Source: Escherichia coli (GTDB taxonomy: Bacteria > Pseudomonadota > Gammaproteobacteria > Enterobacterales > Enterobacteriaceae). From it: a stretch of 64,000 nt of DNA. Position numbers and translations under genes: made by a program. Shown in pieces: positions 1 through 64,000 of the stretch. The notes beneath the pieces were generated by a model. The model was not told the origin of the DNA. It did not search any database and worked only from the letters and a program-made list of their open reading frames with translations. Numbering within the stretch: position 1 is the stretch's first letter; every line of letters starts with the position of its first letter. The stretch lies in assembly GCF_045037415.1 (NCBI RefSeq), contig NZ_CP173438.1. One strand, written 5' to 3'.

Positions 1-575
1 CGGACCCAATGCCCGTTAATAAAGCCCTGCAACTCATTGAGATGCTGAATGAACACCACATTCACGGTCTGATGTATGTGGATGATGCGATGGTCTATGA
101 GCACCCGACCGGACATGTCATTCGCACGTCTAACTGGGCGCAAACCCTGCCGCCGGAACAGCGTCCGACTTTCACACAAGTCGCTTCTCTGGCTGAAACG
201 GCGCAACAAGTTAACGCCGTATGGAAGTTCGCCCTGACGCACGATGACCTGCCGCAATTGCAGCATTTTGGTAAGCATGTCGAACATGAACTGGGACTGG
301 AGTGTGAATGGTCCTGGCACGATCAGGTTGATATTGCACGCGGCGGCAACAGCAAAGGTAAACGTTTGACGAAATGGGTTGAGGCGCAAGGCTGGTCGAT
401 GGAAAACGTCGTGGCGTTCGGCGATAACTTCAATGATATTAGTATGCTGGAAGCCGCTGGTACAGGCGTGGCGATGGGCAACGCCGATGACGCAGTAAAA
501 GCGCGCGCCAACATTGTGATTGGTGATAACACCACCGACAGCATTGCCCAGTTCATTTATAGCCACCTGATTTAA
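1..575 (+). CDS. ybhA: Cof-type HAD phosphatase, C-terminal part (gene starts upstream of window)
   Basis: ORF 9..575 runs in frame to the window edge; HAD/Cof-like motifs (GDNFNDISM); convergent with modC as in K-12. Confidence 0.75.
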   Translation, partial: DPMPVNKALQLIEMLNEHHIHGLMYVDDAMVYEHPTGHVIRTSNWAQTLPPEQRPTFTQVASLAETAQQVNAVWKFALTHDDLPQLQHFGKHVEHELGLECEWSWHDQVDIARGGNSKGKRLTKWVEAQGWSMENVVAFGDNFNDISMLEAAGTGVAMGNADDAVKARANIVIGDNTTDSIAQFIYSHLI

Positions 576-1634
576 TCAGGCGGTTATCGACACACTTTTA
601 ATTTGCGCATACAGCCACAGGCCAGGTTTGATCGCCAGTTCATCCCTGGCCCACGGGCTGATACGCGCCCACAGCGTTTTACAGCCGACTTCCAGCTCCA
701 CTTCCACCTGGCCGTTGTCGTCATAACTATTAACAACTTTTGCCCGCAATACGTTACGAATGCTGGTTTGCTGCGGCGGTTGTAAAACCAGTGAGACATC
801 GGAAGCCTGAATGCGGATGCGTAGCGCAGCTTGCAGCGGTTCGTCCAGCTTATTGACCCACAAATGCTGATCGCCCAGCGCCAGCGCGGTCATCGCGTAA
901 TGCGGATGATGCTCAAGTACTGTCACTTTCAGAATGCTACTTTGTTGCTCTTTCGGTAGCCACGGATTCATCACGCTACTACCCCAGACTTCTTCCAGCG
1001 CGCCAAAGGCTTTCACCTGACCGTTTTCCAGTACCATCACTCTGTCTGCCAGATGGAGGATCTCATCCAGCGAATGGCTGACATACAACATCGGAATGTT
1101 GATTTCCCGCGTCAGACGTTGCAGATAAGGCAACAGTTCGCGTTTACGCGGAATATCCAGTGATGCCAGCGGTTCATCCAGCAACAGCAATTCCGGTGCT
1201 GTCAGCAAAGCCCGACCAATCGCCACGCGCTGTTTTTCGCCTCCGGACAGGCTGCCTGGTAAACGATCAAGCAACGGTTCAATGCCTAAAAGCGCCACCA
1301 GCTTATCGAACTGATTGACCATGCTTTTCGCCATGCCGTAGCGCAAATTGCCACGCACTTTATAATGCGGAAACAGCCGCGCATCCTGAAACACATAGCC
1401 TACGCGACGCTTTTCTGGCGTCAGGCAGATACCTTTATCGGCGTCATTTAGTACCCGACCATTGAGGACAATCCGCCCTTTTTGCGGACGTGTCAGCCCA
1501 CTGATGGCGTTAATCAGCGAGGTTTTTCCGGCACCAGAGACACCAAAAATAGCGGTGATGCCATTGGCGGGCAGCGTTTCATTAATCGTCAGGCAATGGT
1601 TGCCCAACGTCTGGGAAAAATTCAGTTCCAGCAT
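576..1634 (-). CDS. modC: molybdate ABC transporter ATP-binding protein
   Basis: 352 aa; Walker [13 protein letters not shown] signature LSGGEKQR, C-terminal TOBE domain; precedes modB/modA. Confidence 0.95.
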
Positions 1635-1636
1635 GA

Positions 1637-2326
1637 TTAGCGCCCCGCCCGCTCACGGCTGATTCTGGCCAGCCATTCTGAAATCAACAGGGAGATCATC
1701 GCCAGCGCAATAGAAATAATACACAGTCTCGCCGCGCCACTTTCCCCGCCAGGGGTCTGGATCAGGGTATACATGGCAGAAGGAATGGTCCGCGTTTCAC
1801 CAGGAATGTTCGACACAAAGGTGATGGTTGCGCCAAATTCACCGAGCGAACGAGCGAATGCCAGTACCGTACCAACAATAATTCCCGGTAAGGTCAGCGG
1901 TAACGTGATAGTAAAGAAAACGCGCCAGCGCCCGGCCCCCAGTGTTCTTGCGGCCTGCTCCAGTTTGATATCAACACCTTCCAGCGCCAGACGAATCGCC
2001 CGCACCATCAGCGGAAAAGACATGACAGCGGCAGCGAGAACCGCACCACGCCAGCTAAACGCGAAAGAAAGACCAAACCAGTCATACAGACGTTCACCGA
2101 TAAATCCGCGCCGTCCCATCGAAACTAATAATAGGTAACCGACGACCACGGGCGGTAACACCAGCGGTAGATGCAGTACGCTGTCGAGCAGAGCTTTGCC
2201 CGGAAACGTGCAACGTACCAGTAACCAGGCAAAAAAGATCCCAAACGGCAGGCTAAACAGCACAGCCAGGGAAGAAACTTTCAGGCTTAATAAAACTGCC
2301 TGCCATTCTGGATCGGTCAGTATCAT
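1637..2326 (-). CDS. modB: molybdate ABC transporter permease
   Basis: 229 aa polytopic membrane protein; 1-nt overlap with modA stop, typical modABC organisation. Confidence 0.95.
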
Positions 2327-3099
2327 TACTTGGTTGTAAATCCGTAACGTTTAAAGATTTCCGCAGCCTGCGGCCCCTTCAGATAATCATAAAATGCTTT
2401 CACTGTCGCATTGTTATGCCCTTCCACAACAGCAACCGGATATTCCACTTTTTTATGTGAATCTTCCGGGAAGGTGGCAACCACTTTTACCCCTTTGCTG
2501 GCAACTGCGTCAGAACCGTAAACAATACCCAGCGGCGCTTCATTGCGTTCGACCAACGCCAGCGCGCCACGAACATCTTCCGCCGGAGCCAGTTTCGGGG
2601 AAAGCGTATCCCATGCGCCCAGTTTTTGCAGTGCTTCTTTCGCATAAATGCCAGCAGGGACATGTTCCGGATCACCAACCGCGAGGCGACCGCCATTCAG
2701 CAGCGAAGTCCAGTTGGTTTTGCTGTCGATGGTGAAATCTTTCTGCTCGCTGGCTTTCGGTGCTACAACGACCAGGCTATTGCCGAGCAGTGTCTGGCGC
2801 GAAGCCGTATCGATCGCTTTTTTATCAACCGCATAATCCATCCATTTCTGATCGGCAGAAATAAACAGATCCGCAGGCGCACCCGCTTCAATCTGACGGG
2901 CCAAAGTAGATGACGAAGCGAAAGAAGAAACCACATCCACGCCTTTCTCTTTTTTATACTGCGTAGCAATGTCCTGCATTGCGTTAGTCAGTGATGCGGC
3001 GGCGAACACCGTGATTTTCCCTTCATCTGCCAGTGCATTGCCAGCAACAGCGAAAGAGAGTGCCGCCCCGGTAAACAAGTTCAACCATTTACGAGCCAT
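2326..3099 (-). CDS. modA: molybdate periplasmic binding protein
   Basis: 257 aa with signal peptide; first gene of modABC. Confidence 0.95.
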   Translation of the reverse strand: MARKWLNLFTGAALSFAVAGNALADEGKITVFAAASLTNAMQDIATQYKKEKGVDVVSSFASSSTLARQIEAGAPADLFISADQKWMDYAVDKKAIDTASRQTLLGNSLVVVAPKASEQKDFTIDSKTNWTSLLNGGRLAVGDPEHVPAGIYAKEALQKLGAWDTLSPKLAPAEDVRGALALVERNEAPLGIVYGSDAVASKGVKVVATFPEDSHKKVEYPVAVVEGHNNATVKAFYDYLKGPQAAEIFKRYGFTTK

Positions 3100-3118
3100 T
3101 GGTAACCCCTTAATCTAA

Positions 3119-3142
3119 CGTTATGTAGGCGTCAATATAACG
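3119..3142 (-). promoter_or_regulatory. ModE operator of the modA promoter
   Basis: minus-strand sequence CGTTATATTGACGCCTACATAACG about 20 bp upstream of the modA start; matches recalled ModE site. Confidence 0.5.
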
Positions 3143-3265
3143 GCAAGTTCGGAATTTTCCCAGCAGTTATTGCTAACCTTTGTGAGGTAGATGAGAAAAA
3201 ATATCGGCAGAAAAAGCAGGAAGTTGAGAAAAAGAAAATGCCCGACTAAGCGGGCATTCAGGGAA

Positions 3266-3433
<168 letters not shown>

Positions 3434-3543
3434 TCATGAGACTATTCTAACCGCTAAGCACAGAAAAGCACTCCCCTTTTGTGCGGTCAGCTTTGCGTGG
3501 CGTTCGTTTTCCGTCACAATAAGACTTTTGCCAGGACATTGTT

Positions 3544-4332
3544 ATGCAGGCCGAAATCCTTCTCACCCTTAAGCTCCAACAAAAATTATTCGCCGACCCG
3601 CGCCGCATTTCGCTACTAAAACACATTGCGCTTTCCGGTTCCATTAGCCAGGGAGCGAAAGATGCCGGTATCAGCTATAAAAGCGCCTGGGATGCCATTA
3701 ACGAGATGAATCAGTTAAGTGAGCATATTCTGGTTGAGCGCGCAACAGGCGGTAAAGGTGGAGGCGGCGCAGTACTGACCCGCTATGGTCAGCGACTGAT
3801 TCAACTCTATGACTTACTGGCGCAAATCCAGCAAAAAGCCTTTGATGTGTTAAGTGACGATGACGCCCTGCCGCTGAACAGCCTGCTGGCCGCGATCTCA
3901 CGTTTTTCACTGCAAACCAGCGCCCGTAACCAGTGGTTCGGTACCATCACCGCTCGCGATCATGATGACGTTCAACAGCATGTTGATGTCTTACTGGCTG
4001 ATGGAAAAACACGCCTGAAAGTCGCAATTACCGCACAAAGCGGCGCGCGTCTGGGGCTGGATGAAGGCAAAGAAGTGTTGATATTGCTAAAAGCGCCGTG
4101 GGTAGGTATTACTCAGGACGAGGCGGTCGCGCAAAACGCTGACAACCAATTACCGGGTATTATTAGTCATATTGAGCGCGGCGCAGAGCAGTGCGAAGTA
4201 TTAATGGCGCTACCCGACGGGCAAACACTGTGCGCCACAGTGCCGGTAAATGAAGCGACTTCTCTTCAGCAAGGGCAGAATGTCACGGCCTACTTTAATG
4301 CCGACAGCGTGATTATCGCCACGCTGTGCTAA
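3544..4332 (+). CDS. modE: molybdate-responsive transcriptional regulator
   Basis: 262 aa; N-terminal HTH and C-terminal Mop/TOBE domains; divergent from modABC. Confidence 0.95.
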   Translation: MQAEILLTLKLQQKLFADPRRISLLKHIALSGSISQGAKDAGISYKSAWDAINEMNQLSEHILVERATGGKGGGGAVLTRYGQRLIQLYDLLAQIQQKAFDVLSDDDALPLNSLLAAISRFSLQTSARNQWFGTITARDHDDVQQHVDVLLADGKTRLKVAITAQSGARLGLDEGKEVLILLKAPWVGITQDEAVAQNADNQLPGIISHIERGAEQCEVLMALPDGQTLCATVPVNEATSLQQGQNVTAYFNADSVIIATLC

Positions 4333-4399
4333 GCGTGTTGACAATTTGTTATGAAACACGTATCCCTGTCAGTAATCGCTGCACAAAATGGGATATAAA

Positions 4400-5872
4400 A
4401 TGTCATCGTTGCAAATTTTGCAAGGCACGTTTCGTCTTGGCGACACAAAAACGCTGCAATTGCCTCGGCTAACGTTAAACGCGGGTGATAGTTGGGCGTT
4501 TGTCGGTTCGAATGGAAGCGGGAAATCGGCGCTGGCCCGCGCGCTGTCGGGGGAACTTCCGCTTTTGAAAGGTGAACGGCAAAGCCAGTTTTCCCACATC
4601 ACTCGTCTCTCCTTCGAGCAATTGCAAAAGCTCGTCAGCGACGAATGGCAGCGGAATAACACCGATATGCTTAGTCCTGGCGAAGATGACACCGGGCGTA
4701 CCACGGCTGAGATCATTCAGGATGAAGTAAAGGATACTTCGCGTTGCATGCAACTGGCGCAGCAGTTCGGTATTACCGCCCTCCTCGACCGACGCTTTAA
4801 ATACCTTTCCACTGGCGAGACGCGAAAAACCCTGCTGTGTCAGGCGCTGATGTCGGAGCCTGACTTGTTGATCCTTGATGAACCGTTTGATGGCCTGGAT
4901 GTTGCCTCACGTCAGCATCTGGCTGAGCTACTCGCCTCGTTACATCAGTCCGGTATTACTCTGGTACTGGTGCTCAATCGCTTCGATGAGATCCCGGAAT
5001 TTGTCCAGTTTGCTGGCGTGCTGGCGGATTGCACGTTAGCGGAAACTGGCGCTAAAGAAGAACTGCTCCAACAAGCACTCGTTGCGCAACTGGCGCATAG
5101 CGAACTGCTTGAAGGTGTGCAAATGCCGGAGCCGGATGAACCTTCAGCACGTCACGCCTTACCCGCCAACGAACCGCGCATTGTGCTGAACAATGGCGTG
5201 GTTTCTTATAACGAACGCCCCATCCTTAATAACCTTAGCTGGCAGGTGAATCCAGGCGAACACTGGCAAATTGTCGGGCCAAATGGCGCGGGAAAATCGA
5301 CGTTATTAAGCCTGATTACTGGCGATCATCCGCAAGGTTACAGCAACGATTTGACGCTTTTCGGACGACGTCGCGGCAGCGGCGAAACCATCTGGGATAT
5401 CAAAAAGCATATCGGTTACGTCAGCAGTAGTTTGCATCTGGATTACCGGGTCAGCACTACTGTGCGTAATGTGATTCTTTCTGGCTATTTTGATTCGATT
5501 GGCATTTATCAGGCCGTTTCGGATCGCCAGCAAAAACTGGTGCAGCAGTGGCTGGATATTCTCGGCATTGATAAACGCACGGCTGACGCTCCTTTCCATA
5601 GTCTTTCCTGGGGACAGCAGCGTCTGGCGCTGATTGTCCGCGCACTGGTGAAACATCCGACGTTGCTTATTCTCGATGAACCACTACAGGGGCTTGATCC
5701 GCTCAATCGCCAGCTTATCCGCCGTTTTGTTGATGTGCTGATTAGCGAAGGTGAAACGCAATTGTTGTTTGTTTCGCACCACGCTGAAGATGCGCCTGCC
5801 TGTATTACCCATCGTCTTGAGTTCGTGCCGGACGGTGGACTCTATCGCTATGTGCTGACAAAAATAAATTGA
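4400..5872 (+). CDS. modF: ABC-type ATPase with two nucleotide-binding domains
   Basis: two Walker A motifs (GSNGSGKS, GPNGAGKS); start set at MSSLQIL (GGGA RBS) rather than the ORF-track ATG at 4388. Confidence 0.9.
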   Translation: MSSLQILQGTFRLGDTKTLQLPRLTLNAGDSWAFVGSNGSGKSALARALSGELPLLKGERQSQFSHITRLSFEQLQKLVSDEWQRNNTDMLSPGEDDTGRTTAEIIQDEVKDTSRCMQLAQQFGITALLDRRFKYLSTGETRKTLLCQALMSEPDLLILDEPFDGLDVASRQHLAELLASLHQSGITLVLVLNRFDEIPEFVQFAGVLADCTLAETGAKEELLQQALVAQLAHSELLEGVQMPEPDEPSARHALPANEPRIVLNNGVVSYNERPILNNLSWQVNPGEHWQIVGPNGAGKSTLLSLITGDHPQGYSNDLTLFGRRRGSGETIWDIKKHIGYVSSSLHLDYRVSTTVRNVILSGYFDSIGIYQAVSDRQQKLVQQWLDILGIDKRTADAPFHSLSWGQQRLALIVRALVKHPTLLILDEPLQGLDPLNRQLIRRFVDVLISEGETQLLFVSHHAEDAPACITHRLEFVPDGGLYRYVLTKIN

Positions 5873-6040
5873 GTCGGTAATGCTGACCGTGCCGGAGGCG
5901 GCGTAAACGTGTTATCCGGCCAACGGTTTGACGCATCCAGGCATGAAACCGCGTCTTTTTTTTCAGATAAAAAGCGCAATCATTCATAAAGCCGCTGTTT
6001 TATAATCACTTAATCGCGCATAAAAAACGGCTAAATTCCT

Positions 6041-6056
6041 GTGTAAACGATTCCAC
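6041..6056 (+). promoter_or_regulatory. gal operator OE (GalR/GalS)
   Basis: GTGTAAACGATTCCAC upstream of the gal promoter region ttatgctatggttatttcataccat. Confidence 0.7.
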
Positions 6057-6134
6057 TAATTTATTCCATGTCACACTTTTCGCATCTTTGTTATGCTATG
6101 GTTATTTCATACCATAAGCCTAATGGAGCGAATT

Positions 6135-7151
6135 ATGAGAGTTCTGGTTACCGGTGGTAGCGGTTACATTGGAAGTCATACCTGTGTGCAATTACTGCAA
6201 AACGGTCATGATGTCATCATTCTTGATAACCTCTGTAACAGTAAGCGCAGCGTACTGCCTGTTATCGAGCGTTTAGGCGGCAAACATCCAACGTTTGTTG
6301 AAGGCGATATCCGTAACGAAGCGTTGATGACCGAGATCCTGCACGATCACGCTATCGACACCGTGATCCACTTCGCCGGGCTGAAAGCCGTTGGCGAATC
6401 GGTACAAAAACCGCTTGAATATTACGACAACAATGTCAACGGTACTCTGCGCCTGATTAGCGCCATGCGCGCCGCTAACGTCAAAAACTTTATCTTTAGC
6501 TCCTCCGCCACCGTTTATGGCGATCAGCCCAAAATTCCATATGTTGAAAGCTTCCCGACCGGCACACCGCAAAGTCCTTACGGCAAAAGCAAGCTGATGG
6601 TGGAACAGATCCTTACCGATCTGCAAAAAGCCCAACCGGACTGGAGCATTGCCCTGCTGCGCTACTTCAACCCGGTTGGCGCGCATCCGTCGGGTGATAT
6701 GGGCGAAGATCCGCAAGGCATTCCGAATAACCTGATGCCGTACATTGCCCAGGTTGCTGTAGGCCGTCGCGACTCACTGGCGATTTTTGGTAACGATTAT
6801 CCGACCGAAGACGGCACTGGCGTGCGCGATTACATCCACGTAATGGATCTGGCAGATGGTCACGTCGTGGCGATGGAAAAACTGGCGAACAAGCCAGGCG
6901 TACACATCTACAACCTCGGCGCAGGCGTAGGCAGCAGCGTGCTGGACGTAGTTAATGCCTTCAGTAAAGCCTGCGGCAAACCGGTTAACTATCATTTTGC
7001 ACCACGTCGCGCGGGCGACCTTCCGGCCTACTGGGCGGACGCCAGCAAAGCCGACCGTGAACTGAACTGGCGCGTAACGCGCACACTCGATGAAATGGCG
7101 CAGGACACCTGGCACTGGCAGTCACGCCATCCACAGGGATATCCCGATTAA
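6135..7151 (+). CDS. galE: UDP-glucose 4-epimerase
   Basis: 338 aa; Rossmann GGSGYIGSH and YGKSK active-site motif; start at MRVLVTGG. Confidence 0.97.
   Translation: MRVLVTGGSGYIGSHTCVQLLQNGHDVIILDNLCNSKRSVLPVIERLGGKHPTFVEGDIRNEALMTEILHDHAIDTVIHFAGLKAVGESVQKPLEYYDNNVNGTLRLISAMRAANVKNFIFSSSATVYGDQPKIPYVESFPTGTPQSPYGKSKLMVEQILTDLQKAQPDWSIALLRYFNPVGAHPSGDMGEDPQGIPNNLMPYIAQVAVGRRDSLAIFGNDYPTEDGTGVRDYIHVMDLADGHVVAMEKLANKPGVHIYNLGAGVGSSVLDVVNAFSKACGKPVNYHFAPRRAGDLPAYWADASKADRELNWRVTRTLDEMAQDTWHWQSRHPQGYPD
6154..6169 (+). promoter_or_regulatory. gal internal operator OI
   Basis: GTGGTAGCGGTTACAT inside the 5' end of galE. Confidence 0.6.
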
Positions 7152-7160
7152 GGAACGACC

Positions 7161-8207
7161 ATGACGCAATTTAATCCCGTTGATCATCCACATCGCCGCT
7201 ACAACCCGCTCACCGGGCAATGGATTCTGGTTTCACCGCACCGCGCTAAGCGCCCCTGGCAGGGGGCGCAGGAAACGCCAGCCAAACAGGTGTTACCTGC
7301 GCACGATCCAGATTGCTTCCTCTGCGCAGGTAATGTGCGGGTGACAGGCGATAAAAACCCCGATTACACCGGGACTTACGTTTTCACTAATGACTTTGCG
7401 GCCTTGATGTCTGACACGCCAGATGCGCCAGAAAGCAACGATCCTTTGATGCGTTGCCAGAGCGCGCGCGGTACCAGCCGGGTGATCTGCTTTTCACCGG
7501 ATCACAGTAAAACGCTGCCAGAACTGAGCGTTGCGGCATTGACGGAAATCGTCAAAACCTGGCAGGAGCAAACCGCAGAACTGGGGAAAACATACCCGTG
7601 GGTGCAGGTCTTTGAAAACAAAGGCGCGGCGATGGGCTGCTCTAACCCGCATCCGCACGGACAGATTTGGGCAAATAGCTTCCTGCCTAACGAAGCTGAG
7701 CGCGAAGACCGTCTGCAAAAAGAATATTTCGCCGGGCAGAAATCACCAATGCTGGTGGATTATGTTCAGCGCGAGCTGGCAGACGGTAGCCGTACCGTTG
7801 TCGAAACCGAACACTGGTTAGCCGTCGTGCCTTACTGGGCTGCCTGGCCGTTCGAAACGCTACTGCTGCCCAAAGCCCACGTTTTACGGATCACCGATTT
7901 GACCGACGCCCAGCGCAGCGATTTGGCTCTGGCGTTGAAAAAGCTGACCAGTCGTTATGACAACCTCTTCCAGTGCTCCTTCCCCTACTCTATGGGCTGG
8001 CACGGCGCGCCATTTAATGGCGAAGAGAATCAACACTGGCAGCTGCACGCGCACTTTTATCCGCCTCTGTTGCGCTCTGCCACCGTACGTAAATTTATGG
8101 TTGGTTATGAAATGCTGGCAGAAACCCAGCGAGACCTGACCGCAGAACAGGCCGCAGAGCGTTTGCGCGCAGTCAGCGATATCCATTTTCGCGAATCCGG
8201 AGTGTAA
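7161..8207 (+). CDS. galT: galactose-1-phosphate uridylyltransferase
   Basis: 348 aa; HPHGQ active-site motif. Confidence 0.97.
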
Positions 8208-8210
8208 GAA

Positions 8211-9359
8211 ATGAGTCTGAAAGAAAAAACACAATCTCTGTTTGCCAACGCATTTGGCTACCCTGCCACTCACACCATTCAGGCGCCTGGCCGCGTGAAT
8301 TTGATTGGTGAACACACCGACTACAACGACGGTTTCGTTCTGCCCTGCGCGATTGATTATCAAACCGTGATCAGCTGTGCGCCACGCGATGACCGTAAAG
8401 TTCGCGTAATGGCAGCCGATTATGAAAATCAGCTCGACGAGTTTTCCCTCGATGCGCCCATTGTCGCGCATGAAAACTATCAATGGGCGAACTACGTTCG
8501 TGGCGTGGTGAAACATCTGCAACTGCGTAACAACAGCTTCGGCGGTGTGGACATGGTGATCAGCGGCAATGTGCCGCAGGGTGCAGGGTTAAGTTCTTCC
8601 GCTTCACTGGAAGTCGCGGTCGGAACCGTATTGCAGCAGCTTTATCATCTGCCGCTGGACGGCGCACAAATCGCGCTTAACGGTCAGGAAGCAGAAAACC
8701 AGTTTGTAGGCTGTAACTGTGGAATCATGGATCAACTGATTTCCGCGCTCGGCAAGAAAGATCATGCCTTGCTGATCGATTGCCGCTCACTGGGGACCAA
8801 AGCTGTTTCCATGCCGAAAGGCGTGGCTGTCGTCATCATCAACAGTAACTTCAAACGTACCCTGGTTGGCAGCGAATACAACACCCGTCGTGAACAGTGC
8901 GAAACCGGTGCGCGTTTCTTCCAGCAGCCAGCTCTGCGCGATGTCACCATTGAAGAGTTCAACGCTGTTGCACATGAACTGGACCCGATCGTCGCGAAAC
9001 GCGTGCGTCACATCCTGACTGAAAACGCCCGCACCGTTGAAGCTGCCAGCGCGCTGGAGCAAGGCGACCTGAAACGTATGGGCGAGTTGATGGCGGAGTC
9101 TCATGCCTCTATGCGCGATGATTTCGAAATCACCGTACCGCAAATTGACACTCTGGTAGAAATCGTCAAAGCTGTGATTGGCGACAAAGGTGGCGTACGC
9201 ATGACCGGCGGCGGATTTGGTGGCTGTATCGTCGCGTTGATCCCGGAAGAACTGGTGCCTGCCGTACAGCAAGCTGTCGCTGAACAATATGAAGCAAAAA
9301 CAGGTATTAAAGAGACTTTTTACGTTTGTAAACCATCACAAGGAGCAGGACAGTGCTGA
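8211..9359 (+). CDS. galK: galactokinase
   Basis: 382 aa; GHMP kinase motifs ([11 protein letters not shown]). Confidence 0.97.
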
Positions 9360-10393
9360 ACGAAACTCCCGCACTGGCACCCGATGGTCAGCCGTACCGA
9401 CTGTTAACTTTGCGTAACAACGCAGGGATGGTAGTCACGCTGATGGACTGGGGTGCGACTTTACTTTCCGCCCGTATTCCGCTTTCCGATGGCAGCGTCC
9501 GCGAGGCGCTGCTTGGCTGCGCCAGCCCGGAATGCTATCAGGATCAGGCCGCATTTCTGGGGGCCTCTATTGGTCGTTATGCCAACCGCATCGCCAATAG
9601 CCGTTATACCTTTGACGGTGAAACCGTGACGCTTTCACCAAGTCAGGGCGTCAACCAATTGCATGGCGGCCCGGAAGGGTTCGACAAACGTCGCTGGCAG
9701 ATTGTGAACCAGAACGATCGTCAGGTGCTGTTTGCCCTGAGTTCAGATGATGGCGATCAGGGCTTCCCGGGTAATCTCGGCGCGACGGTGCAATATCGTC
9801 TGACCGACGATAACCGTATCTCCATTACTTATCGCGCCACAGTTGATAAACCTTGCCCGGTGAATATGACTAATCACGTCTATTTCAATCTTGACGGCGA
9901 GCAGTCTGACGTGCGCAATCATAAGTTGCAGATTCTGGCGGAAGAATATCTGCCGGTTGATGAAGGCGGCATTCCGCACGACGGCCTGAAATCTGTCGCC
10001 GGAACCTCTTTTGATTTCCGCAACGCCAAAATCATCGCCAGTGAGTTTCTTGCCGACGACGATCAGCGCAAAGTGAAAGGTTACGATCACGCGTTCTTGT
10101 TACAGGCCAAAGGCGATGGCAAGAAAGTGGCGGCGCATGTCTGGTCAGCAGATGAAAAATTGCAGCTGAAGGTCTACACCACCGCTCCGGCTCTGCAATT
10201 CTACTCCGGCAACTTCCTCGGCGGCACACCGTCGCGGGGAACCGAACCTTACGCTGACTGGCAAGGGCTGGCTCTGGAAAGCGAATTTCTGCCGGACAGC
10301 CCGAACCACCCTGAATGGCCGCAACCGGACTGCTTCCTGCGTCCTGGCGAAGAGTATTCCAGCCTGACGGAATATCAGTTTATTGCTCAGTAA
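9353..10393 (+). CDS. galM: aldose 1-epimerase (galactose mutarotase)
   Basis: 346 aa; last gene of galETKM, overlaps galK stop. Confidence 0.95.
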
Positions 10394-10546
10394 TGTTAAG
10401 CCCTCGTCATGAGGGCTTTATCCTCATATTGTTCAAATCACCAGCAAACACCGACATATTTGCAACTCAATATTCACAACAACCTTACACTGCGACACTA
10501 TTTTCGCTATGGTTATGCGTAAGCATTGCTGTTGCTTCGTCACGGC

Positions 10547-10570
10547 AATATAATGAGAATTATTATCATT
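10547..10570 (+). promoter_or_regulatory. candidate Fur box overlapping the gpmA -10 region
   Basis: AATATAATGAGAATTATTATCATT resembles the GATAATGATAATCATTATC consensus; gpmA is recalled as Fur-regulated. Confidence 0.35.
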
Positions 10571-10595
10571 AAAAGATGATTTGAGGAGTAAGTAT

Positions 10596-11348
10596 ATGGC
10601 TGTAACTAAGCTGGTTCTGGTTCGTCATGGCGAAAGTCAGTGGAACAAAGAAAACCGTTTCACCGGTTGGTACGACGTGGATCTGTCTGAGAAAGGCGTA
10701 AGCGAAGCAAAAGCAGCAGGTAAGCTGCTGAAAGAGGAAGGTTACAGCTTTGACTTTGCTTACACCTCTGTGCTGAAACGCGCTATTCATACCCTGTGGA
10801 ATGTGCTGGACGAACTGGATCAGGCATGGCTGCCCGTTGAGAAATCCTGGAAACTGAACGAACGTCACTACGGTGCATTGCAGGGTCTGAACAAAGCGGA
10901 AACCGCTGAAAAGTATGGCGACGAGCAGGTGAAACAGTGGCGTCGTGGTTTTGCGGTGACTCCGCCGGAACTGACTAAAGATGATGAGCGTTATCCGGGT
11001 CACGATCCGCGTTACGCGAAACTGAGCGAGAAAGAGCTGCCACTGACGGAAAGCCTGGCGCTGACCATTGACCGCGTGATCCCTTACTGGAATGAAACCA
11101 TTCTGCCGCGTATGAAGAGCGGTGAGCGCGTCATCATCGCCGCACACGGTAACTCGTTACGTGCGCTGGTGAAATATCTCGATAACATGAGCGAAGAAGA
11201 GATTCTTGAGCTGAATATCCCGACCGGCGTGCCGCTGGTTTATGAGTTTGACGAGAACTTCAAACCGCTGAAACGCTATTATCTGGGTAATGCTGACGAG
11301 ATCGCGGCGAAAGCAGCGGCGGTTGCTAACCAGGGTAAAGCGAAGTAA
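10596..11348 (+). CDS. gpmA: 2,3-bisphosphoglycerate-dependent phosphoglycerate mutase
   Basis: 250 aa; catalytic RHGESQWN motif; start at [12 protein letters not shown]. Confidence 0.97.
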
Positions 11349-11370
11349 ACGTCATTCGCTTAAAAATGAG

Positions 11371-11403
11371 AAAGCCGACTGCAAAATGAGTCGGCTTTTT
11401 TAT
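11371..11403 (+). terminator. rho-independent terminator of gpmA
   Basis: stem AGCCGACT / AGTCGGCT followed by a T-run. Confidence 0.7.
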
Positions 11404-11430
11404 TTTTCGTTGCTACCAATGGAGCGCATT

Positions 11431-11468
11431 GCCTGATGCGACGCTGCGCGTTTTATCAGGCCTACGGT
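11431..11468. repeat. REP element
   Basis: GCCTGATGCGACGCTGCGCGTTTTATCAGGCCTACGG between convergent gpmA and aroG. Confidence 0.7.
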
Positions 11469-11514
11469 GATTAATCGGATACGCCACTCTGACAGCGCAT
11501 CCGACAATTAAACT

Positions 11515-12567
11515 TTACCCGCGACGCGCTTTTACTGCATTCGCCAGTTGACGTAACAGAGCATCGGTATCATCCCAGCCAATGCAGGCATCGGTGATGC
11601 TCTTACCGTAGGCCAGCGGTTCCCCGCTCTCGAGGCTCTGATTGCCTTCCACCAGATGGCTTTCCACCATCACGCCAATAATGGCCTTTTCGCCACCGGC
11701 AATCTGCTGGCAAACGTCAGCACAAACATCCATCTGCTTTTTGAATTGTTTAGACGAGTTAGCATGGCTGAAATCGATCATCACCTGTGCTGGCAGGCCT
11801 GCTTTGTTCAGCCCTTCTTTCACTTCAGCAACGTGCTTCGCGCTGTAGTTAGGCTCTTTACCGCCGCGCAGAATGATATGGCAATCGCCGTTACCGCTGG
11901 TATTCACAATCGCCGAATGACCCCATTTGGTCACTGAAAGGAAGCAGTGCGGCGCACCGGCGGCATTAATGGCATCGATAGCCACTTTAATCGTACCATC
12001 AGTGCCATTTTTGAAGCCTACCGGGCAAGAAAGCCCTGAAGCCAGTTCGCGGTGCACCTGCGATTCCGTAGTACGTGCGCCAATTGCGCCCCAGCTCATC
12101 AGGTCAGCGAGATATTGTGGGGTGATCATATCGAGAAACTCACCCGCCGCTGGCAGACCGCTGTCGTTAATATCAAGCAACAATTTACGGGCAATACGCA
12201 GACCGTCGTTGATCTGGAAGCTGTTATCCATATGCGGATCGTTAATCAGCCCTTTCCAGCCCACCGTGGTACGCGGCTTTTCAAAATAGACGCGCATTAC
12301 GATTTCCAGCTCATCTTTCAGCTCTTCACGCAGCGCCAGCAAGCGAGTGGCATACTCTTTAGCCGCGACAGGATCATGAATTGAGCATGGGCCAATCACC
12401 ACCAACAGGCGATCATCATTACCTTTCAGGATCTTATGGATCGCTTTTCGGGCATGGGCGACCGTATTCGCGGCATTTTCAGTAGCGGGGAATTTTTCCA
12501 GCAATGCGACAGGAGGAAGTAACTCTTTGATTTCTTTGATGCGTAAATCGTCGTTCTGATAATTCAT
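11515..12567 (-). CDS. aroG: Phe-sensitive DAHP synthase
   Basis: 350 aa starting MNYQNDDLRIKEIKELLPP. Confidence 0.97.
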   Translation of the reverse strand: MNYQNDDLRIKEIKELLPPVALLEKFPATENAANTVAHARKAIHKILKGNDDRLLVVIGPCSIHDPVAAKEYATRLLALREELKDELEIVMRVYFEKPRTTVGWKGLINDPHMDNSFQINDGLRIARKLLLDINDSGLPAAGEFLDMITPQYLADLMSWGAIGARTTESQVHRELASGLSCPVGFKNGTDGTIKVAIDAINAAGAPHCFLSVTKWGHSAIVNTSGNGDCHIILRGGKEPNYSAKHVAEVKEGLNKAGLPAQVMIDFSHANSSKQFKKQMDVCADVCQQIAGGEKAIIGVMVESHLVEGNQSLESGEPLAYGKSITDACIGWDDTDALLRQLANAVKARRG

Positions 12568-12637
12568 GTCTGTTCCAGTGTTGCCATACTTATCTTAGTG
12601 AATGCAATACTTCCAATCTATATCTTCCGTCAGAATG

Positions 12638-12655
12638 TGTAAACGGGGTTTTACA
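12638..12655. promoter_or_regulatory. TyrR box in the aroG promoter
   Basis: TGTAAACGGGGTTTTACA (TGTAAA-N6-TTTACA) about 70 bp upstream of the aroG start. Confidence 0.6.
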
Positions 12656-12882
12656 CTATGAACGGATTAATCCTGGAATTAGCAAGAAAAACGCCAGATT
12701 GTCGCGAAAAACGAGATCTCTCCTACAATTTCTAACTGTAACTCCTTTGTTTGTTAATTATTTCAAGATTCTCTGCTGGGTATCTTTGCCTGGCTGAAAT
12801 CTTAAACCATTGCCTTATATTCACCTGCAAATGCACTGTTGGAAGAGGTTATCCGACATAACGACCATAACAGGAGCATCCT

Positions 12883-13263
12883 ATGAAAATGACAAAACTG
12901 GCCACACTATTTTTGACTGCCACTCTAAGCCTTGCCAGCGGTGCCGCACTGGCTGCCGATAGCGGAGCGCAAACTAATAACGGCCAGGCAAACGCCGCCG
13001 CTGATGCGGGCCAGGTAGCCCCTGATGCCCGTGAAAATGTCGCGCCAAATAACGTCGACAATAACGGGGTAAATACCGGTTCTGGCGGCACAATGCTGCA
13101 TCCGGATGGTTCTTCAATGAACAATGACGGCATGACCAAAGATGAAGAGCACAAGAACACCATGTGCAAAGATGGTCGCTGCCCGGATATCAATAAAAAA
13201 GTCCAAACCGGTGATGGCATCAACAATGATGTCGATACCAAAACCGACGGTACCACGCAGTAA
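12883..13263 (+). CDS. ybgS: small secreted Gly/Asn/Asp-rich protein
   Basis: 126 aa with signal peptide; position between aroG and zitB as in K-12. Confidence 0.85.
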
Positions 13264-13284
13264 CCCTGCGAAATAGCCAATAAT

Positions 13285-13316
13285 GGGAGAGCGTAGTCTC
13301 TCCCTTTTAATTTTTC
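13285..13316 (+). terminator. rho-independent terminator of ybgS
   Basis: GGGAGAG-cgtagt-CTCTCCC followed by TTTTAATTTTT. Confidence 0.7.
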
Positions 13317-13376
13317 CCTTCTAAAAGCAGTATGATGTCATAAAGTTAAGTGAGAATAATTAAGGGATGACTCGTC

Positions 13377-14318
13377 ATGGCGCACTCACACTCACACACT
13401 TCCTCACACCTGCCAGAAGATAATAATGCTCGTCGCTTGTTGTATGCTTTCGGCGTGACTGCCGGGTTTATGCTCGTAGAAGTCATTGGTGGTTTTCTTT
13501 CCGGTTCTCTGGCATTGCTGGCCGATGCGGGTCATATGTTGACCGATACTGCCGCCCTGCTTTTCGCCCTACTCGCAGTGCAATTTTCCCGTCGTCCTCC
13601 CACCATTCGCCACACTTTCGGTTGGCTAAGATTGACCACGCTCGCGGCGTTTGTGAATGCCATCGCCCTGGTGGTGATTACTATTTTGATTGTCTGGGAG
13701 GCGATAGAACGCTTCCGCACTCCGCGTCCGGTCGAGGGCGGCATGATGATGGCAATTGCCGTGGCTGGGCTGCTGGCAAATATACTTTCTTTCTGGTTAC
13801 TTCATCACGGCAGCGAAGAGAAAAACCTCAACGTGCGAGCAGCGGCACTGCATGTGCTCGGGGACCTGCTGGGTTCGGTTGGGGCTATTATTGCCGCGTT
13901 GATTATTATCTGGACCGGCTGGACACCTGCTGACCCCATTCTCTCAATACTGGTGTCGCTTCTGGTTCTGCGTAGCGCGTGGCGACTGTTGAAAGATAGT
14001 GTGAATGAATTACTTGAAGGTGCACCGGTATCGCTGGATATCGCTGAACTGAAGCGTCGCTTGTGCCGGGAAATCCCGGAAGTCCGCAATGTGCACCATG
14101 TGCATGTATGGATGGTAGGCGAGAAGCCGGTGATGACGCTGCATGTGCAGGTGATCCCGCCACACGATCACGATGCCTTGTTGGATCAGATCCAACACTA
14201 CCTGATGGATCACTATCAGATTGAGCACGCCACCATTCAGATGGAATATCAACCTTGTCATGGGCCAGACTGCCACCTGAATAGAGGGGTGTCTGGCCAT
14301 TCACATCATCATCATTAA
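13377..14318 (+). CDS. zitB: cation-diffusion-facilitator Zn(II) efflux transporter
   Basis: 313 aa; His-rich N and C termini; CDF transmembrane core. Confidence 0.95.
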
Positions 14319-15034
14319 TGGGACAGCGCACGTGAACCTCTTTCGCGTGCGCTTTTGATCCACATCCGGCTGCCGTTGAGGGCAATAAAGGTCAGGATGA
14401 TGTACTCCAGAGACATGGCGTAAACGCCCTGAAGTGCAAAAATAACGACGCTAATCACGTTAATAATCACCCACAACAGCCAGTTTTCCACATACTTACG
14501 TGTCATCAGAATCATTGCCACGATAGATAACACCATCATGCATGAATCCCAGAACGGGAAAGCGTCCGGCTGTAGTTCAGGCATCGCAACCTGTAATCCT
14601 AATGCTTGCATGATCATGACTGCCACGCGGGTCAAAAATGCAAACACAGGATTGATAAATACCGTCATTAGACCAATCGAAACAACGCAAACCGCCAGCC
14701 AGCTTAGCGCCTTCGGCAATGGCAACCAGCGAATTTTCAACTCCGCCTCGTTCTGACTGGTTTGTCGCGACCACGCATACCAGCCGTAAATATTCGCGGC
14801 AAAGAAAAACACCTGTAATAACAGGCTGGCATACAGCTGAATCTGAAAGAAAATAATGCCAAACAAGGTGACGTTGATCAGGCCAAAGAAGTAGTTACTG
14901 ATCTTCTCCAGACTGGCAAGGCCAATACACAGCAACCCGGCGATCGTGCCTACCGCTTCGATCCATGAGAGATCATAACCGCCTGCCCCTATTGGTATAT
15001 GTACCAGGATATTCTGCACACTAAAAAAATCCAT
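14315..15034 (-). CDS. pnuC: nicotinamide riboside transporter
   Basis: 239 aa polytopic membrane protein downstream of nadA. Confidence 0.95.
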
Positions 15035-15071
15035 CGTTCCCCCAAAGCGTAATGTGACGCCTTATTATCAA

Positions 15072-16115
15072 TTATCCACGTAGTGTAGCCGCAAAATCCA
15101 GCATACGATTGAGCGGCACCAGCGCCCTCTCTCGCAGCCTTTCATCAACATAAACCTCGTGATTGCTTCCTTCCAGTTCTAATGCCTCTGCGATGGCCTG
15201 AAGGCCATTCATGGCCATCCACGGACAATGCGCGCAGCTGCGACAGGTTGCGCCCTCACCCGCGGTTGGTGCTTCCAGTAACTCTTTATCTGGCACCGCC
15301 TGCTGCATTTTGTAGAAAATGCCCCGATCGGTTGCCACGATAAGCCGCTGATGTTGCAATGTTTTCGCAGCAGCGATCAGTTGACTGGTGGAACCGACCG
15401 CATCCGCCATCTCTACAATAGCTTGCGGTGATTCTGGATGCACCAGTATGGCAGCATCCGGGTATTCTTCTTGCAAGCGGGTTAACGCCTGAGTCTTAAA
15501 CTCATCATGCACAATGCAGGCACCCTGCCAGCATAAAATGTCTGCGCCCGTCTGTTTTTGCACGTAACGCCCCAGATGTTTGTCAGGTGCCCAGATGATT
15601 TTTTCACCCAAACTATCCAGATGATCAATAAGTTCGACGGCAATGCTTGAAGTTACCACCCAATCTGCGCGCGCTTTTACCGCAGCAGAAGTGTTGGCGT
15701 AGACGACGACAGTACGATCGGGATGGGCATCGCAAAATGCGTTAAATTCTTCAACAGGGCAGCCGAGATCCAGTGAACATTCAGCCTGAAGTGTCGGCAT
15801 CAGAATTGTTTTTTCCGGACTGAGAATTTTGGCGGTTTCTCCCATAAATCTCACCCCAGCGACTAGCAACGTAGAAGCGGGATGCTTTGCACCGAAGCGC
15901 GCCATTTCCAGAGAATCAGAAATACAGCCACCGGTTTCTTCTGCCAGTTGTTGAATTTCGGGATCGGTATAGTAGTGGGCAACCATCACCGCATTACGTT
16001 CTTTTAGTAGACGTTTTATCTTCTCGCGGTAATTCGCTTTTTCATCAATGCTTAACGGCGTCGGCTTCGGGGGGAAAGGATAAATCGCCGTGTCTGGATC
16101 AAACATCACGCTCAT
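15072..16115 (-). CDS. nadA: quinolinate synthase
   Basis: 347 aa starting [18 protein letters not shown]. Confidence 0.97.
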
Positions 16116-16187
16116 CTTACCATCTCGTTCTACAGGCTTAACGTTAAAACCGACTTAAGCGTGATATTCGCTATTATCGGCGTAATT

Positions 16188-16205
16188 TGTTTTATATACT
16201 AAACA
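16188..16205. promoter_or_regulatory. NadR box upstream of nadA
   Basis: TGTTTTATATACTAAACA, one mismatch to TGTTTA-N6-TAAACA, about 75 bp upstream of the nadA start. Confidence 0.55.
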
Positions 16206-16359
16206 AGATAGTCGAATGGTGGGGAAAAGTCACTCGAATTACGTATGAGATGCCGAATGCCACACTTTGCGTCTTATTCCTCCGACGTAGAGTTGTTTAC
16301 GCAGCAAACGCGGAGTATGTCATCAGGGTCAAGAATTGAAATTGAGAGATGCCTGAATA

Positions 16360-16392
16360 GCAAAAAAACGCCTTTAGGGCGCTTTTTTGCAT
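16360..16392 (-). terminator. terminator of the Lys/Val tRNA operon
   Basis: GC hairpin followed by a T-run on the minus strand immediately 3' of the last tRNA. Confidence 0.55.
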
Positions 16393-16468
16393 TGGTGGGT
16401 CGTGCAGGATTCGAACCTGCGACCAATTGATTAAAAGTCAACTGCTCTACCAACTGAGCTAACGACCC
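16393..16468 (-). tRNA. lysQ: tRNA-Lys(UUU)
   Basis: 76-nt exact match to recalled E. coli tRNA-Lys incl. CCA; symbol by position in operon. Confidence 0.93.
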
Positions 16469-16501
16469 CTTGCGGGATTATGCTGCTTTAATCATTCAGG
16501 A

Positions 16502-16577
16502 TGGTGGGTCGTGCAGGATTCGAACCTGCGACCAATTGATTAAAAGTCAACTGCTCTACCAACTGAGCTAACGACCC
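16502..16577 (-). tRNA. lysZ: tRNA-Lys(UUU)
   Basis: identical 76-nt tRNA-Lys copy. Confidence 0.93.
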
Positions 16578-16625
16578 ATACGGGTGTTACCTGAAAGATT
16601 TCTACTCGGAACCAATGTTTAAAAT

Positions 16626-16701
16626 TGGTGGGTCGTGCAGGATTCGAACCTGCGACCAATTGATTAAAAGTCAACTGCTCTACCAACTGAGCTAACGACC
16701 C
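16626..16701 (-). tRNA. lysY: tRNA-Lys(UUU)
   Basis: identical 76-nt tRNA-Lys copy. Confidence 0.93.
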
Positions 16702-16704
16702 GAG

Positions 16705-16780
16705 TGGTGGGTGATGACGGGATCGAACCGCCGACCCCCTCCTTGTAAGGGAGGTGCTCTCCCAGCTGAGCTAATCACCC
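16705..16780 (-). tRNA. valZ: tRNA-Val(UAC)
   Basis: 76-nt match to recalled E. coli tRNA-Val(UAC) incl. CCA; 3-nt spacer to next tRNA. Confidence 0.9.
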
Positions 16781-16831
16781 GATACTGCGCTGGATACTAC
16801 AAACTACTTCCACCGAACCCACCGTAATCAG

Positions 16832-16907
16832 TGGTGGGTCGTGCAGGATTCGAACCTGCGACCAATTGATTAAAAGTCAACTGCTCTACCAACTGAGCTA
16901 ACGACCC
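16832..16907 (-). tRNA. lysW: tRNA-Lys(UUU)
   Basis: identical 76-nt tRNA-Lys copy. Confidence 0.93.
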
Positions 16908-16909
16908 GG

Positions 16910-16985
16910 TGGTGGGTGATGACGGGATCGAACCGCCGACCCCCTCCTTGTAAGGGAGGTGCTCTCCCAGCTGAGCTAATCACCC
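16910..16985 (-). tRNA. valT: tRNA-Val(UAC)
   Basis: 76-nt tRNA-Val copy; 2-nt spacer to lysW. Confidence 0.9.
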
Positions 16986-17020
16986 GATACTACGCTGGAT
17001 ACTACAACTAACTATGTTAG

Positions 17021-17096
17021 TGGTGGGTCGTGCAGGATTCGAACCTGCGACCAATTGATTAAAAGTCAACTGCTCTACCAACTGAGCTAACGACCC
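17021..17096 (-). tRNA. lysT: tRNA-Lys(UUU)
   Basis: identical 76-nt tRNA-Lys copy; first gene of the operon. Confidence 0.93.
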
Positions 17097-17139
17097 ACTT
17101 TTTCGTTGCTTTCGGTTTGTTTGATATCCCGTGGCAACG

Positions 17140-17180
17140 GCGGCATATATTACTGATTTCAGACTTGAGCGCAACAAAAA
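17140..17180 (-). promoter_or_regulatory. putative sigma70 promoter of the tRNA operon
   Basis: minus strand: -35 TTGCGC, 16-bp spacer, -10 TAATAT, GC-rich discriminator, A/T-rich upstream tract. Confidence 0.45.
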
Positions 17181-17260
17181 TTTCGATGTAGATCACTCAA
17201 CTGCTTATGATTCGCACGACACGACCAGAAATAATGCGACTTCTGGTCGTGTGTTATGCA

Positions 17261-18052
17261 TTACATCGCGTTCAGACGTTTTTGCGCCTGTTTAGCGCCA
17301 TCAGTACCAGGGTATTTACTGATAACCTGCTGGTATACGGCTTTCGCTTTTGCGGTGTCACCTTTGTCCTGCATGATGACGCCGACTTTAAACATCGCAT
17401 CTGCAGCCTTCGGTGACTTCGGATAGTTTTTCACTACCGAAGCAAAATAATACGCCGCATCATCTTTTTTACCCTTGTTGTAGTTTAACTGACCCAGCCA
17501 ATAATTGGCGTTTGGCAGGTAAGTTGAATCAGGGTAATTTTTGATGAAATTCTGAAATGCCACCATTGCGTCATCCTGGCGGGATTTATCCTGCACCAGC
17601 GCAATAGCTGCATTGTAATCCGTGTTTGCATCACCGCTTTTCACCGGCGCGCCAGCATTCGAAGTACCAGCATCAGCTGTCGGCGTCGTTGATGCCACCA
17701 CACCGCTTTGATCGCCGCTGGTTGATTGCGCCGCTGCACCACCGCTGCTGAGGCTGTCGATCTGCAACAGGATCTGCTTTTGCCGCTCCACGACCTGATT
17801 CAGTTGATACTGATTTTCCTGAATCTGACCACGCAGGGAATCAATATCGGATTGATTATCAGAGAGTTGTTGCTGGAGTTGGGTTAAAAGCTGGCTGTGA
17901 GCATTAGAAATACGCTCAAGTTGAGTGACGCGGTCTTCGACCGAGCCTGAGCCGACACTACTGATTGGTGCCTGAGCAAAAGCGGCCCAGGGGGCCGCTA
18001 TACCAACCAGTAACGACAGACTCAATAGTTGATGTCTGAAGTTACTGCTCAT
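17261..18052 (-). CDS. cpoB: cell division coordinator CpoB (TPR periplasmic protein)
   Basis: 263 aa; signal peptide, coiled-coil, C-terminal TPR; last gene of tol-pal cluster. Confidence 0.95.
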   Translation of the reverse strand: MSSNFRHQLLSLSLLVGIAAPWAAFAQAPISSVGSGSVEDRVTQLERISNAHSQLLTQLQQQLSDNQSDIDSLRGQIQENQYQLNQVVERQKQILLQIDSLSSGGAAAQSTSGDQSGVVASTTPTADAGTSNAGAPVKSGDANTDYNAAIALVQDKSRQDDAMVAFQNFIKNYPDSTYLPNANYWLGQLNYNKGKKDDAAYYFASVVKNYPKSPKAADAMFKVGVIMQDKGDTAKAKAVYQQVISKYPGTDGAKQAQKRLNAM

Positions 18053-18061
18053 GCAATTCTC

Positions 18062-18607
<546 letters not shown>

Positions 18608-18617
18608 TTAATTATTA

Positions 18618-19910
18618 TCACAGATACGGCGACCAGGCAGGGAATTTGACCTGTCCATCAGTTGCCGGAAGACGCGCTTTGAAACGCCCATCTGTAGAAA
18701 CCAAATTCAGCACGGATCCCATCCCCTGAGAAGAGCTGTAGATTACCATAGTGCCGTTAGGTGCCAGACTTGGCGTTTCATCCAGGAACGTGGACGACAG
18801 AACTTGTACGCCTCCCGTTGCCAGATCTTGTTTGGCAATGTGCTGCTGCCCACCGTTGGAGCTGACCATTACCATAAATTTACCGTCGCTGCTGACATCC
18901 GCATCCTGGTTCTGCGAACCTTCCCAGGTAATACGTTGTGGCGCACCGCCGTTGATATTCACTTTATAAACCTGCGGACGACCGGCCTGGTCAGAAGTAA
19001 ATGCCAGGTTCTGGCTGTCCGGGAACCAGGTCGGTTCGGTATTGTTACTGCGACCATCAGTTACCTGGCGGATCTGACCAGAAGCCAAATCCATTACGTA
19101 CAGGTTCAGGCTACCGGTTTTCGACAAGGCGAATGCCAGTTTGCTGCCGTCTGGCGAGAATGCAGGTGCACCGTTGTGACGCGGGAATGAAGCCACCTGA
19201 CGTACAGCGCCATTTGCCAGCGTCTGAATAACCAGCGCGGAACGACCGCTTTCGAAGGTCACATAAGCCAGTTTAGAACCGTCTGGTGACCACGCCGGAG
19301 ACATCAGCGGTTGCGGTGAACGGTGAACGACAAACTGGTTGTAACCGTCATAGTCAGATACGCGCAGTTCATACGGGAACTGACCGCCGTTAGTCTGAAC
19401 AACGTAGGCAATACGGGTACGGAACGCACCTTTAATACCGGTCAGTTTTTCAAATACTTCGTCACTGGCGGTATGACCAGCATAACGCAGCCACTGCTTG
19501 TTCACTTTGTACGAGTTCTGAGCAAGTACAGTACCCGGTGCGCCGCCAGTGTCAACAAGTTGATAAGCAACATTGTAAGAACCATCCGGATTCGGAGTGA
19601 CCTGACCGACAACCACAGCGTCAATGCCCAGCGCGGACCATGCAGCTGGTTGTACTTCCTGCGCACTACCCGGCTGCTGTGGCAGACGAGCACGATCTAA
19701 CGGATTAAATTTACCGCTGTTACGCAAGTCAGCAGCAACGATGCCGCCAATATCTTCAGGTGCCGCACCAGGCCCCGCCCACTGGAAAGGAACAACACCA
19801 ATAGGACGACCGGAATCTACACCGCTGTCGATCACAATGCGGACTTCAGCATGCAGAACTGATGCCCACAGTATGAGAAAACCAAATGCTACTCGTAATG
19901 CCTGCTTCAT
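18618..19910 (-). CDS. tolB: Tol-Pal system periplasmic beta-propeller protein
   Basis: 430 aa; start at [12 protein letters not shown]. Confidence 0.97.
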
Positions 19911-20042
19911 CATATCTCCCTTATCTGGACCGATGGCCCACGATAATTTAGCAGAATGTTAACAAACTAAAATACACAAAACTACCAGAACCCCGTGGCA
20001 ACCGGTGCCTGATGTTGACCGTCGGAACAGTCAACATCGCGA

Positions 20043-21353
20043 TTACGGTTTGAAGTCCAATGGCGCGTTTTTGAACACTTCATATACTGCCTGGCTTGGT
20101 GGTTTCGGGATCTTCGCAAGTTTAGCTGCTGCCAACGCAGCTTGACAAAGTGCGGGATCGCCACCTTCAGGTTTGATATCCAGTAACATACCATCGGGTG
20201 CCAGTTTTATGCGCAGCGTACAGGTTTTGCCTGCATAGGACGATGCGTCATAGAACTTACTTTCGATAGCAGATTTAATCTGCCCGGCATAGTTATTGAT
20301 ATCGGCCCCTGATGCGCCATTGTTTTTAGTATTACCACTCCCGGCAGGCGAAGCATTGTTCCCTTTCGCCCCTCCCCCCGTTTTCGGTGCATTCTTACCA
20401 GAGCTTAGCTCACCGAAAATATCATCTGCCTCAGCGGCAGCTTTTGCTGCAGCGGCTTTTTCAGCTGCTGCTTTTGCCGCTGCCGCTTTTTTGTCTGCGG
20501 CGGCTTTTTCTGCCGCTGCTTTCTTATCAGCTGCTGCCTTTTCAGCAGCCGCTTTTTCTGCTGCTTTTTTGTCGGCTGCCGCTTTCTCTGCTGCCGCTTT
20601 CTTATCAGCTGCAGCCTTTTCAGCAGCCGCTTTTTCTGCTGCTTTTTTGTCGGCTGCCGCTTTCTCTGCTGCCGCTTTCTTCTCAGCTTCTGCCTTGGCT
20701 TTTTCAGCAGCTTCGGTTGCCGCTTTCTTTCTTGCTTCAGCTGCAGCTGCTTCTGCCGCTTCAGCTTTCTTCTTCAGCGCCGCAGCAGCAGCCTCGGCTT
20801 TTTTCTGCGCTTCGACTGCGGCTTTGGCGGCTTCTGCTTCTGCTTTTTTCTTCGCGTCTGCCGCCGCTTTCTTCGCTGCTTCTTCCGCAGCTTTAGCATC
20901 CGCTTCGGCCTTCGCTTTAGCATCTGCCGCCGCTTTCGCTGCCGCCTCTTCCGCTTGCTTCTGCTTTAACTCGGCCTGTTTTGCGGCTTCTTCAGCCTGC
21001 TTTTTCTGCTCCTGAGCCGCTAACCGCTCTTTCTCAAGTTGCTTCAGGCGTTCCTGTTCAGCCGCTTGTTTCTCACGCAGTTCTTCAGCAGCCTGCTGCT
21101 CTTTCATCTTGCGCTGCTCATCAGAACGCTTCGCGCTTGATTCCTGGCTTTGCATGCGTTTGTACTGCTCAACTACCGCACCTGAATCAACCATGACAGC
21201 GTCGATGGACGAACCACCGCCGCCTCCGGCTGAAGCTTCTATATTCTCATCGAACGAACTCCAGATCAGCGCCGCAAATAAGATGACATGCAGCACTGCT
21301 GAAATAATTATCGCCCGCTTGAGCTTGTCGTTTTGTTCGGTTGCCTTTGACAC
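20043..21353 (-). CDS. tolA: Tol-Pal system protein TolA
   Basis: 436 aa; N-terminal TM anchor, long Ala/Lys/Glu-rich domain II, C-terminal domain III. Confidence 0.95.
   Translation of the reverse strand: MSKATEQNDKLKRAIIISAVLHVILFAALIWSSFDENIEASAGGGGGSSIDAVMVDSGAVVEQYKRMQSQESSAKRSDEQRKMKEQQAAEELREKQAAEQERLKQLEKERLAAQEQKKQAEEAAKQAELKQKQAEEAAAKAAADAKAKAEADAKAAEEAAKKAAADAKKKAEAEAAKAAVEAQKKAEAAAAALKKKAEAAEAAAAEARKKAATEAAEKAKAEAEKKAAAEKAAADKKAAEKAAAEKAAADKKAAAEKAAADKKAAEKAAAEKAAADKKAAAEKAAADKKAAAAKAAAEKAAAAKAAAEADDIFGELSSGKNAPKTGGGAKGNNASPAGSGNTKNNGASGADINNYAGQIKSAIESKFYDASSYAGKTCTLRIKLAPDGMLLDIKPEGGDPALCQAALAAAKLAKIPKPPSQAVYEVFKNAPLDFKP
20521..20676. repeat. 78-bp tandem duplication (2 copies, 1 mismatch) inside tolA domain II
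   Basis: 20521-20598 and 20599-20676 are near-identical; in frame, each encodes a 26-aa Ala/Lys/Glu/Asp unit. Confidence 0.85.
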
Positions 21354-21417
21354 TCTCGGTTTCCAAAAACTGTTCGCCTGTTACCCGCTCTCTTTCAAGC
21401 AAGGGAAACGCAGATGT

Positions 21418-21846
21418 TTAGATAGGCTGCGTCATTAAACCAACCGATTTCACACCCGCACTATGTAACAAGTTCAGTGCTTTAATTATTTCATCGTAAG
21501 GCACATCTTTTGCGCCACCGATCAGAAAGACCGTTTTCGGGTTGGCCTTGAAACGGCTGGACACTTCCGCCACCACCTGCTCTGGTGGTAAACGCTCCAG
21601 GCGATCTTTCTCAACCACCACGGTGTACTGACCAATACCAGACACTTCAACAATCACTGGCGGATTATCGTTACTGCTCACCGCCTGTGATTCAGTAGCG
21701 TCTGGCAGATCGACCTCCACGCTCTGGGTGATGATGGGCGCTGTCGCCATAAAGATCAGCAACAGCACCAGCAGTACGTCCAGCAACGGTACAATGTTGA
21801 TTTCGGACTTGAGATCGCGACGACCTCGTCCACGCGCTCTGGCCAT
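21418..21846 (-). CDS. tolR: Tol-Pal system protein TolR
   Basis: 142 aa ExbD/TolR family. Confidence 0.97.
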   Translation of the reverse strand: MARARGRGRRDLKSEINIVPLLDVLLVLLLIFMATAPIITQSVEVDLPDATESQAVSSNDNPPVIVEVSGIGQYTVVVEKDRLERLPPEQVVAEVSSRFKANPKTVFLIGGAKDVPYDEIIKALNLLHSAGVKSVGLMTQPI

Positions 21847-21849
21847 GGC

Positions 21850-22943
<1,094 letters not shown>

Positions 22944-23041
22944 TTTACATCCCGGTAATGCAACAAAAGTTAGAGCTTTTAAACGCTGCTACTATACGCG
23001 CGCGATTGAGGTTTGGGAATGAGGGCAAGTTAAGGGAGCGT

Positions 23042-23077
23042 AAAAATTTATGGGCCTGACTCGGCCCATAAATTTTT
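23042..23077. terminator. bidirectional hairpin terminator between ybgE and ybgC
   Basis: ATTTATGGGCC-tgactc-GGCCCATAAAT flanked by A and T runs. Confidence 0.65.
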
Positions 23078-23092
23078 AAAGAGAATTCTGAT

Positions 23093-23386
23093 TTAAAAGA
23101 AGAAGAAAATCAGCCCGACAATGAGAACAATATCGGCAAGCAATGGGCAAAAAAACCCTTGCCAGAGAACCTTCTGCGGACGAAAGCCCACGCCGTGAAT
23201 CACACCAGCACAGACGGCCCACATAAGCAGTAAACCATGCCAGATTTCCAGTTCACTGGTCTTCGCGGCGAAACGTGATGGGTCCCAAAACATACATCCT
23301 GCTAACAGAAGTGCCATCACGAAGGAAAGCGCCCGCAGGGGGCGCTTGTCCATTACCGCATACAAGGTTGCGATAATCTTACTCAT
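23093..23386 (-). CDS. ybgE: cyd operon membrane protein
   Basis: 97 aa hydrophobic protein downstream of cydX. Confidence 0.9.
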   Translation of the reverse strand: MSKIIATLYAVMDKRPLRALSFVMALLLAGCMFWDPSRFAAKTSELEIWHGLLLMWAVCAGVIHGVGFRPQKVLWQGFFCPLLADIVLIVGLIFFFF

Positions 23387-23499
23387 CAGATGTCTTCTTG
23401 ACCGGCTTTGCCTGATTCGACGTGCTCAAGCGCCAGCGCGGTGATTACCCCAAACGAACAGGCAAGAAGCGTTCCCAGAATCCATGCGAAATACCACAT
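23386..23499 (-). CDS. cydX: cytochrome bd-I oxidase small subunit
   Basis: 37-aa ORF MWYFAWILGTLLACSFGVITALALEHVESGKAGQEDI translated by hand from the minus strand; stop overlaps ybgE start. Confidence 0.85.
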   Translation of the reverse strand: MWYFAWILGTLLACSFGVITALALEHVESGKAGQEDI

Positions 23500-23513
23500 T
23501 TTTAGCTCCTTAC

Positions 23514-24653
23514 TTAGTACAGAGAGTGGGTGTTACGTTCAATATCTTCTTTGGTGATACGACCGAACATTTTCCAGTAACACCAGGCGGTGTAGAGCAG
23601 AATGATCGGTACCAGAACCACCGCAACCCAGGTCATGACGTTAAGCGTCAGCTGGCTGGAAGTTGCATCCCACATTGTCAGACTTGCGTTCATCATGGTG
23701 CTGGACGGCATCACAAACGGGAACATTGCGATACCGGCAGTCAGGATGATGCAGGCCAGCGTCAGGGAGGAGAAAACAAACGCCCACGCGGCTTTATCCA
23801 TACGTGCAGTCAGGATGGTCAGCAGCGGCAGAACCACACCCAGTGCCGGAATAGCCCACAGAATTGGCGTGTTGTTGAAGTTAACCAGCCATGCGCCAGC
23901 TTCACGAACCACTTCTTTATTCAGCGGGTTAGAGGCTGCGTAATGGTCCATTGTCGATTTCACGACATAACCATCGATACCGTACATCACCCATACGCCA
24001 GCCAGTGCGAAGCAGACCAGCGTCACCAGTGCCGCCACCTGAGCCGTTGCACGGGTACGCAGGTGCAGTTCGCCCACGGTACGCATTTGCAGATAGGTTG
24101 CGCCCTGAGTAATGATCATCCCTACGCTCACCACACCTGCCAGCAGGCCGAACGGGTTAAGCAGCTGGAAGAAGTTACCGGTGTAGTACAGACGCAGATA
24201 TTCATCAACGTTGAATGGTACGCCCTGCAACAGGTTACCGAACGCTACACCAATCACCAGCGGCGGAACGAAGCTACCAATGAAGATGCCCCAGTCCCAC
24301 ATGTTACGCCAGCGGGTTTCTTCAATCTTGGAGCGGTAGTCAAAACCGACCGGACGGAAGAACAAAGACGCCAGTACGAGGATCATCGCCACATAGAAGC
24401 CGGAGAACGCAGCGGCATAGACCATCGGCCAGGCAGCAAACAGTGCACCGCCTGCGGTGATCAGCCAAACCTGGTTACCGTCCCAGTGTGGTGCGATGGA
24501 GTTAATCATAATTCGACGCTCGGTGTCGTTACGACCGAGGAAACGGGTGAGCATGCCCACCCCCATGTCGAAACCGTCAGTGACTGCAAAACCAATCAGC
24601 AGAACGCCAACCAGCAGCCACCAGATAAAACGCAATACTTCATAATCGATCAT
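23514..24653 (-). CDS. cydB: cytochrome bd-I oxidase subunit II
   Basis: 379 aa polytopic membrane protein. Confidence 0.97.
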   Translation of the reverse strand: MIDYEVLRFIWWLLVGVLLIGFAVTDGFDMGVGMLTRFLGRNDTERRIMINSIAPHWDGNQVWLITAGGALFAAWPMVYAAAFSGFYVAMILVLASLFFRPVGFDYRSKIEETRWRNMWDWGIFIGSFVPPLVIGVAFGNLLQGVPFNVDEYLRLYYTGNFFQLLNPFGLLAGVVSVGMIITQGATYLQMRTVGELHLRTRATAQVAALVTLVCFALAGVWVMYGIDGYVVKSTMDHYAASNPLNKEVVREAGAWLVNFNNTPILWAIPALGVVLPLLTILTARMDKAAWAFVFSSLTLACIILTAGIAMFPFVMPSSTMMNASLTMWDATSSQLTLNVMTWVAVVLVPIILLYTAWCYWKMFGRITKEDIERNTHSLY

Positions 24654-24668
24654 TTGACGACTCCTGTC

Positions 24669-26237
24669 TTAGCGTGCCGGCTGAGTAGTCGTGGAAGACT
24701 GCTCAAAGTGATAGCGACCGGTTTTCAGGCTGCTTGGGCCGAGGCGTGCAAACTTGAACATTAAGAACAATTCTGCCACCAGGAACAGGGTATACAGGCC
24801 GCAAATCAGCACCATTGAGAAGATGAGATCGCCTGCGGTCAGTGACGAGTTCGCCACAGCTGTCGGCAGCACTTCACCGATAGCCCACGGTTGGCGGCCA
24901 TATTCAGCCACGAACCAGCCCGCTTCTACAGCAATCCACGGCAGCGGAATACCGTACAGCGCGGCGCGCAGCAGCCATTTTTTCTCGCCAATGCGGTTGC
25001 GGATGACACTCCAGAAAGAGAGCGCAATGATTGCCAGCAGCAGGAAGCCACACGCCACCATGATACGGAACGCGAAGTACAGCGGCGCTACACGCGGAAT
25101 GGAGTCTTTGGTTGCCTGTTGAATCTGAGCTTCAGTCGCATCAGCCACGTTTGGCGTATAGCGTTTCAGCAGCAGACCGTAACCGAGATCTTTCTTCATG
25201 CTATTGAACTGGTCACGAACGGCCTGGTCAGTAGAACCAGAACGCAGTTGTTCGAGCAGAGAGTACGCCTTCATCCCGTTACGAATGCGTTCTTCATGCT
25301 GCACCATCAGTTCTTTCAGACCGATAACTGGAGTATCCACGGAACGCGTTGCAATGATGCCCAGCGCGTAAGGGATCTGGATCGCAAATTTGTTCGTCTC
25401 CTCTTCCTGATCAGGAATGCCGAACAGAGTAAAGGCAGCAGGTGCAGGTTGCGTTTCCCACTCGGCTTCAATAGCAGCCAGTTTGGTTTTCTGCACGTCG
25501 CCCATTTCGTAGCCGGATTCATCACCCAGAACAATAACAGACAGAACGGCAGCCATACCGAAGCTGGCAGCGATAGCAAAGGAGCGTTTAGCGAAGGCGA
25601 AGTCACGACCTTTCAGCATATACCATGCGCTGATACCGAGGATGAACATCGCGCCAGTCACATAACCAGAAGCTACGGTGTGAACGAATTTCACCTGAGC
25701 AACCGGGTTAAGCACCAGCTCGGAGAAGCTCACCATCTCCATACGCATAGTTTCAAAGTTGAAATCGGACGCGATTGGGTTTTGCATCCAGCCGTTTGCA
25801 ACCAGAATCCACAGTGCGGACAGGTTTGAACCGAGCGCCACCAGCCAGGTGACACACATATGCTGAACTTTACCCAGACGATCCCAACCGAAGAAGAACA
25901 GACCTACAAAGGTGGATTCGAGGAAGAAGGCCATCAGACCTTCGATTGCCAGCGGCGCACCGAAGATATCCCCTACATAGTGGGAATAGTAAGACCAGTT
26001 AGTCCCGAACTGGAACTCCATGGTCAGACCGGTAGCCACACCCAGAGCAAAGTTGATACCAAACAACTTGCCCCAGAACTTGGTCATATCTTTATAAATC
26101 TGTTTGCCGGAAAGGACGTAGACCGTTTCCATAATGGCCAGCAGGAACGCCATACCGAGCGTCAGTGGCACAAAAAGGAAGTGGTACATCGCGGTCAAGG
26201 CAAACTGTAAGCGCGACAGTTCGACTATATCTAACAT
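24669..26237 (-). CDS. cydA: cytochrome bd-I oxidase subunit I
   Basis: 522 aa starting [19 protein letters not shown]. Confidence 0.97.
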
Positions 26238-26522
26238 CATGACTCCTTGCTCATCGCATGAAGACTCCGAGAGTGAACCCCGTTAGAAAGGGTCACACGC
26301 ATGCCCCAATACAAAATTATTTGCTCGCCTCTATCGTTGCCATTTCATCAAAAGAAGAAAAGACAATGATAAAAAAGTTACAAATATGTTAATGAATAAA
26401 CCAAATTTATCCCGTAATTATATTACGCTGCAAAATCCTTACAATAAACAGGTTTTTATTGAGCAAATTTGCATTTTTCGACAGTGATCAATTTATAGCG
26501 AAATTGTCACGATCCCACCAAT

Positions 26523-26536
26523 TTGATCTACAACAA
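26523..26536. promoter_or_regulatory. FNR-like half-palindrome in cydA upstream region
   Basis: TTGATCTACAACAA, partial match to TTGAT-N4-ATCAA, about 290 bp upstream of the cydA start. Confidence 0.4.
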
Positions 26537-26574
26537 TTTATCGTGTTTTGCAGATTTTTTTCAAGAATTAAAAA

Positions 26575-26588
26575 TTGATTTATATCAA
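26575..26588. promoter_or_regulatory. FNR binding site in cydA upstream region
   Basis: TTGATTTATATCAA, perfect TTGAT-N4-ATCAA, about 340 bp upstream of the cydA start. Confidence 0.6.
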
Positions 26589-27744
26589 AATCAATCAGAT
26601 ATGTTAACCGCTCGTAAATCATGAATCATTGATGGGTTTGTTGTTAATAAATTGTAGCAAAATAACACAGTAAAACTACCCACATGGAAATATATAGATA
26701 AAAAACCAGTATTTTATTTAACAGAACCGCCTTATCGACTTTTTATAATACTAGTTAGTTAGAGTAGCTACTTTGTTGCCATTTTACATAACATATTTTT
26801 ATCAACGTTAATTGATTGTTGTCTTTATGAGCAACGTACTGTAAATCCGTCACTTATTGTTTCATTGGTAATAATCACAAGAAGAAATAGATACCTTAGG
26901 TATAGTCAGATGGAACAAGGATTTTCAAAATAAATTTATATGGTATTAATATTTCCCGATCTGTATTCAATGATTCGCTCAAAGATTGAAAATCAAGAGA
27001 AATTGTTATAGCAGTGATACGAGACAACAAAACGGAATGATTGCCAGCCGTTAGAAAACACCGGACACTCTCGTGTAAAAAGCTACCCTGTCTATGGATA
27101 TAGCGATATCGACTCATCAAGCGTGGACTGAATGATATTCAGCTCCATATGGGCGGCAACCTGGAGGATAAACATGATTTCGCCGTTGGAATCAAGGTTG
27201 TTCTGCAATATCTACCAGACTGCTTCAATTTATCTGTTTTGGAAGTGCAATAATCTTAATTTAACTATTTGAAGATGATGATATTGTCAGATGCCAGAAA
27301 TTTAGTAATCTGGAGAACCGTGTCTATGATCACTAAATATTAAAGTAATAGTCGTCAGTAACACATCGAGTGATATAACGTATTGACACCTAATCATATA
27401 AAAACAGATCGTAATTAAGCAGCATAAGAATATGTCTTATTATCATTAAAATACATTCTATTTCCATCATCCTTAAGATAATAAAACAGTGAGTGATGGA
27501 TAATTTCACCCCAAAAAAAAGCAAGCATATAAAATTAAAAAACATGACTCCACTTTCATTTTTATGAAATGGCATCGTGAAGAGGCGCCAGCCAATTATA
27601 AAGATCTTGCTCCTCAAAAAATGAAACAACTCAGCCTGAGATAATATTTTTGACCGAAGTTAACATTAAAAATGGTTAATAGTTTGCGCCTCTCACACAG
27701 GTCCAGGCAACTGCGTAACAGGCAAATCAAATTTTCGTAAACAG

Positions 27745-27770
27745 TGGGCATCATCAGATGCCCACAAAAT
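27745..27770 (-). terminator. hairpin downstream of the TPR-protein gene
   Basis: perfect 9-bp stem GTGGGCATC-tgat-GATGCCCAC just 3' of the stop; weak T tract. Confidence 0.45.
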
Positions 27771-27779
27771 ACAGCTGAT

Positions 27780-28973
27780 TTACATTTTCGTCTTTACACG
27801 TGCAATAGCTTCTTCATAAGAAGGCTTATTTTTTTCCGTATACGCCAGTTGATAATGCTGCAATGCTTCAGCATTCTGGCCCGAGGTTTCATAAATTTTG
27901 GCAATGTTATAATAGGAGTTGGCGCGCGTTGTCGCCGCATTTACCCCACTCGCTAACGAGATCGCTTTACGATTTGCCCAAATTGCTTCCGCTATGTTGC
28001 CATTTTTCTGATACGCCAGACCCAGGTTACTAAATGCCTGTCCGTAATTGCCGTCTAATTCTGTTGCCTGTTGGAAGAGTTGAATGGCTTGCTCAAGTTG
28101 ACCGGTTTTATAAACAGCTTCACCTTCGCGATTATATTTTCTTGCCAGTTGAGTATCTCCACTGTTTTGCATCGCAGGCGAAGCCGGAGCTGAAGAGTCC
28201 GTCGCAGGCATTATCACAGTGGCTAAATCCCTGACGTCTAATGTGGTGCCGTTAAAATTGGCGCTGGTAACAGAGTTGATATCTTCAAACTCGCCGTTTG
28301 GATTGAGTTTAAACACGGTCCAGATGTTCCCTCGTTTTCCTGCAGGGACACTATAACTACGTACCAGGGAGCTCCCTACATAAACAAACACTTTTGCCTT
28401 ACTGGCAGAGAGATAATTACTGTTGGGCAGCCCTTTATTGCTATAGTCCTGCACGGCATAGATGTAACTTTCACCAAAATGCTTTTTGCTGATAGTGACA
28501 GTTTCTGGTCCATAGCTATCCGTATCATCAACATCCAGATTGGCATCAGTTCCCTCTTTACTATCAAAATAGATATGTCCGCCAGGGAAGATCAAATGCG
28601 AATCAAGATCAAAAGGCTTTTCGCCCCAGCTCAAAACTACACGCATGCCATCCAGATTCGTCATCACCGGACTGATAGCATAAGTCATGCCAGCGCACGG
28701 ACATTTGACCACCAGATTGGAATACCCCTCTTTTTTGACGATTAATAGAGCATCTTTATTATCAGCAAATGAAGTCCCCAAACTAATGCTGCCCGAAGTA
28801 TTTGTGATACCAGAAACAGATTGTGCACCATTGCGTTGCAGCGTCACCGATGCCCCTTCAATGCGTTTATCTTTCACTGTCGCACTTAAAATATCAATGC
28901 TTACATCGGCGGCATAAGCACCTGCATTCATGCCCAACAGCGCGAGAGCAACTGGCAAAACAATTTTCTTCAT
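27780..28973 (-). CDS. secreted protein with C-terminal TPR repeats (accessory; not in K-12 as I recall)
   Basis: 397-aa ORF; Sec signal peptide MKKIVLPVALALLGMNAGAYA; C-terminal TPR-like repeats; AGGA RBS; visibly lower GC than flanking core genes. Confidence 0.75.
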   Translation of the reverse strand: MKKIVLPVALALLGMNAGAYAADVSIDILSATVKDKRIEGASVTLQRNGAQSVSGITNTSGSISLGTSFADNKDALLIVKKEGYSNLVVKCPCAGMTYAISPVMTNLDGMRVVLSWGEKPFDLDSHLIFPGGHIYFDSKEGTDANLDVDDTDSYGPETVTISKKHFGESYIYAVQDYSNKGLPNSNYLSASKAKVFVYVGSSLVRSYSVPAGKRGNIWTVFKLNPNGEFEDINSVTSANFNGTTLDVRDLATVIMPATDSSAPASPAMQNSGDTQLARKYNREGEAVYKTGQLEQAIQLFQQATELDGNYGQAFSNLGLAYQKNGNIAEAIWANRKAISLASGVNAATTRANSYYNIAKIYETSGQNAEALQHYQLAYTEKNKPSYEEAIARVKTKM

Positions 28974-29092
28974 GTATAAATCCTTTTTTTAATGAATGTA
29001 AGGTGGAAATTTCCCAGTTATTATTATCGTGTTAAAAGGTGAAAAAAAAGAAATAAGTACACTTTTCAGATTAACACCCACTCACCTTGAAA

Positions 29093-29116
29093 CAAAAAGG
29101 CCATCCGGAGATGACC
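29093..29116 (-). terminator. rho-independent terminator of the mngAB operon
   Basis: minus strand GGTCATC-tccg-GATGGCC followed by TTTTT, 55 nt after the mngB stop. Confidence 0.6.
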
Positions 29117-29170
29117 TGAACTTTCTGAGAAACGCTGTTTTTTCATGTGGTTTGCTTTATTACACACCAT

Positions 29171-31804
29171 TCAGACTATTCGGTAGCTAAATGTCCGCGA
29201 CTGTCCCGGTAAAAAGAGAGCTAATTCTTTTAAAACCTCATTTTTTTCTGTATTAAAGCGTTCATTCATCATGGTTTCTGTACACGTCATCACCTTCCTG
29301 CTAAACGCGACGGTCGCATCACAGCTTGTCAATTCAGCCGGATTAAACAGCCGCAATATTAATTCCTGTCTGTCTTCTGCTTTTTTTAGCGCGCTGATCA
29401 GACATCCCACTGGTGGCATTTTCAGCAAACTATAGCTTTCCGGCACATTGAATTTGGCTTTATTAAGCTTCATCGCATCCCACGGGATTTTGTTATAACA
29501 CTGAACTGGCGTCAGCCATGCGCGTGCCTGCTGGGCTACACCGGCAGTTACGGGAGTACCGATATAACTAAATAAACTCAGACGACAGGAAAATGATCCG
29601 CGTAATTGTGAATCGGACACAGGCATTTTAATTCCTGAAGGACGCCCTGGCCTTAAAAGTAAATCTTCTTTTCCCAGTAATCCCACACCACGCAACAACG
29701 TAATAGCAAAGGTTTTATTCTCTTCTCCAATGACTTCAAATTCACGTAATCCTTCGCTAAAAACGGCTATGCCGTTACGCCCTTCCTGTAAGACAGCATA
29801 GTTGAGCATATTCCATACCGGAACCGGCGCTTCTTTCCAGCCTTCTTGCTGCCAGACATTCATTGCGCAATCCTTCACTGGCCGCGTCAATGAACCAAAC
29901 TGCGTATCCGCAAGAACAACATCTGTGTTAAAAGGCGTGGGAATCAATACACGAATACGGTGATCATCGGCCTGGTTATCAAGATTAATATCCGCATCAA
30001 TGCGTCTGCTGTTATGGCTAAGAGTGATCACCGTCTCCACCCCTACCCTGCCAGAACATTGCTTTGCGCGACGCTCTGACAGATTACGCGGCACCGCTAT
30101 TTCATAGCGAATTATGGCCCTACTCTGCCAGGCTTCATGAATAATATCGTATTGCGGTTTCGCATTCGCTGAGGTAATGGCCCACTCTTCTTTTGCTGGC
30201 GAATAATCATATTCATCCCCATCATCGGAACCTTCTTCAATTTGAAACACCCGGTCATAGCGCACGCCACTATCTTTATCAACCAGACGAAGTGAACCAT
30301 CCTCATTGAGTGCAATTTGCCAGAAAGCATTTTCCAGTATTCCCTCTGTTTTACTTTTTGGCGTGACCACATTGCCAAGCTGATTCGCTTCTATATAGAG
30401 CGTGCGATACCCCATAGAAGGGACAATTTGGCTGATCTGAATATCAAACTCCATAAAGGGATCATAATTGCCGTAATGAACTATTTGCCGATCAATAAGG
30501 CCGGGATCGATCTCACGGGCATGTCGAATAAAATATGGCACAGGCTGACCGCGACCGTCTCGCAAATTAAACTGGCTACCGCGCAGTCGAACAGTTGTGT
30601 TGATAACTTCTTCACGCGGCCAGGGCATCAGGTTAAACAGGACGAGTTTGTCGGCGTCGCTCTGCGGCATGTTGTCTGCTATTTTGCGCATATAGAACCG
30701 AATTAGATTATCCGCCATGTCTTCTGCCAGTTCGAAGCGGGCGACAATCTCGCGATGAACTTTATCACTGCAGCAGCAGCCGATGCTGTCATGGGCGTGG
30801 TTTTTTAAAATTTCTTTCCACATCTTCTCCAGCAAGCCGTGGTGATAATCAAAACCTAAAGTCCAGGCCAGCGTTGCCAACGGTTCCAGCAGATTAACAA
30901 TCTTATTTTCAATGCGTGCGTGGGCAATTTTGATATCCATGCGCGTGGAACCGATGGTGCGATGCACGCGCATATATTTGCCATCGATGAATTCACCTTT
31001 CAGGATGGCCAGACTTTCACGCTGCGCTTCAATCTGCTCGAATACCTCTTCAAAGCGGCTCATCACAAACTTTCGTTGAGGATAAATTTCGCGCAGTTTC
31101 TCCATCACTTCGAAGATATTTTGCTGCAAGGGCATCTGGTCATGACCATTCGGCAATAAAATTTCTTTGGTTACTGACGCTTTTTCCAGCACGTCAAAAT
31201 AACTGTCGAGGCGTTTACGTAATCCATTTTCGTCCGCAGGTAAGTACTTACCGATGGCGTAGCCCAGCGGCAGCACCTGCGCCGTCACTTCGCTACCGTC
31301 ACTGCTTTGCCACAAAAACTCGGTTTTATCAGTACCGTGGCGCTCAGAACATCCGCGCCAGAACATGGTGCGGGTAATGCCAAATCCATTGTATATATGT
31401 GGCAGTTGCCCGGACATGCCAAAGGAATCCGGTAAATAACCTATTTTCATCGGCTCGCCAAACGCGAGGCAGTCACGCATTCCGTACATCAGATTACGGA
31501 CTATGGATTCAGCAGAAACAATCGTGGTATCGGTCTGGGTATACCAGGGACCGATAATTAATTTCCCGCCCTCGACCAACTTCTTCACACGATCTTTGTT
31601 CTCCGGTTTGACAGCGAAATAATCTTCGAGGATCGCCGTTTGCCCGTCGAGTACGTAATATTTGTATTCGTTGTCCTGTTCCAGTCTGCACAGGATCTCT
31701 TCCATATTATTGACCAGCAGAATGCGAGACTCTTCTGTGGTGAAATACCACTCCCGATCCCAGTGCATATGCGGGGTGATGTGAACGCGAGATACCGCTT
31801 TCAT
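29171..31804 (-). CDS. mngB: alpha-mannosidase (GH38)
   Basis: 877 aa; position downstream of mngA. Confidence 0.93.
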
Positions 31805-31821
31805 CGTCGTTTCCTTTTTGT

Positions 31822-33792
31822 TTATGGCATTACGCCATCAGTCAGATAGTTTCCATGCTTTACCGCATGATGCCGCCAGATCAGGAGAATTGCAGTCGAG
31901 ATTGCAGCCCCCACCAACGCCGCACCAAACCAACCAATTGCCGCCATAACACCACCCGCGCCATTATCATGAAGTAAAAAGAGCGAGAAAATGCCGGCAC
32001 CGGGTGTCGAAAGGCCGATATTCATCGCACCGACGATAGCGCCCGTTACCATAGATCCCAGCACAAACGAACCAATAACCCGCAGCGGATCTTCAATCGC
32101 CATCGGGATCGCCCCTTCGGTGATACCTGCCAATCCTAACAGCCAGGTGGATTTCCCGGTTTCAATTTCAAACTCTTTAAACAGGCGCGGTGCGAGCATC
32201 GTGGAAGCGGTTACGGTAAATGCCGAAACCATTTTGACGGAGGCGAAAATGGCATACGGGCCGTAAACGCCGTTCGCCATTGCCCCCAGACAGAATGCAT
32301 AAGCGGCTTTGTTCACTGGCCCACCAAGGTCAAAGGAACACATAAAACCGAGAATGGCGCCCAACAACAGTGCGTTATTTCCTGACAGACCGTTCAGCCA
32401 GGCGGTAAGCGAGTTATTGATCCATGCGACAGGTTCCCCTACTACAAACAGCATCAGACTACCCGCCCCCAACGTACCGAGCACCGGGTAGAGATAGAAA
32501 GTCAGGAATCCGTTGAATTTACTGCTAAGACGTAGATGATTTTTCACCCAGCGCATCAGATAACCGGCTATCAATCCGCCAACGACCGCGCCGAGAAACC
32601 CGGAACCAATCATGTTGGCGGCAAGCCCTGCCGCAAAGCCTGGCGCTAACGCCGGTTTATCAGCCAGTGAATAGGCGGTATAGGCTGCGAGCACCGGTAC
32701 CATCAAAATCCCGAGCATCCCGCCGCCCAGCTTGCGGTACATCCACAACCAGGAGTTTTCTTCATTAAACAAATCTTGTAGCCCGAAGATTTGCGACAGT
32801 AATACCGCGACCGCCAGCACCGTGCCACCCGCGACAATCAGCGGCACGGCGAAAGAGATCCCGCTCAACAGTGCCTGCTTCAGCTCCGTTTTGACACTTT
32901 TCACCGGTTGCGTATCTTGCTGTACGGTACGCGTCTCATCGCTACGCTTGAGGGTAAGCGCTTGTTGAATCAACGCTTCTGCATGGCGAATCGGCTCGGC
33001 AACAGGCACAGAAAGCGCGGGAATGCCGTTAAAACGCTCGCTCTCCTTGATAGCGACTTCCGCCGCAAAAATACAGGCGGTTGCACTATTGAGTTGCTCC
33101 GCCGTTAAACGCTCTTCAATGCCGTTAGCACCTTGCTTTTCAACGTAGATATTCACGCCGAGTTTGCGTCCGGCTTTTTCCAGATATTCCGCAGCCATGT
33201 AGGTGTGAGCAATACCCGCCGGGCAGGCCGTTACGCAGACGATAGTTGGCGCATAAGAAAAAGAGGCAGTATGTTGCGCGTCCCCCTTGTCATCCAGCGC
33301 CGAGAGCAATTCATCGGGCGTCGTTGCCGACTGAATACGCGCCCTGAGCTCATCATCCGCCAGGCGCGTGGTCAGCGCGGTAAGCAGTTTCATATGCGTA
33401 GTACCTGCTTCATTGGGAGGAATGGCCAGCAATACCACTAAATCAACCGCTTCCGGGCCATCCACGCCTTCCCACTGAAGCGGCTCGCTGAGTGTGGCGA
33501 CCGCAAACGCCGCTTCTTTTACCGCAGCAGTTTTGCCATGCGGCACGGCCAGCCCTTCACCTAAGGCGGTCGGGCCGAGGCTTTCACGGCAATACACTTC
33601 TTCCAGAAATTGCTCAGTACTGGAAATTTTCCCCAGAGCAGCAAGACGTTGAGTCAACGCGTGGATGGCCTCTTCACGGCTGGTAAAGCGCACATTCAGA
33701 CACAGCGCATCGCGGTGGGTCAGAGTCGTCAGGTTCATCATGGTTCTCACTTGATCATTTTTATAGTCGCGCAAGTGTGCCTGATAAAACAA
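31822..33792 (-). CDS. mngA: PTS 2-O-alpha-mannosyl-D-glycerate EIIABC component
   Basis: 656-aa ORF with PTS EIIA/EIIB/EIIC regions; exact start uncertain. Confidence 0.88.
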
Positions 33793-33815
33793 TACATTTA
33801 CGTGATCACTTTCAC

Positions 33816-33859
33816 TTACAAGATACTATTTGTATTAAATTTGTATTATTTACAAGATG
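33816..33859. promoter_or_regulatory. candidate operator repeats in the mngR-mngA divergent promoter
   Basis: TTACAAGAT at 33816 and 33850; TTTGTATTA at 33829 and 33840. Confidence 0.4.
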
Positions 33860-33906
33860 AATTTATCGAGCATAATGGCTAAATTCGTATTAATGAGATA
33901 CTAGAA

Positions 33907-34629
33907 ATGGGACACAAACCCTTATACCGGCAGATTGCCGATCGCATTCGTGAGCAGATTACGTGCGGCGAGCTAAAACCTGGCGATGCGTTACCCACTG
34001 AATCGGCATTACAAACAGAGTTTGGCGTCAGCCGGGTTACGGTGCGCCAGGCTTTGCGCCAGTTAGTCGAGCAGCAGATCCTCGAAAGCATCCAGGGCAG
34101 CGGGACTTACGTCAAAGAAGAGCGGGTCAATTACGATATTTTTCAGTTAACCAGTTTTGATGAAAAACTGTCGGACCGTCACGTCGAAACACATAGTGAA
34201 GTCCTGATATTTGAAGTAATTCCGGCTGACAATTTTCTTCAGCAGCAGCTGCAAATTAGCGAGCAGGATCGTGTGTGGCATGTGAAGCGCGTGCGCTATC
34301 GCAAGCAAAAGCCGGTGGCGCTGGAAGAAACCTGGATGCCGCTTGCATTATTCCCGGATCTCACCTGGCAGGTCATGGAAAATTCGAAATATCACTTTAT
34401 TGAAGAAGTGAAGAAGATGGTTATCGATCGTAGCGAACAGGAGATAATTCCCCTGATGCCCACGGAAGAGATGAGCCGTCTGCTTAATATCAGCCAGACT
34501 AAGCCGATTCTTGAAAAAGTATCGCGTGGATATTTAGTTGATGGCCAGGTGTTTGAATATAGCCGCAACGCTTTTAATACTGATGACTATAAATTTACCC
34601 TGATAGCGCAGCGAAAATCGCCGCGATAA
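33907..34629 (+). CDS. mngR: GntR/HutC-family transcriptional repressor
   Basis: 240 aa; N-terminal winged HTH, C-terminal UTRA domain. Confidence 0.93.
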   Translation: MGHKPLYRQIADRIREQITCGELKPGDALPTESALQTEFGVSRVTVRQALRQLVEQQILESIQGSGTYVKEERVNYDIFQLTSFDEKLSDRHVETHSEVLIFEVIPADNFLQQQLQISEQDRVWHVKRVRYRKQKPVALEETWMPLALFPDLTWQVMENSKYHFIEEVKKMVIDRSEQEIIPLMPTEEMSRLLNISQTKPILEKVSRGYLVDGQVFEYSRNAFNTDDYKFTLIAQRKSPR

Positions 34630-34631
34630 GC

Positions 34632-34732
34632 ATAAAAAAGGCCATCATAAGATGGCCAACCATGTCGAAACCGACAGCCCTTCGCCCTTCCTGTAGGGGG
34701 AAGCGGCGAGGGCTATTTCTTATTACAGATAT
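34632..34732 (-). ncRNA. sdhX: 3'-UTR-derived sRNA region (SdhX/RybD) with intrinsic terminator
   Basis: about 100 nt after the sucD stop ending in GGCCATC-ttat-GATGGCC plus U-run on the minus strand; matches recalled SdhX locus. Confidence 0.55.
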
Positions 34733-35602
34733 TTATTTCAGAACAGTTTTCAGTGCTTCACCGATATCAGCCAGGCTGCGAACGGTTTTCACGCCTGCGG
34801 CTTCCAGAGCAGCGAATTTCTCATCCGCAGTACCTTTACCACCGGCAATGATGGCACCCGCGTGGCCCATACGTTTGCCTTTCGGCGCAGTCACACCAGC
34901 GATGTAACCCACAACTGGCTTGGTGACGTGCTCTTTGATGTACGCAGCCGCTTCTTCTTCAGCGCTACCGCCGATCTCACCGATCATCACGATCGCTTCA
35001 GTCTGCGGATCTTTTTCGAACATTTCGAGAATATCGATAAAGTTAGAGCCAGGGATCGGGTCGCCGCCGATACCAACACAGGTCGACTGACCGAAACCGT
35101 AATCCGTGGTCTGTTTAACCGCTTCATAGGTCAGCGTACCGGAACGGGAAACGATACCCACTTTACCTGGTTTGTGAATGTGACCCGGCTGGATACCGAT
35201 TTTGCATTCCCCCGGGGTGATAACGCCTGGGCAGTTCGGGCCGATCATACGAACGCCTGCTTCATCCAGTTTCACTTTCACCGTCAGCATATCCAGCGTC
35301 GGGATGCCTTCAGTGATGGTGATAATCAGTTTGATGCCTGCATCGATAGCTTCCAGAATGGAGTCTTTGCAGAACGGTGCTGGTACGTAGATAACAGAGG
35401 CGGTAGCGCCAGTGGCAGCAACAGCTTCACGCACGGTGTTAAACACCGGCAGGCCGAGGTGGGTAGTACCGCCTTTACCTGGGGTTACGCCGCCAACCAT
35501 TTTAGTGCCGTATGCAATGGCCTGTTCAGAGTGGAAAGTCCCCTGGCTACCAGTAAAGCCCTGGCAGATAACCTTGGTGTTTTTATCAATTAAAATGGAC
35601 AT
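34733..35602 (-). CDS. sucD: succinyl-CoA synthetase alpha subunit
   Basis: 289 aa starting [24 protein letters not shown]. Confidence 0.98.
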
Positions 35603-36768
35603 TATTTCCCCTCCACTGCGGCAACAACCTGCTGAGCTGCATCCGTCAGACCTTTTGCTGCAATAATATTCAGGCCGCTGTCAGCCAGTTTCTTCGCACC
35701 GAGTTCGGCGTTGTTACCTTCCAGACGTACCACGACCGGTACGTTAACACCCACTTCTGCTACCGCGCCGATGATACCGTCAGCGATCAGGTCGCAACGA
35801 ACGATACCGCCGAAGATGTTAACCAGAACGGCTTTCACTTTGTCGTCAGAGAGGATGATTTTGAACGCTTCGGTTACACGTTCTTTGGTTGCGCCACCGC
35901 CAACGTCCAGGAAGTTAGCCGGTTCGCCGCCGTGCAGTTTAACGATGTCCATCGTACCCATCGCCAGACCTGCGCCGTTAACCATACAACCGATGTTACC
36001 GTCCAGCGCAACGTAGTTCAGTTCCCACTGTGCAGCCTGTGCTTCACGCGGATCTTCCTGCGACTGGTCACGCATTTCACGCAGATCAGGCTGGCGGAAC
36101 AGTGCGTTGCCATCAGCGCCCAGTTTGCCGTCGAGGCAAATCAGATCGCCCTGTTTGGTAATAACCAGCGGGTTGATTTCGATAAGCGCAAGGTCGCGCT
36201 CCAGGAAAATGGTCGCCAGGCCCATGAAGATTTTGGTGAACTGCTGAACCAGTTTACCTTCCAGACCCAGTTTAAACGCCAGCTCGCGTCCCTGATACGG
36301 CATCGGGCCAGTCAGCGGATCAAGCGCAACTTTGTGGATCAGGTGCGGAGTTTCTTCCGCCACTTTTTCGATTTCCACGCCGCCTTCGGTGGAGGCCATA
36401 AAGACCACGCGACGGGAACTACGGTCAACAACGGCACCGAGATACAGCTCTTTAGCGATATCGGTCGCTGCTTCAACCAGAATCTGGTTAACCGGTTGGC
36501 CATTGGCATCTGTTTGATACGTTACCAGACGCTTGCCCAGCCAGTTTTCTGCAAAAGCACGGATGTCTTCTTTGCTGTTTACAACTTTCACACCGCCCGC
36601 TTTACCGCGGCCACCAGCGTGAACCTGACATTTCACTACCCACGGACCGGCACCGATTTTTGAAGCGGCTTCTTCTGCTTCGCGTGGAGTAGTACAGGCA
36701 TAACCCACCGGTGCTGGTAAGCCATAGCGGGCAAAAAGTTGTTTTGCCTGATATTCATGTAAGTTCAT
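35602..36768 (-). CDS. sucC: succinyl-CoA synthetase beta subunit
   Basis: 388 aa starting [16 protein letters not shown]. Confidence 0.98.
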
Positions 36769-36808
36769 GTGTTCTGTCCATCCTTCAGTAATCGTTATCT
36801 TTTAAACC

Positions 36809-36839
36809 GTAGACCGACCCCCTATCCACGTCGGTCTAC
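36809..36839 (-). other. intercistronic stem-loop between sucB and sucC
   Basis: perfect 10-bp inverted repeat GTAGACCGAC-N11-GTCGGTCTAC. Confidence 0.6.
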
Positions 36840-36861
36840 AGTGCAGGTGAAGCTTAAACTA

Positions 36862-38079
36862 CTACACGTCCAGCAGCAGACGCGTCGGATCTTCCAGCAA
36901 CTCTTTGATCGTTACCAGGAAGCCCACGGATTCGCGACCATCGATCAAACGGTGATCGTAGGACAGCGCCAGGTACATCATCGGCAGGATCTCAACCTGG
37001 CCATTCACCGCCATCGGACGATCTTTGATAGCGTGCATACCCAGAATTGCGCTCTGCGGCGGGTTGATGATAGGCGTAGACATCAGGGAACCGAACACAC
37101 CACCGTTGGTGATGGTAAAGTTACCACCAGTCAGATCTTCAACCGTCAGCTTGCCGTCACGGCCTTTAACTGCCAGCTCTTTAATTTTCTTCTCGATGTC
37201 TGCCATGCCGAGGGTATCGACATCACGCAGAACCGGCGTCACCAGGCCGCGCGGCGTAGAAACCGCCATACTGACGTCGAAATAGTTGTGGTAGACCACA
37301 TCATCGCCGTCGATAGACGCATTCACTTCCGGGTAACGTTTCAGGGCTTCAACCACCGCTTTCACGTAGAAGGACATAAAGCCCAGACGGATGCCGTGGC
37401 GTTTTTCAAACGCTTCACCGTACTGCTTACGCAGATCCATAATCGGCTTCATGTTGACTTCGTTGAACGTGGTCAGCATGGCGGTGGAGTTTTTCGCTTC
37501 CAGCAGACGCTCTGCCACACGCTTACGCAGGCGAGTCATCGGCACACGTTTTTCGCTACGTGCAGCCAGGGCCGGTTGCGCCGCCGGAGCAGCCGCTGCC
37601 GGAGCAGACTCTTTCGCCGGGGCTTTCGCCAGATGTTTTTCCACATCTTCACGGGTCAGACGACCACCCACACCCGTGCCTTTAATGGCGCTGGCGTCGA
37701 GGTTATGTTCAGCCAGCAGGCGACGGATCGCCGGGCTTAACGCATCGTTGTTTTGCTCTTCCAGAGACGCCTGCTGGCGTTGCGCCGGAGTGGACGCTTT
37801 CTCTTCAGATTTGGCGCTGGTTTCTTTACCGGCGCTGTTGCCTTCACGCAGGCGACCAAGGATCTGACGAGACGTTACGGTTGTACCTTCATCTTCCAGA
37901 ACCGCATCCAGAATGCCGTCTGCTGATGCCGGTACTTCCAGTACCACTTTGTCAGTTTCGATTTCTACCAGCACTTCATCACGTACGACTACGTCGCCGG
38001 GTTTTTTATGCCAGGTTGCGACGGTGGCATCGGCTACGGATTCAGGCAGGTCAGGGACCAGAATATCTACGCTACTCAT
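36862..38079 (-). CDS. sucB: 2-oxoglutarate dehydrogenase E2 (dihydrolipoyl succinyltransferase)
   Basis: 405 aa; lipoyl domain, Ala/Pro linker, catalytic domain. Confidence 0.98.
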
Positions 38080-38093
38080 TGTGTATCCTTTAT

Positions 38094-40895
38094 TTATTCG
38101 ACGTTCAGCGCGTCATTAACCAGATCTTGTTGCTGTTTCTGGTGAACGGACATATACCCTACCGCCGGAGAGGCGGAGGCCGGGCGGCCTGCATAACGCA
38201 GAGAAGCCCCAAACGGAATCACTTCACGGAAATGATGCTGGCTGCAGTACCATGCGCCCTGGTTGAGCGGCTCTTCCTGGCACCAGACAAAATCCTTGAC
38301 GTGAGCAAACTGCTGCAACACTTCCTGCATCGCTTTATGCGGGAACGGGTAGAGTTGCTCGATACGCACAATGGCGACATCGTGTTGATTGTTCTTACGA
38401 CGTTGTTCCAGCAGATCGTAATAAACCTTACCAGAACACATCACTACGCGCTTCACGCCCTTCGGATCAAGCTCGTCGATTTCACTGATGGCTGGCAGGA
38501 AGGTGCCGTTCGCCAGTTCTTCGAGGCTGGAAACCGCCAGCGGATGACGCAGCAGGGATTTCGGCGACATCACGACCAGTGGACGACGCATCCCGCGCAA
38601 CGCCTGACGACGCAGCATGTGGTAAACCTGTGCCGGGGTAGAAGGTACGCAAACCTGCATGTTTTGCTCAGCGCAAAGTTGCAGATAACGTTCCAGACGC
38701 GCGGAGGAGTGCTCCGGCCCCTGCCCTTCGTAACCGTGCGGCAGCAACATCACCAGGCCACACATCCGGCCCCATTTCTGTTCGCCAGAGGAGATGAACT
38801 GGTCGATAACCACCTGTGCACCGTTGGCGAAGTCACCGAACTGTGCTTCCCAGATGGTCAGGGTGCGTGGTTCTGCGGTGGCATAACCGTATTCAAACGC
38901 CAGTACGGCTTCTTCAGACAGTACAGAGTCCCAGACGCGGAACGCGCCCTGGCCGTTATGGATATGTTGCAGCGGCGTGTAAGTGGAACCGTTAGACTGG
39001 TTGTGGATCACCGCGTGGCGGTGGAAGAAGGTACCGCGACCGGAGTCTTCACCCGACAGGCGAACCGGAATGCCTTCGTCAACCAACGTGGCGTAAGCGA
39101 GGTTTTCCGCGCCGCCCCAGTCGAACAGTTTCTCACCGGCTGCCATCGCCTGGCGATCGCCATAAATTTTGGCAACGCGAGACTGCATTTCAACCGCTTC
39201 CGGCACCGTGCTGATGCGTTTAGCCAGTTCCTGCAGGCGCTTCATCTCAACTTTGTTCGGGTACTCTTCGTCCCATTCGTGGTTGAGGTACGGCGACCAG
39301 GTGAAAGAGTGCATGTTCATCGGACGCCACTCTGCTACAACGCAATCGCCAGCATCCAGCGCATCGCGGTACAGGTTAACCATCTCGGTGGCATCTTCCA
39401 GCGTCGCGACTTTTTCCTGCTCCAGCTTGTCAGCGTAGATTTTGCGCGGCGTCGGATGTTTTTTGATTTTCTGATACATCAGCGGCTGGGTTGCGCTCGG
39501 CTCGTCGGCTTCGTTGTGGCCGTGACGGCGGTAGCATACCAGGTCGATGAAGACATCACGTTTAAAGGTGTTACGGAAATCGAGCGCCAGACGGGTCACA
39601 AAGGCAACGGCTTCCGGATCATCCGCATTAACGTGGAAAATCGGTGCCTGAACCATCTTACCGATATCAGTACAGTACGGCGTCGAACGGGCATCCAGCG
39701 GGTTAGAGGTGGTGAAGCCAACCTGGTTGTTGATAACGATACGTACCGTACCGCCAACTTCATAACCACGCGCTTTCGACATGTTCAGGGTTTCCTGAAC
39801 TACGCCCTGCCCGGTCACTGCGGCGTCACCATGAATGGTGATTGGCAGCACTTTGTTGCTGCTCGGCTCATCAAGTCTGTCCAGACGGGCACGAACAGAA
39901 CCGATAACGACCGGGCTTACAATCTCAAGGTGAGACGGGTTAAACGCCAGCGCCAGGTGCACCAGGCCGCCATCGGTCTGGAAGTCAGACGAGAAGCCCA
40001 TGTGGTATTTCACGTCGCCCGTGCCGAGGTGTTCTTTATGTTTACCGGCAAACTCGTCGAACAAGTCTTGCGGTTTTTTACCCAGCACGTTCACCAGCAC
40101 GTTCAGACGACCACGGTGCGCCATCCCGAGAACCACTTCGCGGGTGCCGCTGTTGCCAGCGTGGCGGATCATCTCTTTAAGCATCGGGATTAACGCGTCA
40201 CCGCCTTCCAGCGAGAAGCGTTTTGCGCCAGGGAATTTTGCGCCAAGGTAACGTTCAAGGCCTTCAGCGGCGGTCAGTTCGCTTAAGAAGCGTTTTTTCT
40301 CTTCGCTATTGAAAGTCGCGCGACCAGACTCGATACGCTGTTGGATCCAGCGTTTTTCTTCGGTGCTGGTAATGTGCATATACTCGGCACCAATCGGGCC
40401 ACAGTAGGTTTGCTTGAGGGCTTCCAGCAGCTCGCCGAGTTTCATGGTTTCTTTGCCGCTGGCAAATGAACCGACGTTGAAGGTCTCCTGGAAGTCTGCT
40501 TCGGTCAGATCGTGGAAAGACGGATCCAGATCGGCCACTTTATCTTGCTGCCACAGTCCCAGCGGATCGAGATTCGCATGCTGGTGACCACGGAAGCGGT
40601 ATGCGTTAATGAGCTGCAGGACTTTAACCTGCTTCACATTGGTGTCAGGGTCGGAGATCGTTGAAGAGTAACGTGAAGCGTCTTTCGCCAGGCGGCGGAA
40701 ATATTCACGCGTTTGAGAGTGGAATTGATCCGGTTTGACTCCCGTACCAGGTAACTGCTGGAACGTCGAACGCCAGTTAGCGTCAACCGAGTCAGGATCG
40801 GTTAAGAAGTCTTCATAGAGCTGTTCTATCCAGCTCTGGTTTGCGCCAGAGAGGTAAGAAGAGTCCAACCAGGCTTTCAAAGCGCTGTTCTGCAT
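38094..40895 (-). CDS. sucA: 2-oxoglutarate dehydrogenase E1
   Basis: 933 aa starting [15 protein letters not shown]. Confidence 0.98.
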
Positions 40896-41068
40896 CGTGA
40901 TCCCTTAAGCATCTTTTTTATGCTTACTTCGCCGTGGATACTACCACGCACATTTCATATCTGATGTGCGTGCCGGGGTTCACTTGTTGCGGACTTGTCG
41001 TGTTTTCTGCGTCCGCTAAGGAACCTTTAAAAACTGTCTTAGTGTCAGGGGCAGTTTTTAAAGATTTC

Positions 41069-41255
41069 CTGCATTTCTTTTGTAGGCCGGATAAGGCATT
41101 CACGCCGCATCCGGCGCTGTTTGCCTGATGCGACGCTTGCGCGTCTTATCAGGCCTACGGTTTCTGCATTTCTTTTGTAGGCCGGATAAGGCGTTCACGC
41201 CGCATCCGGCACTGGTTGCCTGATGCGACGCTTGTGCGTCTTATCAGGCCTACGG
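41069..41255. repeat. BIME: two tandem ~95-bp copies, each a REP pair
   Basis: 41069-41163 and 41164-41258 near-identical; each holds GCCGGATAAGGCGTTCACGCCGCATCCGGC and GCCTGATGCGACGCTTGCGCGTCTTATCAGGCCTACGG. Confidence 0.85.
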
Positions 41256-41256
41256 T

Positions 41257-41973
41257 TTACGCATTACGTTGCAACAACATCGACTTGATATGGCCGATGG
41301 CGCGCGTCGGGTTCAGCCCCTTCGGACATACACTGACGCAGTTCATGATGCTGTGACAGCGGAATACACTGAATGCATCGCTCAAACCGTCGAGGCGGCT
41401 GTCAGTCTCGGTATCACGGCTATCGATCAGGAAACGATATGCCGCTAACAAGCCTGCCGGACCGATAAACTTATCGGGATTCCACCAGAAAGACGGACAA
41501 GAGGTTGAACAACATGCGCAGAGAATACATTCATACAACCCGTCGAGTTTTTCGCGCTGCTCTGGCATCTGTAAATGCTCGCGAGCTGGCGGATTTTGTC
41601 CATTATTCAACAGGTAAGGCTTAATTTTCTCATATTGCGCATAGAATTGTCCCATGTCTACCACCAAATCGCGGATCACCGGTAAACCTGGCAGCGGACG
41701 AATCACAATCTTCTTGCCCGGCTGGTTGAGTGCCGAAATCGGGGTAATACAGGCCAGACCATTCTTACCGTTCATGTTCAGACCGTCGGAACCGCACACA
41801 CCTTCACGGCAGGAGCGGCGGAACGACAGGCTGGGATCTTTCTCTTTCAGCTGAATAAGCGCATCCAGCAGCATCATGTCGCGACCTTCTTCCGCTTCCA
41901 GGGTGTAATCCTGCATACGCGGAGCATCATCAACATCCGGGTTATAGCGATAAATTGAAAACTCGAGTCTCAT
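41257..41973 (-). CDS. sdhB: succinate dehydrogenase iron-sulfur subunit
   Basis: 238 aa with Cys clusters for 2Fe-2S, 4Fe-4S and 3Fe-4S centres. Confidence 0.98.
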   Translation of the reverse strand: MRLEFSIYRYNPDVDDAPRMQDYTLEAEEGRDMMLLDALIQLKEKDPSLSFRRSCREGVCGSDGLNMNGKNGLACITPISALNQPGKKIVIRPLPGLPVIRDLVVDMGQFYAQYEKIKPYLLNNGQNPPAREHLQMPEQREKLDGLYECILCACCSTSCPSFWWNPDKFIGPAGLLAAYRFLIDSRDTETDSRLDGLSDAFSVFRCHSIMNCVSVCPKGLNPTRAIGHIKSMLLQRNA

Positions 41974-41988
41974 TTTCCTGTCTCCGCA

Positions 41989-43755
41989 TTAGTAAGTACG
42001 AATCTTCGGCGGGAATGCCGGGCGCAGTTTCGGTTCCATGTTGACGCTTCGGCGCGTCATGGATTCCGACTCTGGCAGATACAGGGAGTGGCACAGCCAG
42101 TTTTCATCATCACGATCCGGGAAGTCGAAGCGGCTATGCGCGCCACGGCTTTCGGTACGGAAGTTGGCAGAAACAGCCGTTGCATACGCCGTTTCCATCA
42201 GGTTATCCAGTTCCAGGCACTCAACGCGCTGGGTGTTGAACTCGCTGGAAGTGTCATCCAGACGGGCATTTTTCAGACGCTCGCGGATAACTTTCAACTG
42301 CTCAAGCCCTTTCGCCATCGCATCACCTTCACGGAAGACCGAGAAGTTATGCTGCATACATTCTTGCAGTGCTTTACGGATCGCCACCGGATCTTCACCG
42401 TTACGGTTATTGTTCCAGCGGTTCAGGCGATCCAGAGACGCTTCTACATCAGACTCGCTGGCATCGCGCAGTGCGCCCTGCTCGGCGATAGACTCTTGCA
42501 GATGCAGACCTGCCGCACGACCAAATACCACCAGGTCCAGCAGCGAGTTGCCGCCCAGACGGTTAGCGCCGTGTACCGATACACAAGCGATTTCACCAAC
42601 GGCAAACAGCCCCGGAACAACCACATCTTCGCCTTTCTCATTCACCGTCAGCGCCTGACCGGTCACTTTGGTCGGAATACCGCCCATCATGTAGTGACAG
42701 GTTGGGATAACCGGAATCGGCTCTTTCACCGGATCGACGTGAGCGAAGGTACGGGAGAGTTCCAGAATACCCGGCAGACGGGATTCGAGAACTTCTTTCC
42801 CCAGATGGTCAAGTTTCAGTTTTGCGTGTGGCCCCCACGGACCATCACAGCCGCGACCTTCACGGATTTCGATCATGATGGAACGCGCCACCACGTCACG
42901 GCCCGCCAGGTCTTTGGCGTTCGGCGCATAACGCTCCATAAAGCGTTCGCCATGTTTGTTCAGCAGATAACCGCCTTCACCACGGCACCCTTCGGTGACC
43001 AGTACGCCCGCACCGGCAATACCGGTCGGGTGGAACTGCCACATTTCCATATCCTGCACCGGTACGCCTGCACGGATAGCCATGCCGACACCGTCGCCAG
43101 TGTTAATGTGGGCGTTGGTGGTGGACTGATAAATACGCCCTGCCCCGCCAGTCGCCAGCACTGTCGCGCGAGCTTTAAAGTAAACCACTTCACCAGTTTC
43201 GATGCACAGTGCGGTACAACCGACCACTGCGCCATCCTGGTTTTTCACCAGATCCAGCGCATACCACTCGGAGAAAATGGTGGTGTGGTTTTTCAGGTTC
43301 TGCTGATAAAGCGTGTGCAACAGTGCGTGACCGGTACGGTCAGCTGCCGCCGCAGTACGTGCCGCCTGCTCGCCGCCGAAGTTTTTCGACTGACCGCCAA
43401 ACGGACGTTGATAGATACGACCATCATCAAGACGCGAGAACGGCAGGCCCATATGTTCCAGTTCCAGAATCGCTTCCGGCCCGGTTTTACACATATATTC
43501 AATCGCGTCCTGGTCACCGATATAGTCCGACCCTTTTACGGTGTCGTACATATGCCATTCCCAGTTATCTTCATGGGTATTACCCAGCGCAACGGTAATA
43601 CCACCTTGCGCAGAAACGGTATGGGAACGGGTCGGGAAGACCTTAGAGAGCAGCGCACAGGTCTGGCCACTCTGGGAAATTTGCAGCGCCGCGCGCATAC
43701 CTGCGCCGCCAGCACCAATCACAACTGCATCAAATTCTCTGACTGGCAATTTCAT
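41989..43755 (-). CDS. sdhA: succinate dehydrogenase flavoprotein subunit
   Basis: 588 aa; FAD-binding GAGGAG; start at [14 protein letters not shown]. Confidence 0.98.
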
Positions 43756-44102
43756 CACACACCCCACACCACAACGAATCCATAAATCACGTAAACCACC
43801 AGTGCAACGACAATCACCAGTTGCAGCATCAGGCGCAAGGCCAGCGGTTTAACGTAGTCGGTCAACACCTGCCACATGCCGATCCAGGCATGGATCAAGA
43901 TAGAAAACAGCGCCAGCAGGGTGAACACTTTGGTGAACGCAGAGGCGAAGAAACCAATCCAGACTTCATATGTCAGCTCGCCACTGGTAGCGAAAAAACC
44001 GACCATATAAATGATGTAGAGCGTCAGGACGATAGCGGTAGCACGAACGAGGATGAAATCATGTACGCCATTGCGTCCTAATGCGGAGGCGTTGCTTACC
44101 AT
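43755..44102 (-). CDS. sdhD: succinate dehydrogenase membrane anchor subunit
   Basis: 115 aa hydrophobic protein. Confidence 0.97.
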
Positions 44103-44485
44103 ACGAGGACTCCTGCGAGAAGTGAAAGCACGACAGTAATAACAAAGGAGATTTTGGCGGAGCGTTTACCCGCTTCGAATGTTTCTTCCAGATAGCCAAA
44201 ATCCATCATCATGTGGCGAATACCTACGACGACGTGATATGCCAGAGCGGTAAGGATGCCCCACATGATAAATTTGACGAAGAAGCTGCCCATAATCGCG
44301 GAAGCTTGCTCGAAACCTTCAGGGGAAGAGAGGCTGGTACCCAGAAGCCACAGCAGGATGCCCACTGCAACAAAGGTGATCACACCGGAAACGCGATGGA
44401 GAATGGACGCTATCGCCGTGACGGGGAACCGGATGGTCTGTAGGTCCAGATTAACAGGTCTTTGTTTTTTCACATTTCTTATCAT
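44096..44485 (-). CDS. sdhC: succinate dehydrogenase cytochrome b556 subunit
   Basis: 129 aa; start at [15 protein letters not shown]. Confidence 0.97.
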
Positions 44486-45193
44486 GAATAACGCCCACAT
44501 GCTGTTCTTATTATTCCCTGGGGACTACGGGCACAGAGGTTAACTTTCTGTTACCAGGAGACGTCGGGATTTCCTTCCTCCGGTCTGCTTGCGGGTCAGA
44601 CAGCGTCCTTTCTATAACTGCGCGTCATGCAAAACACTGCTTCCAGATGCGAAAACGACACGTTACAACGCTGGGTGGCTCGGGATTGCAGGGTGTTCCG
44701 GAGACCTGGCGGCAGTATAGGCTGTTCACAAAATCATTACAATTAACCTACATATAGTTTGTCGGGTTTTATCCCGAACAGTGATCTGCGTCACGATAAC
44801 AACATTTATTTAATTTTTAATCATCTAATTTGACAATCATTCAACAAAGTTGTTACAAACATTACTAGGAAAAGCATATAATGCGTAAAAGTTATGAAGT
44901 CGGTATTTCACCTAAGATTAACTTATGTAACAGTGTGGAAGTATTGACCAATTCATTCGGGACAGTTATTAGTGGTAGACAAGTTTAATAATTCGGATTG
45001 CTAAGTACTTGATTCGCCATTTATTCGTCATCAATAGATCCTTTACCTGCAAGCGCCCAGAGCTCTGTACCCAGGTTTTCCCCTCTTTCACAGAGCGGCG
45101 AGCCAAATAACAAACGGGTAAAGCCAGGTTGATGTGCGAAGGCAAATTTAAGTTCCGGCAGTCTTACGCAATAAGGCGCTAAGGAGACCTTAA

Positions 45194-46477
45194 ATGGCTG
45201 ATACAAAAGCAAAACTCACCCTCAACGGGGACACAGCTGTTGAACTGGATGTGCTGAAAGGCACGCTGGGTCAAGATGTTATTGATATCCGTACTCTCGG
45301 TTCAAAAGGTGTGTTCACCTTTGACCCAGGCTTCACTTCAACCGCATCCTGCGAATCTAAAATTACTTTTATTGATGGTGATGAAGGTATTTTGCTGCAC
45401 CGCGGTTTCCCGATCGATCAGCTGGCGACCGATTCTAACTACCTGGAAGTTTGTTACATCCTGCTGAATGGTGAAAAACCGACTCAGGAACAGTATGACG
45501 AATTTAAAACTACGGTGACCCGTCATACCATGATCCACGAGCAGATTACCCGTCTGTTCCATGCTTTCCGTCGCGACTCGCATCCAATGGCAGTCATGTG
45601 TGGTATTACCGGCGCGCTGGCAGCGTTCTATCACGACTCGCTGGATGTTAACAATCCTCGTCATCGTGAAATTGCCGCGTTCCGCCTGCTGTCAAAAATG
45701 CCGACCATGGCCGCGATGTGTTACAAGTATTCCATTGGTCAGCCATTTGTTTACCCGCGCAACGATCTCTCCTACGCCGGTAACTTCCTGAATATGATGT
45801 TCTCCACACCGTGCGAACCGTATGAAGTTAATCCGATTCTGGAACGTGCTATGGACCGTATTCTGATCCTGCACGCTGACCATGAACAGAACGCCTCCAC
45901 CTCCACCGTGCGTACCGCTGGCTCTTCGGGTGCGAACCCGTTTGCCTGTATCGCAGCAGGTATTGCTTCACTGTGGGGACCTGCGCACGGTGGTGCTAAC
46001 GAAGCGGCGCTGAAAATGCTGGAAGAAATCAGCTCCGTTAAACACATTCCGGAATTTGTTCGTCGTGCGAAAGACAAAAATGATTCTTTCCGCCTGATGG
46101 GCTTCGGTCATCGCGTGTACAAAAACTACGACCCGCGCGCCACCGTAATGCGTGAAACCTGCCATGAAGTGCTGAAAGAGCTGGGCACCAAAGATGACCT
46201 GCTGGAAGTGGCTATGGAGCTGGAAAACATCGCGCTGAACGACCCGTACTTTATCGAGAAAAAACTGTACCCGAACGTCGATTTCTACTCTGGTATCATC
46301 CTGAAAGCGATGGGTATTCCGTCTTCTATGTTCACCGTGATCTTCGCTATGGCACGTACGGTTGGCTGGATCGCCCACTGGAGCGAAATGCACAGTGACG
46401 GTATGAAGATTGCCCGTCCGCGTCAGCTGTATACCGGCTACGCGCAGCGTGATTTTAAGTCGGATATTAAGAAGTAA
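45194..46477 (+). CDS. gltA: citrate synthase
   Basis: 427 aa starting [23 protein letters not shown]; divergent from sdhC across a 708-bp regulatory region. Confidence 0.98.
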
Positions 46478-46494
46478 AAATGACACCGACAAAA

Positions 46495-46519
46495 CCCTGC
46501 GTGGACACGCAGGGTTTTT
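46495..46519. terminator. shared hairpin terminator between convergent gltA and TRAP permease gene
   Basis: CCCTGCGT-ggac-ACGCAGGG followed by TTTTT on the plus strand and a shorter T-run on the minus strand. Confidence 0.7.
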
Positions 46520-46523
46520 AATT

Positions 46524-47834
46524 CTACACCAGCAGCAAAGATATTGCCGGAATATAGGTAATGACCAACAGAAGTAAAATAAGACTGATCAGTAATGGCA
46601 CCGCTTCACGCATAAATTGCCCGACAGAAACCTGTACGGTATTACATACCAGCAGCATCACCGTTCCGACAGGTGGTGATAACGTTCCTAACGATAAGTT
46701 GAGGATCATAATGATGCCAAAATGCACCGGATCAATGCCAAAATGAGCCACCACGGGTTTAAGTAATGGGACTAATATCAGCAGAATGGCACTACCTTCA
46801 AGGAACATGCCAAGCACCAGCAGCAATAGATTGATAATCAATAAAAAGACGTATTTATTATCGGTCAGAGAAGTTACAAACTCCGCAACCGTGATACCTG
46901 CCCGCTCAAGGGAAAATATCCAGCCCAGCGCGGCACTCGCCATAATGATTAACATGACCGATGCCGTGGAACGCGCCGTCTCAGAGAGTGCTGTAAATAC
47001 ATGGCTGATTTTCAGTTCGCGATAAATTACAAAACCAATAAACATTACCAATAATACTGCTACCGCTCCGGCTTCCGTTGGCGTAAAGATATTTGCCCGA
47101 ATACCACCGATAACCGCAACAATTAAGAACAGTGCTGGCCAGGCCTGCACCAGCGCCACTGACACTTCTTTCGGTTTTGGCCAGTGTTCGCTGGAAGGTT
47201 TTAAACCGCGACGAATAGCCACCAACCATACGGTAACGATCAACATGGCGGAGCACAGCAGACCTGGCAGGATCCCGGCCATAAACATGGAGCCGATGGA
47301 GACATCCGCCACCAGTCCGTAAAGGATCAGTGCAATACCCGGTGGAATAATTGGTGTAATCAGCGAACCACTTGCCGTTATCGCCGCCGCAAAGCCACGG
47401 GAATAACCTTTCTGTTCCATTTCCGGCACCATCATGCGCGATAACATTGCGGCATCCGCCAGATTTGAGGCACTGACACCGCCCATCATGGTACTGACCA
47501 GAATATTAGCCCCACCCAGGCCACCGCGCATTCTGCCAATCAACACGTTGGCAATTTGCAAAATACGCGCGGCAATACCGGTATAGCTCATTAACGTGCC
47601 TAATAAGATAAAAAACGGAATAGCTAACAGCGAAGGGGTTTGCGTCGTGGCAATCAAACGCTGAATTGCCACCATTAACGGCACATTTGAATAGCAAAGG
47701 AAGTAGGTCAGAATGCCGCAAAACATCGCCAGCCATACCGGCATATTGATAAATAAACAGACGAACATAAGCGGAATGATCATCAGCCAGTTATCCAGCC
47801 AGCTTCCCGCCAGTAATTCACTCAATGCTGTCAT
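46524..47834 (-). CDS. TRAP transporter large permease subunit (DctM family)
   Basis: 436-aa polytopic membrane protein; 1-nt overlap with upstream DctQ-like gene. Confidence 0.85.
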   Translation of the reverse strand: MTALSELLAGSWLDNWLMIIPLMFVCLFINMPVWLAMFCGILTYFLCYSNVPLMVAIQRLIATTQTPSLLAIPFFILLGTLMSYTGIAARILQIANVLIGRMRGGLGGANILVSTMMGGVSASNLADAAMLSRMMVPEMEQKGYSRGFAAAITASGSLITPIIPPGIALILYGLVADVSIGSMFMAGILPGLLCSAMLIVTVWLVAIRRGLKPSSEHWPKPKEVSVALVQAWPALFLIVAVIGGIRANIFTPTEAGAVAVLLVMFIGFVIYRELKISHVFTALSETARSTASVMLIIMASAALGWIFSLERAGITVAEFVTSLTDNKYVFLLIINLLLLVLGMFLEGSAILLILVPLLKPVVAHFGIDPVHFGIIMILNLSLGTLSPPVGTVMLLVCNTVQVSVGQFMREAVPLLISLILLLLVITYIPAISLLLV

Positions 47835-48295
47835 TATTCACCTTCTTTGCGTGGCGTTTTCTTGATCAGTTGTAAGGCAGTAAAACAGGCGACACCGATA
47901 GCGCCAACCGTGACGGCAATATCGATCCAAAACCAGGATATTTTTAATATTTGCGTGGTTTTAAAGGCTGTCCCGGCAGCTAATTTCCATGCTGACCAGG
48001 CCATGACCACCAGCAAAATAATAGACATCAGAGAGACTAAAAACGCTAATATACGTTGCCCGCGTGAAGTAAGTGCATCGGCTAAAAATGGAATCGATAA
48101 ATGGGTATTATCTCGTTCAGCAACAACCGCACCAAACATGACTACCCAAATCATTAATAAACCGGAAACCTCTTCTGTCCACTGTAATGGCATATGAAAA
48201 CAGTAACGCATTATTACCGCAGCAATGGTCATGATTACCAATATAAAGAGCGTTAATACCGCAGCAACTTCAATCATTTTCCCTAAAAGACGCAT
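47834..48295 (-). CDS. TRAP transporter small permease subunit (DctQ family)
   Basis: about 153 aa with 4 predicted TM helices; start set at MRLLGKM (GAGG RBS) rather than ORF-track start at 48331. Confidence 0.75.
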   Translation of the reverse strand: MRLLGKMIEVAAVLTLFILVIMTIAAVIMRYCFHMPLQWTEEVSGLLMIWVVMFGAVVAERDNTHLSIPFLADALTSRGQRILAFLVSLMSIILLVVMAWSAWKLAAGTAFKTTQILKISWFWIDIAVTVGAIGVACFTALQLIKKTPRKEGE

Positions 48296-48354
48296 AAACA
48301 CCTCTGCTCTTAACGGTCGGTGCCGAAACACCGACCAGTCCTTATGCCATGAAG

Positions 48355-49323
48355 TTATTTCAGCTGTTGCTGAATAGTGTCATACAAACCAGGGGTCCAT
48401 TCCGGGAATTGTTGATAGACTTTTAAGGCTTTTTCTTTGAAAGGGGCGACGTCAGGATAGATGATTTCCACGCCCTGCTCCTGCATGGTTTTCAACATTG
48501 TCGCATCCTGCTCAGTGGTAATTTTCTGGCTATATAAACCAGCTTCATACGCTGTCTGGTGAATAATATCTAACTGCGCAGGTGTCAGGGTACTGAAAAA
48601 CGCTTCGCCACCCAACCATAATGATGTATTGGTCAGATAGTTCACCATTGACAGATATTTCGCCTGCTCATGCAGCTTTTGCCCATAGAGAACAGAAACC
48701 GGGTTTTCCACACCATCGATCATCCCCTGAGTCAGCGCCGGATAAACATCTCCCAGCGGCATTGGTGTTGGGGTTGCGCCCATCGCTTCGATAGCTTTAA
48801 TCTGCATGACGTTATTCGGCACGCGGATCTTCATCCCTTTCAAGTCTTCAGGTGTACGAATCGGTTTTTTAGCAATGATCTGCCTGGTACCGTACAGATA
48901 GTTGCTCATGACAATATGCACACCTTTTTCCCGTAGTTTCTGTTCTTTTTGTTTAAACCAGTCACTGGCATAAATCGCAAACAGTTTCTGCGGATCTTCG
49001 GTTAAATAAGGCCCAAACAATATTCCCAAGTCTGCATCGTAGTCAGTTAAAAATCCTACATCACTGATGGTGATAATATTCATCCCCATCAACGCTTGTT
49101 CAGTAATATCTTGTTTAGAACCTAACTGTGAACTTGGGTAAAGTTCGAAAACAATATCTCCATTGCTTTTTTTCTTCACAAGTTCTGCCCAGTGCTTCAC
49201 TACTGTATCCGCTGGCTCGCCGGGGTTACTTTCATAGGCGATTTTGATAGTTACCGGTGCGGCATTCAGCATCGGACTAAATAAAGCTAAAAGAAATAAA
49301 AGTGGTGTCAGTAATTTTTTCAT
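48355..49323 (-). CDS. TRAP transporter periplasmic solute-binding protein (DctP family)
   Basis: 322 aa; signal peptide MKKLLTPLLFLLALFSPMLNA; DctP-like length and organisation. Confidence 0.85.
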   Translation of the reverse strand: MKKLLTPLLFLLALFSPMLNAAPVTIKIAYESNPGEPADTVVKHWAELVKKKSNGDIVFELYPSSQLGSKQDITEQALMGMNIITISDVGFLTDYDADLGILFGPYLTEDPQKLFAIYASDWFKQKEQKLREKGVHIVMSNYLYGTRQIIAKKPIRTPEDLKGMKIRVPNNVMQIKAIEAMGATPTPMPLGDVYPALTQGMIDGVENPVSVLYGQKLHEQAKYLSMVNYLTNTSLWLGGEAFFSTLTPAQLDIIHQTAYEAGLYSQKITTEQDATMLKTMQEQGVEIIYPDVAPFKEKALKVYQQFPEWTPGLYDTIQQQLK

Positions 49324-49350
49324 TATTATTACCTGTAAGAGCTTTATCGA

Positions 49351-50547
49351 TTAACGGGGATCTGCCCGACAGACTGCACTTTTGCTGTAATCAAATGCTT
49401 TATACGTTAAAACAAACTCCTGATGTTCCAGTCGTTCTGCGGCACAATATTGACCGTTGGCGACATGTTCAATCACCTGCATAATATCGTCTGCAATATC
49501 GTCGAGCGTTGCGCCTTCGCTAATTACACGACCGGCATTAACGTCCATATCGTCAGATAAATGCTCCCACGTCTGCGGGTTATTACACACTTTAATAATA
49601 GGAGCGATCACTGAACCAATAACTGAACCGCGACCTGTGGTAAATAACACCATATGACAGCCAGAGGCGATAAGTTCCAGTGCTTCTGAGGAATCGTTAA
49701 TATTCGGATACCCAAAACGAGGTTCACCATCAGGCACCACGTCCATCAACCAAAGCCCAGGAAAGGGCGTTTGTTGCGTCGGCAAAATAACGCCAGCAAT
49801 CAGCGCATCGCCCGACTTGGTATAAGCCCCAAGGGATTTTTCTTCCTGAGTGGTTAAGCCGCCTTCAGCATTACCGTTAGAAAAACTCCCCAGCCCCATC
49901 AAACTGTAATAACGTTCGGCTTTTGTCATTGCCACTTCGATGGCATCACGTGCCTGCGAACTAGCCGCGCGCGACATCATATGCTGCTCACAACCAAGCA
50001 ACTCACCGCTTTCTTCAAAAATACAGGTAGCCCCTTTCTCCAGCAGTTGGTCAAAGGCACGTCCTACTGCCGGGTTACCCGTGATACCACTGGTGCCATC
50101 GGAGCCACCGCAGATAGTACCAACCACCAGGTCGCTCCAGTTCAGGATACAACGCGGTGTATCCGCAAGCTGTTCCAGCATTTCAGCGACCAACTGCTTA
50201 CCCAGAGTAATGGTGTTGGTCGTGCCTTTATTTTCCTGAATGACCAGCGTATGGCACGGTCGCCCACTTTCTCGTACTTCTTGCTCCAGCCGACGGCGAT
50301 CGAAATTCTCGCACCCCAGCGAAATAATCAGTACACCACCTACGTTGCTATGAGTCGCCAGATTTTTCACCAGCCGATAGCCATAATCGCTGGGATAACA
50401 ACCTGAAAAACCAAAATACTGCACGTCGTGACAAGGAAATCCTTCGGCAATCTTTTTAGCGACATGGCTGGCACACTCCACCATAAAGATTACCTGCACA
50501 GTATTACGAATACCTGGTCGACCATTTTGCCGTACATAACCTTCCAT
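49351..50547 (-). CDS. UxaA/GarD-family sugar-acid dehydratase, large catalytic subunit
   Basis: 398 aa resembling the C-terminal catalytic domain of altronate/galactarate dehydratases; start overlaps stop of upstream SAF gene. Confidence 0.75.
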   Translation of the reverse strand: MEGYVRQNGRPGIRNTVQVIFMVECASHVAKKIAEGFPCHDVQYFGFSGCYPSDYGYRLVKNLATHSNVGGVLIISLGCENFDRRRLEQEVRESGRPCHTLVIQENKGTTNTITLGKQLVAEMLEQLADTPRCILNWSDLVVGTICGGSDGTSGITGNPAVGRAFDQLLEKGATCIFEESGELLGCEQHMMSRAASSQARDAIEVAMTKAERYYSLMGLGSFSNGNAEGGLTTQEEKSLGAYTKSGDALIAGVILPTQQTPFPGLWLMDVVPDGEPRFGYPNINDSSEALELIASGCHMVLFTTGRGSVIGSVIAPIIKVCNNPQTWEHLSDDMDVNAGRVISEGATLDDIADDIMQVIEHVANGQYCAAERLEHQEFVLTYKAFDYSKSAVCRADPR

Positions 50548-50858
50548 TATGCTTTTTCCTCTGACTGATAGCCGGCATCATCATGATGAAAAATGGCGAT
50601 GGCATTGCTGGCAAGATTATGGGAATGCACATGTTCACCCATGGCAATATCGCGAGTGGCGTGTCCGATAATGGCGCCGTATTTCAGAATCGAATCACCA
50701 TTGTTCAGCGCTTCGCAGGCCAGTTTGTGCCCCAGGGTAACGGAACTACAGGCCACCATTTCCCCCTCATCCCACCAGACAATATCGCCACTGGCGATGT
50801 CATTCAGCGCGACTACACAGTTATCTTTGGCATGTAGCTTTAACGCACGTTTGCGCAT
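50547..50858 (-). CDS. UxaA-family dehydratase small subunit (SAF domain)
   Basis: about 103 aa from MRKRALKLHAKDNCVVAL with perfect GGAGG RBS; ORF-track start at 50963 judged an over-extension. Confidence 0.7.
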   Translation of the reverse strand: MRKRALKLHAKDNCVVALNDIASGDIVWWDEGEMVACSSVTLGHKLACEALNNGDSILKYGAIIGHATRDIAMGEHVHSHNLASNAIAIFHHDDAGYQSEEKA

Positions 50859-50872
50859 AATTCCTCCGTACA

Positions 50873-51628
50873 TCAGAAGCCGATCAATGCGCCGCCATCC
50901 ACCACCAGCACCTGACCACTGACAAACGCCGCTGCGTCTGAAGCCAGATAAACCGCAGCCCAACCGATATCCTCCGGCTTGCCGAATTTTTTCATCGGGG
51001 TACGACCCAGGATTTTGTTACGGCGTTCGTCATCACCTTCAATGGCCTTACGCAACATTGGTGTATCGATCCAGCCTGGCGCAATACCATTGACGCGAAT
51101 CCCATGAACGGCAAGCTCCGTGGTCATACCGCGAATCATGCCGAGATAGGCTGACTTCGCTGCGCTGTAGCCAGTAACCAGAGGCTGCCCAAGAAATGAG
51201 GTCATCGATGCAGTAAAAAGCACACAGCCTTTACCGCGTTGTTTCATATGCGGCACCAGCGCTTTGGTTAACGCAAATGCGCCGACTACGTGAACGTCGA
51301 GTACTGACTCAAAATCACTGACGCTCATCTCTTCAATCGGTTTTTTGCAGTGATTGCCTGCGTTATTGACCAGGATATCGATAGCCCCGTGTTCGCTAAT
51401 AAGCACATCAACTTTTTCCTGCGCGGCTGCGGTATCCCCGACATCCATTTGTATCCAACTGGCCTGCGACCCCAATGTTCCGGCGGTCGCTTGCGCCAGC
51501 TCGCCGTTCAGGTCAGCAATAATGACCTTCGCCCCGCTGACTATCATGCATTTCGCCATTGCCAGCCCCAGCCCACTGGCTGCACCGGTGATCAACGCGG
51601 TTTTGTTATGTAAAGAAAAAGCATTCAT
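50873..51628 (-). CDS. short-chain dehydrogenase/reductase, KduD/IdnO-like
   Basis: 251 aa; TGAASGLG cofactor motif and YSAAK catalytic motif. Confidence 0.85.
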   Translation of the reverse strand: MNAFSLHNKTALITGAASGLGLAMAKCMIVSGAKVIIADLNGELAQATAGTLGSQASWIQMDVGDTAAAQEKVDVLISEHGAIDILVNNAGNHCKKPIEEMSVSDFESVLDVHVVGAFALTKALVPHMKQRGKGCVLFTASMTSFLGQPLVTGYSAAKSAYLGMIRGMTTELAVHGIRVNGIAPGWIDTPMLRKAIEGDDERRNKILGRTPMKKFGKPEDIGWAAVYLASDAAAFVSGQVLVVDGGALIGF

Positions 51629-51639
51629 GGTGTCGCTCC

Positions 51640-52653
51640 TTAAAGGTCAATGAGGATTTTGGTATACGCGCCGGGATCACTTGCCCAGTCGCTAAAAGCG
51701 TGATCAGCCTGTTCCAGCGGGTAGTGAGCACTCACCAGATTGCTGACCGGATAACGCCCGGACTCCATCAATGCCAGCACGGCACGAAAATCCGCCACGG
51801 TGGCATTGCGCGAACCACGGATATCCAGTTCTTTCATCAGGAACTGCGCACTCTGATAACTCACTGGCTGTTTGGCGTAACCGACATAAACCACACGACC
51901 GCTAAACGCCACCAACCCTGTAGCCTGTTCAATGGTTTGTTGATTACCCACCGCTTCAATCACCACTTCCGGGCCGCGACCGTCATTTAACAGCACCAGT
52001 TCTGCCGCCACGTCACATTGCTGCGAATTAAGAAAACGTTGCGCACCGCATTCCAGGGCAATGTTCCGCTTGCGATCATCAATATCGATAGCAATTACGC
52101 GCGCCCCCATGGCGGATGCCGCGGCGATAGCGCCAAGGCCAATTACCCCACAACCGATAACTGCGACCCATTCACCCACATTAATTTGCGCACGTCTGGC
52201 CGCATGTAGTCCCACGGCCAGCGGTTCTACCAGCGCTAACTCATCAACACTTAAGGCATTACAGACAATGACTTTATGTGCAGGCATCGTCAGTTGTTGC
52301 GCCATCCCCCCCTGACGTTGCACACCAAGAGTTTGGTTGTTTTTACAGGCGTTAGGACGACCGCTCAGACAGGAGCTGCACACGCCACACTCAGTGCAAG
52401 GCAGAACGACCACCCGGTCACCTGGCTTGATCGCCCCTGCCATATCGCCAGTTGCCAGCACCGTGCCGCCAATTTCATGCCCCGGAATACAGGGATAATT
52501 AACCAGCGGATTTAGTCCCCGCCAGGTATTGAGGTCAGAACCACACAGTCCGACACGCTCAACATTGATTAGCACTTCTCCTTTACCGCAGACAGGTTCG
52601 GGGATATCAACAAATCGCGCCTGACTTCCCTGCTCAATGGTTAATGCCTTCAT
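51640..52653 (-). CDS. Zn-dependent medium-chain polyol/sugar-acid dehydrogenase
   Basis: 337 aa; GHE catalytic-Zn motif, structural-Zn Cys cluster, GxGxxG Rossmann motif. Confidence 0.85.
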   Translation of the reverse strand: MKALTIEQGSQARFVDIPEPVCGKGEVLINVERVGLCGSDLNTWRGLNPLVNYPCIPGHEIGGTVLATGDMAGAIKPGDRVVVLPCTECGVCSSCLSGRPNACKNNQTLGVQRQGGMAQQLTMPAHKVIVCNALSVDELALVEPLAVGLHAARRAQINVGEWVAVIGCGVIGLGAIAAASAMGARVIAIDIDDRKRNIALECGAQRFLNSQQCDVAAELVLLNDGRGPEVVIEAVGNQQTIEQATGLVAFSGRVVYVGYAKQPVSYQSAQFLMKELDIRGSRNATVADFRAVLALMESGRYPVSNLVSAHYPLEQADHAFSDWASDPGAYTKILIDL

Positions 52654-52665
52654 TCATTGCTCTCC

Positions 52666-53352
52666 TTACATTACGCCGAAGGTTTCAAAGGCCTGTACCG
52701 TGCTCATGCCATCACTGATGGCTTTGCGCACTTCACTTTCAGTTGCCACTTTTTCCAGGGCCTGGGTAATAACTTCTTTCTCAACAACCTGGGGAATAAT
52801 CAGTAATCCGTCACGATCACCAAACACGATATCGCCCGGATTCACTCGCACGCCGTGAAATTCAATAGGTACGCCGAAGTCGATGACCTTGCCGCGCGGA
52901 CCTTGATCCTGTGCGTAAGTGCCATGACAAAAAGTGGGAAATTTCAATTCAAGAATTTCAGCAGAGTCACGGGCGTAACCATCGAGTACCGCACCTGCTG
53001 CTTTCAGATGCATGGCACGGGTAGACATCAACCCGCCCCACAAGGCATAGCGCAGAGAGCTGCCCGTAGTGATGTAAACATCGTTCTCTTTGAGGGCATC
53101 CAGCGCTTCAAACATGATGCCAAACGGTTTTTCGCCAATCGCCGTCTTACCCGACGTCGATTTGGTTTCGTAAACGTCCGACTCCAGCACCGGCATTGCC
53201 CGGCCTGCCACCACCGTATTCACATCCAGCGGCTTGATTGCCGGAGAAACAAACTGGTGCATATAGCCCAGCGTGTCGAGAATATCGCCAACCACGGCGG
53301 TAAATAGCCGGGTTTTCATCAAAGCAAAAAGTTCGTTATCACTCTTCCACAT
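52666..53352 (-). CDS. RraA-family protein, putative class II 4-hydroxy-2-oxoacid aldolase
   Basis: about 228 aa from MWKSDNEL (ATG with AGGA RBS); RraA-like fold inferred by recall; first gene of the operon. Confidence 0.6.
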   Translation of the reverse strand: MWKSDNELFALMKTRLFTAVVGDILDTLGYMHQFVSPAIKPLDVNTVVAGRAMPVLESDVYETKSTSGKTAIGEKPFGIMFEALDALKENDVYITTGSSLRYALWGGLMSTRAMHLKAAGAVLDGYARDSAEILELKFPTFCHGTYAQDQGPRGKVIDFGVPIEFHGVRVNPGDIVFGDRDGLLIIPQVVEKEVITQALEKVATESEVRKAISDGMSTVQAFETFGVM

Positions 53353-53361
53353 TATTTTCGT

Positions 53362-53390
53362 CCTGTAAGCCTGTTTAACAGGTTTACAGG
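53362..53390. promoter_or_regulatory. nested inverted-repeat candidate operator
   Basis: CCTGTAAGCCTGTTTAACAGGTTTACAGG: two CCTGT arms then two ACAGG arms; inner tGTttaACa fits GntR-type GT-Nx-AC; 10-38 bp upstream of the first operon gene. Confidence 0.5.
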
Positions 53391-53615
53391 GTAAGGAGAA
53401 AAAGCGCACAATACTGCGAAGGGCGTCACGAAAAAGTTGTGTATTTACTATTTCTTCGCCACTCTTTCACACAATATGTCTTTGATTCGCACTGCATGGC
53501 GGGCGCACAGGCGCAGTAGTCTATTGATAATCAAGGGTTCTGGAGGAAAATATGAAGGATACAGTCCCGGTATTCTGGATTTCACCGACCAGGAAAAAGT
53601 ACAACAGGAGTAAAA

Positions 53616-54329
53616 ATGAGTGAGAGTGCGTTATTGACCAGCGTAACGTTATCGTCACAGGTCAAAAATCATATTCTTAATCTGATCGCCGAACAAAAAT
53701 TGACACCGGGGATGCCAGTTCCCAGTGAAGTTCAGCTGATTCAGAAATTGGGTGTCAGTCGGGGTATTGTGCGTGAGGCCTATCGTTCACTTGCCGCCCT
53801 GGGGATTCTGGAAACGCACAGCGGTAAAGTGCCACGAATCAAAAAATTTGATGATGAAGTGCTGCGCGTGGTGTTTGGATTTGCCCTGGCGACCGAACAA
53901 GTGACAACAGAGCAAATTCTTCAAGTACGCCGCTGGCTGGAGTTGGGCGTTGTGGAAGCTGCTGCCCGTAATGGCGAAGAGGAAGATTTTGCTAACCTAC
54001 GGGCTGAAATGGCAAAAATCCGCGAACAGTTCAATGATGTTGAAAGCTTTATCACCCATGATATCCGCTTCCATCAGTTACTTGCCGTTGCCTCAAAAAA
54101 TCCGCTTTTTATGATGTTATTGCAGGCATTACATCAGCAGTTGCGGCAATCCATCCAGGAGGGTTTAAACGCCCAAAGCGATCAGAAAGAGTATGGCAAT
54201 CACATCATCACACTACACCAGAAAATCTGCGATGCTGTGTGTGCCAGGGATGTCGAAACGGCGACTCAAGCCATGAAATCACACTTCGACAGCCCGGTCA
54301 GTGCACTGATCAATAATTCCTCGTCATAA
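53616..54329 (+). CDS. GntR-family (FadR/FCD subfamily) transcriptional regulator
   Basis: 237 aa; N-terminal HTH (KLGVSRGIVREAYRSL), C-terminal all-helical FCD-like domain; divergent from the catabolic operon. Confidence 0.85.
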   Translation: MSESALLTSVTLSSQVKNHILNLIAEQKLTPGMPVPSEVQLIQKLGVSRGIVREAYRSLAALGILETHSGKVPRIKKFDDEVLRVVFGFALATEQVTTEQILQVRRWLELGVVEAAARNGEEEDFANLRAEMAKIREQFNDVESFITHDIRFHQLLAVASKNPLFMMLLQALHQQLRQSIQEGLNAQSDQKEYGNHIITLHQKICDAVCARDVETATQAMKSHFDSPVSALINNSSS

Positions 54330-54508
54330 GACTTATCTCAGTTCAATCGTTTACTCTTCCCTCTTTTACAAACGAGAGGGAGACAACGGTACTTAATACG
54401 CCCTTTAGCCAAAATCTGTCTTTTTCTTGATTACCGCTATTTTTTCGTTGAGGCGCATTCTTTATGCTGTATCGATACACCAAAGGTAAGTTAAACAGGG
54501 AGTGACGG

Positions 54509-55555
54509 ATGCCAGTGCTACAGTGGGGAATGTTATGTGTTCTGTCACTTCTCCTTTCTATTGGCTTCCTCGCTTTACATCTCCCGGCGGCACTCCTGCT
54601 TGGCCCGATGATCGCGGGGATCATCTTCAGTATGCACGGAGTCACTCTGCAACTTCCCCGCTCCGCTTTTCTCGCTGCCCAAGCCATTCTTGGCTGCATG
54701 ATTGCACAAAACCTCACTGGTTCGATTCTCACCACGCTGGCCGTCAACTGGCCGATCGTGCTTGCGATTTTACTGGTGACGCTGCTTTCCAGCGCCATCG
54801 TGGGTTGGTTATTGGTGCGCTATAGCTCACTGCCTGGGAATACCGGGGCCTGGGGTTCTTCTCCTGGCGGCGCGGCGGCAATGGTCGCAATGGCGCAAGA
54901 TTACGGCGCAGATATTCGCCTGGTGGCGTTTATGCAATATCTGCGAGTGCTGTTCGTCGCAGGAGCCGCTGTTCTGGTCACCCGCATGATGCTGGGCGAT
55001 AACGCTGAAGCGGTTAACCAGCAGATCGTCTGGTTCCCGCCAGTGAGCATTAATCTCCTGCTTACGATTTTGCTCGCGGTCGTTGCCGGTACGGCGGGAT
55101 GCTTGCTACGTCTTCCTTCCGGCACGATGCTCATCCCGATGCTGGCGGGCGCAGTGCTCCAGTCTGGTCAGCTCATCACGATTGAACTCCCGGAATGGCT
55201 GCTGGCGATGGCATATATGGCAATTGGCTGGCGGATTGGTCTTGGTTTCGATAAGCAAATATTACTGCGGGCATTGCGCCCGCTACCGCAAATCCTGCTG
55301 TCGATTTTTGCTCTGCTGGCTATTTGTGCGGGCATGGCGTGGGGGCTGACCCGGTTTATGCATATTGATTTTATGACCGCCTACCTCGCCACCAGCCCCG
55401 GCGGGCTTGATACCGTGGCGGTCATCGCCGCAGGGAGCAATGCCGATATGGCGCTCATCATTGCGATGCAAACCCTGCGCCTGTTCAGTATTTTGCTGAC
55501 GGGGCCTGCCATCGCACGGTTTATTTCAACCTATGCGCCGAAGCGTTCGGCCTAG
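54509..55555 (+). CDS. abrB: AbrB-family membrane protein
   Basis: 348-aa polytopic membrane protein; position next to nei as in K-12. Confidence 0.9.
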
Positions 55556-56343
55556 TGCTGGCAGCCTGGGCACCAGTAAAACGGGCGCGATGACAGCGTG
55601 GTTTTCTCAATGATGCCGCCACAGCGTTCGCAAGGTTCGCCATCACGATGAAAAACCTTAAAGCGAAACAGCGCCCCATGATATTTGTTTTCATCCACCT
55701 GCCCCCGCGTAGCGTAAGAAAGTCGCGGAATATCCAGTAACGCGTGTGCGAGTGCATCCAGTTGCGGCGCATTGAGATCTTTCGCTTTATGATTTCCGGT
55801 CAACCCAACCTGCCAGAGGATCTCCACCCGCAAATAATTGCCAAGTCCTGCCAGAAACGCCTGATCGAGCAGTAATCCAGCAAACTGACGGTTACGAAAG
55901 CGCGGCGACAATAATCGTTCCTTTACCACCTCCGGCGTCAGATTCGGATCCAGCACATCGGGACCAACGCGTTGTAAAAACGGATGCGTGGTCAGTTGTT
56001 CCGGAGTCAACATCTCAATATCCGAGGCGCTATAAAGCAGAATGGTTTTGTCAGCCGTTTGCAGTTTTACCCGCAATACTCGCGTGGTCTGCGGCTCTTC
56101 GCCGGTATCAACCACGCGCCAGACGCCGTAAAGCTGATTATGGCTGTAGAGCGTTAAGTCGTTGGAAAAATGAGTTAACAACGCCTTACCACGCGTTTCC
56201 ACATGGGTAACGTGTTGACCGATAAGTCGTGATTGATAAGATTTTAACTGCGGGAAGGCAAACCAGACATCAGTTAGTGGTTTGCCTTTGATCGCCGCCT
56301 CCAGGTTATCCGCTGCACGGCGGATCTCCGGGCCTTCAGGCAT
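55552..56343 (-). CDS. nei: endonuclease VIII
   Basis: 263 aa starting [14 protein letters not shown]; C-terminal zinc finger CPGCQ. Confidence 0.97.
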
Positions 56344-56378
56344 GGTGATATCCTTTTTTCATTCTTTATTAAGCGGGG

Positions 56379-57113
56379 TTATGCTGCGACAACAATCCCC
56401 TTTTCAGCAAATGTAGCTCGTAATCGGCGGGCGAACGCCAGTGCGTGCTCGCCATCGCCATGTAGGCAGACCGTTTGCGCCGTGACCATTGCCCATTCGC
56501 CGGTGATACTTTTGACTCTGCCGTGTTGCACCATCTCCAACGTTTGCGCCAGCGCCTGTTCTTCGTTTTCAATCAACGCGCCTGGCTGGCTTCGCGGCAC
56601 CAGCGAACCGTCTGCCTGATAACCACGATCGGCAAACACTTCCTCGCGCGTTACCAGGCCATATCGTTCGCCTGCACGAATCAGCTCGCTTCCTGCCAGC
56701 CCGACGAGAATCAATGCCGGATCGCAAGCGTATACCGCTCTGGCGATAGCGTCTGCCAGTTGTGCCTCTTTCGCCGCCTGGTTGTATAACATGCCGTGCG
56801 GTTTGACATGACACATTACGCCGCCTTGCGCACGGGTAATCGCTGCCAGCGCGCCAATTTGATACAGCGTCTGGGCGAAAATGGTTTCTGGCGGCAGCTG
56901 CATGGCGCTGCGACCAAAATTTTCCCTGTCGGGAAAACTCGGGTGAGCGCCAATCGCGACACCATTTTTTATTGCTTCACGCACGCAAGCCTGCATGGTT
57001 TGCGCATCTCCTGCATGAAATCCACAGGCAATATTGGCAGAGGAAACCAGCGTTAATAGCTCTGCGTCGCTGGCGCAGCCTTCGCCCAGATCGGCGTTCA
57101 GGTCAATTTTCAT
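56379..57113 (-). CDS. pxpA: 5-oxoprolinase subunit A (LamB/YcsF family)
   Basis: 244 aa; third gene of pxpBCA. Confidence 0.93.
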
Positions 57114-58035
57114 TGTGCAGCCGCCACGCTAATTGTTCGAAATAACGTTGCTGATCTTGCCGCGCTTTCAGTGCCTCTTCCAGTGAACACTGGACAAAAT
57201 GAATCGGCTGACCGAGCGGAATTTGCGCCAGATGGTACATATCAGCCTCAATGATACAGGCAATACGCGGGTAACCACCGGTGGTCTGTGCGTCGTTCAT
57301 CAATACAATCGGCTGGCCGTTATGCGGCACCTGCACCACGCCCGGCAACAAACCGTGAGATAACAGTTCGCGATCGGTGGTGCGTTTTAAAATTTGCCCC
57401 TGTAAGCGATAGCCCATGCGGTTACTTTGCGGGCTAAGCTGCCAGGGCGAACGCCAGAATGCATCCTGCGAGGCGCGATCGAACTCATGATATTCCGGCC
57501 CCGGCAAGGCGCGAATGCGGTTGCCCCAGAGCAGCTGTTTAACGCCCTGCGCTTCCATAAAATCACGCTTCGCTTTGCCAATCGGGAGTCGGTCACCATC
57601 CCTCAGTAAACGGCCTTCCAGCCCGCCAATCCCCACTTTGAGATCGGTGCTGCATGATCCCATTACCGGCGGAACATCAATACCACCCGCGACCGCCAGA
57701 TAACTGCGCATCCCGTGCTGCGGGCGTTTAAGCGTTAAACGCTGGCCTGCTTTCATCGGCAATCGCCAGCCGGTCCAGACGGCATTATCATCCAGCCGCG
57801 CTTCGCAACCGGCACCCGTCAGAGCAAACCACCCATCAGTTTCGAACTCAACCGTTAACTGACCGAGCGTGATCTCCAGCGCGGGGGCATTGGCGTCATT
57901 ACCCACCAGCAGGTTAGCAATGCGTAACGCAGGCATATCCAGTGCGCCACAGTGGCTGATACCAGACTGACGAAAGCCGTGACGGCCGCCATCCTGCACG
58001 GTGGTGTACATGCCCGCACGAATAATCTTCAGCAT
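57103..58035 (-). CDS. pxpC: 5-oxoprolinase subunit C
   Basis: 310 aa; overlaps pxpA and pxpB. Confidence 0.93.
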
Positions 58036-58685
58036 ACTCCCTCCTTCTGCGGTACAAAGCGCACGCTGTCTCCCGGACGTAATAAGATGGGTTCGTCACA
58101 CGCCGGATCAAACAGGCTGAGTGAGGTATGACCAATCAACTGCCAGCCACCCGGCGTTGCCAGCGGATAAACACCGGTCTGCGGCCCGCCGATCCCGACA
58201 GAACCTGCCGGAACGTGCAAGCGCGGTTCAGCGCGCCGTGGCGTGTGTAGTTGTTCCGGCAAACTCCCGAGATACGGGAAGCCCGGTTGAAAACCTAAAA
58301 ACCAGACCACGTATTCCACGGAGGAGTGCAATTCAACAACCTGTTTTTCGCTCAATCCACAATGCGCCGCGACCACCGCCAAATCCGGTCCGGCTGCGCC
58401 ACCGTAAACTACCGGAATTTCAATAAAGCGAGACTCCGGCTCCAGCGCCTCACTCTCCTCCCACCAGCGTTGCAAACGCTCTATGGCATCCAGCGCCAGC
58501 GACTCAGGATTACGCAAAATCACTGTGATATTGTTCATGCCAGGAATGGCTTCAACCACATTCGGCATATCCACCAGACGCTGTGCCAGTCGCCAGATCC
58601 GTTTCTGGCTAGCCAGCGTCACCGGCGGTTCCAGTTCCAGTACTACCGCCGTTTCACCTATCAGATAACAACGCGCTCGTTGCAC
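58029..58685 (-). CDS. pxpB: 5-oxoprolinase subunit B
   Basis: 218 aa. Confidence 0.93.
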
Positions 58686-58707
58686 TTTCGATCCCTCTGA
58701 TTATTCG

Positions 58708-59451
58708 TTATGCAGGATTAGGAATATCAATAAAGGTCACATCAAGATCGGTATTTTCATTCAGCCACTCGCTCAATGCGCGAATACCACCGCGTTCAGT
58801 GGCATGGTGACCCGCAGCATAAAAATGCAATCCCTGCTCGCGGGCTGAATGAATGGTCTGTTCAGAAACTTCGCCAGTAATAAAAGCATCCACGCCAAAA
58901 CGCGCGGCGCTATCGATAAAACTTTGCCCACCCCCCGTGCACCAGGCGACGCGCTGGACCACCTCAGGTCCGGTATCGCCACACCATAACGGCTTACGTC
59001 CCAGACGCGCTTCAATCCAGGAGGCCAGTTCCAGTCCCGGCACAGGCATGGTCAGTTCGCCCCACGGCACCAACGGCTCAATTTCGCCCATGACCGTGAT
59101 CCCCAGTAACGCCGCCAGCTGTGCGTTATTACCCAGCTCCGGATGCGCGTCCAGGGGCAGATGCCAGCCATACAGGTTGATATCATTCGCCAGCAACGTT
59201 TTTAAACGGTTACGCTTCATTCCGCGAATGACCGGAGATTCACCTTTCCAGAAGTAGCCATGATGCACAATGACCGCATCCGCGCCCAGACGCACTGCCT
59301 CATCGAGCAAAGCCTGGCTGGCAGTTACACCGGTAACAATTTTTTGCACCATCTCTTTGCCTTCCACCTGCAAACCATTCGGCGCGTAATCACTAATCGC
59401 CGCGCTGTTCAGTTTTTCGTTAATCAGTTGTTCCAGTTCGGTGTTTTTCAT
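58708..59451 (-). CDS. ybgI: Nif3-family metal-binding protein
   Basis: 247 aa NIF3/YbgI family. Confidence 0.93.
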   Translation of the reverse strand: MKNTELEQLINEKLNSAAISDYAPNGLQVEGKEMVQKIVTGVTASQALLDEAVRLGADAVIVHHGYFWKGESPVIRGMKRNRLKTLLANDINLYGWHLPLDAHPELGNNAQLAALLGITVMGEIEPLVPWGELTMPVPGLELASWIEARLGRKPLWCGDTGPEVVQRVAWCTGGGQSFIDSAARFGVDAFITGEVSEQTIHSAREQGLHFYAAGHHATERGGIRALSEWLNENTDLDVTFIDIPNPA

Positions 59452-59538
59452 CTTCGCGCCTTCCGTATTCTGATAGCTACACCGTTAACATAGCGTTACC
59501 TCGCCTGTTCGTCGATAGCCAATCTTTTGACATATTAA

Positions 59539-61203
<1,665 letters not shown>

Positions 61204-61217
61204 TAAGCCAGCACCAT

Positions 61218-61250
61218 GCCTGATAAAACGCTCGCTGCGTTTTATCAGGC
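61218..61250. repeat. REP-like perfect palindrome between convergent dtpD and phr
   Basis: 14-bp arms GCCTGATAAAACGC / GCGTTTTATCAGGC with 5-nt loop; overlaps the last codons of phr. Confidence 0.7.
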
Positions 61251-62663
61251 TCCTTTCCTCGCTTCTTCGTACGCTGCCAGCGTTCGCAGCCTTGCCTCTT
61301 TGTGATCGACTATCGGTTGCGGATAATCCAACGTCACACCTGTTTTCTCTGCCCACTTCCACGGCTCATGCACCGCTTTCCCCGGTACATCGCGCAGCTC
61401 CGGTAGCCACTGGCGGATAAATTCGCCTTCGCGGTCAAATTTCTCGCCCTGAGTTGTCGGGTTGAAAATACGAAAATACGGCGCTGCATCAGTACCCGTA
61501 GAAGCGGCCCACTGCCAGCCACCGTTATTAGCTGCCAAATCACCATCAATCAGCTGCGACATGAAATATCGCTCGCCTTCGCGCCAGTCGATCAACAAAT
61601 CTTTCACCAGAAAACTGGCTGTAATCATCCGTAGCCGGTTATGCATCCAGCCAGTGCTGTTAAGCTGACGCATGGCAGCATCGACAATCGGGTATCCCGT
61701 TTTGCCTTCCTGCCAGGCCTTTAAATGGGCGGGATTACTTTGCCACTGTACACGATCCGTCCAGGCAATAAACGGACGATGTTTACACAGCGAAGGATAA
61801 TACGTCATCAAATGGCGGTAGAACTCGCGCCAGATCAGCTCACTAAGCCAGACACTACCGGCTCCACCGTCCAGCGCCTGCGGCTGTTCCGCCAACAAGC
61901 GATGCAAACACTGGCGAGGCGATAACCCGCCCGTTGCCAGGCTGGCGGACAAACGACTGGTGCCTTCTACTGCCGGAAAATCTCGTTGTTGCTCATACTC
62001 TCCGGCACCGTTCTGGCAAAACTGGCGTAATTGCGCAATCGCCGCTTTTTCTTCCACCGGGAAATGCGCAGTATCGAAAGACTGACGAGGATAATTCAGC
62101 GTAATGGATGGCGCGGGATCTATCGCTCCACTACTACGTACTTTTGGCGCAGCGACGCACTCCGGCATCCCTTCCCGCAGCCGTTTCAGCCAGGCATTCT
62201 TAAAAGGCGTAAAGACTTTGTACATCTCATGATTGCCAGTCATCACCGCCCCCGGCGGCAGGATCACGCTGTCATCAAATCCTTCACACACCACGTTACG
62301 CAGCGCTCTTTCAACTTCCACATCCCGCGCCCGCTCATTTACCTCATACTGATAGTTATAAAAAAGATGAGTAACGCGGTTTTCCGCGCACACCTGTTTA
62401 ACTATTTCGACGCTGGCGGCAAAGTCATCCACTTCACGGAACAATAAAGGAATACCTTTTTCCGCCAGCGCGTTTTGCAGCGCATTAAGTTGTGTATTGA
62501 TAAGTTCAGCCTGACGCGGCGACACATTATGCGCCGCCCACTGGCGTGGGGTAGCGATATACAACGCCAGCACGCGTGCAGACGAATTGCGGCAGGCGGC
62601 AGCCAGTGCGAGATTATCGTGCAGACGTAAATCCTGGCGAAACCAGACCAGATGGGTAGTCAT
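61245..62663 (-). CDS. phr: deoxyribodipyrimidine photolyase
   Basis: 472 aa starting MTTHLVWFRQDLRLHDNLALAAAC. Confidence 0.97.
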   Translation of the reverse strand: MTTHLVWFRQDLRLHDNLALAAACRNSSARVLALYIATPRQWAAHNVSPRQAELINTQLNALQNALAEKGIPLLFREVDDFAASVEIVKQVCAENRVTHLFYNYQYEVNERARDVEVERALRNVVCEGFDDSVILPPGAVMTGNHEMYKVFTPFKNAWLKRLREGMPECVAAPKVRSSGAIDPAPSITLNYPRQSFDTAHFPVEEKAAIAQLRQFCQNGAGEYEQQRDFPAVEGTSRLSASLATGGLSPRQCLHRLLAEQPQALDGGAGSVWLSELIWREFYRHLMTYYPSLCKHRPFIAWTDRVQWQSNPAHLKAWQEGKTGYPIVDAAMRQLNSTGWMHNRLRMITASFLVKDLLIDWREGERYFMSQLIDGDLAANNGGWQWAASTGTDAAPYFRIFNPTTQGEKFDREGEFIRQWLPELRDVPGKAVHEPWKWAEKTGVTLDYPQPIVDHKEARLRTLAAYEEARKGA

Positions 62664-63169
62664 AAAACTCCTGCATGGCGCAAGTTAATCACACGCGGCC
62701 AAAGTTCGAAATAACGCTGCCCTGAAAGCCAGGCGTCAGGATAAAGCGCCATATAGTGTTTGATACGCATCAGCGGCGCAAGAAGCGATTGCTCGCCACG
62801 GCGATAACTGTCGATAAGCGCCGCCAGCTGCTGGCGTTCTGTGGAATCAATATGTGGGCGAAAATATCCCTGAACGTGCATCAAAACGTTAGTATGATCA
62901 CGCCGGTTGGCAGGGTGAGAAAGCAAAACAATCACGCGTTGGCGGTACTGGTTGTAATAGTCATCCAGACTTTGCCACCGGTGAATATCAGCCACAAACG
63001 GGCCAAGTTTGCGGTACTCCGGCTGAGAATGCGCCAGAAAGACGAGTTTATAGCGGCTGTGATAATCGAGAAGCGCCCCGCGCGTTAGTCCTCGATCTTT
63101 GAGATTGTGTAACTCATGCAAAGCAAAAATGCGGATAAGGGTGCTGTCATCAAAAAGTTGTTGATTCAT
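62660..63169 (-). CDS. ybgA: DUF1722-family protein
   Basis: 169 aa; stop-start overlap with phr. Confidence 0.93.
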   Translation of the reverse strand: MNQQLFDDSTLIRIFALHELHNLKDRGLTRGALLDYHSRYKLVFLAHSQPEYRKLGPFVADIHRWQSLDDYYNQYRQRVIVLLSHPANRRDHTNVLMHVQGYFRPHIDSTERQQLAALIDSYRRGEQSLLAPLMRIKHYMALYPDAWLSGQRYFELWPRVINLRHAGVL

Positions 63170-63210
63170 TACTGCTCCTGAACGGTTTACAGGAGTAAGT
63201 GTAGACGCCG

Positions 63211-63246
63211 AAAAAAGAAAACCGCCAGCGTTTCCACCGGCGGTTT
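63211..63246 (-). terminator. rho-independent terminator of ybfA
   Basis: AAACCGCC-N12-GGCGGTTT followed by a T-run on the minus strand, between ybfA and ybgA. Confidence 0.65.
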
Positions 63247-63269
63247 TCTTTAAACGTCATGTTTGGCAA

Positions 63270-63476
63270 TCAGTAAAAATCACCGGTTGCCTTTTCGGCC
63301 TGATCCATCCACACCGGTTTATCGCTGGTTTTCGACCAGACGCGGTGCAGGTAGCTATAAAAGCGGGCGCGGTCTTTCCAGAAAAGCATGAAAGGCAGCG
63401 CCAGAACGCCCGCTGCAACCGCACAAGTACGGCGTAAAAAGATAAGCCATGCAGGATATTCTTTGTAGAGTTCCAT
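63270..63476 (-). CDS. ybfA: DUF2517-family small membrane protein
   Basis: 68 aa [16 protein letters not shown]...; adjacent to kdp promoter as in K-12. Confidence 0.9.
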
Positions 63477-63689
63477 ACTTTTCTCCCCCTTTTGTATCTA
63501 CCCGGTGAATAGCACCGGAAAAATGAATTCGTTTATCTGATGAAAATAGTACCGCTGTTTGTGTAATTTTACTACTCATCCGACCACTTATTTTTGCTTA
63601 TTGATGGTTTATTTATATTCACCGTGTAATTAAGTTACATAAAAGTTAAATTAATACTAAACATTAGTTAAATCATTGCTTTTGCCATT

Positions 63690-63706
63690 TTTATACTTTT
63701 TTTACA
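63690..63706 (+). promoter_or_regulatory. KdpE binding site in the kdpFABC promoter
   Basis: TTTATACTTTTTTTACA (TTTATA-N5-TTTACA direct repeat) about 85 bp upstream of kdpF. Confidence 0.65.
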
Positions 63707-63788
63707 CCACGCCCGCAGATTTTTGCGAAATCTTTGCAGCCAGAACTCTACCCTTCCGGTATCACTTTTAGGCCACTGGAGGTGCACT

Positions 63789-63878
63789 GTGAGTGCAGGC
63801 GTGATAACCGGCGTGTTGCTGGTGTTTTTATTACTGGGTTATCTGGTTTATGCCCTGATCAATGCGGAGGCATTCTGA
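63789..63878 (+). CDS. kdpF: K+-transporting ATPase subunit F
   Basis: 29-aa ORF from [32 protein letters not shown], translated by hand; stop overlaps kdpA start. Confidence 0.85.
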
Positions 63879-64000
63879 TGGCTGCGCAAGGGTTCTTACT
63901 GATTGCCACGTTTTTACTGGTATTAATGGTGCTGGCGCGTCCCTTAGGTAGCGGGCTGGCGCGGCTGATTAATGATATTCCTCTTCCTGGTACGACGGGC
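63878..64000 (+). CDS. kdpA: K+-transporting ATPase subunit A, N-terminal part (continues past window)
   Basis: ATG at 63878; [41 protein letters not shown]. Confidence 0.9.

Follow-up and report, generated by a model that had tools for sequence, protein, structure and literature searches.

zitB and pnuC converge on one another in Escherichia coli with their stop codons overlapping in a shared TTAA tetramer, an arrangement that is conserved and not accidental, and each gene is followed, shortly past its own stop codon, by a stable stem-loop that lies within the C-terminal codons of its partner. These two crossed hairpins (A, past the zitB stop and inside pnuC; B, past the pnuC stop and inside zitB) most likely set or protect the 3' ends of the two mRNAs. 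Taken as a whole, the explanation that we consider probable is that zitB-pnuC is an ordinary, anciently fixed tail-to-tail pair whose crossed hairpins act at the 3' ends, the overlap between the transcripts being, in our judgement, mainly a by-product of tight gene packing and not a dedicated switch.

A shared stop tetramer conserved across Enterobacteriaceae

The window, a stretch of 64,000 nucleotides of E. coli DNA, carries the genes around the junction in the order aroG - ybgS - zitB >< pnuC - nadA - Lys/Val tRNA cluster, with the zitB/pnuC segment in the opposite orientation to K-12 (coordinates in Table 1). We take nadA-pnuC to be an operon under NadR control. The product of zitB is a CDF-family zinc exporter that aligns with NF002923 over positions 1-313 of 313 (647 bits), and that of pnuC is a nicotinamide riboside transporter that aligns with NF011926 over positions 1-238 of 239 (465 bits) and also matches TIGR01528 (249 bits). 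Since these NCBIfam matches are full-length, both stops are the true ends of real genes, and the pair therefore consists of two real, convergent protein-coding genes, which RefSeq lists in K-12 and in thousands of further strains.

Table 1. Genes and candidate 3'-end elements at the zitB-pnuC junction, in window positions
Feature	Position	Strand	Details and basis
zitB CDS	13377..14318	+	313 aa; ORF list, NF002923, RefSeq annotation in K-12 and other strains
pnuC CDS	14315..15034	-	239 aa; ORF list, NF011926, TIGR01528, RefSeq annotation
nadA	15072-16115	-	pnuC sits 37 nt downstream
Shared TTAA tetramer, 4-nt tail-to-tail overlap	14315..14318	both	sequence
Hairpin A, candidate zitB terminator or 3'-end protective stem-loop	14325..14353	+	folding, conservation, synonymous sites
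Hairpin B, candidate pnuC 3'-end protective or termination stem-loop	14263..14298	-	folding, covariation
Candidate Rho-utilisation region, C-rich and G-poor, antisense to pnuC	14419..14536	+	composition
Weaker candidate Rho-utilisation region, C>G, antisense to zitB	13977..14154	-	composition

The plus strand reads c-a-t-c-a-t-T-A-A-t at 14310-14319. zitB ends in a TAA at 14316-14318 of this strand, and the TAA of pnuC is the reverse complement of 14315-14317, so that the overlap of the two stops in TTAA that the original prediction had described is borne out by the sequence and by the ORF coordinates. The tetramer is one of the four of the YTAR type (TTAA, CTAA, TTAG, CTAG) that permit a 4-nt convergent overlap. 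An identical 4-nt overlap is found in the RefSeq annotation of K-12 MG1655, with pnuC at 783166..783885 on the plus strand and zitB at 783882..784823 on the minus strand. The overlap is already known, then, from the reference annotation, as an instance of a well-described overlap class, and from a published excludon list.

Among 5426 complete E. coli genomes, the 1.8-kb zitB-pnuC region was found in 5425 and the 70-nt junction in 5424. For a wider survey we scanned for PnuC in one genome per species, which gave 80 Enterobacteriaceae loci from genera that include Escherichia, Citrobacter, Salmonella, Klebsiella, Enterobacter, Kosakonia, Kluyvera, Raoultella and Buttiauxella. zitB converges on pnuC in all 80 species. 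A 4-nt YTAR overlap is present in 65 of them, with all four tetramers represented (TTAA in 39 species, TTAG in 10, CTAA in 8 and CTAG in 8). Regarding the remaining species, the stops abut with a spacer of 0 in ten, overlap by 7 nt in three and by 9 nt in one, and are separated by a 3-nt spacer in one. A spacer of more than 3 nt, or space for an intergenic terminator, was found in 0 of the 80 species.

Two stem-loops inside the partner's coding sequence

The original prediction had stated that the pair has no intergenic terminator. That part stands in so far as the intergenic space is zero, but it overlooked two conserved stem-loops that lie just past the two stops. A 108-nt stretch spanning the junction folds into hairpins A and B on either strand, with z-scores of -5.3 and -4.8, and the two hairpins, which we located by folding, are about 27 nt apart and flank the TTAA. 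Neither of them was called by the consensus promoter/terminator scan, which throughout zitB also found no minus-strand hairpin with a T-run after it, and Rfam at gathering thresholds gave no match at the junction.

Hairpin A begins 6 nt past the zitB stop, within pnuC codons 228-237, and has a 12-bp GC-rich stem (14325-14336 with 14342-14353) closed by a 5-nt loop. It has the stem expected of an intrinsic terminator (about 5-14 bp and GC-rich, with a loop of 3-8 nt, right after the gene). The folding energy of the window allele is -19.8 kcal/mol (z -4.98), and none of 200 shuffled sequences was equally stable. In K-12 the hairpin reaches -23.3 kcal/mol (z -6.4); there a G pairs back, giving a stem of 14 bp and the tail UGAUCC. 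The hairpin is present in all 80 species and all 82 aligned sequences, with 88% of the cells paired.

The geometry of hairpin A is such that third codon positions face third codon positions. Bases are complementary at the two basal third-position pairs, Ser228/Ala236 and Ala229/Arg235, in 94% of 66 species, as against about 40% for pairs of codons of the same class elsewhere in pnuC, where 0 of 95 and 0 of 57 pairs, respectively, reach 94%. The synonymous entropy of Ala236 is the lowest among the 19 conserved Ala codons of pnuC, and that of Ala229 is the third lowest. Strict covariation is weak in this stem: the number of pairs changed on both sides was matched by 98 of 500 shuffles and the number of pair types by 21 of 500, counts that are not probabilities because the species are related. 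Its alternating GC sequence, moreover, still gives 67-68% pairing with the partner shifted by 2 columns. By comparing the two strands, we found hairpin A to be more stable as zitB-sense RNA in 64 of the 80 distinct sequences (means of -19.3 and -16.6 kcal/mol), with 86 G-U pairs in the zitB sense and 42 in the pnuC sense. This bias in stability suggests that hairpin A has its function in the zitB mRNA. We also considered hairpin A as a terminator of pnuC and rejected it: it lies upstream of the pnuC stop, where ribosomes would unwind it, and its tail in the pnuC sense is GUCCCAUUAAUG.

The tail that follows hairpin A differs between alleles. In the window it reads UUUUGAU, with four consecutive U at 14353-14356, the first of which can pair with A14325. 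Only 12 of the 80 distinct sequences have UUUU at this place; K-12 and the other 68 of the 80 have a tail of the UGUU type (CUGUUGAU or CUGUUAAU), and most species show UGUUAAUCC or UGUUGAUCC after the hairpin. The window allele carries a T for G at plus-strand position 14354, a substitution that turns codon 227 of pnuC, AAC, into AAA (N227K) and produces CGCUUUUGAU. It is a minority allele, with exact matches in 578 of 5426 E. coli genomes, among them JJ1886 and an O25b:H4 strain, so that the window probably comes from an ST131/B2 lineage. In this allele, unlike in most other strains, hairpin A looks like an intrinsic terminator.

Hairpin B begins 16 nt past the pnuC stop, within zitB codons 296-308 (GPDCH...VSGH), and consists of an 8-bp basal stem (14291-14298 with 14263-14270; GGCCAGAC with GUCUGGCC) topped by an upper stem. 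In the pnuC sense its folding energy is -20.2 kcal/mol (z -3.03). A hairpin was seen at this position in nearly all of the 80 species, and a U-tract in none of them. With RNAalifold, the 82-sequence alignment of the hairpin B region, in which the ZitB tails differ by indels, yielded no consensus structure. We therefore set the structure by hand and counted the pairs on that same alignment. For the translated ZitB tails we kept only those rows in which the GP[DE]C...HHHH motif settles the reading frame, and the codon positions of the pairs were taken from the window sequence.

The covariation score of hairpin B was 0.264, compared with 0.146 +/- 0.010 for shuffled alignments, none of 500 of which reached it, and ten pairs had changed on both sides, a number reached by 2 of 500 shuffles (with the same caveat that these counts are not probabilities among related species). 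Slid controls, in which the partner was moved by 1-3 columns, scored 0.03-0.13. The three most compensatory pairs (columns 37/82, 40/79 and 43/76) all join third codon positions. Columns 37/82, which belong to Gly/Gly codons, appear as GC in 34 sequences, CG in 16, GU in 8, UG in 8 and AU in 3; columns 40/79, Ser/Pro, appear as GC in 56 and AU in 7. Both of these pairs can vary without altering either protein. Columns 43/76 set Val or His against Asp or Glu. The stem also survives ZitB tails that vary in sequence and in length, such as GPECRLNMTHAGH. Regarding the strand, the basal stem is paired in 85% of cases in the pnuC sense and in 78.5% in the zitB sense, with 63 and 19 G-U pairs, respectively. 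The preference is weak, with 45 of 81 sequences favoring the pnuC sense by folding energy (p = 0.03), and the window sequence goes the other way, its hairpin B folding more stably in the zitB sense (-24.6 as against -20.2 kcal/mol).

Judged from these alignments, synonymous sites keep both stems paired, which shows constraint on hairpins A and B at the nucleotide level.

Farther along each transcript we noted two rut-like stretches (Table 1), called solely from base composition in 78-nt windows. In the zitB sense, downstream of hairpin A, positions 14419-14536 have a C/G ratio of 2.3-2.6 and 10-13% G; in the pnuC sense, downstream of hairpin B, positions 14154-13977 have a C/G ratio of 1.25-2.1 and 31-37% C.

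3'-end formation and transcript overlap

In the explanation that we favor, zitB and the last gene of nadA-pnuC converge on their shared TTAA and, because there is no spacer between them, 3'-end signals would lie inside the C-terminal codons of the partner. Translating ribosomes would open a hairpin located in the coding part of an mRNA and leave folded one that lies beyond its stop codon. Hairpins A and B would most likely form, define or protect the 3' ends of the zitB and pnuC mRNAs. A stem-loop without a U-tract just past the stop is what hairpin B presents in all alleles and hairpin A in most alleles and species. For such hairpins we propose that Rho may be involved: transcripts terminated by Rho, with rut-like stretches farther downstream, would be trimmed by exonucleases back to the stem-loops. 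In the ST131-like allele, the G-to-T change at 14354 gives hairpin A a UUUU tail, so that the hairpin resembles an intrinsic terminator. With such 3' ends, the complementarity between mature zitB and pnuC mRNAs would span approximately 14263-14356, so that the overlap is probably bounded at about 94 nt and not open-ended.

The original prediction had also held that the two transcripts must overlap at their 3' ends. We agree, given that neither mRNA can do without its own stop codon; transcripts that ended before the overlap, which the original prediction had named as what would refute it, would lack one. The overlap is supported by RNA-seq coverage reported for MG1655, in which pnuC-zitB is one of 165 convergent excludons identified with ExcludonFinder (Sanmartin et al. 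2025, PMC12288877). A pair qualified in that study if the coverage of its transcripts overlapped in 50% or more of the 58 MG1655 samples, and predicted overlapping terminators, inside the transcription unit of the neighbor, were reported for 146 of the 165 pairs (PMC12288877). We found no mapped zitB or pnuC 3' ends in the published Term-seq, TERMITe, SMRT-Cappable-seq and TRS tables that we searched. The nearby ybgS terminator has a mapped 3' end (Adams 2021) at K-12 position 784890/1, which corresponds to window position ~13310; it coincides with a hairpin at 13285-13304, and this confirms the mapping between K-12 and window coordinates.

One could argue that the hairpins have no RNA function at all and follow from the tail peptides of PnuC and ZitB or from a GC-rich codon usage, with the 3'-end positions determined elsewhere, for instance by diffuse Rho termination deep in the antisense of the partner. 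Hairpin A does encode a conserved peptide and shows little strict covariation, neither hairpin was called by the terminator scan or Rfam, and the tables searched yielded no mapped 3' ends. We nevertheless consider this reading unlikely, given that the basal third positions of stem A are paired far above a null in which no pair is as high, that its codons have unusually low synonymous entropy, that the pairing of hairpin B is kept through double third-position changes and across differing ZitB tails, and that both folds lie far outside the shuffled sequences (z -3.0 to -6.4). A different role for the stem-loops would be to pause RNA polymerases that are then released by head-on and trailing collisions, resulting in bidirectional termination. 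This mechanism has been proposed for hundreds of E. coli convergent pairs with terminators that are neither intrinsic nor Rho-dependent; it needs a stem-loop of the nascent RNA in the overlap, explains uniform 3' ends, and has a termination efficiency that rises with promoter firing (Wang et al., bioRxiv 10.1101/2022.10.23.513370). Hairpins at the boundary of a convergent pair, mostly without a U-tract, fit it. Against it, the class described has one overlapping terminator between the genes, whereas zitB-pnuC has two hairpins in coding sequence, and both genes seem to be weakly expressed, which is at odds with an efficiency that rises with firing. We regard collision-driven termination here as very improbable.

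The pair could also be a true excludon, with zitB and nadA-pnuC antagonizing one another's expression as a consequence of overlapping convergent transcription; the means would be collisions of RNA polymerases, cleavage by RNase III of the ~94-bp sense/antisense duplex, or both. Such antagonism would tie zinc efflux to the uptake of an NAD precursor. In its favor are the presence of pnuC-zitB on the MG1655 list derived from RNA-seq coverage (PMC12288877), the tail-to-tail layout with a spacer of at most 3 nt in 80 of 80 species, and the obligatory complementary stretch that follows from the positions of the two hairpins. However, an ExcludonFinder call is near-automatic for any expressed pair with overlapping coding sequences, and its criterion does not measure antagonism. 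The literature searched contained no functional link between zitB and pnuC, no study of the pair (two papers name both genes), and no data on dsRNA, RNase III or expression coupling for it. The absence of both 3' ends from the Term-seq tables searched is consistent with low expression, and the frequency of collisions would scale with the product of two low firing rates. Besides, mutual coding constraint is the simpler reason for the junction being conserved, because an indel would damage ZitB or PnuC. Therefore, we hold an antagonistic excludon to be quite unlikely, and we give a similarly low probability to the putative interference between the uptake of nicotinamide riboside and the efflux of zinc.

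If the crossed hairpins were true dual-coding elements, pressure to carry the stem-loop of the partner would have been acting on the last ~12 codons of PnuC and ZitB for hundreds of millions of years, and the U-tract that accompanies N227K in the ST131 lineage would change how much antisense RNA reaches pnuC. That all of this should hold, with the ~94-bp duplex a real mutual-exclusion pair and N227K altering zitB termination, seems to us a long shot. In the reading that we prefer, in which the hairpins act at the 3' ends of an ordinary pair, the absence of an intergenic terminator is not the same as the absence of 3'-end signals. The detail added here is the presence of conserved, synonymously constrained hairpins in each other's coding tails, together with a lineage allele that makes a U-tract. 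The junction may serve as a test case for the termination of tightly packed convergent genes and for the interplay between RNA structure and codon choice, and the natural UUUU and UGUU alleles after hairpin A as one for the effect on termination. As a discovery the pair carries little weight, given that the overlap is annotated, belongs to the commonest convergent class, and is on the excludon list.

Comparison with known systems

SEnd-seq reportedly revealed overlapping bidirectional terminators between convergent genes (work ascribed to Ju et al. in 2019). zitB-pnuC resembles the bidirectional terminators of Wang et al. in being a convergent pair with boundary stem-loops unlike intrinsic terminators, and differs from them in that no single terminator region is shared between the genes: two distinct hairpins within the coding sequences stand in place of one shared intergenic terminator. 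Regarding the excludons of MG1655, pnuC-zitB is a named member, and for most members terminators are predicted in the transcription unit of the neighbor. In this pair, by contrast, the coding sequences themselves overlap and not the 3' UTRs alone, and the mutually exclusive expression that defines an excludon is only putative.

With a canonical intrinsic terminator, hairpin A of the window allele shares the 12-bp GC-rich stem and the 5-nt loop, which are followed by UUUUGAU. Its U-tract is short, however, and is absent in K-12 and 68 of the 80 sequences, and hairpin B lacks any U-tract. Rho-dependent transcripts of E. coli offer another parallel. At steady state they end right after stable stem-loops without a U-tract, which shield the RNA from PNPase and RNase II and have rut sites directly after them (Dar & Sorek 2018, PMC6061677). 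The zitB-pnuC hairpins are likewise stable and mostly without a U-tract, and have C-rich stretches downstream. They differ from the loops of Dar & Sorek in sitting in the coding sequence of a convergent partner, their link to Rho is putative, and the rut-like stretches start 65-110 nt past the loops instead of immediately downstream.

Finally, the overlap itself belongs to the class described by Lillo & Krakauer (2007, PMC2174442), who counted 58 convergent overlaps in E. coli with a modal length of 4 nt, and gave TTAA, CTAA, TTAG and CTAG as the signature of the 4-nt overlaps. The terminators of genes that overlap in this way must fall in the coding sequence of the partner, and a predicted rho-independent terminator was found there in 21 of the 58 (PMC2174442). 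zitB-pnuC is of exactly this class, with no essential difference; what the present analysis adds is that the pair is kept across 80 Enterobacteriaceae species, with the four tetramers between them. All in all, zitB-pnuC is a tidy, deeply conserved example of a known principle and not a new type of system.

The ybgS 3' end upstream of zitB

Just past ybgS, the terminator scan returned a terminator-like hairpin, and the published Term-seq 'primary' 3' end of ybgS coincides with it (K-12 784890/784891 on the minus strand, corresponding to window ~13309-13310). The zitB ORF starts 67-68 nt downstream of this mapped end. Hence zitB must either have its own promoter within the remaining ~65 nt or depend on read-through. 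Using the promoter scan, we found no promoter in the ~65 nt between the ybgS 3' end and zitB.

Another terminator-like site lies on the sense strand of pnuC itself. Its stem is weak, with only three G-C pairs among six. Since the scan gave 9 terminator-like sites in total vs 4.6 expected, this site is probably a chance match. The Rfam/ARAGORN search also detected other RNA elements in the window, which are listed together with both sites in the table below.

Terminator-like sites and RNA elements in the window
Feature	Position	Strand	Location or source
Terminator-like hairpin GGGAGAG...CTCTCCC, then TTTTAATTTT	13285-13310	+	Just past ybgS; terminator scan
Terminator-like site, GCCTGTTATTACAGGT then GTTTTTCTTT	14811-14826	-	In pnuC coding sequence, pnuC sense strand
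tRNA cluster, seven genes: five Lys(UUU), two Val(UAC)	16393-17096	-	Rfam/ARAGORN search
CpoB/ybgF RNA thermometer	18023-18161	-	Rfam/ARAGORN search, 153.7 bits
naRNA4 (REP-type elements), two adjacent copies	41085-41155 and 41180-41250	+	Rfam/ARAGORN search

Junction allele and hairpin A

The allele of the 70-nt zitB/pnuC junction found in the window was matched exactly in 578 of the 5426 E. coli genomes. As these matches include JJ1886 and an O25b:H4 strain, the allele probably comes from an ST131/B2 lineage. It carries the PnuC substitution N227K (AAC to AAA in codon 227, window position 14354), which, on the opposite (plus) strand, changes the tail of hairpin A, the stem-loop just past the zitB stop, from CUGUUGAU to CUUUUGAU.

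Natural disruptions of the gene pair

The E. coli records listed for a disrupted zitB/pnuC pair are NZ_CP124455.1, NC_017631.1 and NZ_CP021202.1. In strain AVS0193, pnuC is interrupted by an IS1 insertion. In ABU 83972 the junction is intact, while the annotation of zitB is that of a pseudogene without the N-terminus. In strain Z1002, only 39 bases of the 70-nt junction are matched, and two plasmid-borne copies of the region were also found among the records. Strains with a disrupted pair could act as natural tests of whether the loss of one partner affects the other.

Follow-up and report, generated by a model that had tools for sequence, protein, structure and literature searches.

The tRNA genes of the array

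The window, by which we mean the whole 64-kb stretch of Escherichia coli DNA analysed here, contains exactly seven tRNA genes by ARAGORN, all of them on the minus strand and all of them at 16393-17096. All seven pass the cloverleaf threshold of Rfam family RF00005 (gathering score 29), with 79.2 bits for each of the five Lys genes and 65.9 bits for each of the two Val genes, and ARAGORN concurs with this assignment. The anticodons that ARAGORN reads at position 34 are ttt and tac, and the 3′ CCA is encoded in every copy, each of which ends in ACCA.

In transcription order, the array starts with a tRNA-Lys(UUU) gene at 17021-17096, the equivalent of lysT and identical to K-12 lysT. It is followed by a tRNA-Val(UAC) gene at 16910-16985, the equivalent of valT, identical both to K-12 valT and to the other Val copy. 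Then come a tRNA-Lys(UUU) equivalent to lysW (16832-16907), which lies 2 nt (CC) past the preceding Val gene, the second tRNA-Val(UAC), equivalent to valZ (16705-16780), and a tRNA-Lys(UUU) equivalent to lysY (16626-16701), which lies 3 nt (CTC) past the preceding Val gene. Two more tRNA-Lys(UUU) genes, equivalent to lysZ (16502-16577) and, as the last gene, to lysQ (16393-16468), complete the order Lys(UUU)-Val(UAC)-Lys-Val-Lys-Lys-Lys, with spacers of 35, 2, 51, 3, 48 and 33 nt.

Direct comparison shows that the five Lys(UUU) copies are one and the same 76-nt sequence. The 18 nt at the Lys 3′ end occur 5 times in the window when 0.01 occurrences would be expected, so that five exact 76-nt copies cannot be due to chance. 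The earlier note on this DNA had described a seven-gene array of five Lys and two Val genes in this same order, with five identical Lys copies and two spacers of 2-3 nt. ARAGORN and Rfam bear out the gene content, ARAGORN the order, and direct comparison the identity of the Lys copies; the two very short spacers are CC and CTC, both of them Val-to-Lys. Where the earlier note went wrong is in a single-C difference that it suspected between the two Val copies. That difference is absent: by direct string comparison, the two Val(UAC) genes are one sequence, identical across all 76 nt.

Nor does any Val variant in other E. coli genomes correspond to the change that had been described. Among 20 E. 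coli loci compared (L001-L020), the Lys copies are invariant throughout. A single-base variant in one Val copy is found at 4 of these 20 loci: L011 (valZ), L014, L019 and L020 (valT). Two of them change T to A in the T-loop, one changes C to A in the T-stem, and one changes G to A in the D-loop. The four variants come from a fuzzy-regex search, and they may be real polymorphisms or assembly errors.

A few other Rfam matches were considered and rejected. A YrlA match that spans two Lys genes is sub-threshold (44 bits vs. 69) and is explained by its likeness to tRNA, and matches to Plastid-ycf2, RNAI and permuted-tmRNA fall far below threshold.

Identity and genomic context of the locus

The array sits between cpoB (ybgF), pal and tolB on one side and nadA and pnuC on the other, which is the chromosomal position of the lysT operon. 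A 1,151-bp stretch around the array is 100% identical in several complete E. coli chromosomes (SK1144, GN04204, B36). The annotation of SK1144 has cpoB, pal, tolB and tolA upstream, and nadA, pnuC and zitB downstream; the open reading frames of the window agree with these neighbours, and across the array query (window 16150-17300) SK1144 shows 100% identity. In K-12 MG1655, too, cpoB and nadA enclose these seven genes, and their order is unchanged. All seven K-12 tRNA sequences are the sequences of the window, and the 164-nt interval from the cpoB stop codon to the first tRNA is identical to that of K-12. Gene order on one strand, tRNA sequences and promoter region all place the array in the lysT operon. 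In K-12, this operon holds five of the six genes for the sole lysine tRNA, whose anticodon UUU reads AAA and AAG. Of the five K-12 genes for tRNA-Val(UAC), it holds two.

How general is this location? We used a flank query, made by joining 3 kb from the nadA side to 3 kb from the cpoB side, against complete E. coli genomes, and found the two flanks joined across the locus in 5,407 of 5,426 of them. A search with the array itself as query was set aside in favor of the flank-only query, as repeated tRNAs fragment the matches and make per-row tRNA counts unreliable. The overall GC content of the window is 50.7%, as expected for the E. coli chromosome.

In PMC4758250, a tRNA array unit is defined by 20 or more tRNA genes that are spaced at 2 or more per kb. 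With seven tRNA genes in the whole 64-kb window, the cluster is not an array unit by this definition.

Upstream of the operon, at 18023-18161 on the minus strand, a match to the CpoB/ybgF intergenic RNA thermometer (RF02782, 153.7 bits vs. a gathering score of 51) spans the pal-cpoB junction.

Proposed promoter and terminator

A generic sigma-70 consensus scan called no promoter in 16100-17400, so the promoter was read by eye, using the identity of the region with K-12. The candidate sigma-70 promoter that we propose from the sequence lies at 17147-17174 on the minus strand. It consists of a −35 element TTGCGC (17174-17169), a 16-nt spacer, and a −10 element TAATAT (17152-17147). A GC-rich discriminator, GCCGCCG, follows the −10 element, and an A/T-rich stretch lies directly upstream of the −35 element (17184-17175). 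The candidate escapes the consensus scan because its −35 element matches only 3 of 6 bases. Given these hexamers and the K-12 identity of the region, it is plausible that the 164-nt interval holds a stable-RNA promoter.

At the other end, RNA folding finds a Rho-independent terminator, a hairpin followed by a U-run, at 16360-16390 on the minus strand, starting 2 nt past the last CCA. The hairpin folds at −18.7 kcal/mol (z = −4.5), and none of 200 shuffles fold as well. It is the same element as that of K-12 (L002 2656-2686) except for one C-to-T change, by which a G-C pair becomes G-U and which leaves the predicted hairpin stable. The opposite strand has a terminator-like site as well. Within the locus, only one promoter-like site and one terminator were seen.

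Immediately behind the cpoB stop codon, and ahead of the candidate tRNA promoter, there is in addition a 12-bp perfect inverted repeat, ACACGACCAGAA ... TTCTGGTCGTGT, at 17219-17252 on the minus strand. It is identical in K-12, and it has no U-run, therefore it is not a typical intrinsic terminator.

The compact spacers in comparison with K-12

While the genes are the same, the array is 704 bp long in the window and 1,099 bp long in K-12. The 35-nt Lys-to-Val spacer after the first gene (16986-17020) is 135 nt long in K-12, and the 51-nt Lys-to-Val spacer after the lysW equivalent (16781-16831) is 149 nt long. The two Lys-to-Lys spacers, 48 nt after the lysY equivalent (16578-16625) and 33 nt after the lysZ equivalent (16469-16501), measure 146 and 132 nt in K-12. 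Both CC and CTC Val-to-Lys spacers are identical in K-12 and the window (CC and CUC in K-12 are also given in PMC4176162). The region after lysQ is approximately 155 nt shorter in the window than in K-12. Neither the identity with the classical lysT operon nor the fact that four of its spacers are some 100 nt shorter than those of K-12 was recognised in the earlier note.

Each long K-12 spacer is made of an insert of about 100 nt and a distal part, and the distal part is the short spacer of the window except for a few SNPs. At its end, each K-12 insert repeats 18 nt of the tRNA-Lys 3′ end, ATCCTGCACGACCCACCA, and the inserts are therefore bounded by direct repeats. A fifth K-12 insert follows lysQ; it is about 155 nt long and comes with a duplicated terminator. 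Rfam assigns all five to RtT (RF00391), with scores of 46.7-60 bits vs. a gathering score of 45, at L002 positions 1631-1730, 1920-2017, 2224-2321, 2446-2544 and 2684-2809, and there are none in the window at 16116-17260. The array of the window and the region downstream of it are shorter than in K-12 because these five RtT-family inserts are absent.

The absence is seen by three different measures. The window has no RtT (RF00391) match at the gathering score of 45 bits or at E ≤ 1, including the 35-nt spacer and the three other spacers that hold an insert in K-12. It has no match to the conserved core of the RtT insert when 3 mismatches are allowed, and no extra copy of the 18-nt Lys 3′ repeat beyond those in the tRNA genes.

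RtT RNA is known from the rttR repeat units of the tyrT operon. Every insert at the lysT locus closes with a repeat of the 3′ end of the tRNA beside it, and according to the older tyrT literature the tyrT repeat units do likewise. In other strains RtT RNA is a neighbour of the lysT tRNAs, and copies downstream of the last Lys gene are annotated as RtT sRNA by PGAP in several of them, but the window is without any. Within the limited reach of our literature search, we found nothing specific on RtT-like repeats in the lysT operon.

Variation among E. coli strains

Measured from the nadA start to the cpoB stop, the locus falls into 24 length classes that range from 912 to 1,921 bp (58 evenly spaced rows), and we parsed one representative of nearly every class for its structure. 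In the window, nadA and cpoB are 1,145 bp apart. The earlier note had suspected that copy number varies between strains, and it does so: the representatives carry 5, 6, 7 or 8 genes. This claim of the note holds, together with its gene identities, order and short spacers; of its interpretation, only the differing Val copies fail.

There are two ways of having five genes. In L003 (three Lys and two Val, K3V2) the last two Lys genes are lost, and the flanks are 99.9% identical to the window; in L009 (K4V1) it is the lysT-valT unit that is missing. The six-gene representatives (K4V2), which are L004, L006 (O157:H7) and L015, have lost one Lys gene. The eight-gene representative, L010 (K6V2), has one Lys gene duplicated together with its 48-nt spacer. 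On sequence grounds, these variants match the products that would be expected of unequal exchange between identical 76-nt Lys genes. For 60 evenly sampled complete E. coli genomes, assigning to each length class the structure of its representative gives about 52 with seven genes, 5 with six, 2 with five and 1 with eight. These figures are estimates, since in some classes a single member was checked and since deposited assemblies can mis-resolve repeats. Seven genes is the clear mode. Differences of plus or minus one in tRNA gene copy number among E. coli strains have been reported before (PMC4539685).

Most of the length variation is due to the RtT-like inserts and not to gene number. The inserts are present or absent independently at each position across E. 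coli strains and other Enterobacteriaceae. The seven-gene E. coli alleles examined show at least 10 presence/absence combinations over the four spacers, in addition to 0-2 downstream copies. RtT-free alleles like that of the window occur in about 13 of the 60 sampled genomes (~22%), an estimate with which the array search agrees, as at least 80% of the array of the window is covered in 1,315 of 5,425 genomes. Inserts at the same position are 96-98% identical between strains, and inserts at different positions only ~63-80%. This pattern fits old, position-specific inserts that may have dropped out through deletion across the 18-nt repeats, or passed from one strain to another. Tentatively, and with somewhat more doubt than belief, we suggest that the compact allele may be one end of a mosaic of RtT-like units bounded by 18-nt repeats, and that natural RtT-free strains show the inserts to be dispensable for the function of the operon, if this has not yet been described systematically.

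Could the gene count or the short spacers be simply an assembly artefact, in which near-identical repeat units have been collapsed? Tandem identical 76-nt repeats are a classic source of collapse, and the K-12 spacers are much longer. But the same 1,151-bp stretch is found, without a difference, in the independently assembled complete genomes of SK1144, GN04204 and B36, and some 1,315 genomes cover at least 80% of it. Moreover, every short spacer is unique and equals the distal part of the corresponding K-12 spacer except for a few SNPs, which means that nothing in it is chimeric, and intermediate alleles with one to three inserts exist. We consider a collapse very improbable.

Even less credit can be given to the idea that the array came by horizontal transfer, or on a phage or island, and is not a core chromosomal operon. 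In its favor, integration can take place at tRNA-Lys 3′ ends, strain MSB1_4I has a phage integrase gene immediately downstream of the array's last Lys gene, and a few tRNA matches (15 of 46,161 places) are on plasmids. But the flanks on both sides of the locus are conserved in 5,407 of 5,426 E. coli genomes, nadA follows directly in the window with no integrase, arrays of the Lys-Val-Lys type are on Enterobacteriaceae chromosomes among the matches listed, the GC content is that of the E. coli chromosome, and the window has no extra copy of the 18-nt Lys 3′ end, so that the conserved synteny effectively refutes it.

In MSB1_4I (L142), the phage integrase and hypothetical genes occupy positions 1773-2765, where the window has nadA, and the last tRNA-Lys is at 3033-3108. 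In MSB1_4I, then, this tRNA-Lys appears to be where an integrative element attaches.

Expression and processing

The reading that we hold with near certainty is that the array is the E. coli lysT operon, present here as a compact, RtT-free allele of a locus whose gene number varies by recombination between Lys genes, and no result speaks against this identification. As in K-12, it would have one promoter, one transcript, one terminator and 3′-to-5′ processing by RNase P. The operon itself is already known, and its transcription, processing and near-essentiality have been studied before.

Agrawal, Mohanty and Kushner found that the K-12 lysT cluster gives rise to a single transcript longer than 1100 nt (PMC4176162). 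According to the same study, RNase P is needed for the separation of the tRNAs, which proceeds from 3′ to 5′ after the terminator has been removed. RNase E has no site in the CC and CUC Val-to-Lys spacers; it cuts in the long spacers only, and chiefly in the absence of RNase P activity. The Lys 3′ ends are made by RNase II/PNPase and then RNase T, and the Val 3′ ends by RNase PH (PMC4176162). [quoted passage not shown]

By analogy with K-12, a single transcript would start from one promoter, located some 50 nt before the first gene, and would end at the hairpin-plus-U-run terminator just past the last gene. RNase P would remove the terminator first, and would then cut each mature 5′ end, proceeding from the 3′ end of the transcript towards its 5′ end. 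Exonucleases would then shorten the 3′ trailers, with RNase II/PNPase acting before RNase T on Lys and RNase PH acting on Val, and the encoded CCA would be kept. Val-to-Lys spacers as short as 2-3 nt, in which RNase E has no site, would be tolerated because RNase P cuts at mature 5′ ends in the 3′-to-5′ direction. The primary transcript of the compact allele would be roughly 0.8 kb in length, vs. more than 1.1 kb, since the RtT-family inserts are absent after all Lys genes. In this account we infer that the K-12 mechanism carries over to the compact allele, and nothing in the window suggests otherwise.

What the locus can be used for

As a textbook E. coli tRNA operon, the array has little discovery value. 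The mosaic presence and absence of RtT-like units is the only thread in it that is mildly novel, and it concerns other strains more than the window. On the other hand, the lysT locus is a compact and highly polymorphic marker, and 24 length classes among 58 sampled genomes call for care at this locus in assemblies and typing schemes. The RtT-free strains are natural controls for the function of RtT-like spacer elements, and they can be used to ask whether the access of RNase E to the long spacers matters in the maturation of tRNA-Lys and tRNA-Val. If the mosaic reading is true, they would provide isogenic-like material for finding out what those elements do, for instance whether they are points of entry for RNase E, small RNAs released by processing, or remnants of integration at the tRNA 3′ end.

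Related operons in Enterobacterales

A scan for the junction of a Val gene, a short spacer and a Lys gene, using one genome per species, returned at least 120 loci. The matches listed span the Enterobacterales, with Citrobacter, Enterobacter, Klebsiella, Salmonella, Pantoea, Erwinia, Serratia, Edwardsiella and a Buchnera among them. ARAGORN shows two recurrent forms among these matches: a valU type, Val-Val-Val-Lys, and a lysT type, which is mostly Lys-Val-Lys-Lys-Lys. Among the matches listed, the seven-gene form appears in Escherichia and in one Kluyvera genome, and the Val-Val-Val-4-Lys form, with 4 nt before the Lys gene, is seen in many genera. The spacers of the lysT type are either short (~20-50 nt) or long (~125-150 nt) in the matches listed, many of whose Lys genes are followed by a copy of the Lys 3′ end at a distance of 97-103 nt. 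The spacer dimorphism extends across Enterobacteriaceae, and it is therefore old and widespread.

In E. coli, the valU operon (valU-valX-valY-lysV) has the same Val(UAC) and Lys(UUU) tRNA sequences as lysT, but its gene order and its chromosomal site are different, and it is outside the window. It too has a very short Val-to-Lys spacer (CUUC) and an RNase P-dependent 3′-to-5′ processing (PMC4176162).

Other elements in the region

In E. coli AVS0193 (L141), an IS1 was suspected to be inside the array. This was rejected, as the IS1 (1597-2294) interrupts pnuC, two genes downstream of the array, and the array is unchanged; the flanks are 100% identical to the window. Elsewhere in the window, at 41085-41155 and 41180-41250 on the plus strand, there are two adjacent matches to the nucleoid-associated non-coding RNA naRNA4 (RF02564), with scores of 79.6 and 86.8 bits vs. 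a gathering score of 59.5.

Follow-up and report, generated by a model that had tools for sequence, protein, structure and literature searches.

Does the 78-bp tandem duplication inside the tolA gene of the window analysed here (the whole stretch of 64,000 nucleotides of Escherichia coli DNA from contig NZ_CP173438.1) set this TolA apart from that of other strains and, if it does, how might the longer allele have come about and what would it do to the cell? The gene is read on the minus strand from a GTG start (20043..21353; 436 aa in the open reading frame list) and is 100% identical to tolA of strain EC958 (WP_000030659.1). Its product was matched over the full length by two TolA equivalog models, NCBIfam NF007065 at 552 bits (cut-off 213) and TIGR02794 at 310 bits (cut-off 59). 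The C-terminal domain III (aa 340-434; 20052..20336, minus strand) was recovered by Pfam PF06519 across the full profile (1-96) with an E-value of 2e-38. At the other end of the protein, the domain I transmembrane helix (21255..21302, minus strand; helix 3-33 in the AF2 model) carries in its translation the residues S18-H22-L29-S33, which make up the motor-binding Ser-His-Leu-Ser motif as defined for the TolA N-terminal transmembrane helix (PMC10666116). The gene sits at its usual position in the ybgC-tolQ-tolR-tolA-tolB-pal-cpoB cluster, as judged from the open reading frames and from the annotation of the identical EC958 sequence: tolR (21418..21846) and tolQ (21850..22542) lie upstream in the operon, and tolB (18618..19913), pal (about 18062..18583) and cpoB (17261..18052) lie downstream, all on the minus strand. 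The NCBIfam and Pfam matches and this operon context confirm the original prediction, made from the letters of the DNA, that the gene is tolA and that the duplication falls in its helical domain II.

That prediction had further described two adjacent 78-bp units differing at one base, a duplicated 26-aa block encoded by them and a wider field of degenerate repeats around them, a description that held in each of its parts. Positions 20521-20598 and 20599-20676 differ only at 20535 (T) and 20613 (A). Tandem Repeats Finder reported a period-78 array at 20480..20696 (2.8 copies, 92% matches, score 364) together with overlapping 15-bp and 33-bp periodicities. When the Ala-rich tract was compared with itself, the best 78-nt self-identity was 77/78, at a shift of 78, and the next-best in-frame shift reached 59/78; in 200 codon-shuffled control tracts the 78-nt self-identity averaged 53 and never exceeded 58. 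The register given by the earlier coordinates describes the same repeat offset by 5 nt from the coding frame of this minus-strand gene. In the in-frame register, copy 1 (aa 225-250; 20604..20681, minus strand) encodes KKAAAEKAAADKKAAEKAAAEKAAAD, and copy 2 (aa 251-276; 20526..20603, minus strand) encodes the identical peptide, the one mismatch between the copies being a synonymous Ala codon (GCT versus GCA).

To describe the tract as a whole, we split it into 15- or 18-bp words, each with Glu or Asp at its end, and we counted units on the scale of Zhou et al., on which MG1655 has 13. On this decomposition the tandem-repeat tract occupies 20433..20681 (minus strand) and comprises 16 units of 15 or 18 bp, pentads and hexads of the form K1-2 A2-4 (E/D), and the window allele can be written as the word string A B [C D E F G][C D E F H] I J K L. 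In this notation C D E F G is copy 1 of the repeat and C D E F H is copy 2, and each set of five words (18+15+15+15+15 = 78 bp) forms one higher-order unit. Words I and J (aa 277-287, KKAAAEKAAAD; 20493..20525, minus strand) are a degenerate partial third copy, visible both in the word table and in the 2.8 copies of the period-78 array, and the distal words K and L (KKAAAAKAAAE KAAAAKAAA; 20433..20492, minus strand, from the word table) constitute the last four units. On the upstream side, the decomposition places the degenerate words A and B (aa 205-224; 20682..20741, minus strand), which coincide with a predicted break between two long helices and which are lost via a 48-bp deletion in a 420-aa derivative and in O157-type alleles. 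Alignment of the alleles compared confined the length variation to aa 205-300 and left domains I and III unchanged.

The comparison with K-12 shows where the extra length lies. The 421 aa that the original prediction had given for K-12, and from which it had concluded that the helical domain here is longer, agree with the MG1655 gene (1266 bp, 421 aa). Between the two alleles there is a difference of 45 bp, so that the case foreseen in the same prediction, equal length on proper alignment, does not apply. Those 45 bp amount to 3 units and 15 aa and are not the 26-aa block itself. The 421-aa allele, as found in MG1655, BL21 and Nissle, has the word string A B O G [C D E F H] I J K L, in which O is exactly AAG + F; of the 156 bp that make up the duplication, 111 are thus present in K-12 as well, which corresponds to 1.4 copies of the 78-bp unit. 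In other respects the window protein and MG1655 TolA (b0739, 13 units) are alike: domains I and III match in length, as do the first ~200 residues, and the word vocabulary is shared; outside the tract the genes show 13 nucleotide differences. The difference between words G and H, which is the single mismatch between the two copies, was also found in 421-aa alleles and is therefore older than the split between the alleles. The perfect direct repeat at a spacing of 78 is 68 bp long in the window allele versus 20 bp in MG1655.

The window is E. coli chromosomal DNA. Its positions 1..29766, tolA included, align with positions 780001-809766 of EC958 (O25b:H4-ST131) in reverse orientation at 100% identity and without gaps, and it is through this identity that the ST131 lineage was assigned. 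The allele also has a 100% match in SK1144, described in the literature as a phylogroup B2 diffusely adherent strain; we dropped this genome as evidence for ST131, given that the literature places it only in phylogroup B2. Whole-gene queries were run against 5,425 complete E. coli genomes, with the band of at least 99% identity read as same length and near-identical, and tolA was found in all but one of them. The 436-aa allele of the window was present in 518 of the 5,425 genomes (9.5%; at least 99% identity over the full 1311 bp), these carriers being counted by allele and not by sequence type. At the same length and at least 99% identity, the MG1655-type 421-aa allele was found in 2909 genomes and the Nissle-type 421-aa allele in 272; the 420-aa derivative was found in 23, including strains labelled O25b:H4-ST131. 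Among 40 evenly spaced records, 26 had a gene of 1266 bp, close to the published 66% for 13 units. Altogether 13 length classes were seen (394, 404, 410, 416, 420, 421, 424, 426, 432, 436, 445, 447 and 462 aa), and the 15 alleles examined all translated without stops, so that the natural alleles were all in frame. The repeat number had been predicted to be hypervariable. It is indeed length-polymorphic across strains, in these 13 classes, but "hypervariable" is too strong a word: on the window-allele background 518 genomes (~94%) have 436 aa, versus about 32 with single-step derivatives. Although mutable, the tract is for the most part stable inside the lineage.

A variable tract of this kind in tolA has been described by Zhou, Michiels and Aertsen (PLoS One 2012;7:e47766; PMC3477136) and, in an earlier survey, by Zhou, Vanoirbeek, Aertsen and Michiels (Res Microbiol 2012;163:316; PMID 22659144). 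In MG1655 it consists of 13 imperfect units of 15 or 18 bp, and among 234 isolates the number ranged from 8 to 16, with 13 units in 66% (PMC3477136). The window tract conforms to this unit definition of the tolA VNTR, is in frame and, with 16 units, falls inside the published natural range of 8-16, at its top. Chromosomal variants with 2, 6, 8, 13, 26 and 39 units were built in the same study; in a tolA deletion each of them restored tolerance of SDS and of osmotic stress, which was wild type from 2 to 39 units, and variants of 6 to 39 units showed normal expression and restored SDS tolerance (PMC3477136). Deoxycholate tolerance rose with unit number, to 3.2-fold over wild type with 26 units and 15.5-fold with 39 units, and differed by four orders of magnitude from the 2-unit to the 39-unit variant, and tolerance of 0.6 M NaCl at pH 5 was best with 6-13 units (PMC3477136). 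Phage fd plated at 28-43% of wild type on every non-13 variant (PMC3477136), so the suggestion that repeat number may affect phage uptake finds support in a change of fd plating in these constructs (2-39 units, 16 not among them).

The same work describes how the tract mutates. Contractions of the MG1655 reporter allele pre-exist in clonal cultures at frequencies of up to 6.9e-5; their rate fell to 15% in recA and was 3.3-fold higher in uvrD; they were overwhelmingly 5-unit deletions; and the last two units (TR12-13), which are linked to YbgF/CpoB binding, were never part of them (PMC3477136). By the word lengths computed here, the predominant 5-unit deletion would be one 78-bp higher-order unit. 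The 78-bp unit thus fits the predominance of 5-unit deletions, and it predicts that the ST131 allele would be more recombinogenic than that of K-12. Neither this unit nor the assignment of 16 units to ST131 is described in the available portion of the PLoS One text.

If the 78-bp unit drives the variation, alleles with one copy and with three copies of it are to be expected on the ST131 background; both were built in silico from the window allele and matched against the genomes. The synthetic one-copy allele (1233 bp, 410 aa) had a 100% match in 7 genomes, among them S103EC, whose 20 kb of flanks are 100% identical to the window, and Br_54_kylling, which is 2 SNPs from the window across 20 kb. 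The synthetic three-copy allele (1389 bp, 462 aa, 21 units) had a 100% match in one genome, VTB96937v (chicken, South Africa), whose flanks differ from the window by 1 SNP in the upstream 10 kb and by about a dozen mismatches or gaps downstream, mostly around a tRNA array; for this lone 462-aa genome an assembly error is conceivable. These natural 410- and 462-aa derivatives are consistent with a more recombinogenic ST131 allele and lend indirect support to contractions of the kind measured in MG1655. The 420-aa allele has lost 48 bp of the window allele, a deletion that fuses words A and B into C, and shows 0 SNPs elsewhere, and a 447-aa allele with the string A B O G [CDEFG][CDEFH] (18 units), found in 7 genomes, differs from the window by 2 SNPs that lie outside the tract. 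Single steps connect the word strings of these alleles. With 18 and 21 units, the 447-aa and 462-aa alleles lie outside the natural range reported by Zhou et al. and extend it.

From this evidence we conclude with high confidence that the window carries the 16-unit allele of the known in-frame tolA VNTR, that this allele is the standard one in ST131, that it was probably made by recombination or slippage between words, and that it leaves TolA functional with a phenotype that is probably small. In the mechanism that we propose, alleles would arise by unequal homologous recombination or replication slippage between the 15/18-bp words, the changes would always come in multiples of 3 bp, thereby keeping TolA in frame, and the protein, with domains I and III untouched, would remain a fully functional TolA. 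We infer the direction and order of the events from parsimony, which makes a two-step origin from 421 through 447 to 436 aa fairly probable. In the first step the 421-aa arrangement, A B O G [CDEFH], would gain 78 bp to give the 447-aa arrangement, A B O G [CDEFG][CDEFH], and in the second the latter would lose the 33 bp of "O G", between the copies of AAGAAAGCGGC with which both O and C begin, to give 436 aa. A point mutation is unnecessary on this path because the G/H difference is already in 421-aa alleles. Two other routes were set aside: a plain 78-bp duplication of the 421-aa allele yields 447 aa and not 436, and a path through the 410-aa allele (a 33-bp loss and then a 78-bp duplication) needs an extra point mutation to recreate word G.

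The polarity might also be the opposite, with the two-copy 436-aa allele ancestral and a single loss of 45 bp, between the AAAGCGGC repeats that words C and F contain, giving rise to the 421-aa allele. Such an origin would take one event rather than two, the junction word O is exactly AAG + F as a 45-bp deletion predicts, and Zhou et al. recovered deletions only, with 0 expansions among 150 colonies. The distribution of the alleles nevertheless makes it unlikely: the 421-aa arrangement is the majority one and occurs on distant SNP backgrounds (13 SNPs outside the tract for the MG1655-type and 3 SNPs for the Nissle-type), the 436-aa arrangement was met on a single background, the ST131-like one with 0 SNPs, and the 447-aa intermediate that the two-step path needs exists. 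We therefore retain the path through 447 aa as the preferred origin of the window allele.

How far would three additional units alter the protein? The tract contains 48 Ala, 22 Lys and 14 Glu/Asp in 84 residues, with 14 K-to-E/D pairs at i, i+4, one per pentad, and none in the reverse orientation. An AF2 single-sequence model predicted long helices at residues 60-204 and 214-317, separated by a low-confidence break at 205-213 in word A, and placed the tract in the second helix with a pLDDT of 76-87 over most of it; the model was made without an alignment and has a pTM of 0.25, such that its helix packing is unreliable. Ala-based helical spacers with i/i+4 Lys-Glu pairs are familiar from (EAAAK)n linkers and Marqusee-Baldwin peptides. 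Like these, the tract is Ala-rich, has charged pairs at i/i+4 and is predicted to form a continuous helix, and it would accordingly rank as a helical spacer of the same kind. Unlike these, its pairs run from K to E and not from E to K, and it is part of a natural force-transducing stalk and not an engineered linker. Assuming a straight helix, the 15 additional residues would make the stalk about 2.2 nm longer. Domain II of TolA is regarded as a rigid helical stalk in which structure, more than exact length, sets the efficiency of force transduction (PMC10666116; PMC12583513), and across Proteobacteria it spans anything from 110 to 335 residues (PMC12204202). Because the 6-39-unit variants of Zhou et al. 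are expressed normally and restore SDS tolerance, going from 13 to 16 units should be close to neutral. Extrapolated from those other unit numbers, the phenotypic effect, a slightly higher bile-salt tolerance and an altered filamentous-phage entry, is probably small.

A more consequential reading would make the tract an adaptive contingency locus, in which the ST131 allele switches rapidly among 410, 436 and 462 aa and thereby alters bile-salt tolerance and the entry of phages and colicins, aiding the success of ST131. Zhou et al. use the contingency-locus framing for the tolA tract (PMC3477136), and the tract resembles the classical contingency loci (Moxon et al.) in that a gene for an envelope protein carries a repeat tract that mutates faster than point mutation and yields heritable variants. 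It differs from them in that it modulates length, mainly through RecA-dependent recombination and not through slippage of 1-8-bp units. On/off phase variation calls for a unit not divisible by 3 or for a repeat in a promoter, and the tolA units are of 15 and 18 bp; all unit lengths are multiples of 3 bp, hence there is no on/off switching. The copy-number-dependent deoxycholate tolerance, the lower fd plating on non-13 variants and the pre-existing contraction mutants (PMC3477136) speak for the adaptive reading, as do the natural derivatives of plus or minus 78 bp on the ST131 allele background and the 68-bp perfect repeat, whose greater length (it is 20 bp in MG1655) would be expected to make recombination more frequent. 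On the other side, SDS and osmotic tolerance stay at wild type from 2 to 39 units, and doubling the units from 13 to 26 raised deoxycholate plating only 3.2-fold, so that a step from 13 to 16 is expected to do little; small length changes, this suggests, have small effects. The ~94% of genomes that keep 436 aa on the window-allele background are better fitted by a stable lineage marker, and a literature search for tolA plus ST131 found the repeat tract unmentioned in the text of the ST131 papers that mention tolA. On balance we consider an adaptive contingency locus improbable.

The mutational part of this reading deserves separate treatment. RecA-dependent exchange should be commoner in the window allele because its perfect repeat is 68 bp long versus 20 bp, and we infer from these lengths that the window allele may be more mutable than the K-12 allele. 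That the ST131 allele is in effect a faster-switching locus whose 410-, 436- and 462-aa forms also differ measurably in their response to bile salts, filamentous phage and Tol-dependent colicins is a stronger claim, to which we give slightly less credence still than to the contingency locus as such. Were the faster switching true, it would supply the pandemic lineage with standing variation in envelope properties during gut colonisation, and if length variants truly altered bile tolerance or the entry of colicins and phages in ST131, they would be relevant to colonisation and to bacteriocin and phage therapeutics. A stable, lineage-typical 16-unit allele remains the reading that we prefer. The last alternative, an assembly artefact that expanded the repeat in a single assembly, as the original prediction had itself foreseen, can be dismissed as practically without probability: repeats are prone to mis-assembly, but the 156-bp duplication is below typical read length, a fixed base distinguishes the two copies, and the identical 1311-bp allele occurs in EC958 and in hundreds of independent complete genomes, 518 in all.

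As a discovery the duplication carries little weight, since the phenomenon is already published: the work of 2012 covers the polymorphism of the tolA repeat, how it mutates and what it does to the phenotype, and the window shows an ordinary ST131 allele. What may go beyond the published account, although the earlier survey may already contain part of it, are the 78-bp unit as a probable cause of the predominant 5-unit deletions, the 16-unit allele in ST131 and the natural 18- and 21-unit alleles.

Some smaller observations concern the annotation of this region. Two plus-strand open reading frames over the tract (20296..21015 and 20387..20896) were rejected as genes, being antisense read-throughs of GCN-rich sequence. 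Rfam found no RNA family inside tolA; it matched the CpoB/ybgF thermometer at 18023..18161. The tract can also mislead presence/absence screens: a comparative study of ST131 scored tolA as "only partially present" in other lineages, and this partial score is possibly due to the tract.

Two arrangements of the tolA repeat tract were found on more than one allelic background. The first is a 48-bp deletion in words A-B, whose junction creates the fusion word GCTGAAGCAAGAAAGAAAGCGGCAGCAGAG. This word is identical in the ST131-derived 420-aa allele of strain 22726, which has 0 SNPs relative to the window, and in the O157-type tolA alleles of three further loci (L005-L007), which carry the same junction but 12 SNPs. 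The sharing of one junction between ST131-derived and O157-type alleles suggests either that the deletion has recurred independently or that it has been transferred. A laboratory tolA deletion that reaches upstream of the tract has been described, together with an identical deletion in a natural STEC isolate (Zhou et al., PMC3477136).

The second arrangement is that of the 410-aa allele. FDAARGOS_144 encodes a TolA of 410 aa with a word string equal to that of the one-copy derivative of the ST131 allele, but its background, with word L+ and 2 SNPs, is Nissle-like. This allele is best explained as a 421-aa allele that lost O G, and the same length and arrangement would therefore have been reached by a different route than in ST131.

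The tolA of strain 382634_2f is a 445-aa form of the 447-type allele, in which an aberrant KKQKKYAE segment, 6 bp shorter than the words it replaces, stands in place of words E F; this segment could be a genuine mutation or a sequencing error. For the tolA of VTB96937v (10001..11389 of locus L012), the start set by PGAP lies 42 nt further downstream than the GTG that all other genomes use, even though the sequence upstream is identical; the shifted start is an annotation inconsistency, not biology. In a comparative-genomics study of ST131, the tolA of EC958 was rated "only partially present" for ST38, ST405, and ST648 (PMC5654935); this rating may reflect how the repeat tract aligns and not a truly partial gene.

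Two long plus-strand ORFs lie antisense to the Ala-rich tract (20296..21015 and 20387..20896), and their products would be low-complexity A/F/S/L strings; they show no signs of being genes and are a by-product of GCN-rich coding sequence. Between pal and cpoB, the minus-strand match to the CpoB/ybgF RNA thermometer (Rfam RF02782; 18023..18161, 153.7 bits) is an element already known. Downstream of cpoB is a minus-strand array of seven tRNAs (Lys, Lys, Lys, Val, Lys, Val, Lys; 16393..17096) with internal repeats of ~280 bp at 92.9% identity. Since VTB96937v has only six tRNAs at the corresponding place, compared with seven in the window, tRNA copy number also differs between close relatives.

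Follow-up and report, generated by a model that had tools for sequence, protein, structure and literature searches.

A divergent cydAB control region, lengthened by probable gene debris, upstream of cydA in Escherichia coli

The AT-rich tract upstream of cydA in this Escherichia coli genome very probably consists of a divergent allele of the cydAB control region (proximal to cydA) and, beyond it, mostly a deletion scar. Rather than a new kind of element, it represents a known regulatory region, present as an unusually divergent allele and lengthened by pseudogene debris. The control region would occupy the proximal ~660 nt (26238-~26900), in an allele strongly unlike that of K-12, and the scar would account for most of the distal ~880 nt (~26900-27779). 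Cytochrome bd-I is the high-affinity oxidase of enteric bacteria at low oxygen, and aids colonization of the gut and host. Its regulation is known mostly from the K-12 allele.

Coordinates refer to the window, i.e., the whole 64,000-nt stretch of DNA that was analyzed. The tract (26238-27779) coincides exactly with the annotated gap between cydA and a gene for a TPR protein, from the cydA start to the TPR stop codon. The tract lies 3' of the TPR gene and 5' of cydA, each of which is a minus-strand gene. The genes around it are:

24669-26240, minus strand: cydA open reading frame (the RefSeq start is at 26237, 3 nt further downstream)
27780-28973, minus strand: TPR gene, encoding a signal-peptide TPR protein of 397 aa
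29171-31804: mngB, beyond the TPR gene

The initial annotation described the tract as far more AT-rich than its surroundings and without credible open reading frames, and both descriptions hold. Its GC content is 0.337, compared to 0.507 for the 64-kb window, and no other 1.5 kb of the window is as low (all 1539-nt segments have a mean of 0.508 and a standard deviation of 0.039; the minimum starts at 26301). The longest open reading frames encode 79 and 74 aa and have TTG starts. Pfam searches with the four longest of these and with two conceptual translations of the relics described below identified nothing credible (best E 0.21), and a search of the tract against Rfam 15 at E<=1 returned no match. 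A repeat search of 26100-27900 found merely short two-copy matches of the size expected by chance. Also lacking at the tract are flanking repeats and integrase or mobility open reading frames, and an Rfam scan of 24000-32000 found no tRNA.

The low GC content is not peculiar to this genome. The control region itself has a GC content of 0.31, and the 600 nt 5' of cydA have values of 0.34-0.38 in Citrobacter, Enterobacter, Siccibacter and Yersinia. AT-richness 5' of cydA is native across several Enterobacterales genera, and is by itself no sign of foreign origin.

We surveyed 5426 complete E. coli genomes. Most of the tract is present in 1105 of them (about a fifth), and the genomes fall into four types, across which the CydA protein is identical:

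563-565 genomes, several of them labelled ST131: whole tract at 99% identity or more; neighbors are mngRAB and a full-length TPR gene
~540 genomes, including CFT073, Nissle 1917 and an O18 strain: 26238-27584 at ~94% identity; mngRAB absent, and the TPR gene adjoins sucD
~585 genomes, O157:H7 and others (those with 90-95% identity covering <80% of the tract, obtained by subtraction rather than by direct count): 26238-~26900 at 89-90% identity; neighbors are two hypothetical genes and a methylaspartate (glm) cluster
3731 genomes, K-12 type: about 26238-26704, with 81% identity in the first 351 nt; neighbor is mngB

The ~585 further genomes of O157 type thus share just the control-region allele. 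In the group of ~540 genomes, a 259-nt deletion (27585-27843) has removed the 3' end of the TPR gene and the hairpin that follows it. Two genomes of ST131 type carry IS1 insertions, at 27110-27118 and 27765-27772, and are otherwise identical. The 563 genomes with at least 99% identity are apparently one clone, so their retention of the distal part tells little about constraint.

The alignment to K-12 that had been suggested as a check was run, and the whole tract is not colinear with K-12, as predicted. The first 351 nt are 81% identical by megablast. With sensitive blastn, alignment is confined to 26238-26704 (ending near -460), and the distal part has no K-12 counterpart, as the initial annotation noted. 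From tolQ through cydA the window is 97-100% identical to K-12; this value declines to 84% in 26182-26428, after which identity is lost. Beyond the TPR gene, the 3' end of mngB is 75-82% identical, and ~98% identity is regained only at sucD, near 34666. The allele in the window and that of K-12 are each 75-83% identical to upstream regions of Citrobacter and Enterobacter. Thus, the two E. coli alleles are about as unlike as those of separate genera, so that outside the binding sites this control region is as far from K-12 as another genus would be. The distal half of the K-12 region, with its ArcA site 1, aligns to species in which mngB or a relic of it adjoins cydA.

The work of Cotter 1997 and Govantes 2000, as cited in PMC3688515 and PMC3798270, describes multiple promoters, FNR-1 and FNR-2, ArcA sites and H-NS at the K-12 cydAB region. 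We identified likely counterparts of these sites in the proximal part of the tract:

26243-26248, minus strand: Shine-Dalgarno sequence of cydA, AAGGAG, invariant in 40 aligned Enterobacteriaceae leaders
26375-26392, minus strand: predicted ArcA box 3, AAGTTACAAATATGTTAA, 20.5 bits, at the same position as K-12 cydA3
26417-26444, minus strand: highest-scoring sigma-70-like site in the tract, TTGTAA-16-TATAAT (10/12), within a block that all four E. coli alleles share in conserved form
26523-26588, minus strand: core of promoter P1, comprising FNR-1, P1-like hexamers and FNR-2
26523-26536, minus strand: FNR-2, one mismatch, 52 nt downstream of FNR-1
26535-26564, minus strand: P1-like hexamers, TTGAAA-18-TAAATT
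26575-26588, minus strand: FNR-1, perfect consensus TTGATNNNNATCAA, the sole perfect one in the 64-kb window
26641-26658, minus strand: predicted ArcA box 2, TTGTTAATAAATTGTAGC, 19.2 bits, at the K-12 cydA2 position
26788-26822: predicted ArcA box 1 region, two abutting boxes (17.3 and 12.1 bits), ~25 nt from K-12 cydA1

The FNR-type sites that had been noted in the proximal part are therefore both present (the perfect site at 26575-26588 and that with one mismatch at 26523-26536), and their 52-nt spacing is the same in K-12 and here. FNR is reported to lie at -53.5 of the cydAB start (PMC3688515), which places the start of promoter P1 near 26528. Given this assumed start, the pair fits a K-12-type layout, with centers at -53.5 and -1.5. 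The site at 26417-26444 may be a downstream cydAB promoter.

ArcA boxes were predicted using a matrix built from 115 ArcA boxes (Table S3 of PMC3798270). The matrix predicts a 20.5-bit box at -152, one of 19.2 bits at -418 and one of 17.3 bits at -565; the K-12 sites mapped by ChIP-seq score 15.3 bits (-152), 13.0 bits (-418) and 20.2 bits (-590). Matches of at least 9 bits number 6 versus 3.1 +/- 1.8 in shuffles, and such boxes are common in AT-rich DNA. Box 2 sits in a block that is variable even among B2 strains. Past about -460, the likeness to K-12 consists of site positions alone. As the positions of FNR and ArcA sites are the same as, or close to, those of K-12, we infer that the regulatory layout has been kept even where the sequence is no longer alignable.

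Activation of cydAB by ArcA in K-12 is thought to act mainly via disruption of H-NS (PMC3798270), and H-NS binding at the tract is plausible from the K-12 literature. By analogy to K-12, transcription would begin at promoter P1, near 26528, and FNR bound at the two sites would repress this promoter when oxygen is absent. Phospho-ArcA on the three boxes would raise expression at low oxygen, probably by displacing H-NS. The resulting leader of ~290 nt would then fold into two hairpins located just 5' of the ribosome-binding site:

26320-26384, minus strand: leader hairpin P1; the sequence varies with E. coli allele and genus, with one long stem-loop throughout
26254-26314, minus strand: leader helix P2, whose apical hairpin (26273-26296) covaries
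within 26254-26314, minus strand: lower stem of P2, UUGUAUUGGGGC paired with GAGUCUUCAUGCGA, invariant in sequence

The cydA leader is a conserved fold that is kept by compensatory changes across 41 Enterobacteriaceae loci. The block from about -65 to -130 is wholly different in sequence in the window and K-12 alleles, and forms one long hairpin in both. In 37 Enterobacteriaceae sequences (100 dinucleotide shuffles each), the P1 block has a mean folding z of -2.55, with 68% of sequences below -2, and nearly all of the 37 form a lone long hairpin despite genus-specific sequence. This block was bounded by sequence anchors alone, so the support is alignment-free. The P1 and P2 hairpins were called by RNAalifold on 16 closer sequences. 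Neither was recovered when RNAalifold was applied to a MAFFT alignment of 40 sequences, due to misalignment of the variable block.

A covariance model places the element in 41 of 83 sources, once per locus and directly 5' of cydA. All matches are at Enterobacteriaceae loci; there was no match to the model in Yersinia, Serratia, Erwinia or named Pantoea species. In the model-fitted alignment of these related sequences, 93.6% of cells pair, compared to 84.1% in shuffles (none of 500 as high) and 42-55% with slid partners. The same alignment, fitted by the model to related sequences, has changes on both sides in 22 of 38 pairs, a value unreached in 500 shuffles. Compensatory cells number 139 versus 43 expected (0 of 500 shuffles reach the observed value), and every P1 pair shows several standard pair types. 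The lower stem of P2 is invariant and thus says nothing for or against pairing. For P1, 31 of 37 sequences fold more stably as the sense than as the antisense strand, and for P2 33 of 37 do so, suggesting an RNA rather than a DNA structure.

The leader element matches no Rfam 15 family at E<=1, and a cydA leader RNA of enterobacteria was not described in the papers searched (subscription journals lay outside the scope). It is possible, though less likely than not, that the leader (26254-26384, minus strand) is an apparently undescribed cis-acting RNA element conserved across Enterobacteriaceae. If functional, it would mean that cytochrome bd-I is also controlled after the start of transcription, in addition to control by FNR, ArcA and H-NS. 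The mode of such control could be RNA stability, RNase III processing, attenuation or translation. If so, the replaced P1 hairpin and the stronger predicted ArcA boxes could shift the microaerobic response of ST131/B2 strains from that of K-12. A conserved leader fold that is listed in no database is a concrete target for experiments.

Beyond about 26878-26903, similarity to cydA upstream regions of O157/RS571 type stops. Comparison of the distal part with the O157:H7 and RS571 islands, by sensitive blastn and tblastn, revealed relics of four other sequences. These relics and the features that separate them from the TPR gene are:

27083-27195, plus strand: glmS relic (methylaspartate mutase S subunit), codons ~69-102; 69% nucleotide and 57% amino acid identity; one in-frame stop
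27184-27250, minus strand: hutU relic (urocanate hydratase), 5' end, codons 23-44; 80% nucleotide identity; two in-frame stops
27249-27533: relic of the hutU-rtcB spacer, distal part; 66% identity over 295 nt, E 3e-23
27568-27613, plus strand: relic of the rtcB 3' end, EEAPANYKDLAP; 78% nucleotide identity
27614-27745: stretch seen only with a full-length TPR gene
27746-27767, minus strand: 9-bp GC-rich hairpin that begins 12 nt past the TPR stop codon; z -3.8

All four relic matches score well above the maximum from 100 dinucleotide shuffles (glmS, 54 bits versus 29.7; hutU, 59.7 versus 26.8; spacer, 101 versus 36.8; rtcB, 39.7 versus 25.4). The glmS relic is also similar to glmS of Citrobacter. 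In-frame stops break the glmS and hutU frames, and 12-35 codons can be aligned. The four relics are colinear and co-oriented with an intact island that other strains of E. coli, among them RS571, have at the same chromosomal site; in RS571 the order is cydA, two hypothetical genes, glmS-glmL-glmE-MAL...cobO, LysR, a hut operon ending in hutU, rtcB and sucD. The spacer relic lacks ~250 nt nearest hutU, including the hutU start codon. An orphan hut promoter firing toward cydA was considered and rejected, as the hutU start and ~180 nt of proximal upstream sequence are deleted. An alignment by eye of a GlmS N-terminus at 26990-27020 was dropped as well, because tblastn gave no support for it. Two segments, 26904-27082 (179 nt) and 27614-27779 (166 nt), or 345 nt together, have no match in the RS571 island, in 80 loci of other genera or in the rest of the window.

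We propose that an ancestor would have carried here what RS571 still has: the glm cluster, the hut operon and rtcB. Deletions would then have taken out nearly the whole island, so that glmS, hutU, the spacer and rtcB survive as short, decaying pieces, followed by the 3' flank of the TPR gene and its hairpin. The relics record ancestral hut and methylaspartate pathways at the cydA site of such strains. The source genes are of normal GC content. GC content rises, to 0.46-0.48, over the glmS and rtcB coding relics alone, and the spacer relic has 0.28, close to the 0.32 of its intact counterpart. The low GC content of the distal part reflects its origin, in large measure, from an AT-rich spacer and from DNA under no constraint.

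The initial annotation suggested that the distal part may belong to an acquired segment. On such a reading, it would be cargo of a horizontally acquired TPR segment, and the whole tract would be foreign AT-rich DNA silenced by H-NS. The TPR gene does have a patchy distribution (1111 of 5426 E. coli genomes), 27614-27779 is found only alongside a full-length TPR gene, the AT content of the tract far exceeds that of the DNA around it, and H-NS is reported to be active at cydAB in K-12 (PMC3798270). However, 27083-27613 resemble the glm/hut/rtcB island and nothing linked to the TPR gene. Enterobacter sp. BIGb0383 has a TPR homologue (62% identity) 689 nt from cydA; the proximal ~370 nt of that locus align with the window but the distal DNA has no match. 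Also, there is no integrase, tRNA or flanking repeat, and AT-richness 5' of cydA is kept in genera lacking both the TPR gene and mngB. We consider this origin quite unlikely. As the relics belong to a different occupant of the site, the distal part is better explained as a deletion scar than as cargo of a TPR insertion; the suggestion is not supported for 27083-27613, and at most the 166 nt of 27614-27779 travel solely with the TPR gene.

The hairpin at 27746-27767 lies in the most structured 100-nt segment of the tract. It is a likely terminator of the TPR gene, though the U-run after the stem is weak and a strict terminator scan makes no call there.

The initial annotation added that such tracts could hold unannotated small RNAs, and for the distal part one could extend this to a small protein. 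All eight sigma-70-like sites of the tract face cydA, and three of these are in the distal part (27132-27159, 27299-27326 and 27439-27466). The number of such sites is nevertheless at the level of shuffled sequence (8 observed versus 8.2 expected). A scan of the tract detected no terminator-like sites and Rfam, at E<=1, no family; between 26420 and 27500, no 100-nt segment reaches a z of -2. We did not find in the tract the promoter-terminator bracket with a structured transcript that would indicate a free-standing small RNA gene. The open reading frames are short, begin with TTG and lack family matches, IS1 insertions and the 259-nt deletion are tolerated, and the hutU start has been lost together with its proximal promoter region. 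Thus, a small RNA or small protein encoded in the distal part is highly improbable.

A third possibility is that the relic DNA has been co-opted to extend an H-NS platform, altering the silencing and de-repression of cydAB in this lineage. The ~880 nt of extra DNA, with a GC content of 0.28-0.39, adjoin the region in which ArcA is presumed to displace H-NS (PMC3798270). Yet the three ArcA boxes and both FNR sites are within the first ~585 nt, as they are in alleles that have no extension, and other B2-like strains vary by deletions and ~6% substitutions, with no sign of constraint. Co-option is therefore unlikely. Most likely, the distal part of the tract has no function. We infer that its added length represents historical debris, and neither a hidden gene nor an island boundary, and so needs no functional pursuit.

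The sucD-cydA site is a variable hotspot across Enterobacterales. Among 35 listed loci of other genera, cydA has sucD, mngB, glmS or a TPR homologue as its neighbor. sucD adjoins cydA in many of these genera, mngB does so in E. cloacae, Lelliottia, Kluyvera and C. freundii, and a divergently transcribed glmS in several Citrobacter species and Pseudescherichia. C. amalonaticus has an mngB relic beside cydA. Among the matches listed in the CydA genome scan, there is no Escherichia or Salmonella species besides E. coli. A search with the TPR protein returned near-identical E. coli copies alone, and no fresh context. In the literature searched we found nothing on a sucD-cydA hotspot or on a methylaspartate cluster adjoining cydA.

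Pseudogene remnants are known from hotspots of this kind. As at such sites, the sucD-cydA junction retains short fragments with broken frames in the order of the intact genes, and the set of genes present differs by strain and genus. The relics described here differ in being just 46-285 nt long and unannotated in RefSeq records, and in being located between a regulatory region and an intact gene, outside any recognized island.

Structured 5' leaders of other bacterial genes include stabilizing stem-loops, RNase III sites, attenuators and riboswitch-like elements. The cydA leader shares with these its covarying, sense-strand hairpins 5' of the ribosome-binding site. Unlike them, it has no canonical terminator after hairpin P1 and no Rfam family.

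The closest known system is the cydAB control region of K-12. In both alleles an AT-rich region immediately precedes cydA, on the strand of that gene, and between about -290 and -160 the two sequences are almost the same. Both have a perfect FNR site, followed after 52 nt by a second one, as well as three ArcA boxes at about -150, -420 and -570/-590. The alleles differ in the length of the gap, which is 846 nt in K-12 and 1542 nt here, and in the predicted strength of ArcA boxes 2 and 3, which score 13.0 and 15.3 bits in K-12 compared with 19.2 and 20.5 bits in this genome.

The mngB, mngA and mngR genes (29169-34666) are far more divergent from their K-12 counterparts than are the flanking genes. 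Identity to K-12 is 75-82% at the 3' end of mngB, climbs gradually, and reaches about 98% only at sucD. The variable site, i.e., the sucD-cydA junction that carries different gene sets in different strains and genera, is the centre of this gradient. Three further local drops in K-12 identity were identified (20432-20681, 36817-36832 and 40832-41331). One falls in the tolA repeat region (65% identity), and the other two coincide with intergenic DNA of a repeat-like kind, which in K-12 is either present or rearranged.

Compared with the other B2-like allele (that of genomes such as CFT073, Nissle 1917 and an O18 strain), substitutions within the tract are concentrated in two blocks, 26590-26740 and 27337-27584, where identity is 82-92%; elsewhere across the tract it is 96-100%. 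The first block spans predicted ArcA box 2. Approximately 546 other B2-like genomes, including CFT073, Nissle 1917 and an O18 strain, carry a 259-nt deletion corresponding to 27585-27843 (around position 5352 in comparison locus L004). Lost with the deletion are the final ~21 codons of the TPR-protein gene together with its hairpin, as well as some of the rtcB relic. The TPR reading frame of these genomes continues into the tract, and the protein is annotated as 371 aa.

The TPR protein of the window (gene at 27780-28973) has a signal peptide, and no Pfam match was identified for its N-terminal ~260 aa. One source names the protein YfaP-like (DUF2135). TUM11356 and OZ040267 (loci L089 and L090), two genomes that are otherwise identical, carry IS1 insertions with target duplications at the following positions:

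27110-27118, IS1 target duplication of 9 nt, within the glmS relic
27765-27772, IS1 target duplication of 8 nt, in the TPR hairpin

Two hairpins were identified in the cydA leader (26254-26384, minus strand), and compensatory changes preserve both across 41 Enterobacteriaceae loci. Hairpin P1 (26320-26384) lies in the sequence-hypervariable block of the leader. No family in Rfam matches this hairpin element. All eight sigma-70-like consensus matches in 26100-27900 lie on the minus strand, the direction of cydA transcription, and their number is that expected from shuffled sequence. In the spacer between the TPR-protein gene and mngB (29093-29188, minus strand), Rfam gives a weak match to Ysr49, an sRNA of Yersinia; at 26.9 bits (gathering score 95, E = 0.057), this match is probably due to chance.

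In Citrobacter amalonaticus, a relic of the mngB C-terminus (residues 791-877, 52% amino acid identity) lies between glmS and cydA (positions 5060-5320 of comparison locus L010). This is a second case of gene debris at the variable site.

Follow-up and report, generated by a model that had tools for sequence, protein, structure and literature searches.

The two FNR-type motifs found upstream of cydA in the 64-kb stretch of DNA analysed in this work (hereafter the window; from E. coli, not K-12) are very probably the FNR-1 and FNR-2 operators of promoter P1 of cydABX, the operon for the cytochrome bd-I oxidase. FNR repression of cydAB through two P1 sites has been known since the 1990s and is textbook regulation. 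It was confirmed by genome-wide ChIP-seq (PMC3688515) and carries little weight as a discovery.

Sequence and statistics of the FNR site pair

The cydA gene of the window showed 98.6% nucleotide identity to K-12 cydA, and was preceded by an AT-rich spacer of 1539 bp (26241-27779, 33.7% GC) with 100% identity to strain SK1144 and many other strains. The RefSeq gene order of SK1144 on the minus strand was: ybgE, cydX, cydB, cydA, a gene encoding a TPR protein, and mngB.

A preliminary description of this DNA had reported a perfect TTGAT-N4-ATCAA motif, a weaker site and a separation of about 52 bp between them, at the positions listed in Table 1, and all three were borne out. The distal site, TTGATTTATATCAA, was the sole perfect match to TTGATNNNNATCAA (TTGAT-N4-ATCAA) in the window (10 of 10 consensus positions); 0.06 perfect palindromes were expected in the shuffled window, and at least one was found in 6 of 100 shuffles. 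The proximal site matched 9 of 10 positions, and was one of five matches with exactly one mismatch in the window. The site centres (26581.5 for the distal and 26529.5 for the proximal) were 52 bp apart, and lay 344.5 and 292.5 bp upstream of the cydA ATG, respectively. Both half-sites of both sites had the TTG start and CAA end that constitute the FNR-type T-A pair.

Sites were scored with a symmetric log-odds matrix built from 61 ChIP-seq-bound K-12 sites (PMC3688515, Table S6), with the two cydA sites excluded. The distal and proximal sites ranked first and second in the window (19.98 and 16.14 bits respectively; the next match scored 10.91), and both were above the training median of the 61 bound sites (15.07 bits). 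The AT-rich 1539-bp spacer was shuffled 2000 times with its dinucleotides preserved; 50 of the shuffled sequences had one or more sites of at least 16 bits, and only 1 of the 2000 had two. The pair was well past chance, even in AT-rich DNA. A third FNR-like match, TTGATCACTGTCGA (26478-26491), located in a very conserved block, was not accepted as an FNR site, with a score of only 4.1 bits.

Table 1. Features of the cydA locus in the window. Positions are those of the window; ArcA box starts are given with respect to the cydA ATG.
Feature	Coordinates	Strand	Remarks
cydA, cytochrome bd-I subunit I (regulated gene)	24669-26237	-	ORF 24669..26240; annotated ATG at 26237
cydA control region (promoters, both FNR sites, three ArcA boxes, 5' leader)	26238..26878	-	Upstream limit from BLAST homology
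Distal FNR site (FNR-1 equivalent), TTGATTTATATCAA	26575..26588	-	cydA sense TTGATATAAATCAA; perfect palindromic half-site pair
Proximal FNR site (FNR-2 equivalent), TTGATCTACAACAA	26523..26536	-	cydA sense TTGTTGTAGATCAA; one mismatch, in the left half
P1-like sigma-70 promoter, TTGAAA-N18-TAAATT	26564..26535	-	From promoter scan; -35 at 26564..26559, -10 at 26540..26535
ArcA box TTGATAAAAATATGTTAT	26788..26805	-	Sense, start -568, 17.3 bits; counterpart of K-12 cydA1 (-590, sense)
ArcA box TTGTTAATAAATTGTAGC	26641..26658	+	Antisense, start -421, 19.5 bits; counterpart of K-12 cydA2 (-418, antisense)
ArcA box AAGTTACAAATATGTTAA	26375..26392	+	Antisense, start -155, 20.3 bits; orthologue of K-12 cydA3 (-152)

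Correspondence with the mapped K-12 sites and promoter P1

In pairwise and six-way alignments, the distal and proximal sites fell in the same columns as K-12 TTGATATTTATCAA and TTGTTCTCGATCAA, respectively. These are located at 771110 and 771162 of NC_000913.3, that is, at 770333 and 770385 of U00096.2 after subtraction of 777 bp, an offset that agreed for both FNR sites and for a published ArcA box coordinate. Table S6 of Myers et al. 2013 (PMC3688515) has two cydA entries, 770333 and 770385, and marks both with "+" for location at an FNR ChIP-seq peak. Table 1 of the same work lists cydAB as directly FNR-repressed (peak at 770,404, site at -53.5 from the transcription start), citing Cotter 1997 and Govantes 2000 for this entry (PMC3688515). 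The spacing was 52 bp in both strains, with K-12 centres 341.5 and 289.5 bp from the ATG, and the distance to the ATG was 348 bp in K-12 and 351 bp in the window, a difference of 3 bp. On the basis of these alignments, the window sites can be regarded as positional orthologues of the K-12 cydA FNR sites. The agreement with the known two-site repression of cydAB near P1, also claimed in the preliminary description, was thus upheld by the mapped sites and the K-12 FNR ChIP-seq data: the mapped sites do not lie elsewhere relative to the cydA start.

With the K-12 distal centre (770339.5) at -53.5, the +1 of P1 is 770393; adding the 52-bp spacing to the published -53.5 puts the proximal centre (770391.5) at -1.5. 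By transfer from K-12, the window P1 would start at approximately 26528. The promoter scan detected a P1-like promoter between and overlapping the two FNR sites, in agreement with the published -53.5; the K-12 hexamers in the alignment were TTGGAA and TAAATT, i.e. an identical -10 and a nearly identical -35. The proximal site would extend from about -8 to +6, overlapping the end of the -10 hexamer and the predicted +1, and the distal site would lie just upstream of the -35.

The two alleles differed in the spacers inside the FNR sites (ATAA and GTAG in the window vs. ATTT and CTCG in K-12), in the bases directly downstream of the proximal site (GGTGGGATCGTGA in the window vs. GGCTGAAAGGCGG in K-12) and in the FNR scores (20.0 and 16.1 bits in the window vs. 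16.9 and 13.5 in K-12); both FNR and ArcA boxes scored higher in the window type than in K-12.

The operon has five promoters, of which P1-P4 are under the control of O2, ArcA and Fnr (PMC3037301, PMC3946193). The strongest sigma-70 consensus match of the spacer, TTGTAA-N16-TATAAT (10 of 12 positions; 26417-26444, minus strand), was about 90 bp downstream of the predicted P1, within a block near-invariant between haplotypes, and probably corresponds to P2, P3, P4 or P5, the downstream promoters of cydA.

ArcA boxes and extent of the control region

ArcA boxes were scored with a matrix from 112 boxes (Park et al. 2013, Table S3), excluding those of cydA. The three boxes of the window corresponded, in order and orientation, to ChIP or footprint sites of K-12. 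Box TTGATAAAAATATGTTAT was also present in the O157 and A42 alleles, and box AAGTTACAAATATGTTAA was within the block alignable to K-12.

Homology upstream of cydA ended at different points depending on the genomes compared: at -641, window position 26878, for O157-type alleles (BLAST), at -669 for E. albertii, and at -351, the outer edge of the distal FNR site (26588), for K-12, Citrobacter and Klebsiella. Homology to K-12 upstream of -351 was not demonstrated, with global and local alignment scores only about 2.2 standard deviations over shuffles; the ArcA boxes at matching positions in this segment could reflect saturated homology or convergence.

The control region (Table 1) was common to E. 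coli strains carrying different upstream genes (the TPR gene or a glm cluster), and the remainder of the spacer (26879-27779) was common only to strains carrying the TPR gene. The DNA from 26879 onward belongs to a strain-variable TPR-gene island, outside the conserved cydA control DNA. The preliminary description had taken the FNR pair as an anchor for the native part of the AT-rich tract. This stood in so far as the pair marks the P1 core, fixing P1 near the predicted 26528, and fell short in extent: the conserved control DNA reaches further, to about 26878 (-641), and includes the ArcA boxes. It is the combination of the FNR pair, the ArcA boxes and the limit of homology between strains that separates control DNA (26238-26878) from the island.

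The 5' leader was also conserved. The last 85 nt or so before the cydA ATG were identical in all six E. coli alleles aligned, and near-identical in Citrobacter and Klebsiella. The leader region (26238-26332) contained a hairpin (26296..26273, minus strand; GUGACCC / GGGGUUCAC), with apparently compensatory changes in Kluyvera, Kosakonia, Phytobacter and Cedecea, and a motif, GUCUUC(A/C)UGCGA(U/G)GAGCAAGGAGUCA, which was kept out to Proteus and Photorhabdus. No Rfam family matched 26150-27850 at an E-value of 1 or less, and the single-sequence minimum-free-energy fold of the leader was no better than shuffles (z = 0.79). A leader ORF with a stop codon overlapping the cydA ATG was discounted as an upstream ORF, since neither its ATG nor its frame was retained in Yersinia, Serratia or Proteus.

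Conservation of the FNR site pair and alternative readings

Six E. coli alleles were aligned: window, A42, O157:H7 Gim1-1, PapM-32-1, FXCREC043 and K-12. The ten half-site positions of the distal site (TTGAT and ATCAA) and the right half of the proximal site (GATCAA) were invariant in all six. In its left half, the proximal site had TTGTC in the O157-type alleles (three of the six) and TTGTT in the remaining three (window, A42 and K-12). Among the same alleles, divergence was 10-20% in the DNA flanking and separating the sites. A 76-bp block covering both FNR sites matched 2079 complete E. coli genomes (1096 identical) in its window-type version and 3179 genomes (3120 identical) in its K-12-type version, and 168 genomes matched neither in megablast searches.

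Outside E. coli, 120 cydA loci were collected from species-representative genomes of Enterobacterales, Orbales and Pasteurellales by means of a codon-degenerate pattern for the CydA N-terminus, a sampling independent of the FNR sites. Most Enterobacteriaceae had a near-perfect FNR site, with its centre some 340-350 bp before the cydA ATG. For the 63 Enterobacterales loci with a site of at least 16 bits between -450 and -200, all offsets from -150 to +150 bp were scored: +52 gave the top mean FNR score (-6.2, vs. an all-offset mean of -25.3, standard deviation 3.7), and 40% of these loci had at least 9 bits at exactly +52. The other 60% or so of the species with a strong distal site were below 9 bits at +52, some of them with a partner at +51 or +53 (+51 in Yersinia species, +53 in E. 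albertii). The partner had the form TTG(T/C)NNNNGATCAA, weak in its left half and invariant in its right half. The pair was conserved past neutral expectation, with half-sites invariant among haplotypes of 10-20% divergence and an offset of +52 that stood out. FNR control of cydAB had been predicted by comparative genomics in 10 of 10 gamma-proteobacteria (PMC1805755).

The conserved right half of the proximal site overlaps the promoter core, and part of its conservation could be driven by the promoter and not by FNR. A reading in which the distal site alone is a true FNR operator, the proximal one being a fortuitous GATCAA half-site kept as P1 core DNA, would fit the variation of the proximal left half (TTGTT, TTGTC, TTGCT, TTGCC) next to an invariant GATCAAATTGG beside the -10, as well as the many species with a strong distal site and less than 9 bits at +52. 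This reading is nevertheless improbable: the proximal site scored above the median of ChIP-bound FNR sites, its K-12 orthologue passes the PatSer threshold (14.05; PMC3688515), the K-12 ChIP-seq summit (770,404) is closer to the proximal centre (12 bp) than to the distal centre (64 bp), and the TTG of the left half was retained at +51 to +53 in genera whose flanks were no longer alignable.

There is next to no chance that both motifs are accidental matches in AT-rich, H-NS-type DNA with no regulatory role: the low GC content of the spacer and the number of FNR matches with up to two mismatches across the window (43 observed vs. 33.7 expected, not above shuffles) would allow for it, but two sites of 16 bits or more were found in only one of the composition-matched shuffles, and the sites are orthologous to ChIP-bound K-12 sites and conserved among haplotypes and genera. 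CRP is E. coli's other regulator of FNR's protein family, and a base pair that is T-A in FNR sites (TTGAT) and G-C in CRP sites (GTGA) discriminates between the two. Binding by CRP instead of FNR is an equally negligible prospect: the GA-N6-TC core is common to CRP and FNR sites, and a carbon input of Cra/CRP type has been discussed for cydAB (Ramseier 1996), but both sites are of the TTGAT/ATCAA type, not GTGA/TCAC, and their K-12 orthologues are FNR-occupied in vivo. The identification of the pair as the FNR-1 and FNR-2 operators of P1 is the reading followed below.

Divergent promoter haplotypes and variable upstream genes

The 480 bp upstream of cydA in the window were compared with the 5425 complete genomes having a match. 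Identity was at least 99% in 546 genomes, 95-99% in 18, 90-95% in 1655, 80-90% in 3064 and 60-80% in 142. The K-12 promoter was equally distant from the window type (80% identity), Citrobacter (about 80%) and K. oxytoca (79%), in contrast to the 98.6% identity between the cydA genes of K-12 and the window, and its alignment to the window type stopped at the distal FNR site, exactly on its outer side. The window-type promoter showed 84% identity over 670 bp to that of E. albertii. Judging from these identities, E. coli has two or more deeply divergent haplotypes of the cydA control region, among them the K-12 type and the window type. The upstream ArcA/H-NS module would have been replaced by non-alignable DNA, which has ArcA boxes in matching order and orientation. 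The haplotype pattern looks like the replacement of a regulatory region by recombination; "switched" intergenic regions and horizontal regulatory transfer have already been described in general (PMC5890482).

Further differences between haplotypes were observed directly downstream of the proximal FNR site (window 26505-26522), where K-12 has GGCTGAAAGGCGGTAATTT, resembling a Cra (FruR) half-site, and window-type alleles have GGTGGGATCGTGACAATTT. A possible Cra input may therefore be haplotype-specific. Cra and Fnr reportedly interact at cydAB (Ramseier 1996).

Gene content upstream of cydA was also variable. In the window, a TPR gene (27780..28973, minus strand), encoding a 397-aa product with TPR repeats as its only Pfam matches, was located between mngB and cydA. 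In A42, sucD was followed directly by the TPR gene; O157-type strains had the methylaspartate-mutase (glm) cluster and two hypothetical genes; and K-12 MG1655 had mngRAB, without the TPR gene and with an mngB-cydA spacer of 846 bp. The interval between sucD and cydA therefore constitutes a hotspot for variation in gene content. The mngB gene of the window (29171-31804) showed 87.9% nucleotide identity to K-12 mngB over the full 2634 bp without indels, far under the usual within-species level, and the divergent segment therefore reaches well past the cydA promoter. Two strains with an otherwise identical spacer, e.g. TUM11356, carried an IS1 about 900 bp upstream of cydA (approximately window 27130-27140). 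Relevance of IS1 to the FNR sites was rejected: its location, some 900-1600 bp upstream of cydA, was in the TPR-associated spacer, outside the conserved control region.

Discussion

The anatomy of the site pair agrees with a simple occlusion model, with a strong predicted operator at -53.5 and a weaker one over the -10 and +1. Without oxygen, FNR would keep its [4Fe-4S] cluster and dimerise; one dimer would bind the perfect distal site just upstream of the -35 hexamer, and a second dimer the weaker proximal site, over the -10 end and the transcription start. With both sites occupied, RNA polymerase would be blocked at P1 and transcription of cydAB lowered in full anaerobiosis. Phosphorylated ArcA (ArcA-P), bound to the upstream and downstream ArcA boxes, would raise expression by opposing H-NS. 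FNR repression in full anaerobiosis combined with ArcA-P activation would therefore make expression of the operon peak microaerobically. The 52-bp spacing, about five helical turns, would place both dimers on one face of the DNA; any importance of this helical phasing is presumed, and the conservation of a 51-53 bp spacing is compatible with it. FNR binding and repression in the window strain would be expected by extension from K-12, in which FNR occupancy in vivo and repression of cydAB have been reported (PMC3688515), together with partial anaerobic repression by FNR, activation by ArcA-P and a microaerobic peak (PMC3688515, PMC3998891), ArcA working mainly by opposing H-NS at cydAB (PMC3798270).

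Two other FNR-regulated genes offer a comparison. At yfiD (grcA), activation comes from the downstream FNR site, at about -40.5, and is damped by the upstream one, whereas both cydA sites are repressive and the weak one would cover the transcription start. The two promoters are alike in having two FNR sites about five helical turns apart (2714579 and 2714632 at yfiD, 53 bp; PMC3688515, Table S6), one of them perfect and the other with a TTGTT left half, as at cydA in the window. Like cydA, ndh is an aerobic respiratory gene with FNR as repressor and ArcA as co-regulator. The FNR sites of ndh lie upstream of the core promoter, whereas one of the cydA sites would overlap +1.

The operator logic of cydA (a pair of FNR sites separated by five helical turns, with three ArcA sites) is maintained despite near-saturating divergence of the surrounding promoter, and cleanly illustrates purifying selection acting on binding sites within a recombining regulatory region. 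What may be new is the surrounding promoter: it might be, though we consider this rather doubtful, that the sequence differences between haplotypes set different oxygen thresholds for the expression of cytochrome bd-I. If true, a core respiratory operon would show natural variation in its regulation, which recombination of the promoter region maintains.

Follow-up and report, generated by a model that had tools for sequence, protein, structure and literature searches.

A lineage-variable Escherichia coli gene between cydA and mngB encodes a tetratricopeptide repeat protein with a putative signal peptide and two predicted beta-sandwich domains

The open reading frame found between cydA and mngB in the E. 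coli window analyzed here (the whole stretch of 64,000 nucleotides) is a genuine, lineage-variable chromosomal gene, since full-length orthologs exist in several phyla and E. coli alleles differ with a dN/dS of 0.10-0.15. Analyses using Pfam, AlphaFold2 (AF2), Foldseek against the PDB, and hhalign against YfaP/DUF2135 indicate that its 397-residue product consists of a putative signal peptide, a transthyretin-like sandwich, a DUF2135-like sandwich, and three tetratricopeptide repeats (TPRs) with a capping helix. It is tentatively proposed, with somewhat less than even confidence, that this protein is a periplasmic envelope adaptor, orphaned in the Enterobacterales, in which a ligand-binding beta head is joined to a partner-docking TPR domain.

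The gene lies on the same strand as both of its neighbors, mngB (29171-31804) and cydA (24669-26240), and the features of the locus are collected in Table 1. An earlier, sequence-only reading of this DNA had given the exact coordinates of the open reading frame and had estimated the cydA-mngB interval at about 2.9 kb, which agrees with the measured 2930 bp. An identical protein, WP_000725054.1, carries the RefSeq name 'tetratricopeptide repeat protein,' and an identical coding sequence is annotated in strain GN04171. Both the ribosome-binding site and the upstream terminator proposed in the earlier reading are present, while the proposed downstream terminator corresponds to a hairpin that is probably a terminator with a weak U tract and that was not flagged by the terminator scan. 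In UTI89, a hairpin resembling the mngB terminator stands after sucD. No promoter passed a consensus scan of the region from the mngB terminator to the ATG, and a search of the locus against Rfam returned no family, the sole match (Ysr49) being sub-threshold and covering the mngB terminator. At 44.6% GC (GC3 0.42), the gene is lower in GC than its neighbors, as had been suggested, though the difference is clear for cydA (52.4%) and only slight for mngB (47.0%), the window as a whole standing at 50.7%. As to the H-NS-prone tract proposed in the earlier reading, the DNA is AT-rich at positions 26250-27750, within the adjoining spacer, where GC falls to 28-35%.

Table 1. Features of the locus, in window coordinates
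Feature	Position	Strand	Basis
CDS, 397-aa protein (stop codon 27780-27782)	27780..28973	-	ATG-to-stop ORF; ORF list
Signal peptide, residues 1-21 (MKKIVLPVALALLGMNAGAYA)	28911..28973	-	read from translation
Domain 1, transthyretin-like / CarboxypepD_reg-like beta-sandwich, ~residues 22-105	28659..28910	-	
Domain 2, DUF2135-like beta-sandwich, TerD-like fold, ~residues 106-240	28254..28658	-	
Linker, low confidence, poorly conserved, ~residues 241-270	28164..28253	-	pLDDT 55-66 (full-length model); 2 conserved columns
C-terminal TPR domain, residues 271-397	27783..28163	-	Pfam and AF2
Shine-Dalgarno-like AAAGGA	28981..28986	-	7 nt 5' of ATG; read from sequence
mngB intrinsic terminator (hairpin and U-run), just upstream of the 397-aa gene	29098..29117	-	terminator scan; fold -14.8 kcal/mol, z -3.6
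Perfect 9-bp hairpin GUGGGCAUC-UGAU-GAUGCCCAC	27744..27765	-	15 nt past stop codon; fold -20 kcal/mol, z -4.7
AT-rich spacer, 1539 bp, 33.7% GC, from the 397-aa gene to cydA	26241..27779	.	composition
Segment without K-12 counterpart (397-aa gene and ~1.2 kb of AT-rich spacer)	26589..29168	.	blastn against K-12 locus

Comparison with K-12 confirmed the expectation that the gene is accessory, as neither the gene nor any remnant of it was detected there by blastn or tblastn; the K-12 cydA-mngB interval measures 846 bp rather than the roughly 1.1 kb given in the earlier reading. A remnant was likewise sought in the intergenic DNA of O157, and none was found. Within the spacer, the match to K-12 is restricted to the cydA-proximal 348 bp (26241-26588), and an unrelated 496 bp occupies the place of the next 2580 bp of the window, such that the difference between the two is a replacement and not a clean insertion. 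In every E. coli examined the gene is flanked by sucD or mngB and by cydA. Pectobacterium and an Enterobacter sp. show the arrangement sucD-gene-cydA as well, and in Pseudocitrobacter the gene again sits between sucD and cydA, a slot that is hypervariable in the Enterobacterales. The DNA flanking the gene is strongly diverged from K-12. No integrase, tRNA, or significant direct or inverted repeat flanks the segment, and the marks of a genomic island or mobile cargo (an integrase or transposase, tRNA or repeat boundaries, presence on a plasmid or phage) were not observed. Because the slot is shared with other Enterobacterales, mobile signatures are lacking, and the alleles are diverged with mosaic flanks, the locus is best read as a long-standing recombination hotspot with multiple alleles rather than a recent island insertion, and the horizontal acquisition originally suggested is too simple an account. 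The sucD-cydA interval is thereby documented as a multi-allelic hotspot, and the distal cydAB regulatory region is seen to differ between E. coli lineages.

A survey of presence and absence, which the sequence-only reading had called for, located the gene in 1112 of 5426 complete E. coli genomes (chromosomal for 1114 of 1114 matches), leaving it absent from approximately 80%. Where it is present, its state varies by lineage. The gene is intact and identical in genomes labeled ST131, and an unbroken reading frame is found in 565 near-identical genomes as well as in MSB1_4I, whose allele is divergent. In B2 lineages other than the ST131 type, the gene has suffered independent inactivation, being broken in both UTI89 and CFT073-type strains: the start codon is changed from ATG to AAG in UTI89, GF130, and AHB10; a 259-bp 3' deletion shared by the UTI89 and GF130 alleles takes out the hairpin downstream of the gene; AHB10 carries an IS1 insertion; and E69 carries an internal deletion. 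The UTI89 allele additionally has serine in place of the invariant P92 and the near-invariant P156, and AAAAGC where the window has its Shine-Dalgarno-like sequence. The pseudogene of UTI89-type strains is masked in PGAP annotation, in which the coding sequence is started at Met13. The IS1 copies in TUM11356 and AHB10 are secondary insertions.

The N-terminus of the protein reads as a Sec signal peptide that would be cut by signal peptidase I after A-Y-A, between MKKIVLPVALALLGMNAGAYA and AD, and a basic-then-hydrophobic N-terminus was observed in 19 of 19 aligned orthologs; AF2 models these residues with low pLDDT. A lipobox (L-x-x-C) is absent from the end of the signal peptide and no cysteine precedes residue 91, which argues against a lipoprotein. 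Because the signal peptide is of the SPase I type, a lipobox is lacking, and no dedicated secretion genes lie nearby, the product is better described as periplasmic than as secreted; of the earlier description, the cleavable signal peptide is retained. AF2 predicts two beta domains in the N-terminal part with a pLDDT of 93.7 (86.5 for the full protein), in line with the beta-sandwich that had been guessed for this part, and the central region that had been regarded as being of unknown function can be assigned to the transthyretin-like and DUF2135-like (TerD-type fold) domains. The first of these ends in a conserved K-C-P-C motif (C91, P92, C93), and the E. coli sequence itself falls below Pfam significance for CarboxypepD_reg (PF13620). 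The second contains the motif R-V-L-x-W...D-L-D-S-H...L-D-V-D-D-T-x-x-x-G-P-E-T and the conserved polar residues R111, D122, D124, H126, D147, D149, D150, and E157, a cluster that recurs in three independent alignments and in YfaP. The C-terminal repeats had been recognized previously, and residues 278-380 are indeed matched by the Pfam profiles TPR_11 (2.3e-9), TPR_12 (5.8e-8), TPR_16 (9e-5), and TPR_1 and TPR_2 (~2e-4), placing the protein in the TPR superfamily. In the AF2 model, this domain is composed of seven helices (271-289, 293-306, 311-323, 327-340, 346-363, 367-380, and 384-396; pLDDT 91-98), forming the three TPR motifs and the capping helix.

Beyond these repeats, the protein belongs to no characterized family, as the earlier reading had stated: Pfam matches are to TPRs only, NCBIfam returns generic TPR matches that all fall far under cutoff, and neither collection has a model covering either beta domain. 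Searches of PDB sequences gave TPR proteins only with the full profile and nothing significant with the N-terminal profile; a homology search with the full-length protein was filled by identical E. coli entries; and nothing relevant was found in the literature on WP_000725054.1, DUF2135, the function of YfaP, or this combination of domains. An hhalign comparison of the family profile with YfaP (b2225; DUF2135, COG4676) identified the central sandwiches as homologous (probability 97%, E 1.2e-10, 109 columns), and a JGI entry names the identical E. coli protein with a string beginning 'YfaP (DUF2...'. No match to Pfam DUF2135 (PF09906) was obtained in the protein, 27 family members, or 30 multidomain relatives, and by sequence the central domain is a divergent sister subfamily of DUF2135 lying outside the Pfam family as currently defined. 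The family to which the beta domains belong, related to DUF2135/YfaP, numbers 5503 cluster representatives and has no Pfam model. The pair of beta domains also occurs in large surface proteins with SLH, CWB2, Por_Secre_tail, or PKD domains, and AFDB names for other proteins containing the pair include S8/S53 peptidases and sortase-sorted proteins; this occurrence in surface proteins supports an extracytoplasmic role.

Orthologs are found mostly in environmental Bacteroidota and Proteobacteria. A gene encoding a secreted CE4 polysaccharide deacetylase adjoins the ortholog in 19 of 25 non-enterobacterial loci. At 18 of the 28 loci, which come from Nitrosomonadales, Cellvibrionaceae, Bacteroidota, and Sulfuricurvum, the gene immediately next door encodes a protein of 370-390 residues, and Vibrio xiamenensis has the ortholog-deacetylase pair as well, with a gap of 10 bp. 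This neighbor matches Pfam Polysacc_deac_1 (3.8e-13), has PgdA, PdaB, and NodB as its best NCBIfam matches, and displays all five CE4 motifs; named deacetylase homologs come from genera that carry the TPR protein, namely Gallaecimonas, Bermanella, Photobacterium, Pseudomonas, and Sporocytophaga. No adjacent deacetylase was found in Acinetobacter pittii, a Cellvibrio sp., two Bacteroidota loci, or Helicobacter burdigaliensis, nor beside the Enterobacterales copies (E. coli, Pectobacterium, Enterobacter sp., and Pseudocitrobacter), and upstream of the pair no further genes are conserved beyond close relatives. YadE, a CE4 protein of K-12, was considered as a relocated partner and rejected, as only the TFDDG motif region is shared (E 0.007).

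According to the adaptor proposal, the protein would pass through Sec, lose its signal peptide by cleavage after A21, and remain in the periplasm in soluble form. Ligand binding would fall to the two-domain head, the ligand being most plausibly a glycan or the cell wall. The family-wide invariant residues D122, D124, H126, D147, D149, and E157 would form a probable divalent-cation site, as predicted from fold and motif position, because in topology this Asp/His/Glu cluster coincides with the loop through which TerD binds Ca2+. A partner protein would be docked in the groove of the TPR domain; in most other bacteria that partner, as proposed from gene adjacency, is probably the secreted CE4 polysaccharide de-N-acetylase, presumably co-transcribed. 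Since no deacetylase gene is adjacent in the Enterobacterales, the E. coli protein is termed an orphan adaptor, one still under purifying selection where intact, as in the ST131-type allele. The Enterobacterales orphans keep 46-48 of 52 conserved TPR positions, as many as in the other domains, which weighs against the missing deacetylase being the TPR ligand, or at least the only one.

The pattern of decay described above invites the view that the E. coli gene is a functionless relic on its way to disappearing since an ancient loss of the partner deacetylase, with the ST131-type copy simply spared so far. The independent B2 lesions, the absence from most complete genomes, and the lack of both an adjacent partner gene and a detectable consensus promoter would all be expected of such a relic, yet purifying selection is evident between E. 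coli alleles across a deep divergence (dS 0.22-0.27). Moreover, the reading frame remains intact in the 565 near-identical genomes, in the MSB1_4I allele, and in the equally partnerless Pectobacterium, Enterobacter sp., and Pseudocitrobacter, and the orphans keep 82-92% of family-conserved positions across all three domains, so that a relic is considered unlikely. It is quite improbable that the product is instead a horizontally acquired secreted effector or colonization factor of extraintestinal pathogenic E. coli. While the signal peptide, the GC and GC3 values below those of neighboring genes, the strong divergence of the flanks from K-12, and the status of an accessory gene whose observed carriers include well-known B2 pathogens are compatible with such a role, archetypal uropathogens (UTI89 and CFT073-type) carry a broken copy, its position is syntenic in plant-associated Pectobacterium, and its orthologs are largely environmental. 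Secretion-system, integrase, tRNA, and repeat signatures are also lacking, PADLOC yielded no match, and those in PHROGs were all weak.

Two further explanations begin from the central domain. Its fold recalls that of TerD, but a TerD-like Ca2+-binding stress protein acting in tellurite, metal, or phage resistance is very improbable given a similarity to TerD that is not significant, the presence of a signal peptide, and the absence of nearby ter genes and of the 13-residue TerD Ca2+ motif. Its homology to the YfaP DUF2135 domain raises the prospect of a YfaP-like accessory to the periplasmic alpha-2-macroglobulin (YfaS) protease defense, as yfaP sits in the K-12 alpha-2-macroglobulin cluster yfaA-yfaT-yfaS-yfaQ-yfaP and weak Pfam hints of bMG3 were seen in 5 of 27 members at E<=0.1. 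No alpha-2-macroglobulin gene lies beside the ortholog in 30 of 30 loci, however, and YfaP lacks a TPR domain and is itself of unknown function, leaving this the slimmest of prospects.

The orphan adaptor is the favored reading. In a wider form, offered as speculation that is distinctly unlikely to hold in full, the signal peptide-transthyretin-like-DUF2135-like-TPR protein and the CE4 enzyme would constitute an undescribed two-gene periplasmic module that de-N-acetylates an envelope glycan, possibly peptidoglycan, across Pseudomonadota, Bacteroidota, and Campylobacterota. The Enterobacterales would have kept only the adaptor, now working with another conserved periplasmic partner, and its integrity in pandemic ST131 versus its decay in other B2 lineages would contribute to an envelope or gut-colonization phenotype. 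The adaptor reading, if right, would be the first lead to the function of a large family of extracytoplasmic domains that lacks annotation, as well as to that of a conserved, undescribed pairing of TPR adaptor and CE4 deacetylase, by which the cell wall or an exopolysaccharide may be modified across many Gram-negative phyla. The value for E. coli is narrower, lying in the hotspot and the differing cydAB regulatory region noted above, and in an intact copy kept by ST131-type strains beside a pseudogene in UTI89-type strains.

Comparison with known systems places the protein near several of them. DUF2135 has no known function; YfaP and the 397-residue protein have in common a signal peptide and the pattern R-x-V-L-S-W...D-L-D-x-H...L-D-x-D-x-T-x-G-Y-G-P-E. 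Domain 2 adopts the TerD-type beta-sandwich fold, as in Klebsiella TerD (2kxt), SCO6318 (2qz7), and SAV2460 (2qng), whereas its sequence similarity to TerD (PF02342) reaches an hhalign probability of only 4%, no Pfam TerD match exists, and L-D-V-D-D-T-x-S-Y-G-P-E stands in place of the Ca2+ motif GDN(R/L)TGEGDGDDE. Known TerD proteins are cytoplasmic products of ter operons; the protein described here differs in being apparently exported, with no ter operon around its gene. The closest known counterparts of the transthyretin-like domain are the SusC N-terminal extension (9hfj) and the TTL domain of carboxypeptidase D (5aq0), and the domain is here fused via the conserved C-P-C to the DUF2135-like domain. 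With respect to defense and phage proteins, no PADLOC family matched at E<=0.01, and the PHROG matches were to families of unknown function. Among exopolysaccharide TPR scaffolds (PgaA, PelB, BcsC, and AlgK), membership is not indicated, as the protein has no beta-barrel. Unlike in PgaA and PelB, no outer-membrane porin is joined to its TPR domain, and, unlike the Pga and Pel systems, the module consists of just two genes and lacks synthase or c-di-GMP receptor genes, no synthase or porin being present in the E. coli neighborhood or conserved in 28 related loci. In the Pga and Pel systems, TPR and deacetylase cooperate, and an adaptor acting with the CE4 enzyme would resemble the TPR domains of PgaA and PelB with their deacetylases PgaB and PelA. 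The likeness to PgaA-PgaB and PelB-PelA resides in the arrangement seen at most of the non-enterobacterial loci, namely a periplasmic TPR module encoded beside a secreted CE4 de-N-acetylase.

The gene for the TPR protein lies exactly where the sequence-only reading had placed it, between mngB and cydA and on their strand, and the identical protein of strain GN04171, whose locus matches the window at 100% identity across 13 kb, is catalogued as 'tetratricopeptide repeat protein' (RefSeq WP_000725054.1). That reading also proposed an own ribosome-binding site and flanking terminators: the former is present (AAAGGA, 7 nt 5' of the ATG), as is an upstream hairpin, that of mngB, while the downstream hairpin has a weak U tract. 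The lower GC content relative to the neighbouring genes was likewise borne out, with 44.6% (GC3 0.42) compared to 52.4% for cydA, 47.0% for mngB, and 50.7% for the window. The 1.5-kb spacer from the gene to cydA (26241-27779) has 33.7% GC, with stretches of 28-35%, and contains two minus-strand small ORFs, 26896-27120 (74 aa) and 27390-27629 (79 aa), that are probably not genes. A sub-threshold Rfam match to the Yersinia sRNA Ysr49 (29093-29188, minus strand; 26.9 bits where the gathering score is 95, E 0.024) overlaps the mngB terminator together with the end of the gene, and is probably no more than the terminator hairpin.

Features of the TPR-protein gene and its surroundings in the window
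Feature	Coordinates	Strand	Remarks
TPR-protein ORF	27780..28973	minus	397 codons
mngB	29171-31804	minus	upstream of the ORF
cydA	24669-26240	minus	downstream of the ORF
mngB terminator hairpin	29098-29117		upstream of the TPR gene
perfect 9-bp hairpin	27744-27765		3' of the TPR-gene stop codon; -20 kcal/mol, z -4.7; U tract weak

The cydA-mngB gap measures 2930 bp in the window, in agreement with the earlier estimate of about 2.9 kb, and 846 bp in K-12, for which the sequence-only reading had given about 1.1 kb. Alignment sets 2580 bp of the window (26589-29168) against 496 unrelated bp in K-12; the difference is a replacement, not a clean insertion. The claimed absence of the gene from K-12 was confirmed, with no remnant detectable in K-12 or O157 intergenic DNA. 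Several gene arrangements make the sucD-cydA interval a multi-allelic hotspot: K-12 carries sucD-mngRAB-cydA; the window and opossum isolate A21, mngRAB-gene-cydA; UTI89 and GF130, sucD-gene-cydA without the mng operon; MSB1_4I, sucD-gene followed by other cargo; and O157:H7, in which both the gene and mng are missing beside cydA, has methylaspartate mutase genes and two hypothetical genes in that place. In addition, a published comparison reports mngA and mngB in an ST131 strain but not in its comparator strains (PMC10581457). At least two strains have independent insertions of IS1-family elements in the interval, TUM11356 (NZ_CP135656.1) and AHB10 (locus L040, 3839-4536).

Relative to K-12, mngB (29169-31800) shows 77-85% identity in its 3' half, increasing to 91-96% in the direction of mngA and the mngB 5' end, while the distal cydA upstream region (26341-26588) shows 77% and cydAB 95-100%, a divergence gradient around the variable segment of the kind typical for an old recombined haplotype. 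Compared to UTI89, cydAB is 99-100% identical and the TPR gene is a mosaic of 85-97%. Upstream of cydA, K-12 shares only the proximal 348 bp and the remainder of the 1.5-kb spacer differs, such that lineages may vary in their distal cydAB promoter or regulator sites; in O157-type strains the shared stretch is 638 bp.

The TPR gene occurs in 1112 of 5426 complete E. coli genomes, always on the chromosome. Alleles at least 99% identical to that of the window are found in 565 genomes, some labelled O25b:H4-ST131, and alleles of 90-95% identity in 512, among them UTI89, CFT073, LF82, and NC101. The UTI89-type allele is a pseudogene: its start codon is AAG in place of ATG, its ribosome-binding site is altered, serine occupies the invariant P92 and the near-invariant P156, and a 259-bp deletion (window ~27585 to 27843) replaces the final 20 codons and with them the capping helix, removes the downstream hairpin, and clips the small ORF at 27390-27629. 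The changed start codon and the 3' deletion both recur in GF130; AHB10 combines start-codon loss with an IS1 insertion truncating the gene after ~83 codons, and E69 has an internal deletion. PGAP annotates UTI89-type alleles as a 'tetratricopeptide repeat protein' of 371-380 aa starting at Met13, without the signal peptide (UTI89, locus L003, 4327-5492; also L039 and L040), and thereby masks the start-codon loss and the pseudogene. In a spread sample of gene-positive genomes, the alignments of 18 of the 19 alleles with 92.8-95.1% identity begin only at base 3, which would fit a start codon changed in the same way; the MSB1_4I allele is divergent and intact. Between E. coli alleles, dS is 0.22-0.27 and dN/dS 0.10-0.15, which shows that the gene has long evolved under purifying selection and that its alleles far predate the B2 lineages bearing them.

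Full-length orthologs are found in Pseudocitrobacter vendiensis (76% identity), Enterobacter sp. BIGb0383 and Pectobacterium spp. (62-63%), Nitrosomonadales and Cellvibrio (53-56%), many Bacteroidota (44-50%), Sulfuricurvum (48%), and Helicobacter burdigaliensis (40%), as well as in Acinetobacter, Vibrio, Pseudomonas, Derxia, and Lysobacter. The gene order in Pectobacterium and Enterobacter sp. is sucABCD-gene-cydAB-...tolQR, and in Pseudocitrobacter the gene directly follows sucD; this recurrence beside sucD indicates a slot conserved across Enterobacterales genera. The low GC content would be consistent with horizontal acquisition, as originally proposed, but the conserved slot and the failure to find a mobile-element signature at the window locus argue against simple recent island insertion.

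The N-terminus, MKKIVLPVALALLGMNAGAYA/ADV, read directly, runs from a basic through a hydrophobic part to an A-x-A, as Sec/SPase I signal peptides do, an arrangement common to 19/19 aligned orthologs, and has no lipobox. Pfam detects only TPRs (residues 278-380). AlphaFold2 models (full length, pLDDT 86.5, pTM 0.83; residues 22-245, pLDDT 93.7, pTM 0.90) contain a pair of beta-sandwich domains, a floppy linker, and three TPRs plus a cap built from seven helices, bearing out the beta-sandwich and C-terminal TPRs of the sequence-only reading. The central domain family (5503 cluster representatives at E<=1e-3) recurs in big surface proteins, usually with CarboxypepD_reg, that carry PKD, SLH, CWB2, or T9SS sorting domains or that AFDB lists as S8/S53 peptidases, a recurrence that fits an extracytoplasmic binding module. 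Within it, a polar cluster (R111, D122, D124, H126, D147, D149, E157), invariant or nearly so in three alignments and YfaP, aligns topologically with the acidic Ca2+ loop of TerD, suggesting a putative divalent-cation or ligand site.

In 18/28 loci, all of them outside Enterobacterales, the ortholog adjoins a gene for a secreted 370-390 aa protein, forming a two-gene module; the same pair occurs in Vibrio xiamenensis with a 10-bp gap. This neighbor is a CE4 polysaccharide deacetylase (Pfam Polysacc_deac_1, 3.8e-13) with all five CE4 motifs readable; the nearest NCBIfam models, PgdA, PdaB, and NodB, all fall below cutoff. Its named homologs belong to genera in which the TPR protein also occurs, and the best 120 include no Enterobacterales. 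K-12 YadE was considered and rejected as an ortholog of the deacetylase. Loci lacking the deacetylase comprise five Enterobacterales, Acinetobacter pittii, and four others. In A. pittii (locus L042, 493-4361), the genes next to the ortholog encode an OLD-family TOPRIM/AAA ATPase and a UvrD helicase, a Gabija-like pair with a resolvase nearby, which places it in a variable, defence-island-like region. In V. xiamenensis (locus L043, 7371-8108), a monofunctional peptidoglycan transglycosylase (Pfam Transgly) directly follows the pair on the opposite strand, which may hint at a cell-wall context or be coincidence.

The TPR gene was already in databases under a generic name, and no literature was found on it or on DUF2135/YfaP function; its product is built from known parts and is without a known phenotype. 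New here are the assignment of domains, with homology to YfaP and a TerD-type fold, a pairing with a CE4 deacetylase that is conserved in other phyla, and a hypervariable locus at which ST131-type alleles are intact and UTI89-type alleles pseudogenised. The best-supported role is that of a periplasmic adaptor, whose beta-sandwich head would bind an envelope ligand while the TPR groove would dock a protein. Four rival readings are each less consistent with the data than such an adaptor: a relic in decay, a virulence factor that is secreted, a stress protein of TerD-like type, and a helper of alpha-2-macroglobulin resembling YfaP. In E. coli the gene is an orphan, having no adjacent deacetylase gene, and because orphans keep 46-48 of 52 TPR positions, as well as paired versions do, the TPR ligand of the adaptor may be other than, or additional to, the deacetylase. 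In most taxa the docked protein would plausibly be the deacetylase encoded alongside it, in a manner resembling the cooperation of TPR protein and deacetylase in PgaA-PgaB and PelB-PelA.
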